Positions 1-64,000 of a DNA stretch of 64,000 nt are shown here, piece after piece. Within the stretch, counting starts at the first letter, position 1; each line of letters starts with the position of its first letter. The DNA is from Nemertoderma westbladi. Taxonomy: Eukaryota; Animalia; Xenacoelomorpha. The notes under the pieces were generated by a model. That model saw only the letters and a program-made list of their open reading frames with translations. It did no database searches and was not told where the DNA came from. A program made the position numbers and the translations under genes. Location of the stretch: assembly GCA_032718475.1 (NCBI GenBank), contig JAUCBJ010001861.1, positions 1 through 64,000 of the forward strand, written 5' to 3'.

Positions 1-1148
1 TGGAAGGGTAAGATTAGAAGACCGTCAGGGCTTCTTGCTGTCAAAAAAAACGTCTGTGTGTGATGTTTGTGCAAATTGATATTGGCTTGGAATGGTAAGA
101 GGTGCTCTACTTGGTGGTCAACTATACAAATTATTTGGTTTCTTATTTCGGTTATTAATTATTTAAGCGGGTAAAATTAAGCTCATGCTGTATAAAAATA
201 GGTCGATTCACCGTGTCCCATTCTCACAAAGTTTTTATTTTATTCGAGTGTTTAATATAAAGATGTATGATTATTTATTGATTAAAAATTAAATAGTGTA
301 TAAATATGTCATATTCCCTCAAATTGGAACAACCCCCGGTGACGTGCTTCCTCATTTTTTCAATTTCTGAACAAAACCATAATATTACCTTTTGCGAAAT
401 CGGACATCGTAGCCATTCTAAACATTAGTCGCGATCTCATTAGAAAGCATGCGTTGCAATGATTCTAAATATGTAACAATGTCTGAGTTTCGTTGAGAAA
501 CAGCTGAGATATAGTTCAAATATTGCAAGAAATATCGTTCCTCGAAGAAAATGTATTCTATTTAATAAATACACAACGTTCTGGAAAATTTTGATCAAGT
601 CTGGCTATACAATACGCAATAGAGGTATTGCATATAGGCTGTTGCCCATCTACTTGCTATCTATGTTACTTTATAAAATCAATAACACGTTCTATAATTT
701 TGTGTATTAATTATAATAAATTATGGCTTCATATTTACGGCTCATGGTGTGTATATGAATAGGATATTTTATGACAAAAGTAGAGAGCAGCTCAACTATA
801 ACATAAACCAATATTGGATATTGAGTTATGTGAGTGTGTGCTTCTAATTTGATGCTCATTCAACATATTATATTTTGGTATTAGGTTACTTTTTTCCCTT
901 AGGAAAAAGTAATACGTAGTTCTTTGTCTCCCGATTTTTGGTACATTCAGGAGAATAAGCTACAATTGAAGATTAAATTAATAATATTAACTCAGGTTAA
1001 CAATATCAACTCAACACATCGCATAATTAGAAAAGTGCGAAAAGCCAAATTTGAGGTTTATAATAATTCACATTCGCTGAATTCAAAAAAAAGTTTGTTT
1101 GACAATAAAATATTAAAATTTAATTGATATTGAAATAATTTCACCAAA

Positions 1149-2232
1149 ATGTCGGTACGCAAACGATCGAGTGGCTTTAGCTCCGGGGAAAGTTTGATGG
1201 ACAGGAAATCGGGACTATCGAGCTTCAGTAGAAGACGTCATGCCGCAGATGTAGAAGATCCTAAGAGCAATGAAAGAGATTCAGCAATGCTAAAAACCAC
1301 AAATGATGCGACAACAGCCTTGGAAAGGGATCATAGAGAAGGAGAAGAATTGAGGGAAAAAATAAAAGCTGCCAGCCAGGCCGCAGAAGAAAGAGTAAAA
1401 AACGTGGAAACGGTTCTCGCCAGAGAAGATTCGGCAGATTTACAAGATACCCAACGCATTGAAGACATGTTCCACGTAGACCATCTGAAGCGGATGCTAC
1501 AAATATACAAAGAGGTAGATGTGGATGAAGGGGGCACATTGGATATGGATGAATTCGCGGAAGCGCTTATAAAGATATACGGTGAAGGCAACGTGACACC
1601 CGAGGAATGTACAAAGATATTTATGAAAGTCGACACTAACTGCGACGAGACCGTGGACATGAACGAATTCATCGATTATCTGACCGCGGAATTCCGAGAA
1701 AAGGAACGAATGAGTAAGATGATAGACGATCTGTCGTTCCTGCCAACCATCGAGGACTTCTGCGCGCCGCACAAAGACATTATTGTCGCGATGTTCTACC
1801 ACAGAAACCTGGCGTTCAGTCTGGGAGACACGCCGGAGGACAGAATGGGACAATTCATCACCATCGGAAAGGACTGCACAATCAATTTCTGGACGCTGAA
1901 CATGCGGCACAAATGGGCCCGGTTTATCCGAAACGAGGGGTTCTACGTAAACGTGACAGCGGGTGTGTCCTGCGACCACGCGAACATGATAGCGTTCGCT
2001 ACGAGTAAACGAGAGATTGTCTTCTACGAGATATCCGGGGACACCATGACGCGAATGTACGAGATTGTTGGTCTCCCGGAGTTCCCCGTCAGCATGCACT
2101 ACTGGTACGATCCCAAGAGCATTAACTACGGCACAATGATGATTGGTGATCGTCATGGCAACGTGGTATGTTTGCAGTTTCTCGATCCCGTTCATTGTCA
2201 CATGTTTGGCGTACGTGGAAGTGAATACACAG
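1149..2232 (+). CDS. Exon 1 of an EF-hand + WD40-repeat protein (WDR49/WDR64/EFCAB8/WDY-like), nested antisense in a PRP4K intron
   Basis: ATG at 1149; two EF-hand loops (DVDEGGTLDMDEF, DTNCDETVDMNEF) followed by WD-like repeats; phase-1 donor ACAG|GTGAGT at 2232/2233. Confidence 0.85.
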
Positions 2233-3344
2233 GTGAGTAGATTTGCACAAAAAAAAAAAATTCATTTAGCAAAAAATAACCTAAACAATTGTTTTTAAAA
2301 TAAGTTTTTGGGAATGTTTTGCCAAAATAAGACCATTATTGTTATTAAATTAATAAGACCATTATTGTGAAATATGTTCAAATTGGGTTTTCGTCTAAAA
2401 TTAAATCGTTGATCCGCGCATTTCATTTAATGGAGGTACCCCCAACCCCCCCCCCCCCCCCCCACCCCCAGGATATTTTTTAACGAATCTGGGTGAACAA
2501 TGACGGAGTAGTATTTTGAAAAATCGACCTTTAAAGTTTGAACATTCCCGCTCAAAGTGTCTGTTAATTGATTAGCTACTTTTAATATAAACCGTTTGGC
2601 ACTAAAAATATCTCGCTAGGCCGTTTTAAGAAATCCTCATTATTACATTCAGCATAGTGTTGTAACGGGATCGGGACCCACTATTTTCGGGATTGGGGAT
2701 CGGGATTGCAACTGTCCGGATCCCGATATTCGGGATCGGGATTTTTAATTTGACTACGACCACACTCATCCAAAATTTAAACTAGTTATCTACCCTGCCC
2801 TCTTTATAGGAGTAAAAAAACTTTCGAGAAATCTCATGTCCACTGATTTTTTTTCAAAAGGTTCACAGACGTAGTTTATTTCCCACGTACGTATTACACA
2901 TCACATACGTTTTTAATATATCTACTGCAATCTGACAGAATCGCTGCCACATAAAAATATTTATCATATTCAATAACTCAACAAGTGTTTCTATTATTTA
3001 TAATATAGACATTCATATATTTTATACATTTAAATGAATTAAATTCAGATATAAATTCAGATTCAGAAATCAGTTATGGATCTTGAAAGCTATTATAGGT
3101 GGTTGTAAAACCAAAACCGTTACATATTCTTTTACTTTATTAATCATTATTTTTGTTATTGTAAAAATTTCGCTTTAGTTAAAGGCAAGCTTTAAAGCAA
3201 ATTAAGCTGCAGCGCATATAAATTCAGATAGAGCAAATCACGAAAAATCCAAGGATTCACCCAAGGAAGGGGTACACACGTTATATTCACGGAAAGATAA
3301 AATATTCGTTGACAAATAAGCAACTTTTAATTTTTTACATTTAG

Positions 3345-6271
3345 GGAAACGACAAGTCTATGAGATACACCTTGATGATTTACTAGCAGGGAAGTATCCC
3401 AAAGTAAAGTGCACAGTCTTGCTCAAAGTCCACAAACACGCAATCAACGCAGTCCGATACCTCCATCCAAACAAATTCGTAAGCTGTTCTGAAGACAGCA
3501 CTAATAGCATCCTTATTGGGAATCTTCAAGACAACCACGAAAATAAATACTACCATGTGCCGCAAGGTGTCGTCTCTATTGACTACTGTCTCTCCAAAGA
3601 GTTCCTTTACACCGGCGGAATGGACCACTATATTCGGATGTGGGACTTATATGGACGGGTTAAAGAAAATGTTGGTGTTCTGGGGTTCCATACAGCCTCA
3701 ATCATACACGTAAAAATGCTGGATACGGTCAACCAACTATTCACAGTGGATCGTAACAACAACAGTAAGCTGTGGAACCTGAGAGACCTCACGGTGGTTC
3801 AGCGGTTCGCACCACATTCCTACACGCATCTCGGCACTCGCAACTCCATCAGTTGTCTGCTCTGGCATCCCAGCACTCTACACCTCATGTTGGCAACCGC
3901 AGAGGTGGTACGCTTCCAGCACAGTGGTATTACCATATCAGAGAACGATAATATCACACACACCAAGAACGTCCAATGCGTTTTATGGAATTCGCTGTTT
4001 CAGAATCTTGTGAGTGCAGGTGATGATTCAGCGTTCCGAGTTTGGGATCCATTCACTGGCGAGAAACTCATGGAACGCAAAGAATGCCACAGTGTTATCT
4101 CGAAGATGCTCACGGAGAACAACATCGAGATCATAACGATGGGATTCGATAGAACAAAGAGACGATTGGTTACCTGCGCTTCCGATGGGACTGCCAAAAT
4201 ATGGAACTTCAACAACGGCTACCTAATCCGGCAACTGCCGTATAAATATAAGGGCAAGGAGATTACTTGCGTGATCGTCTTGGACAAGGATATCATCCTG
4301 GGAGGGTGGACGAAACACCTGACCAACTTCATAGACCTACCGAACGAGGAGGTTTGGCACCTGTGCAAGGATTGGGGGAAGGCGCGACACCGGGACGAGC
4401 TGTCCTGCATTGCTGCGAACCTTGTCAACGTTATTGACGTGGTTACCGGAGAGTCGGCTCTACGGCCAACGCTAATCGCCACCGCGGACTACGCAGGCGA
4501 CATATTCGTCTGGTACTCCGACACCAAAAATGAACGTTGTCATATGAACGCGTGGAAAGGGATGAAGGTCTACAACCCCACTATGTATGGGAGCGAAATA
4601 AAGTTGAAACCAGGTGGCAAAAAACAGAGCAGTAATGTGAAACGGTCGGAGACCAACAAGGAAACTAGACAGCTTTTGGCAAAACGAAAAAGCATAAAAT
4701 ATGAACAGGTGAAGAAAGATAACGAAGAAGCAAAGAGCAATGAAAATGATTCAAAATACGAGATACACCTGGAAACACCAAATGTCGTATCAAAATTGAT
4801 ATTTCTGGATGGGCGGGAGATGGAGAGCCCTGACACAGCAAACCTGCTGTCTGCGGGGAGTCAGGGATGGGTTCGTGCTTGGTCGTTACAGCCTGATGGC
4901 GGCCGTTGTATCGGCCACTACATTGCGTCCCATAGACTGACTAGCAACGTGGGCTGCATGACGACAAACTCGCACAATGAATACATTGTAACGGTGGACT
5001 CGCAGGGCTACGTGAAAATCTGGGACATTCACGACTGGTGCATCCGAGCCGAGGAAGTGGAGAAACTCAAGACGAGCTACCAGGGTTACGGGAAGTACGA
5101 CATTGAAGTATTCCCATACTTAGACAAAGAGGCTGTTGTGGAGGAGAAGTACAGCGTTGAGCATCGTCTGCCGGAAGACACGCCGAATGAGTGGCTTCCT
5201 CTGCTGAATAAACCTCGACTGCTCAACAGTTGGCGGGCTCATTGTGGGGAGATTAGCGACGTGGAACTTATCGAACAACACGGGCTCATTGCGACATGTG
5301 GCTACTGGGATAAGATGGTGCGTCTTTGGTCTATAGGAGGAATATTCATAGGGACATTCTGTGACTCACAATCATGGAGGCTCAAACTCCCCATTACATT
5401 CAAGAATCTGCTACCGAAGGCCAAACTTCCTGCTGACATACGTAGAGTTGCGTCTGCCTCAACGCTTAGGGTTTTACGATGCAAACTTACCAAGGGATGG
5501 AAACACGTGTGGCATTGCTGGCTCTTCTTATCGTTGTGTCGGGACAATGTCTACGACATGCGAATTCGTCGCGGCTACGCACTTAACGCGCCGACAGCCT
5601 CACAGGAGATCGAACTCGCGGAGTTCACGGACAGCGTGATGAACTTCTCTCGAGTGCCCTGCGCCCAGGTCGACGTAGAGACGTGGCGCAGTAAGTACAT
5701 CGGGAAGAAGAACTACAAGGGAAAGCATCAATTCCGGGAACACCCTCCCTTCGGGACCATCGTCACTGATATCGGACAATGCCGAGTCTTCGAGAAGCTG
5801 GAGATGCAGCCTGGGACGGTGCTGCCAGCGGTGGAGGTTCCTCAACAGATGAAGGAGGCCTGGGATAAGCAGAACAAGTGTCTGAGACAGCGACAGATCT
5901 ACGAATACAGCGAGTTGAGGAAACGGAATCCTTGGATGCTCAAGTACGCGTTCAACCCGCCCAGTGTACCGGAGGAGTTGATAGACGCGGAAGAAAGGAA
6001 GAAGGCCGGCTGGAAGCCTCATTTGAAAAAGGAGATGCCTCGAAAACATGTGATCAAAGGCGGAATAAACGACGTTCTAGAGCGTATGCAGCAGCTGGGT
6101 CTGCCGTCGATAAAGAAATCCTACATGTCGGTAACTTCGGGTTCCAAGTCAAGAATTTTGAGTATCCCCGTCAGCAAACGGAAACGGACTATTGATAAGA
6201 TCCCAGGGAAAACTTCGGTTTCTACCGGCGGTAGTAATAAGTTAATACTACCGCCACTAACAGAAACATAG
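3345..6271 (+). CDS. Exon 2 of the EF-hand + WD40-repeat protein (joined product about 1336 aa)
   Basis: Acceptor ttttttacatttag|G at 3344/3345 joins exon 1 in frame (G+GG) with ORF 3419-6271; many WD40 motifs (TGGMDHYIRMWD, SAGDDSAFRVWD, TCASDGTAKIWN, TVDSQGYVKIWD); stop TAG. Confidence 0.88.
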
Positions 6272-6578
6272 TCAAATAATTATTATTAAAATGTAAGCAG
6301 TAACAGATGACGAGTTAAATTGATTTGAAATATATGTAGAAATGAAATGTTTGACACTGAAATTTAGATAATTCATTTTTCCAATGTAATGCCAATTCGA
6401 AAATAACGAAACACCAAATTACAAGATTATATTTGACTTTGTTCAGTAAATATTTGTTTTCATCAGTACAACGCACTGGAAATAAGAAAAATTAAGTGTT
6501 TTAAAAACAAAAAAATATATTTCATAATGTCAATGCATGCATGTGCTAGTCATGAATTTCTCTAAATTCAACTACCTA

Positions 6579-6905
<327 letters not shown>

Positions 6906-7306
6906 TTATAGGGAGGATTAGACCTTACTTAGACTGATTAGAACTGAGACAGATTAAACAGACCAAAATCGGATCAACAATAATTGAAATCAAATTGAAG
7001 CTGCATTATATGGCAGCAAATATTTGAGCTGAATGCTTTATCACTTGCGTTATCAATAAATTATGCAAGCTAAATGAAACAGGATAATTAGTAATTATTG
7101 TTAAAGAAATATAGGTGGAAAAAACTTAGAAGACAACACTTCCTTTAGACCTAGATATTACATTATACCTTGCATGGATGTATAAAGTAAATATTGTAAC
7201 TGATTCGGGAAGGTAAAATGTAATATTGTTGTCATCGGAAATACGACAATCTACTGCATCATTGTGGCTTTCCAAATAATACACCGGATCATCACTTTAC
7301 GACTTT

Positions 7307-10337
<3,031 letters not shown>

Positions 10338-10379
10338 TTATTTGTAACAAAGATTACGTGACGTGAATCAGATGATAGC

Positions 10380-13300
10380 CATCTACTACCCAACACCATT
10401 GCCTATCCACTTCACGCCACCACTGCCTATCTACTTCCCGCCACCATTGCCTATCCACTTCCCGTCAACACTGCATATCAACTTCCAGCCAACACTGCCT
10501 ATCTACTTCCCGCCAACACTGCATATCCACTTCCCACCACTACTGCCTTATCTACTTCCCGCCACCACTGCCTATCTACTTCCCACCACACAGCCTAACT
10601 ACTTCCCACCACCACTGCCTATCTATTTCCTACCAACACTGCATATCTACTTCCCACCACCACTGCCTATCTACTTCCCGCCACTACTGCCTCATCTACT
10701 TCCCGCCACCACTGCCTATCTACTTCCCCCCACACTGCCTATCTACTTCCCGCCACCACTACTGCCTATCTACTTCCCACCAACACTGCCTATCTACTTC
10801 CAAGCACCACTGCCTATCTACATCCCGCCACCACTGCCTATCTACTTCCCACCACACAGCCTAACTACTTCCCACCACCACTGCTTATCTACTTTCCGCC
10901 ACCACTGTCTATATACTTCCCACCACCACTGCCTATCTACTTCCCGCCACGACTACCTATCTACTTCCCACCACCACTGCCTATCTACTTCCCACTACCA
11001 CTGCCTATCTACTTTCCGCCACCACTGTCTATATACTTCCCACCACCACTGCCTATCTACTTCCCGCCACGACTACCTATCTACTTCCCACCACCACTGC
11101 CTATCTACTTCCCACCACCACTGCCTATCTACTTCCCGTCGCCACTGCCTATCTACTTCCCGCCACCACTGCCTATCTACTTCCCACCACCACTGCCTAT
11201 CTACTTCCCGCCACCACTGCCTATCTACTTTCCGCCACCACAGCCTATCTACTTCCCGCCACCACTGCCTATATACTTCCCACCACCACTGCCTATCTAC
11301 TTCCCACCACCACTGCCTATCTACTTCCCGTCACCACTGCCTATATACTTCCCGCCGCCACTGCCATCCACTTCCCGCCACCACTGCCATCTACTTCCCG
11401 CCACCACTGCCTATCTACTTCCCCCCACACTGCCTATCTACTTCCCGCAACCACTACCTATCTACTTCCCACCACCACTGCCTATCTACTTCCCACCACC
11501 ACTGCCTATCTACTTCCCGCCACCACAGCCTATCTACTTCCCACCACCACTGCCTATCTACTTCCCACCACCACTGCCTATCTACTTCCCGTCACCACTG
11601 CCTATATTCTTCCCGCCGCCACTGCCATCCACTTCCCGCCACCACTGCCTATATACTTCCCGCCGCCACTGCCATCTACTTCCCGCCACCACTGCCTATA
11701 TACTTCCCGCCGCCACTGCCATCTACTTCCCGCCACCACTGCCTATCTACTTCCCCCCACACTGCCTATCTACTTCCCGCAACCACTGCCTATCTACTTC
11801 CCACCACCACTGCCTATCTACTTCCCGCAACCACTGCCTATCTACTTTCCACCACCACTGTCTATCTACTTCCCGCCACCACAGCCTATCTATTTCCCAC
11901 CACCACTGCCTATCTACTTCCCGCAACCACTGCCTATCTATTTCGCGTCGCCACTGCCTATCTACTTCCCGCCGCCACCACAGCCTATCTACTTCCCACC
12001 ACAACTGCCTATCTACTTCCCGTCGCCACTGCCTATCTACTACCCGCCGCCACTGCCATCTACTTCCCGCCACCACTGCCTATTTACTTCCCCCCACACT
12101 GCCTATCTACTTCCCGCAACCACTGCCATCTACTTCCCACCACCACTGCCTATCTACTTTCCACCACCACTGTCTATCTACTTCCCGCCACCACAGCCTA
12201 TCTATTTCCCACCACCACTGCCTATCTACTTCCCGCAACCACTGCCTATCTATTTCGCGTCGCCACTGCCTATCTACTTCCCGCCGCCACCACAGCCTAT
12301 CTACTTCCCACCACAACTGCCTATCTACTTCACATCACCACTGCCTATCTACATCCCGCTACCACTGCCTATCTACTTCCCACCACACAGCCTAACTACT
12401 TCCCACCACCACTGCCTATCTACTTTCCGCCACCACTGCCTATATACTTCCCACCACCACTGCCTATCTACTTCCCGCCACGACTACCTATCTACTTCCC
12501 ACCACCACTGCCTATCTACTTCCCACCACCACTGCCTATCTACTTCCCGTTGCCACTGCCTATCTACTTCCCGCCACCACTGCCTATCTACTTCCCACCA
12601 CCACTGCCTATCTACTTCCCACCTGCACTGCCTATCTACTTCCCGTCGCCACTGCCTATCTACTTCCCGCAACCACTGCCTATATACTTCCCACTACCAC
12701 TGCCTATCTACTTCCCACCACCACTACCTATATACTTCCCACCACCACTGCCTATCTACTTTCGCCACCACTGCCTATCTACTTCCCACCACCATTGCCT
12801 ATCTACTTCCCACCACCACTGCCTATCACTTCCCGCCACCACTGCCTATCTACTTCCCACCACCACTGCCTATCTACTTTCCGCCACCACAGCCTATCTA
12901 CTTCCCGCCACCACTGCCTATATACTTCCCACCACCACTGCCTATCTACTTCCCACCACCACTGCCTATCTACTTCCTGGCACCACTGCCTATATACTTC
13001 CCGCCGGCACTGCCATCCACTTCCCGCCACCACTGCCTATATACTTCCCGCCGCCACTGCCATCTAATTCCCGCCACCACTGCCTATATACTTCCCGACG
13101 CCACTGCCATCTACTTCCCGCCATCACTGCCTATCTACTTCCCCCCACACTGCCTATCTACTTCGCGCAACCACTGCCTATCTACTTCCCACCACCACTG
13201 CCTATCTACTTCCCGCAACCACTGCCTATCTACTTTCCACCACCACTGTCTATCTACTTCCCGCCACCACAGCCTATCTATTTCCCACCACCACTGCCTA

Positions 13301-16300
13301 TCTACTTCCCCAACCACTGCCTATCTATTTCGCGTCGCCACTGCCTATCTACTTCCCGCCGCCACCACAGCCTATCTACTTCCCACCACAACTGCCTATC
13401 TACTTCCCGTCGCCACTGCCTATCTACTTCCCGCCGCCACTGCCATCTACTTCCCGCCACCACTGCCTATCTACTTCCCCCCACACTGCCTATCTACTTC
13501 CCGCAACCACTGCCTATCTACTTCCCACCACCACTGCCTATCTACTTTCCACCACCACTGTCTATCTACTTCCCGCCACCACAGCCTATCTATTTCCCAC
13601 CACCACTGCCTATCTACTTCCCGCAACCACTGCCTATCTATTTCGCGTCGCCACTGCCTATCTACTTCCCGCCGCCACCACGGCCTATCTACTTCCCACC
13701 ACAACTGCCTATCTACTTCCCGCCACCACTGCATATCTACTTCCCGCCACCACTGCCTATCTACTTCCCGCCACCACTGCCTATCTACTTCCCACCAGCA
13801 CTGCCTATCTACTTCCCGCCACCACTGCCTATCTACTTCCCGTCGCCACTGCCTATCTACTTCCCGCCACTACAGCCTATCTACTTCCCACCACCACTGC
13901 CTATCTACTTCCCGTCGCCACTGCCTATCTACTTCCCGCCACCACTGCTTATCTACTTCCCACCACCATTGCCTATCCACTTCCCGCCAACACTGCATAT
14001 CCACTTCCAGCCAACACTGCCTATCTACTTCCCGCCAACACTGCATATCCACTTCCCACCACTACTGCCTTATCTACTTCCCGCCACCACTGCCTATCTA
14101 CTTCCCACCAACACTGCCTATATACTTCCCACCACCACTGCCTATCTACATCCCGCCACCACTGCCTATCTACTTCCCACCACCCCTTCCTATCTACTTC
14201 CCGCCACCACTGCCTATCTACCTCACGCCACCACCACTGCCTATCTACATCCCGCCACCACTGCCTATCTACTTCCCACCACCCCTTCCTATCTACTTCC
14301 CACCACCACTGCCTATCTACTTCCCGCCACCACTGCCTATCTACTTCCCACCACCACTGCCTATCTACTTCCCACCACCACTGCCTATCTACTTCCCGCC
14401 ACCACTGCCTATCTACTTCCCGCCACCACAGCCTATCTACTTCCCGCCAACACTGCATATCCACTTCCAGCCAACACTGCCTATCTACTTCCCGCCAACA
14501 CTGCATATGCACTTCCCACCACTACTGCCTTATCTACTTCCGGCCACCACTCCCTATCTACTTCCCACCAACACTGCCTATCTACTTCCCACCACCACTG
14601 CCTATCTACATCCCGCCACCACTGCCTATCTACTTCCCACCACCACTGCCTATCTACTTCCCACCACCACTTCCTATCTACTTCCCGCCACCACTGCCTA
14701 TATACTTCCCACCACCACTGCCTATCTACTTCCCACCACCACTTCCTATCTACTTCCCGCCACCACAGCCTATCTACTTCCCACCACCACTGCCTATCTA
14801 CTTCCCCCCACACTGCCTATCTACTTCCCGCAACCACTGCCTATCTACTTCCCACCACCACTGCCTATCTACTTTCCACCACCACTGTCTATCTACTTCC
14901 CGCCACCACAGCCTATCTATTTCCCACCACCACTGCCTATCTACTTCCCGCAACCACTGCCTATCTATTTCGCGTCGCCACTGCCTATCTACTTCCCGCC
15001 GCCACCACAGCCTATCTACTTCCCACCACAACTGCCTATCTACTTCCCGCCACCACTGCATATCTACTTCCCGCCACCACTGCCTATCTACTTCCCGCCA
15101 CCACTGCCTATCTACTTCCCACCAGCACTGCCTATCTACTTCCCGCCACCACTGCCTATCTACTTCCCGTCGCCACTGCCTATCTACTTCCCGCCACTAC
15201 AGCCTATCTACTTCCCACCACCACTGCCTATCTATTTCCCGTCGCCACTGCCTATCTACTTCCCGCCACCACTGCTTATCTACTTCCCACCACCATTGCC
15301 TATCCACTTCCCGCCAACACTGCATATCCACTTCCAGCCAACACTGCCTATCTACTTCCCGCCAACACTGCATATCCACTTGCCACCACTACTGCCTTAT
15401 CTACTTCCCGCCACCACTGCCTATCTACTTCCCACCAACACTGCCTATATACTTCCCACCACCACTGCCTATCTACATCCCGCCACCACTGCCTATCTAC
15501 TTCCCACCACCCCTTCCTATCTACTTCCCGCCACCACTGCCTATCTACCTGACGCCACCACCACTGCCTATCTACATCCCGCCACCACTGCCTATCTACT
15601 TCCCACCACCCCTTCCTATCTACTTCCCACCACCACTGCCTATCTACTTCCCGCCACCACTGCCTATCTACTTCCCACCACCACTGCCTATCTACTTCCC
15701 ACCACCACTGCCTATCTACTTCCCGCCACCACTGCCTATCTACTTCCCGCCACCACAGCCTATCTACTTCCCGCCAACACTGCATATCCACTTCCAGCCA
15801 ACACTGCCTATCTACTTCCCGCCAACACTGCATATGCACTTCCCACCACTACTGCCTTATCTACTTCCGGCCACCACTCCCTATCTACTTCCCACCAACA
15901 CTGCCTATCTACTTCCCACCACCACTGCCTATCTACATCCCGCCACCACTGCCTATCTACTTCCCACCACCACTGCCTATCTACATCCCGCCACCACTGC
16001 CTATCTACTTCCCACCACCACTGCCTATCTACTTCCCACCACCACTTCCTATCTACTTCCCGCCACCACTGCCTATATACTTCCCACCACCACTGCCTAT
16101 CTACTTCCCACCACCACTTCCTATCTACTTCCCGCCACCACAGCCTATCTACTTCCCACCACCACTGCCTATCTACTTCCCGCCACCACTGCCTATCTAC
16201 TTCTCGCCACCACTGCCTATCTACTTCCCGCCACCACAGCCTATCTACTTCCCACCACCACTGCCTATCTAATTCCCGTCGCCACTGCCTATCTACTTCC

Positions 16301-16740
16301 CACAACCACTGCCTGTCTACTTCCCACCACCACTGCCTATCTACTTCCCGCCACCACAGCCTATCTATGTCCCACCACCACTGCCTATCTACTTCCCGTC
16401 GCCACTGCCTATCTACTTCCCGTCACCACTGCCTATCTACTTCCCGCAACCACTGCCTATCTACTTCCCACCACCACTGCCTATCTACTTCCCACCACCA
16501 CTGCCTATCTACTTCCCGCCACCACAGCCTATCTACTTCCCACCACCACTGCCTATCTACTTCCCGTCGCCACTGCCTATCTACTTCCCGCCACCACTGC
16601 CTATCTACTTCCCACCACCACTGCCTATCTACTTCCCGTCGCCACTGCCTATCTACTTCCCGCCACCACTGCCTATCTACTTCCCGTCGCCACTGCCTAT
16701 CTACTTCCCATCGCCACTGCCTATCTAGTATCTACTACCA
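10380..16740. repeat. 24-bp satellite (about 265 copies, consensus ccactgcctatctacttcccacca) filling a PRP4K intron
   Basis: Tandem periodicity visible directly; produces spurious LPIYFPPP / HHCLSTSR / TTAYLLPA ORFs; includes a higher-order duplication of about 1327 bp. Confidence 0.97.
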
Positions 16741-16802
16741 GTCACCAATACTGCCTAACTCCACTAAATGGTGATGATAATGACGACTATAATTTATACT
16801 CA

Positions 16803-16949
<147 letters not shown>

Positions 16950-17352
16950 TTATTCAATACAAAAGCCGAGATATTCAATAGATAGATAATAAGCGGAAAA
17001 CAACACATTGTTCACTCATTTTCAGTTTATCGAAATTTAACTTTTCTGTCCGAGTGGTTGAGTTTTACACGAGTTGGTAAGTAGTTACATTTAGAATGCC
17101 CACGATTGGAAAACTCAACACAGGGCAGAATATCTGAATGACTACCAGCGCATGGCCTACCACGTGCGGTACTATACCATTTTGATCAATTTAGTTTCGT
17201 TTTCTTAATGTGTGAGCTGTATGCTCAAAAATTTGTTAAAAAAAGTAAAAAATTAGTGAAGAAAGTCTTTCTTTCACTAATTTTTTACTTTTTTTTAACT
17301 AAATTCTGGAAAATTAGTGAAACAATGTTAGATTAGTTCACTCATTTTTAAA

Positions 17353-19677
17353 AACTTACCCAATATACTATGAACGGTTGGTTGATTGGGTACTATTTAC
17401 CTAACTTACCCAATATACTATGAACGGTTGGTTGATTGGGTACTATTTACCTAACTTACCCAATATATTATGAACGGTTGGTTGATTGGGTACTATTTAC
17501 CTAACTTACCCAATATACTATGAACGGTTGGTTGATTGAGTACTATTTACCTAACTTACCCAATATACTATGAACGGTTGGTTGATTGGGTACTATTTAC
17601 CGAACTTACCCAATATACTATGAACGGTTGGTTGATTGGGTACTATTTACCTAACTTACCCAATATATTATGAACGGTTGGTTGATTGGGTACTATTTAC
17701 CTAACTTACCCAATATACTATGAACGGTTGGTTGATTGGGTACTATTTACCTAACTTACCCAATATACTATGAACGGTTGGTTGATTGGGTACTATTTAC
17801 CTAACTTACCCAATATACTATGAACGGTTGGTTGATTGGGTACTATTTACCTAACTTACCCAATATACTATGAACGGTTGGTTGATTGGGTACTATTTAC
17901 CTAACTTACCCAATATATTATGAACGGTTGGTTGATTGGGTACTATTTACCTAACTTACCCAATATACTATGAACGGTTGGTTGATTGGGTACTATTTAC
18001 CGAACTTACCCAATATACTATGAACGGTTGGTTGATTGGGTACTATTTACCTAACTTACCCAATATATTATGAACGGTTGGTTGATTGGGTACTATTTAC
18101 CTAACTTACCCAATATACTATGAACGGTTGGTTGATTGGGTACTATTTACCTAACTTACCCAATATACTATGAACGGTTGGTTGATTGGGTACTATTTAC
18201 CTAACTTACCCAATATACTATGAACGGTTGGTTGATTGGGTACTATTTACCTAACTTACCCAATATATTATGAACGGTTGGTTGATTGGGTACTATTTAC
18301 CTAACTTACCCAATATATTATGAACGGTTGGTTGATTGGGTACTATTTACCTAACTTACCCAATATACTATGAACGGTTGGTTGATTGGGTACTATTTAC
18401 CTAACTTACCCAATATACTATGAACGGTTGGTTGATTGGGTACTATTTACCTAACTTACCCAATATATTATGAACGGTTGGTTGATTGGGTACTATTTAC
18501 CTAACTTACCCAATATATTATGAACGGTTGGTTGATTGAGTACTATTTACCTAACTTACCCAATATACTATGAACGGTTGGTTGATTGGGTACTATTTAC
18601 CGAACTTACCCAATATACTATGAACGGTTGGTTGATTGGGTACTATTTACCTAACTTACCCAATATATTATGAACGGTTGGTTGATTGGGTACTATTTAC
18701 CTAACTTACCCAATATATTATGAACGGTTGGTTGATTGAGTACTATTTACCTAACTTACCCAATATACTATGAACGGTTGGTTGATTGGGTACTATTTAC
18801 CGAACTTACCCAATATATTATGAACGGTTGGTTGATTGGGTACTATTTACCTAACTTACCCAATATATTATGAACGGTTGGTTGATTGGGTACTATTTAC
18901 CTAACTTACCCAATATATTATGAACGGTTGGTTGATTGGGTACTATTTACCTAACTTACCCAATATACTATGAACGGTTGGTTGATTGGGTACTATTTAC
19001 CTAACTTACCCAATATATTATGAACGGTTGGTTGATTGAGTACTATTTACCTAACTTACCCAATATATATGAACGGTTGGTTGATTGAGTACTATTTACC
19101 GAACTTACCCAATATACTATGAACGGTTGGTTGATTGGGTACTATTTACCTAACTTACCCAATATATTATGAACGGTTGGTTGATTGGGTACTATTTACC
19201 GAACTTACCCAATATATTATGAACGGTTGGTTGATTGGGTACTATTTACCTAACTTACCCAATATATTATGAACGGTTGGTTGATTGGGTACTATTTACC
19301 TAACTTACCCAATATACTATGAACGGTTGGTTGATTGGGTACTATTTACCTAACTTACCCAATATATTATGAACGGTTGGTTGATTGGGTACTATTTACC
19401 TAACTTACCCAATATATTATGAACGGTTGGTTGATTGGGTACTATTTACCTAACTTACCCAATATATTATGAACGGTTGGTTGATTGGGTACTATTTACC
19501 TAACTTACCCAATATATTATGAACGGTTGGTTGATTGGGTACTATTTACCTAACTTACCCAATATATTATGAACGGTTGGTTGATTGGGTACTATTTACC
19601 TAACTTACCCAATATATTATGAACGGTTGGTTGATTGGGTACTATTTACCTAACTTACCCAATATACTATGAACGGT
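17353..19677 (-). repeat. 50-bp satellite (about 46 copies) made of the PRP4K exon-end/5' splice-site junction
   Basis: Minus unit ACCGTTCATAGTATATTGG|GTAAGTtaggtaaatagtacccaatcaacca; the first copy is the real donor at 19659/19658. Confidence 0.97.
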
Positions 19678-19815
19678 GTAGCGTTTATCTAATGATTCAC
19701 CAACTTTCACCCTGTAGTATCCATCTGAATCATCCCAATTGTCGTTGAGATTACGTAGACCCTTCATATCAGTAACTCCAGCCAATTCAAGTCGACGTTG
19801 TTTAGCGGCTGGTGA
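19659..19815 (-). CDS. PRPF4B: PRP4 kinase exon (SPAAKQRRLELAGVTDMKGLRNLNDNWDDSDGYYRVKVGESLDKRYTVHSIL)
   Basis: NL.DNW.D..GYYRV..GE.LDKRY motif that precedes the PRP4K kinase domain; acceptor ttttgcag|, donor GG|GTAAGT. Confidence 0.95.
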
Positions 19816-20391
19816 CTGCAAAATAGTAATTAAAGGTGTTCAAGTAGAATGCCAACAATACGCCAATACGCGAATATTATTTATTAGATCCAATCAACTA
19901 TCTGCATTTTTCAGGTGTGGAAATGTTATAACTATCAAAGCCATTGTGTAAAGTAGCACAGTGTTCTGTTCAGTGTTAGTGTTCTGACCCTAAATATAAG
20001 TTTGTACACAAACGAAAGTAGTGAGTGGGGTAAAGTAAAGATACGGGGATCAGAACACTATAAAGTACTTTGCAAGTTTTCAAGTATAAATAGTTCTATT
20101 TCAAAATTTTATTACGAAACTATTGATGATACAAAAACGCATATGATAAATTTGTTGTTAAAAAGGTGTAGGACTTTTGGTGGAATTTCTCAAATTTTAG
20201 AAAATTAAAGAGCATCAAATCATAAAAGATTAGGACCAAGAGGACTCTCGACGCAAATCGCGTCGTTGGAGATTTTTACTTGTTAACAACTTTGAGGGAT
20301 TTAAAAAATCAAAACTAAAATTTGATCAATGGCCCCACAAGTTGATATTTTTTATAGACTTTCAGACATTCCAGACGAGAGAAGAGAATAG

Positions 20392-20674
20392 AGGTTCCAC
20401 CTTGGTGTAGTGGTTGCATTGAATTCACATCTCCTGTAGGTCGTGGGTTCGATCCTCACACGGGCCAGGGCAGTTTTCGTTTCGGTACGAATGCTTTAAA
20501 GGGACCAGCCAGGGCGCATCTCTGCCTTGCATCCTTAAGTGGTAGCTAAATGAGTACTGGAGTTTCCTCTCGGGAGTAAAGTTCTGGGGGGACCGCACTC
20601 GAAATAAGTCGTCAGACTTTGTGCGTAATCCCTGGCCTAACGGCAGAAGAAAATTTACTTTTTACTTTTACTTT
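20392..20674 (+). mobile_element. tRNA-derived SINE
   Basis: Pol III A box (TGGTGTAGTGG) and B box (GGTTCGATCC) at the 5' end; central ctctgccttgcatcc...gctaaatgagtac block resembling the conserved central domain of MetaSINE/MESC-type SINEs; (ttttac)n tail. Confidence 0.75.
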
Positions 20675-21018
20675 GACTAGTTCAACAGACTGTAGAAACG
20701 ATGTCCTAACATTCATTTGCTCAATATTAAACTTTATAAGTTATTAAATTTTATATAAATTTTTAGGTGATTAGATTATTAGAATATTAAATTTTAGATG
20801 GGAACAGCTTAGCAAAGTCGTCATTGACACCCAAGTGGAATCGAACTGGTGACCTACGGATAGCAGCTCATATAAAATAATGAACTTGACAGATATGTAC
20901 ACAACACCATTACACCAATGGGTGTGCACTGTGCACCAATGGGAGGTGCTACGCGATGTCCCAACTCCGGCTGTTATTCTCTGTTACTACTATAATGGAC
21001 TTAAGTTGTCAAAATTAA

Positions 21019-22091
21019 GGGGATCAGTACAGGCATTTTTTCCAAACAAACTACTATTATTAAGCCTCGGCTCACTTTTAGAACGCATCAGATTACTTTA
21101 TAGGCAAACTGTTCTTACATTCCAACCAGAATTAGATGGACTTTTTCAGGTTAACCAATTGGTTTTTTAATTTCAATTTTTTTTTCATATATTTAGCTTA
21201 TTTTTTTAAAATGAACCTAATTAAAAAAAAAAAAATAGCCAAATAATTAGTGTCACAAACATTAAAATCACGATTCGGTGCTTATGCGTACATAATACAA
21301 AAAAAATAATTGGTTAACTTTATTCTAACGTTATTCTAAAGGTAAAAAATGATCCTAGTGAGATATTTTCAAGTCTATAACTCAAATGGCAGCTGAGAAA
21401 CATGTACCGAAAGAAATTCTAAAAACTCATTTTGAGAAAAATTAAGATAAAATTTAAACTTTCTCGCGCAAAAACTGTCTGTTATTATGAAATAATGTCT
21501 GTCAATATATACCTTGCAAAAAGAAAGCACAAAACCATACTACGATCTTTGCTATGGGGTTTTCCTGGTCGCTGATTTCATTTCTGTGATCAGTTTAATG
21601 AAATCTTATTTGTCTGTATGTCTGTCTGTCGGTCTTTCTGACTATCCGACAATCTGTCCGTCAAATATAAGAAAAGGGCACATAATCTAGTTAAAAGTAT
21701 AACTAGAGTGGTTTTCGCGGTTGCAGAATTCATTTCGAGAGTCAGTTTTAACATTTAATGACTTCCAAATTGTCTGTTTGGCAGTCAGTCTGTCGGTTAT
21801 ATCTTGACGGACAGACTGACAGACATTCAGACAGAAACGACGAAGCCAAATTTGAATATTGACATCAGAAATGAAGTCACCAACCACGAAACCCCAATAT
21901 AGGGAATCTTTTTAGACAGATAGTTTGCTTTTTATTGACGGACAGACATACTGACGGACAAAGCGACAGTTACTCGGACAGACAGCCATATCTCGAGAAG
22001 TAAGACATATCTTGCTAAACGTTGTTTTCAAATTTGGAATCTTGATAAAAATTTGCTCTAAAATTAAAAAAAATTTGGATGCCTGTACCCC
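21019..22091. mobile_element. Non-autonomous DNA transposon with TTAA target duplication (Kolobok-like)
   Basis: ttaa|ggggatcagtacaggcat ... atgcctgtacccc|ttaa imperfect TIRs; internal inverted blocks (ggggttttcctggtcgctgatttcatttctg vs cagaaatgaagtcaccaaccacgaaacccc; gtct vs agac runs); no transposase ORF. Confidence 0.65.
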
Positions 22092-22314
22092 TTAAGTAAA
22101 GATGGGGTGTTTGTAAATATTTTTGACTTTAGTGATACTTGTTTCGTTCTGTAACTAGATCATGTGAGCTTTATTGACATGCTGGTTGTAGTATTATGAA
22201 GATATGTTGAATGAATTACGTCTCGGGGTTCAACAACTGCGGATCTGGGTGTTAGATTTTTAACAAGGATCCAATTTTGTTTATTTGTCATCTATTTCGA
22301 TTTTCTTCACTCAC

Positions 22315-22452
22315 ATCAAGGAAGAGGTCGTCACTGAACATATCAGCCTTAGGCTTGTCGGTGTCCACAGAGCTCTCGGTAGTCAGACCGCATGGTTGCG
22401 ATGCAGATGTGGCAGCCAAGTCATTCACTGATTCACTCAACTTCTTACCGTT
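22315..22452 (-). CDS. PRPF4B: PRP4 kinase exon (NGKKLSESVNDLAATSASQPCGLTTESSVDTDKPKADMFSDDLFLD)
   Basis: 138 nt open, phase 0 to phase 0; acceptor ttttctag|, donor GAT|GTGAGT; DMF.DD.F motif typical of the PRP4K pre-kinase region. Confidence 0.85.
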
Positions 22453-23506
22453 CTAGAAAAATAAAATGTGAAAGTAAATCAATAGGGAATGTCAAAATGG
22501 TATCTGGGTTCCACTTTTCAATTTTGTATACAAAACAGCCCCCAACGCCCCCCCCCCCCCCCCCCCCCCAGGCCTCCGCCTCCACCCCTCCCCAAATAAA
22601 TTGACCCCACTTCTCTCTGCTAACAGAACTAAGAGGCGCTAGATTAAAACTTAATAAAAAGTTTGATTGATTTATAAAATAAAGACGGATGATAAAATTA
22701 ATGAAATTTCCAACTTGTGATGATATTGTATATATCTATTGTCGGTTTCAGTAGTTTCCACATACGATGGCGAAGTCTTCGGACAAACGTAATACTGATT
22801 GGTTATATTATTAGTATCACCCCTTCATAGATTATGTCCGCTAATGCGGAATTCAAGATTAGAATACCACTGATCTTAACGTTGCAGATGACTCTGGCTT
22901 ACTATCGCACCCACTGGAATTCGCTAAATATATTTTGAATAGTTTAGAAGCGGTTCCTGTGTTGGTATATTTGTTAACGGCAGAAATTGTAAATGAATAA
23001 CTCGAACCTCTTAAATATAAAGAAAGGGATTGTTAAACTTGGGTCGTGATTTCGATCCAACGTTCGTCTATATTTAAAAGGAGTTGTGGCGGCGCAATTT
23101 TGTCGACAAGCCGGCACAGCATTCTTAACATATATGTAATGTATATATAATGCAGCTGCAATGCAGCATGCCGATCGTAGTAGTAGTATTTAAAGACTAT
23201 AAAAGGAAAAGCACGGTCGGCACAAGTTTATAAGTAAGTTCGCCTGTTTTTCAAAGACACATAGCTGGGGAGAGTATTGGCAGTGTTGTGGACTTTTTTG
23301 CGATCAGCGATCGCAGATCCGTATATGTTGAGGATTTTAGAATTTTCATCCGCATTTAAAAACATAAAAATAATTGATAAAATATATCATTACATTTATT
23401 AATTAATAACTATTATACAACATACTATTATTTTTATTGTTGAACAAAATTAAATATTACTAGCATACAATAACAAGAGGGTTGGATATACGGTACTAAA
23501 ACATTG

Positions 23507-24946
23507 TCAGCCCGACAGCGTTTGTAGACGAGTTTCTATGGGCAACGCCATCGAAATCACAATACACAGAAACGAGACACCGGTAAACATACCAACGAAC
23601 ATATACGAACTGTAATTAATCATATAAATGACCACGAATACACCGCAAGCGGCGCCAATTCGACTGGTCATAAACCCCATGCTACAGGCGATAGAGCGTA
23701 CATGTGTGGGATACACCTCGGGGCTGTATAGGTAGCAGGTTTGATATACAGCAGACGCGATAGAACGAGCTACAGATAGGATGATCACCAGAGACGAATA
23801 ACCCAAACATGTTAGCACTAAGGGAAACAGTGCAACCAATACCGCGGAACCCGCAGCCATGGTAATCTTCCTCCCCCACCAATCCACAACCATAAAGACC
23901 ACAAATAAACTGGGTAATTCCGCGAGTGACATGATAAAAACGGCGAGGTAATCCTTATCATCTAATTCGTGGCAAGTCAGTAAACAGTCTGGAGTCTCGT
24001 GCGGTGTTAAAGTATTTATAATATCAGAAGAGCCCCGACACGACTGCCTTTCCACAAGAAGTACTTCTCCTGAAACAACCACCAATCCAAAATAAAGAAA
24101 TCCGATGAAAAACCATAAAATCCACAGTAAAACACTTGTAACGCGGAGTTCTGGTGTGAAAGCGTCTTTTAAGCAACCCCGGTGAGTGTTTCTGTTGCCG
24201 ATTAAAGTACCTTCATGGATCAGTTCGTCATCCGAATTGGCCATCTTCGTTAGTGTTCGGTAGGCCTTGGCGTGATCACCAGACACGATGTCGAAACAGG
24301 GAGACTCGGGGAGCCAGAGACACGCGAGGAAAAATATAAGTTCCACAAAGGCCGAGACGAATACTACATAACGCCAACTGTACTGCACCAAACCTAGCGC
24401 GATCAAAGAGATAAAACTTCCGCCAAAGGCGAAGAAAACATCGACGGCAAGGATCGATCTGGCGCGGCCGTCTGGAGGAACCAACTCCGCTAAACAAACC
24501 ACAGTCACCATGCCGATGCCCATCTGTATAGTAACAATGAATCTGGTAAGGAATAACCAAGTGAAATCCTGCGTAAAGGCGCTGAGAAGGGAAAAATACA
24601 AAGTTAGCCCGCTAGAGAGCAGCATAGAGATTCGGCGACCGAATATATCGCTGATTTTGCCGAAGATATAAGCCCCAACCATCATCCCGATGTACATGGA
24701 AGCATTGAGCCATGTAACCTGCGCGGGAAGTAATTGCCACTGACACCGCAGCACTTGGGCAAGTATCACGGTGAGGATAGTGAGCAGTGAGTCTTGGAAC
24801 CATCGCACGCCTATGGTGCAGACAACTTTGGTGTGGAAGGTACGCCATCCAATCCTTTGGATAGCCTCTCCAACAGTGTAAGTCTTACCAGAGACTATGG
24901 ATGACTTCTCACCAGATAAGCGACTACTCAATTGGATATTCACCAT
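23507..24946 (-). CDS. Intronless SV2-related (SVOP-like) major facilitator superfamily transporter, nested on the same strand inside a PRP4K intron
   Basis: Multiple hydrophobic helices; MFS/SLC22 motifs GKISDIFGRR, LAELVP, LPESP, DWWGRK, YLYSPEVYPTHVRS, SRIGA, LPIETR. First ATG at 24946 (the ORF track starts at an upstream GTG). Confidence 0.88.
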   Translation of the reverse strand: MVNIQLSSRLSGEKSSIVSGKTYTVGEAIQRIGWRTFHTKVVCTIGVRWFQDSLLTILTVILAQVLRCQWQLLPAQVTWLNASMYIGMMVGAYIFGKISDIFGRRISMLLSSGLTLYFSLLSAFTQDFTWLFLTRFIVTIQMGIGMVTVVCLAELVPPDGRARSILAVDVFFAFGGSFISLIALGLVQYSWRYVVFVSAFVELIFFLACLWLPESPCFDIVSGDHAKAYRTLTKMANSDDELIHEGTLIGNRNTHRGCLKDAFTPELRVTSVLLWILWFFIGFLYFGLVVVSGEVLLVERQSCRGSSDIINTLTPHETPDCLLTCHELDDKDYLAVFIMSLAELPSLFVVFMVVDWWGRKITMAAGSAVLVALFPLVLTCLGYSSLVIILSVARSIASAVYQTCYLYSPEVYPTHVRSIACSMGFMTSRIGAACGVFVVIYMINYSSYMFVGMFTGVSFLCIVISMALPIETRLQTLSG

Positions 24947-25307
24947 GGCTTGAAATATCACAAAAACATAAACCTAGTTTCAGGCCGTGTCAGTGTCTAC
25001 GGTTGTAGCATAGTGTCCAAAAAAGTAAAAGTAAAAAATAATAATATACAAAACGAATAAGTAATAAATAATTGATTATTGAATGATGGAAATTAAATTT
25101 AGATAGGTATTTCAGAAATATTAAATTAAACGAATATTACAGTGATGATTACCCGCGGTAAATAAAATGAATATGTATTCTCCTGCCAAAACTAACACCT
25201 ACAAATGAGTATAAACTTGGCAAAGTCATCTAATATTACTATAAACTGTTTGTTTGGAAAACACAATGTTAGGGCCCCAAAGTGAGCAATACCGACTGAT
25301 AGGAAAC

Positions 25308-25740
25308 TGGGGCGAGCCACGAAGTCTAGGTGAGCCTCTGCGTGGCGGTATAATTATTTGGGCCGTCTGTTGTCGTCGTCGTCGGCGTTGTTGGAAATGT
25401 TTGAACGATAATGGTCAATCTTGAATGGTACCAAACTTGGTACACATGTTGACTGTCAACAGTTTAAAAATTATATAGAAGATGCAGAAAAAAATGATTT
25501 TGAAAAAATGAAGGGAGGGTAGTTTAAGGGGGGGGGGGGGGGGGGGGGGGGGGGGTACTGGCTTGGAAGTCAAAATTTTGACTGCTGAAATTCTTACTGC
25601 ACCAACGAGCGATTACGTAGAAAAAAGTGTCAGATACATTTTGGGTGGGCTATATTGAATTGTAATATTTTCAAAAAAAAATTCACTTGTGACGCCCCAT
25701 AGCGGCCAGAGCCCAAATTTACATTTTGGACTTAAAATGC
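25308..25740 (+). mobile_element. Fragment of a Helentron/DINE-1-like non-autonomous element
   Basis: tggggcgagccacgaagt 5' block, (gtc)n microsatellite and ccaaacttggtacacatgtt core, all shared with the element starting at 34267; 3' end uncertain. Confidence 0.45.
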
Positions 25741-26125
25741 TTTATAACGAACCTGCCTATTAATAATACACAGTGTGTGTGTGTGTATAACCATCCAATA
25801 TCTCAACAACTCAAGCAGGTACGCAAAAATATTAACAGCAAACTATACGCAGAAGACTGTTTTGTGGCGTTTTGACCACGGAGTCACTGAAAAATAGCTG
25901 TTTTGAAAATGTAAAGTCGAACTTCACCGATTTCAACTCGTCGACTATTTTTACTCCAACTTTTTTATTTGGGATATTCAGTATTCTGAGCAACATATTT
26001 TAGCCTCTTCAAATATCGCCAATCACAAAGTACTTAACCAATAACATGCAGTGGGTTGTAGGACCTCCCGAGTAATAATTAACAATAATTTAATGACACA
26101 ACACATTTAATTATATTTGACTTAC

Positions 26126-26245
26126 GGTTTCAATGTTCTGGTTCGGTGAGTTCCCTTTACTAGATCTGGATGGAGTGGCCGTGGAATCCGATTCGGAATC
26201 GGACGTCCCGTCAGAAGACGACGACGATGTCATTATCGACGCTTC
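26126..26245 (-). CDS. PRPF4B: PRP4 kinase exon, Ser-rich linker (EASIMTSSSSSDGTSDSESDSTATPSRSSKGNSPNQNIET)
   Basis: 120 nt open, phase 0 to phase 0; acceptor ttttttgttgtag|, donor ACC|GTAAGT; fits between the 53200 and 22452 exons. Confidence 0.8.
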
Positions 26246-26468
26246 CTACAACAAAAAACGTGTGTACGGTTATAATAGTTACTAAGTTACAGCAGTTTAG
26301 AATACAATAACACGAATAATATAGGAATCGTTGAATAAAATTAGATTTCATTTAAATTATTTAGTAGGGATATGAAGAACATAAATATATTACTAATAAT
26401 GTACTACAATTTTACTAGTTCTATCAATAATTTTTCATAGAACTATCAATATTTGTAAATTAGAAGGA

Positions 26469-29400
26469 ATGACAAAAATAAATATGACAAAGTTCAGAAT
26501 AACAGGAATCTTCGTGTTCTGTATACTAAAGGTAGTTTTCGTTGAAGGTATAGTTACACGTCCGAAACAGGGAACCAAAAAGGAGATTTGTATAATGAAT
26601 CGCTCGGGTGAACATGTTCGATGTATTTCCAGCCCTGAAAGGAGGCAGTTCTCGGAACCCATGCGTCGAGTACTCGAACAATTTGGAGTTTGGGACGAAA
26701 ATCTCATCGACTTAAATCGGTTCAACTTGGAGACCCGACAAATAAAAGTGTTCGAGAACGGAGAATTACATAAACTCCACAAAAGTGTATCTACGAAACC
26801 TGACATTTTAAGCCCCGACGATATGCACATATCGACAAACAAGGCGAAGAATAACAAAATAATAGAGTTCCTTACCAAGCTCAGGGGAAACTACCACGAA
26901 CCTCTTGGGGATGCGATTGGTAACCCAGCTGGAGAAGAATGGCTCAAAGAGATGGAATTCTTGCTGGATTATGACGACATACAAGAAACGCAATCTGACA
27001 AAAGTGCAATAAAACCGTACTTAAAAAAAAATCATAGAAAGAAAATCACTAATACAGCAATGAAAATGGAATTCCCAGTAGCAAACGGAGTAGAAACTGG
27101 AAGTTTAATAGAACTTGGTGAAGCCGGTATTGCCCTGCCGCTAATGTGGGATGATTGGGAGCCGTGGGGGCCGTGCAACACCACCTGCGGAATGGGCCAC
27201 AAACGCAGAATACGCAGATGCCTCGATGCGCCACACATTGTCTGTCCAGGCCCATACGTGGCTCACGAACCCTGTCATGTTACAAATTGCCCGGTGCTCG
27301 GCACAGTACCCACACTCGTGTGGTTTATTATACTCACCGTTGTATTCGGTTTGCTCGTGTTGTATTTAATTGGAAGATGTTTCGTACACCATATCAGAGG
27401 AGTGCGAATGTTCACATTTGGGAAACCAAAGTTTCTCAGGAAATTACAGGAAAAAATGCACAAAAAGCAAGGAGAAGATGAAGACTTAGGGAAAAAAAGC
27501 GTCCATGACCAAATTACAGATATGACTGACGTCGAATCACTAGAAATCGAAAATGAGGCCAAAGAAAAGGATGTCTTTCTTAAATCGGCGATTCTTCTGG
27601 TTAATTTATTCTGGTGGCCATGGAAATGGAAGAGAATAAAGGATGAAGACCATGTACCTTCCGTGGACTATGAAGGTCATATTGATGAGGAAATAGGTTT
27701 TGATGATAGATGGGAGGATGGGCAGTATGGTGGTCAGGAATACGATCAATATGAAAATGAAAATAGAATTAGTTTAGGAAAACCGCTGTCAAATGTACCA
27801 GAGGAAAACATACTAAACGAACAATCATTGGAGCCGAATATAGCGGCATCGCCCGCTGCAAGTCAACCTCAGATAGAGGAAGACCCAGAAACGGCACAGA
27901 ACAGTGGAAAGCACAAAACAATGAGGGATTTAGCGTTGGCTGGTCGAGCAGCTATGCGAATGGGAAAGGGGGGAGTTAAAGAAGATGTTCCATTACCGCC
28001 GTCACAGGACAGTGGTCTGGCTGAAAAGCATAAAACAATGAAGGATCTAGCATTAGCTGGTCGGGCAGCTATGCGAATTGGTAAGGGGGGAGTTTCTTCT
28101 GATATTCCATTAACACCACCTCCACCACCACCACAGGAAGCTGCGGCTTTAAAGCATAAAACATTGAGGGATATAGCGATGGCGGGTCGGTTTGCTATGC
28201 GAATGGGGGGAGGTTGGAACCCGGCGGGCAAGGGTAAGGGCCAAACGCCGAGTCGGGAAACAAGCAGGGATGGGCTGACACGAATCGAAATGTTATCAAA
28301 ATTGACGCAAATAAAGGGCGGTAAATACGCTGGGGAAATAACCGACTCAGGGAACATAGAGAGAATCCAAACAGAGACACAAACTGATGAAACAGCCCAA
28401 AAGTTTCCCGATTTAGGAGAAGTATTAATATCAAAGGAGATACAGGAAGCTGAGAGCAAACAACAACAGGAGCAAACCCAGTCATACGGGGGACAACAGA
28501 TATACGGGGGGCAACAGTCATACGGGGGCGGGGGTCAACAGGCATACGTGGGACAATCAGGATTAATGATGCCTGGAGAATCCGTGTCTCAGATGCATCC
28601 AAGTCCTGGGTACGATCACACGTGTAGGGATTGCAATCCTGCGGGACTTCAATTAGGTGACTATCAACAAACTGGCTATTGGTCTGGATACCAGGGACAA
28701 CAACAACAGCAACAACCGTCGTCACACATGTATTCGGAGGGAGCAAGTTATAACATGACAACACAAAGACCGCTAGCAGTGGACCCACAGCAATCACAGT
28801 TTGCTTGGAAGGATTCTACAGGTCGATCTGGCATTACAGGTTTAAGTCAGCAAGGCAAACCATCGGGTACGGAAGAACCCAATTACATCATCCCAACGCA
28901 ATATAAAGTAACTACAAACGATCCTACCAGAATGTTGCAATCCTCTCAATCAAAGCCATGGTCTCAGAAATTACAAATTAGGAAAGACATCAGAGACCAA
29001 CCAGGTACGTCGACCTATGATCAAACCAGAGTGCTTCCTGGTGTTCCAATGCCTACTGGAACACAAATGCCTACTGGAGCACAAATGCCTATTGGAGCAC
29101 AAATGCCTTCTGGTATTCCAATGCATTTTGGCGGCCAAACACAATGGAGACAGCCTGGCCCAGTCTTTGATCCACCGCAAGGAGAAATGAATTCATATCA
29201 CCTGAATTCACCAGCAGCAGGGTTACACCGTTTCCATAACGACTCCTTCAATACTTACTACAACCAACATCTTATGGGTCGCCCAGCAGGTTGCATACAC
29301 AAGAATCCAAAAGATGAGTCACCAAAGCGCTTTACAACATTTATTCAAACTGAAGTTGGAAATCCTGAAACCATAGGAAAACGGAGGATTTCACCAACAA

Positions 29401-30455
29401 AATGCCTGGTAAATAAAAATCATCAAACATGTGAGGAATTCAAACACTCCGACATGGACAATGAATCAGAGAGCTCATGCACCACTATCACCGAAACTAT
29501 CTACCTTGACAGTCAAACTCGAAAACCCAAAGGCGGATCTATCACCATCAAGAGGCAACGTCCACAGTGCGTCATCGAGAGTAAGTGCCCCAAAATGAGA
29601 GCAAAAGAAAGAAAAAGTCATATCCACGGATCACAATGTTCATCAGTGAGGGATCGTCACATACACACTACGAGAACAAGAGTACGAGGAACGCCACCTT
29701 ATGAGGATGTGCGTTCTAGAACACGTTCTAAGGAGAGAAAGTGTCGCAGAAAAGATGATATTTCTGTGATAAGCGAGCATCGCCATACACATACAGATTA
29801 TATTCCAGGGTTTATAAGTAGAAGTGGCTTTCAGGTATTGGACGGCAACCGCATACAGGCCGAGCAACAGGCTCGAAACATGGGTTTGCGTTGGTATAAG
29901 TACGGTGACACCTGGGAAAGAGTGAATCCATGCAGACTAGAGCTGGTGGAGGCGCACCCTGCAAGAGCGGAGCGGCGGAGTACCAATAAGTACAGCCCAG
30001 TTCTGGGTCACGTCCGGGAATGCGAGACTACAAATAGAGGAAACACCTTCGGTACACCGGCAGTTGTTGGGAGCTGCAATGAGTTGTCCCTAGAGCGAAT
30101 GATGGAGCACTATAGGCCGTGTTCGAGTACAGATACGGAGACTTCCACGAGTCTTTCGCAGCAATGCGAACAGAAGTTCAGGAGTTGCGGCGGTAAATAC
30201 CATACAAGAAGATGCCGATCGCCTGGACTATGCGTTAACGATGGGTTCAGGAAAAGACGGTGTCTCAACGATGGACCCAAACTGAACATCGCGTTTAGTA
30301 GGAACATCCCTATAAAGCAACATGTGGTCTCGGGTTGCCACCGCCGGAAACGGAAGAGAGATACCCGTACAGGGCCAGTAGCTGTGCAGCCCACCCTGGG
30401 GGACTTACCAGACAACCTACCACATCGCTACTTCAGTTTAAATATAACTCCTTGA
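26469..30455 (+). CDS. Intronless 1328-aa protein: signal peptide, one thrombospondin type-1 repeat, one TM helix, long low-complexity tail; nested antisense in a PRP4K intron
   Basis: Hydrophobic N-terminus; TSP1 motif WDDWEPWGPCNTTCGMGHKRRIRRC...CPG...EPCHVTNCP; TM LVWFIILTVVFGLLVLYLIG; 4-kb non-repetitive ORF. Confidence 0.85.
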   Translation: MTKINMTKFRITGIFVFCILKVVFVEGIVTRPKQGTKKEICIMNRSGEHVRCISSPERRQFSEPMRRVLEQFGVWDENLIDLNRFNLETRQIKVFENGELHKLHKSVSTKPDILSPDDMHISTNKAKNNKIIEFLTKLRGNYHEPLGDAIGNPAGEEWLKEMEFLLDYDDIQETQSDKSAIKPYLKKNHRKKITNTAMKMEFPVANGVETGSLIELGEAGIALPLMWDDWEPWGPCNTTCGMGHKRRIRRCLDAPHIVCPGPYVAHEPCHVTNCPVLGTVPTLVWFIILTVVFGLLVLYLIGRCFVHHIRGVRMFTFGKPKFLRKLQEKMHKKQGEDEDLGKKSVHDQITDMTDVESLEIENEAKEKDVFLKSAILLVNLFWWPWKWKRIKDEDHVPSVDYEGHIDEEIGFDDRWEDGQYGGQEYDQYENENRISLGKPLSNVPEENILNEQSLEPNIAASPAASQPQIEEDPETAQNSGKHKTMRDLALAGRAAMRMGKGGVKEDVPLPPSQDSGLAEKHKTMKDLALAGRAAMRIGKGGVSSDIPLTPPPPPPQEAAALKHKTLRDIAMAGRFAMRMGGGWNPAGKGKGQTPSRETSRDGLTRIEMLSKLTQIKGGKYAGEITDSGNIERIQTETQTDETAQKFPDLGEVLISKEIQEAESKQQQEQTQSYGGQQIYGGQQSYGGGGQQAYVGQSGLMMPGESVSQMHPSPGYDHTCRDCNPAGLQLGDYQQTGYWSGYQGQQQQQQPSSHMYSEGASYNMTTQRPLAVDPQQSQFAWKDSTGRSGITGLSQQGKPSGTEEPNYIIPTQYKVTTNDPTRMLQSSQSKPWSQKLQIRKDIRDQPGTSTYDQTRVLPGVPMPTGTQMPTGAQMPIGAQMPSGIPMHFGGQTQWRQPGPVFDPPQGEMNSYHLNSPAAGLHRFHNDSFNTYYNQHLMGRPAGCIHKNPKDESPKRFTTFIQTEVGNPETIGKRRISPTKCLVNKNHQTCEEFKHSDMDNESESSCTTITETIYLDSQTRKPKGGSITIKRQRPQCVIESKCPKMRAKERKSHIHGSQCSSVRDRHIHTTRTRVRGTPPYEDVRSRTRSKERKCRRKDDISVISEHRHTHTDYIPGFISRSGFQVLDGNRIQAEQQARNMGLRWYKYGDTWERVNPCRLELVEAHPARAERRSTNKYSPVLGHVRECETTNRGNTFGTPAVVGSCNELSLERMMEHYRPCSSTDTETSTSLSQQCEQKFRSCGGKYHTRRCRSPGLCVNDGFRKRRCLNDGPKLNIAFSRNIPIKQHVVSGCHRRKRKRDTRTGPVAVQPTLGDLPDNLPHRYFSLNITP

Positions 30456-30967
30456 ACCGAGTCACCAAAAATAGTCGCAGATGTATTTTAGTACAGGCCA
30501 AGTCCCGAAAAGTGTCTGGATGATTCAATTTCTGGTGATACATATTCAATACTTAAATATATAAAAATACCACTATATTTAATTTAACTTATTGGTTAAT
30601 TCATATTAAATTCATAAATTAAAATAATTAATATATCGGTATTCTTTAAAGCCCTTCTCCTTTCGCCCGCATCATCCGATGTTAATTTTGGTGCATCAAC
30701 TTTAACAAAATATCGTGACCATGGAGACAGATTAACACCACAATTTTCAAAAAAATTCACGAAAATGACGCACGATGGCGTTATGTATCTCATGTCTCAA
30801 TCCTATATTAAGTATTATAAGATTTTGAGCTAATAGGAGAACCAGAATCCCAGAAAAACAACCCACACTGCTAAAATAGTAATAATGTTAATTTTCATTC
30901 AATTTAGTTCTGCCTATCTGAAAAAATAACCAAAAAAGTATTCTAGGTATTCTGCTAAAAGTATTCT

Positions 30968-33099
30968 ACTATTACTGGTCATTGTATCGGTATATTCTGA
31001 TAGCCTGCGCTCGCGATTGTTACTGGTCATTGTATCGGTATATTCTGATAGCCTGCGCTCGCGATTGTTACTGGTCATTGTATCGGTATATTCTGATAGA
31101 CTGCGTTCGCGACTATTACTGATCATTGTATCGGTATATTCTGATAGCCTGCGCTCGCGATTCTTACTGGTCATTGTATCGGTATATTCTGATAGACTGC
31201 GTTCGCGACTATTACTGATCATTGTATCGGTATATTATTCTGATAGCCTGCGCTTGCGACTGTTACTGGTCATTGTATCGGTATATTCTGATAGCCTGCG
31301 CTCGGGACTGTTACTGGTCATTGTATCGGTATATTCTGATAGCCTGCGCCTGCAACTATTACTGGTCATTGTATCGGTATATTCTGATAGCATGCGCCCA
31401 CGTCTATTACTGGTCATTGTATCGGTATATTCTGATAGCCTGCGCTCGCGACTATTACTGGTCATTGTATCAGTATATTCTGATAGCCTGCGCCCACGTC
31501 TATTACTGGTCATTGTATCGGTATATTCTGATAGCCTGCGCCCGCGACTATTACTGGTCATTGTATCGGTATATTCTGATAGCATGCGCCCGCGACTATT
31601 ACTGGTCATTGAATCGGTATATTCTGATAGCATGCGCCCGCGACTATTACTGGTCATTGAATCGGTATATTCTGATAGCCTGCGCCCACGTCTATTACTG
31701 GTCATTGTATCAGTATATTCTGATAGCCTGCGCCCACGTCTATTACTGGTCATTGTATCAGTATATTCTGATAGCCTGCGCCCACGTCTATTACTGGTCA
31801 TTGTATCGGTATATTCTGACAGCCTGCACCCGCGACTATTACTGGTCATTGTATCGGTATATTCTGATAGCCTGCGCTCGCGACTATTACTGGTCATTGT
31901 ATCGGTATATTCTGATAGCCTGCGCCCACGTCTATTACTGGTCATTGTATCGGTATATTCTGATAGCCTGCACCCGCGACTATTACTGGTCATTGTATCG
32001 GTATATTCTGATAGCCTGCGCTCGCGACTATTACTGGTCATTGTATCGGTATATTCTGATAGCCTGCGCCCACGTCTATTACTGGTCATTGTATCGGTAT
32101 ATTCTGATAGCCTGCGCCCGCGACTATTACTGGTCATTGTATCGGTATATTCTGATAGCCTGCGCTCGCGACTATTACTGGTCATTGTATCGGTATATTC
32201 TGATAGCCTGCGCCCACGTCTATTACTGGTCATTGTATCGGTATATTCTGATAGCCTGCACCCGCGACTATTACCGGTCATTGTATCAGTATATTCTGAT
32301 AGCCTGCGCCCACGTCTATTACTGGTCATTGTATCAGTATATTCTGATAGCCTGCGCCCACGTCTATTACTGGTCATTGTATCGGTATATTCTGATAGCC
32401 TGCGCCCACGTCTATTACTGGTCATTGTATCGGTATATTCTGATAGCCTGCGCCCGCGACTATTACTGGTCATTGTATCGGTATATTCTGATAGCCTGCG
32501 CTCGCGACTATTACTGGTCATTGTATCGGTATATTCTGATAGCCTGCGCCCACGACTATTACTGGTCATTGTATCGGTATATTCTGATAGCCTGTGCTCG
32601 CGACTGTTACTGGTCATTGTATTGGTATATTCTGATAGCCTGCTCTCGCGACTGTTACTGGTCATTGTATCGGTATATTCTGATAGCCTGCACCCGCGAC
32701 TGTTACTGGTCATTGTATCGGTATATTCTGATAGCCGCGCCCGCGACTGTTACTGGTCATTGTATCGGTATATTCTGATAGCCGCGCCCGCGACTGTTAC
32801 TGGTCATTGTATCGGTATATTCTGATAGCCACGCCCGCGACTGTTACTGGTCATTGTATTGGTATATTCTGATAGCCTGCTCTCGCGACTGTTACTGGTC
32901 ATTGTATCGGTATATTCTGATAGCCTGCGCCCGCGACTGTTACTGGTCATTGTATCGGTATATTCTGATAGCCGCGCCCGCGACTGTTACTGGTCATTGT
33001 ATCGGTATATTCTGATAGCCTGTGCTCGCGACTGTTACTGGTCATTGTATCGGTATATTCTGATAGCCTGCGCCCACGACTATTACTGGTCATTGTATC
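30968..33099. repeat. 48-bp satellite (about 44 copies)
   Basis: Unit ttactggtcattgtatcggtatattctgatagcctgcgctcgcgacta; 16-aa periodic ORFs in the ORF track. Confidence 0.97.
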
Positions 33100-33762
33100 T
33101 TCCCAACCTAAAATATATGTTACTGAATCCACACTGAGGCAAATGAGAGCGCGTTATTCTCGAAACAGTACTTTTTGTGAGTGTTGTTTTGGCTCTAGGT
33201 TTACGAGATTATGATATAGTCTTCACGAGCACATTTATGTGGAAATTTGTTTTATTTAAATAAGCGTAGCTAGACTAAATTGCCGTAGCAACCGTTGCAA
33301 TGTGTGAGACTAGCGTAGTGAGTGACATTAGTATTTTGCGTGTGAGAAAGATCCGTTGGGCGTTGAAAGGTTTTATAGTGTGAAAATCTAAGTACAGGAA
33401 ATACAATTTATTCATGTTAATATAATAATAATTTACATTGCAATCTTAGTAAATATTAAAGATATTCACGTGTTATAGAAAGTAGCGTGAGAGGAAGTCT
33501 GGCTATATTGCTCGTCTATATTGGTTTGGTTACAAAAGAACAAGGGTAATAACACTTTAGTGTTACTTTATCCACGGTATGTAATATGTAAGTTTGTTAC
33601 ATTATGTCAATTTATCAGCGTCCTGGTGATGGTGATATTCTCGCAGCGTTACGGCCTATATGTCGGAATGATGTAAGTAAAGTATAATCACTTCAATCAC
33701 TCATTTATACGTTGAGAGTATTAACCGACTGGTGCTGCAGGTGTGGATGATTGGAATTGAGA

Positions 33763-34266
33763 ACCAGCATTGTTCATTCTTAAACAACAACTCCCTTCAG
33801 TAGTGTACTGTTACTGAATTACTTATCCAATGAATGTCCCCCATGCACCAGCATTTTTCATTATTAAACAACAACTCCCTTCAGTAGTGGACTGTTACTG
33901 AATTACTTATCCAATGAATGTCCCCCATGTACCAGCATTGTTCATTATTAAACAACAACTCCCTTCGGTAGTGGACTGTTACTGAATTACTTATCCAATG
34001 AATGTCCCCCATGCACCAGCATTTTTCATTATTAAACAACAACTCCCTTCAGTAGTGGACTGTTACTGAATTACTTATCCAATGAATGTCCCCCATGTAC
34101 CAGCATTGTTCATTATTAAACAACAACTCCCTTCAGTAGTGGACTGTTACTGAATTACTTATCCAATGAATGTCCCCCATGCACCAGCATTTTTCATTAT
34201 TAAACAACAACTCCCTTCAGTAGTGGACTGTTACTGAATTACTTATCCAATGAATGTCCCCCATGT
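33763..34266. repeat. 84-bp satellite, left part (about 6 copies)
   Basis: Unit accagcattgttcattattaaacaacaactcccttcagtagtggactgttactgaattacttatccaatgaatgtcccccatgc recurs every 84 nt. Confidence 0.95.
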
Positions 34267-37200
34267 GGGGCGAGCCACGAAGTGAGAGAGCCTTAGCGTA
34301 GTGGTACCATTAATCAACCTGTCGTTCTGTCGTTCTGTCGCGTTTTTTTTCAGTATTTTATTTTAAACGTTAATAACTCGGCCAATCCTTGATGAAATCT
34401 ATCCAAACTTGGTACACATGTTGTTTGGCAAAAGTTTGAAAATTTTCCAAGTAGAATTTGCGTGGGGCCTTCGTGCAGCATCAGTGTAACTGTTATTGTA
34501 GTTATAATATATTTATTTATCCAAAATTAACATGCGTTAAATTATTATTACTGTAGGATAAATCAGCTGGTTTTCTGACAAATTTTGCAAAACATAGGGG
34601 CTGTCTGCCAATCTGCATGTACCATTTGTACCGGTACTGTCAGGCTGTAATACAGGTCAGCCGGTACCATACACTGCAGACATGCCATATCATGTAATCT
34701 AAACATGGCCCCGGAAACCCTTGCGGTGATTATAGTTTAGGCCTAATTAGCCTAGTACCGGTAATAATAATATAATAGTTTAGATAGTTCAGTAGTTACC
34801 GCTAATCATTCAGTCATTGGCACGGTACACCGTATTGCTGTACTGCCGTTCAGCCGTTGTAGTGCGCACCGTAGGTACCACCCATGCCTAGGCTGACTGT
34901 GCTGATTATGGTTTGATTGATTGATTGTTTTTTACACATAATTAAACCTTTTAAAATTCACAATAATACATTTATAAAGATTACGTTACGATATTAGGCC
35001 TACAGTACAAGTAGGCCTAATAACACTAGATATTTAGGAGCACCAATACTGATTTATGTAGATAGTCAACTTATAAAATGTTTATTTACTTAAATAAAAG
35101 GTTCTGGTGTAAGGATAGCCTCATGAGGTATATACCTCGTTTCCATGAGGGTCCTATAATAATTTTCATACTCTAATATTTAAAGCTAGTCAGACTGTGG
35201 TACCTAAGCTATATACTGTTAGGTATATTGCTGTATTGGGGTGGGGTTAGGAATAATCCATTTGTTTTAGCATTGAACTGTTGAATCCCCTTATTTATTA
35301 TAAAACCATTGGAAATATTCGCAAATGCCGCTCCATTACTGTCTGATGTCTGAAACGCTCCCGACAGTCCGATGTATCTGGACCCGAGCAGCCGAGTTGC
35401 TTCAAGAGGTGATTAACGGGGGAATACTACGGAATTGCTTGTTTGTCAGTACGATTCTATTTGGGTATTTACTACACTCAGACACTGGGAATACGGCGGT
35501 CGGTCAGATCGTAATGCGGGCCACTGCCAAGTTCATCATGCCTCACTCCGGTCACCCACCTTGGAGTGCGGTGGGAAGAGTCCCACTTACTGACTTACGT
35601 CGACGACTGGACGAATCGACGAGGATTGCGATCTGGGTTTAGCGGCGGCCCGGATCCTGGGATCGCCTGGGGGAAATGGTTGAACGTTGGGCAGACGTTA
35701 TCGCACTGGATTACGTTCTCTGTGACGCGAAAGTGTGAAGCGAATTCGTTGTCGAATTGGGTCGGAAGCTGCGGGAATTCTACTGTTCTACGGGAGTAAA
35801 CCGCAGCGGTCCGGTGACTGACTACGGACGGATACTACTGGGATAAGCAGGTATTTCGATCGAGTTTCTCGTATTCTCGATGCTCGAGGCGGATAGAGAG
35901 TTGGTTGTGTTGGGCGGTGTTGTTCAATTCTATCAAACATATTAAATAATTGGTAAAATAATAAAAACACACCAGATAAAGATACTGAGCTTATGGTAAA
36001 GAGATAGGCCGAACTTACAATTTCCAAATAGATTGTTCATATAATAAATATATTTTTGGTATTTGATTTCAAGATAGGGGGGGGGGGGGGGGGGGGGGGG
36101 GCTGGACGCAATAAAAATTCATCCCTCTCCAGGGGAAATTGGACGCAAATAACAACAGCTGATTACTCTCAAAAATAAAACTGTAACCTGTTCTATTGTG
36201 TTTACTTTATTGTTTTGGTTAAAATAACGTGCCACTGTAACCTGCTCCTTTCCCAAAATTTAGAAATTAATATTGAGGCGGGATATTAATTCGCCAAGAT
36301 GGGATTTGCGTCCAGTCCCACCCCCCTCCTATCTCTTGATTTCACTAAAAAATAGAATACATTGCATTTTACTGTTATAATTACTGTATTGAATAAAATA
36401 ATTAATTGATTGTTTATTAAACCGTGCTAAGCACGTTGAACTGGAGCTCTAACAATTCCCCACTAGCGGCAGACAGGAACTGTAAAAGTCTCTGTAGAAT
36501 TTCTAATTAAGCAATGCTCTTAGGTAACTACTACTAAATTTCAGATGAATCTGATCGTTGGTTCTATAATTACAGCTATTTTTACGTTTCTGTTAATTCG
36601 CCCCCTAGCGGCAGACCGGGGAACTGTAGAAGTCTGTCTGTGTGTAGAATTTCTAAATTTTTTTAAGACTACAAGTGTACCAAGTTTGGTTCCATTTCAT
36701 CCATGATTGACCGACTTATTAGCGTTCAAACATTCCTGCCACGAATAAAAGCTGCAGGAACTCGAGCGATAATTAATTTATTTATTATTAAATACTGTTT
36801 CAATTAAATTCTTTACGAAAATCTAGTCATCTTCTTTTAAATATGGACCCTGCATTCATGGAAAATATAATATTTGATAATTCATCAGTCACCAGTCAGC
36901 CTACGCTAATTTCACAGCAAAGTCCTTGTCATGGCCTGTGTGTAGTAGGCCATGGTACCACCCTACTACCGGTACCGGCTGACCGGTGGCAACTAGCACT
37001 TGCACAGCAACAGCCCTACCGGCGATACACAGGTTGAAATTTATGTAGAGTTTGCTCAACAGTACAGATATAAAATAGTTATCTAAATTATATATATTAC
37101 TATTGACAAGTATTGAAATATATACCGTTATTCGTGTTATCAGTATTTGCAACATCTGACATTGAAGAGGTGAGAGAAGATGAATACCGACACTCAACAA

Positions 37201-37910
37201 AACCAACGCTTATCACAGGTCGGTATGGTTACCTCGAAACCGGCGCGACTGTCCACTCGAATACAACTTCAAAACACAAACGCCAACAATAAACTGAAAG
37301 CGAATCGAACGTCTTCAGAAGAATCTGTCATTGGGACGAAGAAAAGGAAGCCGAAACCATGGGAATGGACCACAGCTAAGATTGAATGCTCCCATTGTCA
37401 GAGTTCCTGGACCGAAATTGAAACACCAATTGCCGATGGGCTTGATCTCTCAAACCAAAACTTCCTCTGCGGGGTTTGCGCGGCAGTAAAGATTGAAAGT
37501 CTGGAAGCTGGCATCCCTAGGTATTATTATTATAAAGAGCGTCAGCCTGCGTTTAATAAATATATTTTAATACAAAACAGGTCGAACGCAAAGAGGCTTA
37601 TAATGAAGACGAGTACTGCATTGATTATATTCCTATAAACCACCTGGCTTTGCATATTGAACGTGCGTTTGGAAATAAGTTCGTGCTACCCTTCCGTGGG
37701 TGGTAGATGTCGCGGTTATGTATTGGTGGGTGGGAAGGGAGGGGGGGGGGGGGGGTGCAGATTAAAAGGGGTGAACACGTACTGTCCCCCTTTCTTTGAT
37801 TAATTGGTGGTGTTGGTTAATCTCTCATAACCTGATTTTGTGATACAGTCGCACAATTTTAATTTGTATCTCATAACTGGGCCTCGTGCTGCGCGAAGGC
37901 CCCACGAACG
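34267..37910. mobile_element. 3.6-kb composite insertion (Helentron/DINE-like ends) interrupting the 84-bp satellite
   Basis: Satellite phase resumes exactly after the insert (ccatgt|insert|tgtaccagc). 5' end matches the 25308 element; 3' hairpin gggcctcg-tgctgcg-cgaaggccc; 20-bp inverted repeat 34461-34480 vs 37887-37906; inverted second ccaaacttggtacac core near 36670-36730. Confidence 0.7.
36072..36335. mobile_element. MITE with a 9-bp target-site duplication (Mutator-like), nested in the 3.6-kb insertion
   Basis: TSD ttgatttca at 36063-36071 and 36336-36344; TIRs agatagg(G)n-ctggacgcaa and ttgcgtccag-tcccacccccctcctatctc. Confidence 0.7.
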
Positions 37911-38719
37911 TGTACCAGCATTGTTCATTATTAAACAACAACTCCCTTCAGTAGTGGACTGTTACTGAATTACTTATCCAATGAATGTCCCCCATGCACC
38001 AGCATTTTTCATTATTAAGCAACAACTCCCTTCAGTAGTGGACTGATACTGAATTACTTATCCAATGAATGTCCCCCATGCACCAGCATTTTTCATTATT
38101 AAGCAACAACTCCCTTCAGTAGTGGACTGTTACTGAATTACTTATCCAATGAATGTCCCCCATGCACCAGCATTGTTCATTATTAAACAACAACTCCCTT
38201 CAGTAGTGGACTGTTACTGAATTACTTATCCAATGAATGTCCCCCATGTACCAGCATTGTTCATTATTAAACAACATCTCCCTTCAGTTGTAGTGGACTG
38301 TTACTGAATTACTTATCCAATGAATGTCCCCCATGCACCAGCATTGTTCATTCTTAAACAACAACTCCCTTCAGTAGTGGACTGTTACTGAATTACTTAT
38401 CCAATGAATGTCCCCCATGCACCAGCATTGTTCATTCTTAAACAACATATCCCTTCGGTAGTGGACTGTTACTGAATTACTTATCCAATGAATGCCCCCC
38501 ATGCACCAGCATTGTTCATTATTAAACAACAACTCCCTTCAGTAGTGGACTGTTACTGAATTACTTATCCAATGAATGTCCCCCATGCACCAGCATTGTT
38601 CATTCTTAAACAACATATCCCTTCAGTGGTGGACTGTTACTGAATTACTTATCCAATGAATGTCCCCCATGCACCAGCATTGTTCATTCTTAAACAACAT
38701 ATCCCTTCAGTAGTGGACT
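37911..38719. repeat. 84-bp satellite, right part (about 9-10 copies)
   Basis: Same unit as 33763-34266. Confidence 0.95.
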
Positions 38720-39084
38720 AGAATATGCCACTTAGGGGCCTCCATTACAATAATTTGTATATAATTATGTTTTTGAGGCAGTGTATGTACATGTTTCTTA
38801 CATTCTGACTTATATTTTAGGAATGGCCGGCGATAAAGAGTACCGGGGTCCCTTCTGGTCAGCTGAAGTCTATACCGACTATGCAAGACTACTTCTAACT
38901 TTAAGGTAAAGTATATAACATTTAAGTTATATACTGTAGCTGCTATAATTTATAAACATTACTTCTGAAAGGCTGTCAATGCTAGAGATACCAGATTTCA
39001 ACTTTCAATTAAGATAGAACATAAGACAAGTGGATTTTGAAAGTTAAAAGCTCATGTGTGACCCGGGCCTTAATGAAGATCCGT

Positions 39085-41292
39085 TATCATCTCGACTTAC
39101 TATGCGTCAATTCCCCACTCACCTTGAGTTTAGCGACTAGTTTTTTACGTTCTCTCCTCGACTTACTATACGTCACTTCCCCACTCACCTTGAGTTTAGC
39201 GACTAGTTTTTTACGCTCTCTCCTCGACTTACTATACGTCACTTCCCCACTCACCTTGAGTTTAGCGACTAGTTTTTTACGTTCTCACCTCGACTTACTA
39301 TACGTCACTTCCCCACTCACCTTGAGTTAAGCGACTAGTTTTTTACGTTCTCTCCTCGACTTACTATACGTCACTTCCCCACTCACCTTGAGTTTAGCGA
39401 CTAGTTTTTTACGTTCTCTCCTCGACTTACTATACGTCACTTCCCCACTGACCTTGAGTTTAGCGACTAGTTTTTTACGTTCTCTCCTCGACTTACTATA
39501 CGTCACTTCCCCACTCACCTTGAGTTTAGCGACTAGTTTTTTACGTTATCTCCTCGACTTACTATACGTCACTTCCCCACTCACCTTGAGTTTTAGCGAC
39601 TAGTTTTTTACGTTCTCTCCTCGACTTACTATACGTCACTTCCCCACTGACCTTGAGTTTAGCGACTAGTTTTTTAAGTTCTCTCCTCGACTTACTATAC
39701 GTCACTTTCCCACTCACCTTGAGTTTAGCGACTAGTTTTTTACGTTCTCTCCTCAACTTACCTTACGTCACTTCCCCACTCACCTTGAGTTTAGCGACTA
39801 GTTTTTTACGTTCTCTCCTCGACTTACCTTACGTCACTTCCCCACTCACCTTGAGTTTAGCGACTAGTTTTTTACGTTCTCTCCTCGACTTACCTTACGT
39901 CACTTCCCCACTCACCTTGAGTTTAGCGACTAGTTTTTTACGTTCTCTCCTCGACTTACTATACGTCACTTCCCTATCTACCTTGAGTTTAGCGACTAGT
40001 TTTTTACGTTCTCTCCTCAACTTACCTTACGTCACTTCCCCACTCACCTTGAGTTTAGCGACTAGTTTTTTACGTTCTCTCCTCGACTTACTATACGTCA
40101 CTTCCCCACTCACCTTGAGTTTAGCGACTAGTTTTTTACGTTCTCTCCTCAACTTACCTTACGTCACTTCCCCACTCACCTTGAGTTTAGCGACTAGTTT
40201 TTTACGTTCTCTCCTCAACTTACCTTACGTCACTTCCCCACTCACCTTGAGTTTAGCGACTAGTTTTTTACGTTCTCTCCTCAACTTACCTTACGTCACT
40301 TCCCCACTCACCTTGAGTTTAGCGACTAGTTTTTTACGTTCTCTCCTCGACTTACTATACGTCACTTCCCCACTCACCTTGAGTTTAGCGACTAGTTTTT
40401 TACGTTCTCTCCTCGACTTACCTTACGTCACTTCCCCACTCACCTTGAGTTTAGCGACTAGTTTTTTACGTTCTCTCCTCGACTTACCTTACGTCACTTC
40501 CCCACTCACCTTGAGTTCAGCGACTAGTTTTTTACGTTCTCTCCTCGACTTACTATACGTCACTTCCCCACTCACCTTGAGTTTAGCGACTAGTTTTTTA
40601 CGTTCTCTCCTCGACTTACTATACGTCACTTCCCCACTCACCTTGAGTTTAGCGACTAGTTTTTTACGCTCTCTCCTCGACTTACTATACGTCACTTCCC
40701 CACTCACCTTGAGTTTAGCGACTAGTTTTTTACGTTCTCTCCTCGACTTACTATACGTCACTTCCCCACTCACCTTGAGTTTAGCGACTAGTTTTTTACG
40801 TTCTCTCCTCAACTTACTATACGTCACTTCCCCACTCACCTTGAGTTTAGCGACTAATTTTTTCCGTTCTCTCCTCGACTTACTATACGTCACTTCCCCA
40901 CTCACCTTGAGTTTAGCGACTAGTTTTTTACGTTCTCTCCTCGACTTACTATACGTCACTTCCCCACTCACCTTGAGTTTAGCGACTAGTTTTTTACGTT
41001 CTCTCCTCGACTTACTATACGTCACTTCCCCACTCACCTTGAGTTTAGCGACTAGTTTTTTACGTTCTCTCCTCGACTTACTATACGTCACTTCCCCACT
41101 CACCTTGAGTTAAGCGACTAGTTTTTTACGTTCTCTCCTCAACTTACTATACGTCACTTCCCCACTCACCTTGAGTTAAGCGACTAGTTTTTTACGTTCT
41201 CTCCTCGACTTACTATACGTCACTTCCCCACTCACCTTGAGTTTAGCGACTAGTTTTTTACGTTCTCTCCTCGACTTACTATACGTCACTTC
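39085..41292 (-). repeat. 66-bp splice-donor satellite, distal part (about 33 copies)
   Basis: Same unit as 46449-53234, separated from it by the LTR retrotransposon. Confidence 0.97.
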
Positions 41293-41457
41293 TGTAAATA
41301 TCTATGATATGTGTAAAATGTATAATTGTAGTAACGTGTGCAACGAACAAGTTCTAGAATAGTTAGTTTGAATATATTCTGGATTGTATTGCGTGAAAGT
41401 GTTTGTTGATAATAAATAAGCGTTGTGGTATAATATAGCAGTATTTAGTATTAACAA

Positions 41458-41468
41458 TGGTAGCAGAG
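41458..41468 (+). promoter_or_regulatory. Primer-binding site complementary to the 3' end of animal initiator tRNA-Met
   Basis: TGGTAGCAGAG one nt after the 5' LTR; complement of ...CUCUGCUACCA. Confidence 0.85.
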
Positions 41469-41613
41469 CGTACCGACCAATCTTAATCCCTCTTTTTAGC
41501 GTTAAAAAAAAAGATAGTGTATTGCGTAAATTTACACTCAGTATTGCGTAGCGTGGAGGCATTGCGAAACTTACTATCGTGTTGGTATTAAAAAAAAAAA
41601 AATACATGTTGAG

Positions 41614-44600
41614 ATGGCGTTAAGATTGAATCCACCTGAGTTTAAGAAAGACTCAAAGAGTTATGAGCGTTATAAACGAGAACTATTAGCTTGGCGAGAA
41701 ATAACTGATCTTCCTAAATCTAAACAGGGTATAGCTATTGCATTATCCCTTCCAGAGGAAGGGGATTCTAAGATTAGAGAGAAAGTGTTCGATGAGATTT
41801 CCATTGAAGATTTAAAGGGCGAGGATGGACTAGGTGAACTTATAAAGTACCTAGATGAGAAGTTAGGTAAAGACGATTTAGAAGATTGTCTCGAAAAGTT
41901 TGAGGACTTCGAAGATTTCCATCGAGACGAGATTTGCAATATATCAGAATATGTTTCAATGTTTGATCAGAAATATCAGCGAATAAAGAGACTTGGTATG
42001 AGTCTCCCTCCAGAAATTTTGGCCTTTAAATTATTAAGGAGATCTGCCATTTCTATAGAAGAAAAAATGTTAGTACTCACCGGAATGGATTATTCTCAGA
42101 AGGTGACATTATATGATCAAGCACAAAAGTCTTTAAAAAAATTCATTAGCAAGGGAACATCCGGATTACAAAGTGCGGCCATTAAACTTGAACCAACCTT
42201 TCTTGCCCAAAATGAAGAGGCACTAGCGGCTGCTGGTTACTATCATTCCTCTAGGAGTAACCCTAATTGGCAACGTGGTGGTGGTGGTGGTAGAGTTCGG
42301 AGGGACGTTGGACATTTTGAATCCACAAGGCGGTATGTTCCTCCCAGTTATAAGAAAGATGCTGGTAATTTGGGCTGTTCAGGTCACCGAATTAGTGCAG
42401 TTCGAGCCCAAGACAGGAAAGTGAATCCCGCTGGTACTGATGGAAAACCTCTTACTTGTCGATGCTGTGGTTCATTTCGACATCTTTTAAGAGATTGTCC
42501 TGATAGTTGGGAAAATCTGGAGAAAGTCCACTACACTAATAATGATCACAAATTTCACGATTCTATGATGCCTGCAGAACTAAACCTGTCTGAAAAGACG
42601 ACCCCATCGGAAATATTGGAGGAGTATGATTGTGAAGATGTTCTGCTAAGTGTGTTCACTACGACCTCATCATCCACTGAGATTTATCAACTTGGCGTTG
42701 AAGCTTCCAATTGTGCTGTATTGGATAGCGCCTGTACCAGCACTGTATGTGGAAAGGATTGGATCAACAACTACATTTCCAGTTTATGCGATACTTACAG
42801 ATCCAAAATTCAATTGAATGAGGGTCACAAAATATTCAAATTTGGTGGTGGCACCAAGCTGAGATCAATTTCTGAATGTTTAATTCCAGCTTTTATAGCC
42901 GGGCGGGATGTTCAAATTCGAACAGATGTTGTAGAATCCGATATTCCACTACTGCTTTCCAGGGAATCTATGAAGCGCGCACAAATGACTTTGGACTTGA
43001 ATTCTGATGAAGCCACAGTTTTTGGCAGACGCATATCTTTAAATACTACATCAACTGGACATTACTGTATTCCAATTATGGAAGATATACCAGAAAATTA
43101 CGTCCGTGCAGTTAACTTTACTGCAATGGATGACAAGCACCTTCATCAAACTATTCTGAAATTACACCGTCAATTTGCTCATCCATCAGCCAAAAAACTG
43201 ATAAATCTCCTAAAAGATGCTAAGGTATGGCAAGATAGTTGTAAACCTATAGTTGACGATATTGTAGAACATTGTGAAGTTTGTAAGCGATTCAAAAAAT
43301 CTCCACCGATTCCCATTGTTGGACTACCAATGGCAAGTGAATTTAATCAAGTTGTGGCTATCGATCTTAAGGTTTGGGAAAAACAGTGGATACTCCATAT
43401 GGTAGACGTATGGTCTCGCTATACTGTATCCGTCTTCGTTTCAAGTAAATTACCTTGTGTCATTGTTGATAAAATGATGACTAACTGGCTTTCCATTTTC
43501 GGTATTATGGGCGGTATAATGAGTGATAATGGTGGGGAATTCAACTCAGATGAAATACGGGAAGTAGCTTCAATATTAAATGTAAATTTACATACCACAG
43601 CTGCTCGAGCACCTTATCAAAATGGATTATGTGAGCGAAATCATTCTATTACAGACCGTATGCTCAGTAAACTTAAAGAGGATAATCCTCAGATCTCAGA
43701 ACATATCTTATTGCCTTGGGCAAATATGGCTAAAAACTCTCTCCAGATGTGGAACGGTTTCAGCAGTCATCAACTTGTGTTCGGCAAAAATCCTAAATTA
43801 CCATGTACTATGACTTCAAATCCCCCAGCACTGGAAGGTTCAACCACAAGTAAAGCATTTGCTAACCATTTGAACGCCCTTCATGCAACTAGAGAAGCTT
43901 TTGTACAATCTGAAGCTGATGAGCGTATTCGTAGAGCTTTGAGACATAAAGTACGAGCATCAGAACAGACTTTTCAGAATGGCGATCTTGTTTATTATAA
44001 ACATGATAGTAAAAATAGATGGCTGGGCCCTGCCAAAGTGGTTTTTCAGGATGGCAAGGTGGTGTTCGTGCGTCACGGAGGTGTATTCATTCGTCTTTCT
44101 CCTAATCGTCTCATTGCTATTAATTCACTTGAACAAATTCCCGCAGTTCAAGTTCCTGATGACTTCAAGCCAGAGGCAGTTTCCAAACTTGTGGATAACA
44201 ATTGTGGCACAATAAGAAATACAGCAGCTCTGACACCAGTATTAAAGCATACTGTACCAACCAGTTCAACTGGAATCAACAATTGCGGTCTTCAGGAAAT
44301 GATCTCGACAATTGTGCCATCTAACAAAGACACAAATGTAGACAATAACTCAAACAATCTAAAGTCTAAACAAAAATCCACAAATAACGTGAACTCCTTG
44401 CCACATTCAGCACAATGTATTAAATTTCTTGATCATGACACACAGCAATGGCTTACAGCGACTGTTATGGGTCGTGCTGGTAAAGCATCAGGAAAGTATA
44501 GGGATTGGTTTAACGTGGAGGAGTCTAATGGAGTTTAGAGGTGCATCGACTTTGGTTCTAACCCTTGGATCCAAGGTGATGCGACTAATGAAGTAAATTT

Positions 44601-46104
44601 AGTTCTCATTCCCAGAAAAGATCAGTCTTCTCCTGAGTGCCAACAAGCAAAATTAGAGGAGCTACAAAAATTGAGAGATTTTGAAGTCTATCAAGAGCTA
44701 CCTTTCAACGGACAACCATGCATATCGACGCGGTGGGTTCTATGGCATAAGGGAACAGAGATTCGTGCCCGTCTAGTTGCCAGAGGATTTGAAGAGCAAA
44801 TTGAGGTAGCTACAGACTCTCCTACAGTTGCAAAATGTACACTTCGTACATTTTTGGCTATCGTTTCCAGTAAAAAATGGGTTCTAAAAACAACTGACAT
44901 AAAATCTGCCTTTCTCCAAGGTGAATCCCTAGTACGTGATGTCTTCCTCAATCCACCCCAGGAGGCTGATGCGCCGTTGGGATATATTTGGCGATTAAAT
45001 AAGTGCTTGTATGGTTTGAATGACGCAGCTCGTCAGTTCTACAATAGTGTGGTAGAAGAGATGTTGACCCTCGGTTGCAGCCAATCTCCATTAGACCCTG
45101 CTCTATTTTATTTTAGAGAGGATGGCAATCTTTCCGGTATTTTAGTCTCACACATTGACGATTTCCTGCATGCAGGAAATCAAAACTTCGAGTCAAAAGT
45201 TATACACAATCTCACCAACAGATTTCTTGCGGGAAAGGAAGCAGCTAATCAATTTACTTACGTTGGTTTTGAATTATGTCAGCTTCCTAATGAGATAATT
45301 TTAAACCAGGAATCATACTTAAAGAATATTGAGATAAAAGACATACCATTATCATTGAGCAAGTCCACAAAAAATGAAAATTTAGGCCCATCTGACCTTA
45401 CCATGTACCGGTCTCTAGTTGGTAAACTTAATTGGCTCGTGCAAGGGTCTCGCCCAGACTGGTCCTTTGAGCTAATAGATCTTAGCACACACTTCAGGGA
45501 TGCTCGAATGGAACACTTATTGCGAATCAGAAAAATTTTGCTAAATGTCAAAGATAGAAATGCTTTCATTGTGTTCCCAAACTTAGGTAACCCAATCAAT
45601 TGGTATCTAATTTTATTTACTGATGCTTCATTAGCTAATCTAGCAGACGGAATGAGCAGTACTATGGCATTTGTTCTGTATCTAGTTGGCATAGATAATC
45701 GCTCCTGTCCTCTTTCTTGGAATGTTTGCAAGATTAAACGCGTTGTCCGGTCTACGATAGCTGCAGAGGCGTTAAGTCTTCAAGAAGGTCTAGAGCAATC
45801 GATATACACAAGAGGTGTCATTAGAGAAATAATTGGTGATGGTGATTCTTTAAAGATACCCATCCGCGCGTATGTCGACAACAAGAGTGTCGTTGAAGCC
45901 ATTCACTCAACGAAATTGGTTGATGACAAGCGACTACGAATCGATATTGGGGCTATAAAACAATCCCTAGAGAAGGGTGAAGTTGAATATGTGCGTTGGT
46001 GCCCAGGTTCCATGCAAATCGCAGATTGTTTGACAAAAAAAGGAGCATCCGGATTTCATCTCCTGGAGAGTATACAACATGGTCGAATTGACTTTCTACG
46101 ATAA
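41614..46104 (+). pseudogene. Copia gag-pol polyprotein interrupted by one in-frame TAG (44536-44538)
   Basis: Zn knuckle CRCCGSFRHLLRDC; protease VLDSACTSTV; integrase HRQFAH...CEVC, SDNGGEF, NGLCER; RT RARLVARGF, DIKSAFLQG, LYGLNDAAR, HIDDF; RNase H FTDAS, AAEALS, VDNKS, IADCLTK. ORFs 41614 and 44671 share a frame with no other stop between them. Confidence 0.9.
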
Positions 46105-46448
46105 TGTAACGATTTGTCAGTAGACTATGTTATAAACCATTGGAGTGTAACTCACATGTGATTGATATTTAGAACAACAACAAAAAAAAAACATAATTTA
46201 TACTAATCTATGATTGAATCTCTAGGATGAATATCTACATATATTTAGGATAAAGAAGGACTAAAAAAAAAGTATTTGTATTAATGTTAATATCTATGAT
46301 ATGTGTAAAATGTATAATTGTAGTAACGTGTGCAACGAACAAGTTCTAGAATAGTTAGTTTTAATATATTCTGGATTGTATTGCGTGAAAGTGTTTGTTG
46401 ATAATAAATAAGCGTTGTGGTATAATATAGCAGTATTTAGTATTAACA

Positions 46449-49400
46449 ACTTCCCCACTGACCTTGAGTTTAGCGACTAGTTTTTTACGTTCTCTCCTCG
46501 ACTTACTATACGTCACTTCCCCACTCACCTTGAGTTTAGCGACTAGTTTTTTACGTTCTCTCCTCGACTTACTATACGTCACTTCCCCACTGACCTTGAG
46601 TTTAGCGACTAGTTTTTTACGTTCTCTCCTCGACTTACTATACGTCACTTCCCCACTCACCTTGAGTTTAGCGACTAGTTTTTTACGTTCTCTCCTCGAC
46701 TTACCTTACGTCACTTCCCCACTCACCTTGAGTTTAGCGACTAGTTTTTTACGTTCTCTCCTCGACTTACCTTACGTCACTTCCCCACTCACCTTGAGTT
46801 TAGCGACTAGTTTTTTACGTTCTCTCCTCGACTTACCTTACGTCACTTCCCCACTCACCTTGAGTTTAGCGACTAGTTTTTTACGTTCTCTCCTCGACTT
46901 ACTATACGTCACTTCCCCACTCACCTTGAGTTTAGCGACTAGTTTTTTACGTTCTCTCCTCAACTTACTATACGTCACTTCCCCACTCACCTTGAGTTTA
47001 GCGACTAGTTTTTTACATTCTCTCCTCGACTTACTATACGTCACTTCCCCACTCACCTTGAGTTTAGCGACTAGTTTTTTACGTTCTCTCCTCGACTTAC
47101 TATACGTCACTTCCCCACTCACCTTGAGTTTAGCGACTAGTTTTTTACGCTCTCTCCTCGACTTACTATACGTCACTTCTCCACTCACCTTGAGTTTAGC
47201 GACTAGTTTTTTACGTTCTCTCCTCAACTTACTATACGTCACTTCCCCACTCACCTTGAGTTTAGCGACTAGTTTTTTACGTTCTCTCCTCGACTTACTA
47301 TACGTCACTTCCCCACTCACCTTGAGTTTAGCGACTAGTTTTTTACGTTCTCTCCTCAACTTACTATACGTCACTTCTCCACTCACCTTGAGTTTAGCGA
47401 CTAGTTTTTTACGTTCTCTCCTCGACTTACTATATGTCACTTCCCCACTGACCTTGAGTTTAGCGACTAGTTTTTTACGTTATCTCCTCGACTTACTATA
47501 CGTCACTTCCCCACTCACCTTGAGTTTAGCGACTAGTTTTTTACGTTCTCTCCTCAACTTACTATACGTCACTTCCCCACTCACCTTGAGTTTAGCGACT
47601 AGTTTTTTACGTTCTCTCCTCGACTTACTATACGTCACTTCCCCACTCACCTTGAGTTTAGCGACTAGTTTTTTATGTTCTCTCCTCGACTTACTATACG
47701 TCACTTCCCCACTCACCTTGAGTTTAGCGACTAGTTTTTTACGTTCTCTCCTCGACTTACTATACGTCACTTCCCCACTCACCTTGAGTTTAGCGACTAG
47801 TTTTTTACATTATCTCCTCGACTTACTATACGTCACTTCCCCACTCACCTTGAGTTTAGCGACTAGTTTTTTACGTTCTCTCCTCGACTTACTATACGTC
47901 ACTTCCCCACTCACCTTGAGTTTAGCGACGAAGTTTTTTACGTTCTCTCCTCGACTTACTATACGTCACTTACCCACTCACCTTGAGTTTAGCGACTAGT
48001 TTTTTACGTTCTCTCCTCGACTTACTATACGTCACTTCCCCACTCACCTTGAGTTTAGCGACTAGTTTTTTACGTTCTCTCCTCGACTTACTATACGTCA
48101 CTTCCCCACTCACCTTGAGTTTAGCGACTAGTTTTTTACGTTCTCTCCTCGACTTACTATACGTCACTTCCCCACTCACCTTGAGTTTAGCGACTAGTTT
48201 TTTACGTTCTCTCCTCGACTTACTATACGTCACTTCCCCACTCACCTTGAGTTTAGCGACTAGTTTTTTACGTTCTCTCCTCGACTTACTATACGTCACT
48301 TCCCCACTCACCTTGAGTTTAGCGACTAGTTTTTTACGTTCTCTCCTCAACTTACTATACGTCACTTCCCCACTCACCTTGAGTTTAGCGACTAGTTTTT
48401 TACGTTCTCTCCTCGACTTACCTTACGTCACTTCCCCACTCACCTTGAGTTTAGCGACTAGTTTTTTACGTTCTCTCCTCGACTTACCTTACGTCACTTC
48501 CCCACTCACCTTGAGTTTAGCGACTAGTTTTTTACGTTCTCTCCTCGACTTACTATACGTCACTTCCCCACTCACCTTGAGTTTAGCGACTAGTTTTTTT
48601 ACGTTCTCTCCTCGACTTACTATACGTCACTTCCCCACTGACCTTGAGTTTAGCGACTAGTTTTTTACGTTCTCTCCTCGACTTACCTTACGTCACTTCC
48701 CCACTCACCTTGAGTTTAGTGACTAGTTTTTTACGTTCTCTCCTCGACTTACCTTACGTCACTTCCCCACTGACCTTGAGTTTAGCGACTAGTTTTTTAC
48801 ATTCTCTCCTCGACTTACTATACGTCACTTCCCCACTGACCTTGAGTTTAGCGACTAGTTTTTTACATTCTCTCCTCGACTTACTATACGTCACTTCCCC
48901 ACTCACCTTGAGTTTAGCGACTAGTTTTTTTACGTTCTCTCCTCGACTTACTATACGTCACTTCCCCACTGACCTTGAGTTTAGCGACTAGTTTTTTACG
49001 TTCTCTCCTCGACTTACCTTACGTCACTTCCCCACTCACCTTGAGTTTAGTGACTAGTTTTTTACGTTCTCTCCTCGACTTACCTTACGTCACTTCCCCA
49101 CTGACCTTGAGTTTAGCGACTAGTTTTTTACATTCTCTCCTCGACTTACTATACGTCACTTCCCCACTGACCTTGAGTTTAGCGACTAGTTTTTTACATT
49201 CTCTCCTCGACTTACTATACGTCACTTCCCCACTCACCTTGAGTTTAGCGACTAGTTTTTTACGTTCTCTCCTCGACTTACTATACGTCACTTCCCCACT
49301 CACCTTGAGTTTAGCGACTAGTTTTTTACGTTCTCTCCTCGACTTACTATACGTCACTTCCCCACTCACCTTGAGTTTAGCGACTAGTTTTTTACGTTCT

Positions 49401-52400
49401 CTCCTCGACTTACTATACGTCACTTCCCCACTCACCTTGAGTTTAGCGACTAGTTTTTTACGTTCTCTCCTCGACTTACTATACGTCACTTCCCCACTCA
49501 CCTTGAGTTTAGCGACTAGTTTTTTACGTTCTCTCCTCGACTTACTATACGTCACTTCCTCACTGACCTTGAGTTTAGCGACTAGTTTTTTACGTTCTCT
49601 CCTCGACTTACTATACGTCACTTCCCCACTCACCTTGAGTTTAGCGACTAGTTTTTTACGTTCTCTCCTCGACTTACTATACGTCACTTCCCCACTCACC
49701 TTGAGTTTAGCGACTAGTTTTTTACGTTCTCTCCTCGACTTACTATACGTCACTTCCCCACTCACCTTGAGTTTAGCAACTAGTTTTTTACGTTCTCTCC
49801 TCGACTTACTATACGTCACTTCTCCACTCACCTTGAGTTTAGCGACTAGTTTTTTACGTTCTCTCCTCGACTTACTATACGTCACTTCCCCACTGACCTT
49901 GAGTTTAGCGACTAGTTTTTTACGTTCTCTCCTCGACTTACTATACGTCACTTCCTCACTCACCTTGAGTTTAGCGACTAGTTTTTTACGTTCTCTCCTC
50001 GACTTACTATATGTCACTTCCCCACTCACCTTGAGTTTAGCGACTAGTTTTTTACGTTCTCTCCTCGACTTACTATACGTCACTTCCCCACTGACCTTGA
50101 GTTTAGCGACTAGTTTTTTACGTTCTCTCCTCGACTTACTATACGTCACTTCCCCACTCACCTTGAGTTTAGCGACTAGTTTTTTACGTTCTCTCCTCGA
50201 CTTACTATACGTCACTTCCCCACTCACCTTGAGTTTAGCGACTAGTTTTTTACGTTCTCTCCTCGACTTACTATGCGTCACTTCCCCACTCACCTTGAGT
50301 TTAGCGACTAGTTTTTTACGTTCTCTCCTCGACTTACTATACGTCACTTCCCCACTCACCTTGAGTTTAGCGACTAGTTTTTTACGTTCTCTCCTCGACT
50401 TACTATACGTCACTTCCCCACTCACCTTGAGTTTAGCGACTAGTTTTTTTACGTTCTCTCCTCGACTTACTATACGTCACTTCCCCACTCACCTTGAGTT
50501 TAGCGACTAGTTTTTTACGCTCTCTCCTCGACTTACTATACGTCACTTCCCCACTCACCTTGAGTTTAGCGACTAGTTTTTTACGTTCTCTCCTCGACTT
50601 ACTATACGTCACTTCCCCACTGACCTTGAGTTTAGCGACTAGTTTTTTACGTTCTCTCCTCGACTTACTATACGTCACTTCCCCACTCACCTTGAGTTTA
50701 GCGACTAGTTTTTTACGCTCTCTCTTCGACTTACTATACGTCACTTCCCCACTCACCTTGAGTTTAGCGACTAGTTTTTTACGTTCTCTCCTCGACTTAC
50801 TATACGTCACTTCCCCACTCACCTTGAGTTTAGCGACTAGTTTTTTACGTTCTCTCCTCGACTTACTATACGTCACTTCCCAACTCACCTTGAGTTTAGC
50901 GACTAGTTTTTTACGTTCTCTCCTCGACTTACTATACGTCACTTCCCCACTCACCTTGAGTTTAGCGACTAGTTTTTTACGTTCTCTCCTCGACTTACTA
51001 TACGTCACTTCCCCACTCACCTTGAGTTTAGCGACTAGTTTTTTACGCTCTCTCCTCGACTTACTATACGTCACTTCCCCACTCACCTTGAGTTTAGCGA
51101 CTAGTTTTTTACGTTCTCTCCTCGACTTACTATACGTCACTTCCCCACTCACCTTGAGTTTAGCGACTAGTTTTTTACGTTCTCTCCTCGACTTACTATA
51201 CGTCACTTCCCCACTCACCTTGAGTTTAGCGATTAGTTTTTTACGTTCTCTCCTCGACTTACTATACGTCACTTCCCCACTCACCTTGAGTTTAGCGACT
51301 AGTTTTTTACGCTCTCTCCTCGACTTACTATACTTCACTTCCCCACTCACCTTGAGTTTAGCGACTAGTTTTTTACGTTCTCTCCTCGACTTACTATACG
51401 TCACTTCCCCACTCACCTTGAGTTTAGCGACTAGTTTTTTACGTTCTCTCCTCGACTTACTATACGTCACTTCCCCACTCACCTTGAGTTTAGCGACTAG
51501 TTTTTTACGTTCTCTCCTCGACTTACTATACGTCACTTCCCCACTCACCTTGAGTTTAGCGACTAGTTTTTTACGTTCTCTCCTCGACTTACTATACGTC
51601 ACTTCCCCACTCACCTTGAGTTTAGCGACTAGTTTTTTACATTCTCTCCTCGACTTACTATACGTCACTTCCCCACTCACCTTGAGTTTAGCGACTAGTT
51701 TTTTACGTTCTCTCCTCAACTTACCTTACGTCACTTCCCCACTCACCTTGAGTTTAGCGACTAGTTTTTACGTTCTCTCCTCGACTTACTATACGTCACT
51801 TCCCCACTCACCTTGAGTTTAGCGACTAGTTTTTTACGTTCTCTCCTCGACTTACTATACGTCACTTCCCCACTGACCTTGAGTTTAGCGACTAGTTTTT
51901 TACGTTCTCTCCTCGACTTACTATACGTCACTTCCCCACTCACCTTGAGTTTAGCGACTAGTTTTTTACGTTCTCTCCTCGACTTACTATACGTCACTTC
52001 CCCACTCATCTTGAGTTTAGCAACTAGTTTTTTACGTTCTCTCCTCGACTTACTATACGTCACTTCCCCACTCACCTTGAGTTTAGCGACTAGTTTTTTA
52101 CGTTCTCTCCTCGACTTACTATACGTCACTTCCCCACTCACCTTGAGTTTAGCGACTAGTTTTTTTACGTTCTCTCCTCGACTTACTATACGTCACTTCC
52201 CCACTCACCTTGAGTTTAGCGACTAGTTTTTTACGCTCTCTCCTCGACTTACTATACGTCACTTCCCCACTCACCTTGAGTTTAGCGACTAGTTTTTTAC
52301 GTTCTCTCCTCGACTTACTATACGTCACTTCCCCACTGACCTTGAGTTTAGCGACTAGTTTTTTACGTTCTCTCCTCGACTTACTATACGTCACTTCCCC

Positions 52401-53234
52401 ACTCACCTTGAGTTTAGCGACTAGTTTTTTACGCTCTCTCCTCGACTTACTATACGTCACTTCCCCACTCACCTTGAGTTTAGCGACTAGTTTTTTACGT
52501 TCTCTCCTCGACTTACTATACGTCACTTCCCCACTCACCTTGAGTTTAGCGACTAGTTTTTTACGTTCTCTCCTCGACTTACTATACGTCACTTCCCCAC
52601 TCACCTTGAGTTTAGCGACTTGTTTTTTACGTTCTCTCCTCGACTTACTATACGTCACTTCCCCACTCACCTTGAGTTTAGCGACTAGTTTTTTACGTTC
52701 TCTCCTCGACTTACTATACGTCACTTCCCCACTCACCTTGAGTTTAGCGACTAGTTTTTTACGTTCTCTCCTCGACTTACTATATGTCACTTCCCCATTC
52801 ACCTTGAGTTTAGTGACTAGTTTTTTACGCTCTCTCCTCGACTTACTATACGTCACTTCCCCACTCACCTTGAGTTTAGCGACTAGTTTTTTTACGTTCT
52901 CTCCTCGACTTACTATACGTCACTTCCCCACTCACCTTGAGTTTAGCGACTAGTTTTTTACGTTCTCTCCTCGACTTACTATACGTCACTTCCCCACTCA
53001 CCTTGAGTTTAGCGACTAGTTTTTTACGTTCTCTCCTCGACTTACTATACGTCACTTCCCCACTCACCTTGAGTTTAGCGACTAGTTTTTTACGCTCTCT
53101 CCTCGACTTACTATACGTCACTTCCCCACTCACCTTGAGTTTAGCGACTAGTTTTTTACGTTCTCTCCTCGACTTACTATACGTCACTTCCCCACTCACC
53201 TTGAGTTTAGCGACTAGTTTTTTACGTTCTCTCC
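46449..53234 (-). repeat. 66-bp satellite (about 103 copies here) made of the PRP4K exon-end/5' splice-site junction
   Basis: Minus unit GGAGAGAACGTAAAAAACTAGTCGCTAAACTCAAG|GTGAGTggggaagtgacgtatagtaagtcga; the first copy is the real donor at 53200/53199. Confidence 0.97.
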
Positions 53235-53315
53235 GTCTTCTTTCGATTATAGCTTCTTCGTCTTCAAAATCCACATCATCGTCTATCGGCTCATCCGATT
53301 CGGGAGCTCGTTGAC
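53200..53315 (-). CDS. PRPF4B: PRP4 kinase exon (GQRAPESDEPIDDDVDFEDEEAIIERRRRERKKLVAKLK)
   Basis: EDEEA.IE.RR..R..+V.K motif conserved in PRP4K; acceptor cttctccttcaag|, donor AAG|GTGAGT; phase 1 to phase 0. Confidence 0.9.
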
Positions 53316-53329
53316 CTTGAAGGAGAAGA

Positions 53330-54317
53330 ATAGGATCAACTGATAGGATCAACTGATATGATCAACTGATAGGATCAACTGATAGAATCAACTGATAGGA
53401 TCAACTGATAGGATCAACTGATAGGATCAACTGATAGGATCAACTGATAGGATCAACTGATAGGATCAACTGATAGGATCAAGTGATAGGATCAACTGAT
53501 AGGATCAACTGATAGGATCAACTGATAGGATCAACTGATAGGATCAACTTATATGATCAACTGATAGGATCAACTGATAGGATCAACTGATAGGATCAAC
53601 TGATAGGATCAACTGATAGGATCAACTGATAGGATCAACTGATAGGATCAACTGATAGGATCAACTGATAGAATCAACTGATAGGATCAACTGATAGAAT
53701 CAACTGATAGGATCAACTTATATGATCAACTGACAGGATCAACTGATAGGATCAACTGATAGAATCAACTGATAGGATCAACTGATAGGATCAACTTATA
53801 TGATCAACTGATAGGATCAACTGATAGGATCAACTGATAGGATCAACTGATAGGATCAACTGATAGGATCCACTGATAGGATCAACTGATAGGATCAACT
53901 GATAGGATCAACTGATAGGATCAACTGATAGGATCAACTAATAGGATCAACTGATAGGATCAACTTATATGATCAACTGATAGGATCAACTGATAGGATC
54001 AACTGATAGGATCAACTGATAGGATCAACTGATAGGATCAACTGATAGGATCAACTGATAGGATCAACTGATAGGATCAACTGATAGGATCAACTGATAG
54101 GATCAACTGATAGAATCAACTGATAGGATCAAATGATAGAATCAACTGATAGGATCAACTTATATGATCAACTGATAGGATCAACTGATAGGATCAACTG
54201 ATAGAATCAACTGATAGGATCAACTGATAGGATCAACTTATATGATCAACTGATAGGATCAACTGATAGGATCAACTGATAGGATCAACTGATAGGATCA
54301 ACTGATAGGATCAACTG
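53330..54317 (-). repeat. 13-bp satellite (about 76 copies) abutting the polypyrimidine tract and containing the likely branch point
   Basis: Plus unit ataggatcaactg; minus unit cagTTGATcctat; the A of the last TTGAT lies 21 nt before the exon start at 53315. Confidence 0.95.
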
Positions 54318-54556
54318 TTGTTATTTATATAGTTTGTAATAATAAAATAATTTGATGGTAATATTACATATATATGGAGATAGAAAACAGGACGAGGACA
54401 GGAAGTGTAATTACATAATTACTAAACAAATAATATACATAATTACATATGAAGCGGATGTAGTTTAGGATATTTCGTAAAACTACGGAAAGCGCCTTTA
54501 TTAATCGGGATATAAAGATTCCAAAATCTCTTTGTAATACGAATCTGTAAGTTTAC

Positions 54557-54831
54557 CTTCGCTATTTTTACGTTTGCGTTCAGTTTTATGTTCCCTATGC
54601 GATCTTCTCTCATTGTCATCCCGTTTCTCGCCATGCCTCTTCGAACGATCGCCATCCCTGCTATACCTGCTGTCTCTGTGGTCCCGATCCGTTCTGCCAC
54701 TACTATATCGGCGGTCATTAACCCAGTTACCAGACGGTCGGTTGCTATAGTAACGTTGATCAACCCCGTCTCTGTAATTATAGTTCCAGCTTTGCCTGTT
54801 TCCCCATCCCATCGAGTTATGGTCTCTATAC
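54557..54831 (-). CDS. PRPF4B: PRP4 kinase exon, R/D/S-rich N-terminal region (RYRDHNSMG...RKRKNSE)
   Basis: Acceptor ttttttcag|, donor GAAG|GTAAAC; phase 2 to phase 1 consistent with neighbours; RS/RD-rich composition. Confidence 0.75.
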
Positions 54832-54981
54832 CTGAAAAAATAAAAGTTAAAAGAGACTGAAAGACGTGGGGCCAATATTAAAAAATAGATAACAGAATTA
54901 GTTACCACCAGCACTAGTGTAGCATGGAACACTACGACTACGGAGCAACGTGTACAGGTAAAATGATAATAACAACTAGAC

Positions 54982-55080
54982 CTGTAATCTGACCCAGACC
55001 GATGCCAATTGTCTCTCCTCTGATTGGCTGGAGAACGACGGCGTCCACCATCATCATCCCTTCTGCTCCTCAACGGTTCC
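54982..55080 (-). CDS. PRPF4B: PRP4 kinase exon (REPLRSRRDDDGGRRRSPANQRRDNWHRSGSDY)
   Basis: Acceptor ggttacag|, donor CAG|GTCTAG; 99 nt, phase 2 to phase 2; RRRSP motif. Confidence 0.7.
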
Positions 55081-56554
55081 CTGTAACCGAAGAATTAATT
55101 GATATTAATATTAATTAACGGTAATTAAAACAAAACAAACCCAAATAAAATTAGATTATTCGCTGGGTCTCTGATTCGTCGTCAGTTATCCATGTTGACT
55201 ATTTTCTCAAGCTATATGGTAGAGTAGTCAGTGTCACTCACTTCACATAATCAATTTTGTCTGTGTCAAAGTACCTCTAGTTGCTGCAAACACTGGTTCC
55301 TGTTACACATGAGTGCGGACAGACGACCCACACACATGGGACTGAACACCAAATCCCACAAGTTTGAGGAGTTTAACTCAGACTAGTTACTACCACTAAA
55401 CCAAAAAGGAGAAACTCACACTTCATATCTTAAAGGCAGTTTTTTCATTGAACAAAACAACCCACGAATGGCATATAAACTTAAACCCACCAACAATTGA
55501 TTCTATATATCAACTTTTAGCATCGTACCGGTAGTTAGATCCCTTATAGATCCTAGATCTAGATCCCTTATTCTCACAACGAACAGGCCCTATACTATTT
55601 TGCTCACCTACTACATACCTGTTGCTGTTGTACTTGGTGTTACTGATTAAATTGGATTCATTAATATTAATAATATTTTATTTGCTAGACCTTAATATTT
55701 CCCAACGTGAGAGTATTAGTCACAAATAATTATATTGCCTTAAGACCTTAATATACTTTCCAACGGTCCGGCCTTTTATTCCAATATAGTGATAGTATTA
55801 GTATATAGTATATAATAATTATAAGAATAATTTAGTATATTATTATATTGCTCAGATTGAGGTGCTGATTTTATAGATGACTTTATGTATTTTACATGTT
55901 TTACTATTATATTATCAATTTACCTTTTACTTAATAAAGCCGCCGGTGGCGTAAGTCTGGATGAATAAATAAAAAATAAGTTAATCATATTACGCCTAAG
56001 TCCACTGCAGCTCTAAACAGCTACTATCCTGACTGAGCATTGCTGATTAATGCGTTTTCTATGCACAGGCTTCATATATTTCGAAAGCACCATAGGAAGC
56101 TCGAACGTGCTATATTTTCTCAAAATAAAGCATGTGTATTGTGGAACGAATCAGGGCACATTGTATTTATTGGCACAGATTGTATATTCAATTTTCATAA
56201 CAACGAAACTTCTGGTGATTGTCGCCTTCAATCACTGTCCATCACTCCATCAGTCATCTAACTTATTGTCAAATATTAGTGCGACATGGCTCATGACATA
56301 GTCAACAAAATATTTAATGGAGTTTTGCAGGTACAGAAAACTACGCAGCAAGTGGGCAGTGGGCACCAAAGCAAGAATGCAGATTTCAGCGATGGTTGAC
56401 GAGAAGGAACACAATTAACATGTGCGGCGACCCAAATGGAAGATTGCCTTGACGCATTGCATAAACATCCCAATGGTGCATCATATGGTAAAATCTATAT
56501 CGATCGTAAGGGTCTATCAATACTACAATTGAAATTAACAACAATTTTACGAAC

Positions 56555-57705
56555 CTGTCTTTACTGCGTCGCTTTTCGTGACTCCGACTGCGCCCCTTAT
56601 CGCGACTCCGGCTGTGTTTCCAATCTCCACCATCACCCTCCGACTCCAACCTAGACCGGCGCCCGCTCTCACACTCAGAGTCCCTTTTTATCCGTCTGTC
56701 AGTTTCTCCGGAGTCCCTTTTTGCTAGTCTGTCAGTATTGTCCGAGTCATTTCTGATCCGTCTGCCACTATCGCCGGAGTCTATTTTTTTATGTCTGTCA
56801 GTTTCACCTGAGTCCTTTTTAATCAACCTGTCAGTTTCATCTGAGATTCGCTTTGCTCTCCTATCAGCGCCAGTCTCTGAATCCCTTACGACCCGTCGAT
56901 CAGCCATCGAATCACGTTTCATCTGTTGTTCCGTCTCAATGTCTAATTCCCGACCACTTTGCCTTTTCAATTCAACCATCGACCTTTCCGATTTTACCAC
57001 CACATCCCTTTTCGATGACCGTTCGGACTCTTTGGTCTGAATATCATTGCCCTCAACAGAGTCCCTCTTAGTCCGTCGCTTATATTCGCCTTCCTCCTGC
57101 CCTAACCGAGCCCTTCTCGAATCTACGGGGCGTTCCATCTCCGAGCCATCGGTCCTTTCCTCTCGCAGTAACTGCCGTCGGAGTTTCTCCTTCTGGGCTT
57201 CCAACCTCCGGGTTTCCTCTTCCTCGCTATCGGAACTGCCGTCCCGATGACGAGTTCGTTTAACGCGGCGACTCTTGTGTTCCTCCTCGTCGCGGTGAAC
57301 CAACCCCAACTCCGAGGATCTCGGTTTGGAACTCGTCGACTCATCCTCCCGGTGGTGACGTTTCCGAGCCGCGTGGATCCGCGGTGGGGAATGTTCCGGA
57401 GTCGACAGCTCCTCCGGAGTTCGTTTAGATCGCCGTCGATCCACTTCGGGGGAGCTGCGACCTTTACGACGGAGTTTCTCCTCCTTCTCTTTTCCCGACT
57501 CAGCCATCGATCCCCCAGTTATCAGTTTTGCTTCCTCGAATATTTTCCTTTGAATCTGCTTGGCAGTTTTCTCGATTTTGTAATCTGTATCAGATATCTC
57601 ACCTTCCTCGCTTTCGCTTTGGTAGTTTTTACCTAATTGAGTGAGAACGTGGTCAATATCAGTATCTTTAGTCTTCGACGATTTGTGCGCTTTAGAAGAT
57701 TGCAC
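56555..57705 (-). CDS. PRPF4B: PRP4 kinase large RS/charged exon (VQSSKAHK...SRSHEKRRSKD)
   Basis: 1151 nt open; ESEEGEI motif and RS-rich sequence typical of the PRP4K N-terminus; acceptor ttttcttag|, donor CAG|GTTCGT. Confidence 0.85.
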
Positions 57706-58239
57706 CTAAGAAAAAGAAAAATGAACGAAATGGTGACCAACAATTTACATCAATTAAATATAATTAATGCACTCTCCTATGCGAAGCCATTTATATAACA
57801 AACTATGTGCAACGAAGGGCATATCATGTTGATTTTCAATGGGTTTTTGTGTTACAAATCATACAGGTTATTAGATAAACAGGTTACAGAGACGGAGAGA
57901 CAGACCCCGCTTATACCACAACAGTTTACTAATAAGTTTTGTGATATACCTGTAAATCACATATTCCATCCTTTCTGGTTTCTACATAGAGTTACTTCAG
58001 TTTTACGTTGAATAGTCAGCCTCCGAAGAAGTTCTCCTTGTATAAGATACTTCGTTGTAAGCTCTAGTAGTAGTGTAGTACTAGTGTAGTACTCTTTACT
58101 GAACTCTAAACTTCAATTTATATAAAGTTCTACACATTTGACCTGGGGATACATTCTTTCTTAGTTCTCACAAGCATAAAATCTGGTAATCAGATTATAT
58201 GATACCAAATTCGCATTAAATTGTGACTCGAACACAAAC

Positions 58240-58362
58240 CTTTTGCTGACTAGTAGAAGATAGGCGATGTTTATGGCGGGATTTCTTCGATTTTATTCGT
58301 TCCTGTAACTCTTTTAGCGCTTGAACGTGCTTTTGTAATCCAGAATATTCCATATCGTCGTC
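58240..58362 (-). CDS. PRPF4B: Probable near-N-terminal PRP4K exon (DDDMEYSGLQKHVQALKELQERIKSKKSRHKHRLSSTSQQK)
   Basis: 123 nt open, in frame with the 57705 exon; acceptor actcttag|, donor AAG|GTTTGT; KKSRHKH resembles the KH-rich PRP4K N-terminus. True start codon uncertain. Confidence 0.65.
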
Positions 58363-58703
58363 CTAAGAGTCAAATACATAAAATAAATAAATTCAAGGTC
58401 GTAGTTGCTATAGAAACTTGGAACATTATTAAAATAATAACCCCGGTGCTGAAACCCATAAGGGTTGAGGTACGGCATGGCGGCCTACGAGAGGAAGAAG
58501 TTACTTAAATAACTTTTAGGTTAAATCAAATTATCAGCCAATGTGATTGTGAAATACTCATTACAGGGTTGCCACTCTAGATCAGTTTAAATTTTCCCTG
58601 ACTTTTTCCTGACTTTTTTGAAAAAATTCCCTGACTGCAGGTACACAACATTTTTATAGAATATAGTATAATAGTATATGGCCGCTTTATAATATTCCAA
58701 ACA

Positions 58704-61700
58704 AAGTTAAATGATTAGAGTGCACCGCACCTATATATTTAGTGATGTAAGTTAAATGATTAGAGTGCACCTAAATATTCAGTGATGTAAGTTAAATGAT
58801 TAGAGTGCACCTATATATTTAGTGATGTAAGTTAAATGATTAGAGTGCACCTAAATATTCAGTGATGTAAGTTAAATGATTAGAGTGCACCTAAATATTC
58901 AGTGATGTAAGTTAAATGATTAGAGTGCACCTATATATTTAGTGATGTAAGTTAAATGATTAGAGTGCACCTATATATTTAGTGATGTAAGTTAAATGAT
59001 TAGAGTGCACCTATATATTTAGTGATGTAAGTTAAATGATTAGAGTGCACCTATATATTTAGTGATGTAAGTTAAATGATTAGAGTGCACCTAAATATTC
59101 AGTGATGTAAGTTAAATGATTAGAGTGCACCTATATATTTAGTGATGTAAGTTAAATGATTAGAGTGCACCTATATATTTAGTGATGTAAGTTAAATAAT
59201 TAGAGTGCACCTATATATTTAGTGATGTAAGTTAAATGATTAGAGTGCACCTATATATTTAGTGATGTAAGTTAAATGATTAGAGTGCACCGCACCTATA
59301 TATTTAGTGATGTAAGTTAAATGATTAGAGTGCACCAATATATTTAGTGATGTAAGTTAAATGATTAGAGTGCACCTATATATTTAGTGATGTAAGTTAA
59401 GCGATTAGAGTGCACCAATATATTTAGTGATGTAAGTTAAATGATTAGAGTGCACCGCACCTATATATTTAGTGATGTAAGTTAAATGATTAGAGTGCAC
59501 CAATATATTTAGTGATGTAAGTTAAATGATTAGAGTGCACCTATATATTTAGTGATGTAAGTTAAGCGATTAGAGTGCACCAATATATTTAGTGATGTAA
59601 GTTAAATGATTAGAGTGCACCGCACCTATATATTTAGTGATGTAAGTTAAATGATTAGAGTGCACCGCACCTAAATATTTAGTGATGTAAGTTAAATGAT
59701 TAGAGTGCACCTATATATTTAGTGATGTAAGTTAAATGATTAGAGTGCACCTATATATTTAGTGATGTAAGTTAAGCGATTAGAGTGCACCAATATATTT
59801 AGTGATGTAAGTTAAATGATTAGAGTGCACCGCACCTATATATTTAGTGATGTAAGTTAAATGATTAGAGTGCACCAATATATTTAGTGATGTAAGTTAA
59901 ATGATTAGAGTGCACCTATATATTTAGTGATGTAAGTTAAATGATTAGAGTGCACCTATATATTTAGTGATGTAAGTTAAATGATTAGAGTGCACCGCAC
60001 CTATATATTTAGTGATGTAAGTTAAATGATTAGAGTGCACCAATATATTTAGTGATGTAAGTTAAATGATTAGAGTGCACCTATATATTTAGTGATGTAA
60101 GTTAAGCGATTAGAGTGCACCAATATATTTAGTGATGTAAGTTAAATGATTAGAGTGCACCGCACCTATATATTTAGTGATGTAAGTTAAATGATTAGAG
60201 TGCACCTATATATTTAGTGATGTAAGTTAAATGATTAGAGTGCACCGCACCTATATATTTAGTGATGTAAGTTAAATGATTAGAGTGCACCGCACCTAAA
60301 TATTTAGTGATGTAAGTTAAATGATTAGAGTGCACCTATATATTTAGTGATGTAAGTTAAATGATTAGAGTGCACCTATATATTTAGTGATGTAAGTTAA
60401 GCGATTAGAGTGCACCAATATATTTAGTGATGTAAGTTAAATGATTAGAGTGCACCGCACCTATATATTTAGTGATGTAAGTTAAATGATTAGAGTGCAC
60501 CAATATATTTAGTGATGTAAGTTAAATGATTAGAGTGCACCTATATATTTAGTGATGTAAGTTAAATGATTAGAGTGCACCTATATATTTAGTGATGTAA
60601 GTTAAATGATTAGAGTGCCCCTATATATTTAGTGATGTAAGTTAAATGATTAGAGTGCACCGCACCTATATATTTAGTGATGTAAGTTAAATGATTAGAG
60701 TGCACCTAAATATTTAGTGATGTAAGTTAAATGATTAGAGTGCACCGCACCTATATATTTAGTGATGTAAGTTAAATGATTAGAGTGCACCGCACCTATA
60801 TATTTAGTGATGTAAGTTAAATGATTAGAGTGCCCCTATATATTTAGTGATGTAAGTTAAATGATTAGAGTGCACCGCACCTATATATTTAGTGATGTAA
60901 GTTAAATGATTAGAGTGCACCTAAATATTTAGTGATGTAAGTTAAATGATTAGAGTGCACCGCACCTATATATTTAGTGATGTAAGTTAAATGATTAGAG
61001 TGCACCGCACCTATATATTTAGTGATGTAAGTTAAATGATTAGAGTGCACCGCACCAATATATTTAGTGATGTAAGTTAAATGATTAGAGTGCACCTAAA
61101 TATTTTGTGATGTAAGTTAAATGATTAGAGTGCACCGCACCTATATATTTAGTGATGTAAGTTAAATGATTAGAGTGCACCGAACCTATATATTTAGTGA
61201 TGTAAGTTAAATGATTAGAGTGCACCGCACCAATATATTTAGTGATGTAAGTTAAATGATTAGAGTGCACCGCACCTATATATTTAGTGATGTAAGTTAA
61301 ATGATTAGAGTGCACCTAAATATTTAGTGATGTAAGTTAAATGATTAGAGTGCACCTAAATATTTAGTGATGTAAGTTAAATGATTAGAGTGCACCTAAA
61401 TATTCAGTGATGTAAGTTAAATGATTAGAGTGCACCTATATATTTAGTGATGTAAGTTAAGTGATTAGAGTGCACCTAAATATTCAGTGATGTAAGTTAA
61501 ATGATTAGAGTGCACCTATATATTTAGTGATGTAAGTTAAATGATTAGAGTGCACCTATATATTTAGTGATGTAAGTTAAATGATTAGAGTGCACCGCAC
61601 CTATATATTTAGTGATGTAAGTTAAATGATTAGAGTGCACCGCACCTATATATTTAGTGATGTAAGTTAAATGATTAGAGTGCACCGCACCAATATATTT

Positions 61701-64000
61701 AGTGATGTAAGTTAAATGATTAGAGTGCACCGCACCTATATATTTAGTGATGTAAGTTAAATGATTAGAGTGCACCTAAATATTTAGTGATGTAAGTTAA
61801 ATGATTAGAGTGCACCTAAATATTCAGTGATGTAAGTTAAATGATTAGAGTGCACCTAAATATTTAGTGATGTAAGTTAAATGATTAGAGTGCACCGCAC
61901 CTATATATTTAGTGATGTAAGTTAAATGATTAGAGTGCACCTATAAATTTAGTGATGTAAGTTAAATGATTAGAGTGCACCAATATATTTAGTGATGTAA
62001 GTTAAGCGAGTAGAGTGCACCGCACCTATATATTTAGTGATGTAAGTTAAATGATTAGAGTGCACCTAAATATTTAGTGATGTAAGTTAAATGATTAGAG
62101 TGCACCTAAATATTTAGTGATGTAAGTTAAATGATTAGAGTGCACCGCACCTATATATTTAGTGATGTAAGTTAAATGATTAGAGTGCACCTATAAATTT
62201 AGTGATGTAAGTTAAATGATTAGAGTGCACCAATATATTTAGTGATGTAAGTTAAATGATTAGAGTGCACCTAAATATTTAGTGATGTAAGTTAAATGAT
62301 TAGAGTGCCCCTATATATTTAGTGATGTAAGTTAAATGATTAGAGTGCTCCTATATATTTAGTGATGTAAGTTAAATGATTAGAGTGCACCGCACCTATA
62401 TATTTAGTGATGTAAGTTAAATGATTAGAGTGCACCTATAAATTTAGTGATGTAAGTTAAATGATTAGAGTGCACCAATATATTTAGTGATGTAAGTTAA
62501 ATGATTAGAGTGCACCTAAATATTTAGTGATGTAAGTTAAATGATTAGAGTGCCCCTATATATTTAGTGATGTAAGTTAAAATGATTAGAGTGCACCTAT
62601 ATATTTAGTGATGTAAGTTAAATGATTAGAGTGCACCAATATATTTAGTGATGTAAGTTAAATGATTAGAGTGCACCTAAATATTTAGTGATGTAAGTTA
62701 AATGATTAGAGTGCCCCTATATATTTAGTGATGTAAGTTAAAATGATTAGAGTGCACCGCACCTATATATTTAGTGATGTAAGTTAAATGATTAGAGTGC
62801 ACCTATAAATTTAGTGATGTAAGTTAAATGATTAGAGTGCACCAATATATTTAGTGATGTAAGTTAAATGATTAGAGTGTACCTAAATATTTAGTGATGT
62901 AAGTTAAATGATTAGAGTGCCCCTATATATTTAGTGATGTAAGTTAAAATGATTAGAGTGCACCTATATATTTAGTGATGTAAGTTAAATGATTAGAGTG
63001 CACCAATTTAGTGATGTAAGTTAAATGATTAGAGTGCACCTAAATATTTAGTGATGTAAGTTAAATGATAAGAGTGCCCCTATATATTTAGTGATGTAAG
63101 TTAAATGATTAGAGTGCCCCTATATATTTAGTGATGTAAGTTAAAATGATTAGAGTGCACCTATATATTTAGTGATGTAAGTTAAATGATTAGAGTGCAC
63201 CAATATATTTAGTGATGTAAGTTAAATGATTAGAGTGCACCTATATATTTAGTGATGTAAGTTAAATGATTAGAGTGCACCGCACCTATATATTTAGTGA
63301 TGTAAGTTAAATGATTAGAGTGCACCGCACCTAAATATTTAGTGATGTAAGTTAAATGATTAGAGTGCCCCTATATATTTAGTGATGTAAGTTAAAATGA
63401 TTAGAGTGCACCTATATATTTAGTGATGTAAGTTAAATGATTAGAGTGCACCGCACCTATATATTTAGTGATGTAAGTTAAATGATTAGAGTGCACCGCA
63501 CCAATATATTTAGTGATGTAAGTTAAATGATTAGAGTGCACCGCACCTATATATTTAGTGATGTAAGTTAAATGATTAGAGTGCACCGCACCAATATATT
63601 TAGTGATGTAAGTTAAATGATTAGAGTGCACCTATATATTTAGTGATGTAAGTTAAATGATTAGAGTGCACCGCACCAATATATTTAGTGATGTAAGTTA
63701 AATGATTAGAGTGCACCGCACCTATATATTTAGTGATGTAAGTTAAATGATTAGAGTGCACCTAAATATTTAGTGATGTAAGTTAAATGATTAGAGTGCA
63801 CCTAAATATTCAGTGATGTAAGTTAAATGATTAGAGTGCACCAATATATTTAGTGATGTAAGTTAAATGATTAGAGTGCACCGCACCTATATATTTAGTG
63901 ATGTAAGTTAAATGATTAGAGTGCACCTATAAATTTAGTGATGTAAGTTAAATGATTAGAGTGCACCAATATATTTAGTGATGTAAGTTAAATGATTAGA
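58704..64000. repeat. 40/45-bp satellite (more than 120 copies, runs off the window end)
   Basis: Unit agtgatgtaagttaaatgattagagtgcac(cgcac)ctatatattt. Confidence 0.97.

Follow-up and report, generated by a model that had tools for sequence, protein, structure and literature searches.

A 13-nt minisatellite overlying the predicted branch-point region of a PRP4 kinase intron in Nemertoderma westbladi

Tandem repeats that copy a splice signal have been described in several animal genes. In lancelets, the so-called mirages are tandem copies of exon edges, found in Adh3, BflGb6, BflGb9, troponin C, and PGBD5, and according to the accessible parts of the reports they leave splicing undisturbed (PMC3087553, PMC3902484). 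Minisatellites that reiterate a donor include the 37-bp VNTR in intron 7 of human F7 and the repeats of IFI6 (6-16), CBS, LMNB2, and PDGF, where the first one to three donors are reported to be used (PMC1557585). In human NARS2, splicing declines with increasing length of a repeat located between the branch site and the acceptor, and a TNA motif within the repeat restores it in silico, as far as the available sections of that report go (PMC10078293). A literature search covering titles and the openings of abstracts, with subscription papers outside its scope, revealed no minisatellite of a branch site alone, apart from the tandem motifs of Gomafu.

Here we describe tandem arrays in a stretch of 64,000 nucleotides (64 kb) of N. 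westbladi, referred to below as the window. Like the mirages, in so far as the cited texts describe them, these arrays are local amplifications at exon edges, on both the donor and the acceptor side, with several in one gene. We focus on a 13-nt array situated directly upstream of an acceptor.

The host gene and its donor-spanning repeats

Homology and canonical splice sites identify the host gene as a PRP4 kinase (PRPF4B-like) gene on the minus strand. The gene model contains 10 exons in the range 6608..57705, and the gene extends past both ends of it. The eight exons between 54831 and 6608 yield, once joined, a 397-residue frame with no stop, which aligns with five named PRP4 homologues at 45-65% identity (E 1e-75 to 1e-83); the frame is open across the modelled junctions. 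One kinase exon shares 78-86% identity with its 120 best database matches, the named ones of which include PRP4 homologues, and, as in the PRP4 kinase (PRPF4B) family, conserved NWDD-GYY and acidic-basic stretches precede the kinase domain. The exon next to the 13-nt array has 116 nt (53200..53315, minus strand) and, judging by the alignment with the five homologues, encodes the conserved acidic-basic stretch N-terminal of the kinase domain. It runs from phase 1 to phase 0, and therefore its skipping shifts the frame. The upstream coding exon (54557..54831, minus strand) is Arg/Ser/Asp-rich, and the donor of the array-bearing intron lies at 54557.

Three long genes with single ORFs are situated within or beyond the introns of the kinase gene. 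They encode an SVOP-like MFS transporter (23507-24946, minus strand), a 1,328-residue ORF with a thrombospondin type 1 domain (26469-30455, plus strand), and, in two exons, an EF-hand/WD40 (WDY-like) protein (1149-6271, plus strand). Products of the neighbouring genes share at most 24-39% identity with database proteins. The nesting of genes may be reminiscent of ctenophores, judging by the passages available (PMC8527503). Metagenome scans with neighbouring exons did not find a relative, as none of 598 and none of 98 pattern matches were confirmed.

Tandem arrays occupy 47% of the window, and in four introns they account for 80-97% of the sequence; most arrays carry no branch motif. The initial annotation stated that the donor of the 116-nt exon is amplified on the side opposite to the 13-nt array, and this is indeed the case. 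A 66-nt unit, consisting of about 34 nt of the exon end and 32 nt of the intron start, crosses the exon-intron boundary and reiterates the splice site in 136 downstream copies, 103 of them in one block (46449..53234) and 33 in another (39091..41292), both on the minus strand. GT follows the exon end in 135 of the 136 copies. The two blocks are separated by an LTR retroelement on the plus strand (41293..46448), which has near-identical LTRs of about 160 nt, a 5-nt target duplication, and two ORFs, of which one, the first, weakly matches an integrase and the second has no match in Pfam. Given the near-identical LTRs, the insertion is likely to be recent.

The length of the 66-nt unit is a multiple of three, and the unit is stop-free in the exon frame (53200-52878, minus strand); the first five donors are in frame, adding 22 residues each, until a 1-nt length variant breaks the frame. 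Judging from the reading frame, donors 2-5 would escape decay if used. Another variant of the unit gives rise to an additional, consensus-like donor, AG followed by GTAAGT (51726-39763, minus strand), which is present in 10 copies of the first block and 9 copies of the second one, that is, on both sides of the retroelement.

Two further arrays span donors: a 50-mer with 47 donors (17353-19677, minus strand) and a 26-mer with about 109 copies (7307-10138, minus strand). Donor-spanning arrays thus occur at three of the ten modelled donors of one gene, far over a uniform null (p 0.0001-0.0014 with introns collapsed to their single-copy state); this null presupposes uniform seeding and was set up once the data were known. 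Because three of the ten donors carry arrays, it is not surprising to see an exon flanked by arrays on either side. The excess of donor-spanning arrays, although of a known kind, is the stronger signal in the window.

Several other arrays have features of their own. Those at 17353-19677 and 30968-33099 have identical 21-26 nt at the start and the end, with 24-27 nt of filler per unit; in the filler of the 50-mer, 8 nt of the donor junction are present as an inverted copy (read by eye, with no null), which could be the mark of a templated repair insertion. A G-rich 24-mer array (10381-16727) comprises 97% of a 6.5-kb intron, with 76 nt separating it from the donor and 120 nt from the acceptor. 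The same 84-mer array is present twice, at a distance of 3.6 kb (33763-34265 and 37914-38719), unlike the locus-specific arrays. Finally, upstream of the modelled exons, each copy of a 40-mer array (58704-64000) contains about two YTRAY motifs on the gene strand, and no obvious acceptor adjoins the array; it is a branch-like array with no apparent role in splicing.

The 13-nt array and the adjoining acceptor

The 13-nt minisatellite (53330..54317, minus strand) makes up 80% of an intron of 1,241 nt. The remainder consists of a unique AT-rich 5' part (54318..54556, minus strand), which begins at the upstream donor, and a single-copy 14-nt flank with the pyrimidine tract and the AAG acceptor (53316..53329, minus strand), which directly abuts the last unit and lies outside the amplified sequence. 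The copy number had been put at about 76, and the count agrees: the 988 nt of the array are exactly 76 × 13 nt with no indels, as also reported by TRF, and both edges are blunt. Consensus units number 51, and the other 25 belong to eight variant types. One pair of adjacent variant units recurs six times, and a stretch of about ten units is repeated too; such block-wise recurrence, as expected from the duplication of blocks inside an array, shows past turnover. The array is known from one haplotype, and the fact that its variants are interspersed speaks against a simple collapse or expansion error of the assembly. The unit has no match elsewhere in the 64-kb window at 0-1 mismatch.

The unit was said to match the branch consensus YTRAY, and TTGAT is in fact kept in 75 of the 76 units. 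In the last five units, the branch-like A's are located at -21, -34, -47, -60, and -73 relative to the acceptor G at 53316. The coordinates therefore confirm that the A of the last copy is at -21 from the AAG acceptor and that this copy runs into the pyrimidine tract; indeed, all numbers of the initial annotation hold on recount. A nearby CAG in each copy had been proposed too, which is true for 67 units and not for the rest. Overall, the array contains 74 AGs (67 CAG, 6 AAG, and 1 TAG).

The proposal that these AGs form a working ladder of cryptic acceptors is not supported. At the true acceptor (53316), the -20 to -5 stretch is 94% pyrimidine, with a 12-nt run, and the score is about 8.4-8.5. 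By contrast, in the same stretch of the array AGs the pyrimidine content is 61% and no run exceeds 4 nt, so that the units lack a working pyrimidine tract, and the scores vary from -3.8 to 2.3 with a mean of 0.1 (73 of the 74 scored). The nine other modelled acceptors score 4.7-12.6 in a leave-one-out calculation; the matrix is small, being built from these nine sites only. The array mean is reached by 27% of 337 decoy intron AGs. Furthermore, 71 of 73 array AGs have another AG 13 nt upstream, and the use of 73 of the 74 would be followed by a premature stop. The one exception is the CAG of the last unit (53340..53342, minus strand), which is in frame and stop-free, would add 24 nt or eight residues, and scores 0.0. 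The true acceptor is the only AAG among the ten modelled ones, and since it is an AAG, a CAG could compete with it; CAG is found at four of the nine others.

Branch-point choice within the array

The array extends from -15 to -1002, and the only A's of the 3' flank are those at -3 and -2. Hence, nearly any adenosine branch must fall inside the repeat. As the repeat fills the branch zone, the real question is which copy branches. Human branch points are mostly found at -20 to -49, according to the portions of the study available (PMC5959240). The last TTGAT (53335..53339, minus strand; A at 53336) is the likeliest branch motif of the intron, as its A at -21 falls into the usual range and the motif abuts the 12-nt pyrimidine run. 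The first AG upstream of the true acceptor is at -25, and under a scanning model this limits branching to the last two units.

The spacing of AGs points to the same copies. Each TTGAT A has AGs 9 nt and 22 nt downstream. For every TTGAT copy other than those with their A at -21 or -34, an AG situated more than 9 nt past the A precedes the true AG. Mammalian splicing uses the first AG to follow the branch point, except when this AG is so close (within ca. 12-15 nt) that it can be bypassed (PMC1431707, as excerpted), while clinical data, as far as summarised in PMC9284458, already show a risk from AGs more than 6 nt downstream. If these mammalian rules apply to the PRP4 kinase intron, then only -21 and, less cleanly, -34 would lead to the acceptor at 53316; the second-last TTGAT (53348..53352, minus strand; A at 53349) is the sole other copy predicted to reach it. 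Branching at -47 would be expected to lead to the CAG at 53340, and branching further upstream to a premature stop. Taken at face value, the motif positions thus predict branching at the last one or two copies.

While the repeat itself is beyond chance, the branch-like content of the 13-mer is not strongly so. When 13-nt seeds from unique non-coding DNA were tandemised, YTRAY arose in 16% of 7,899 of them, and in 20% of 20,000 shuffles of the unit; YTRAY and YAG together occurred in 2.7% of the seeds and 4.5% of the shuffles. YTRAY is present in most copies of three of the eight array blocks examined. Two figures count against the explanation that we favour below: the low combined frequency of YTRAY and YAG, and the finding that a 13-nt seed placed in the collapsed intron of the array would include the 5-nt motif in only 3.5% of placements. 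By the collapsed-intron null described above, the probability that at least one of 6-8 arrays touches the -15 to -45 zone is 0.12-0.21. The claim that the phenomenon is not restricted to 5' splice sites goes too far for a single case, with the acceptor outside the unit and with p of 0.12-0.21 for one array in a branch zone.

No signal of selection on the array AGs or on TTGAT was seen within the 13-nt array. One of the eight variant types hits the motif, which is not significant (p 0.12), and allowing for the mutability of G/C, which vary 2.5-fold more in five other array blocks than the remaining bases, gives p of 0.22.

The RNA of the array is predicted to fold into rods via a 10-nt near-palindrome that covers both the motif and the AG. 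We considered a self-masking hairpin and rejected it, as 35% of 300 arrays of shuffled units fold as well and the last copy is predicted to be no more open than the others. In addition, an 8-bp bulged hairpin can form between the last unit and the acceptor junction, but its stability is within the range of shuffles (z -1.1 for RNA, -1.6 for DNA).

The match to YTRAY might be incidental, the branch nucleotide being some other residue of the last units, such as the A at -16, -26, -29, or -44, or a non-A. The motif appears in 16-20% of random 13-nt seeds, and TTGAT pairs weakly with U2, forming one Watson-Crick and four wobble pairs. Its score of 3.0 is below that of the best candidate in eight of the nine other introns, equal to the ninth, and matched by the variant A at -44. 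Moreover, three of the nine other modelled acceptors lack YTRAY at -12 to -50, and U2 complementarity is reported to correlate poorly with branch use in human introns, at least in the accessible text (PMC5959240). However, no more than 1-2 of 6 positions are paired for the A's at -16, -26, and -29, the A at -44 is followed after 19 nt by an AG that precedes the true acceptor, and TTGAT is a top candidate in two other introns of the gene as well, which makes an incidental match rather unlikely. It is very unlikely that the CAG at 53340 serves as the main or a regular second acceptor, adding eight residues in frame from a branch point at -47. It is the only in-frame, stop-free AG of the array, it is a CAG like four of the nine other acceptors, whereas 53316 is an AAG, and the 5' edge of the 116-nt exon is not fixed by protein homology; yet it scores 0.0 compared with 8.4, and its use would leave a 12-nt pyrimidine run and then an AG inside the exon.

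A functional role for the upstream copies would require that their branches and CAGs divert part of the transcripts to isoforms containing a stop, or soak up branch-binding factors, with the copy number tuning the kinase. The 13-nt period does place an AG at +9 (bypassable) and another at +22 (usable) after each branch A, and the real acceptor is an AAG. In published examples, to the extent that the sources cover them, the tandem branch motifs of Gomafu bind SF1 and slow splicing (PMC3116199), and branch points are more numerous in introns that precede SR poison exons (PMC5959240). Nevertheless, the unit lacks a pyrimidine tract and its AGs score near 0, a level matched by 27% of the 337 decoys; SF1 binding is lower for degenerate yUnAy motifs, according to the same parts of the Gomafu report (PMC3116199); no selection on TTGAT or AG is seen; and other introns of the gene are filled by arrays with no branch motif. 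We therefore regard such a role as distinctly improbable. The stronger version, in which the array is a copy-number dial with 75 motifs, upstream branching onto array CAGs, and decay of a length-dependent share of PRP4K transcripts, combined with lineage-wide, splicing-linked seeding of minisatellites (three donors and one branch site) far above chance, seems unlikely to us. The unit could also have come from elsewhere, either as a dispersed satellite or as an insertion templated by the inverted exon junction, replacing an old branch point. The pairing of the last unit with the acceptor junction in the 8-bp bulged hairpin and the occurrence of the 84-mer at two places in the gene are in line with such an origin, but the hairpin is not beyond shuffles (z -1.1 and -1.6) and no second copy of the unit exists in the 64 kb at 0-1 mismatch, so this origin has little to recommend it.

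Origin of the array and its relation to known systems

The explanation that we favour, and consider probable, is that the 13-nt array is a local duplication of the branch-point region that grew to 76 units by ordinary repeat turnover and was tolerated, since one TTGAT remains 21 nt from the sole pyrimidine tract and AG whatever the number of units. Collapsing the array yields a 266-nt intron with one TTGAT at -21, which suggests a single-copy ancestral state. The repeat would have arisen in place and grown by slippage or unequal exchange. With one strong pyrimidine tract defining the acceptor, branching would occur on the last copy (-21) and at times on the second-last one (-34). The upstream copies would be mostly inert, and rare use of their AGs would lead to premature stops. 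The branch-like content may reflect a survival filter, for which NARS2 offers a precedent, as a repeat with no motif at this place would push the branch point out of range. In that case, the motif in the 13-mer would be a condition of survival rather than a sign of function. Most likely, the array is a tolerated by-product of a repeat-prone gene and not a splicing switch.

As a neutral repeat, the array would be of modest importance. It is also a natural test bed for branch-point choice, having 75 near-identical motifs in a row that differ in position alone. Variant units allow lariat reads to be assigned to a copy, 24 nt of upstream sequence being enough to identify -21, 11 nt for -34, 59 nt for -47, and 46 nt for -60. 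The array could be used to ask whether the branch point is chosen solely by its proximity to the pyrimidine tract, an acceptor-side counterpart of the donor experiments in F7. If our reading is correct, it would also imply a survival rule for intron repeats, namely that the unit adjoining the tract must carry its own branch motif.

Among the described systems, the lancelet mirages, as presented in the accessible texts, are directly fitted by the 66-, 50-, and 26-mer arrays. The 13-nt array is likewise specific to its locus, with 76 head-to-tail units beside an exon and no other match within the window. However, mirages span the exon-intron boundary, whereas the 13-mer stops 14 nt short of it (the array ends at 53330 and the acceptor G is at 53316) and copies a branch-like motif and a CAG that is not the acceptor. 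The 66-mer shares with the F7 VNTR a reiterated splice signal; in F7, the copy adjoining the exon is used and the others are largely silent, in the sections of the report available (PMC1557585). Repeats of the F7 type are on the donor side and have 5-25 copies according to the same source, while the donor copies here number up to 136 and the motif reiterated by the 13-mer is branch-like. Similar to the repeat in NARS2, the 13-mer occupies the slot from the branch to the acceptor, and in both cases the effect hinges on a branch motif; the NARS2 unit, as described in the accessible part of the report (PMC10078293), has no such motif and its expansion is harmful, whereas the 13-mer carries one and its expansion is predicted to be neutral. 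Gomafu/MIAT and the 13-mer both have tandem branch-point motifs in RNA. In Gomafu, as far as the source text extends (PMC3116199), these are perfect UACUAAC motifs, conserved across species, located in a non-coding exon, and with SF1 binding shown, while the 13-mer has the degenerate TTGAT and is intronic. Thus, the 66-mer belongs to the known kind of donor VNTRs, and the 13-mer is a branch-only variant of splice-boundary minisatellites.
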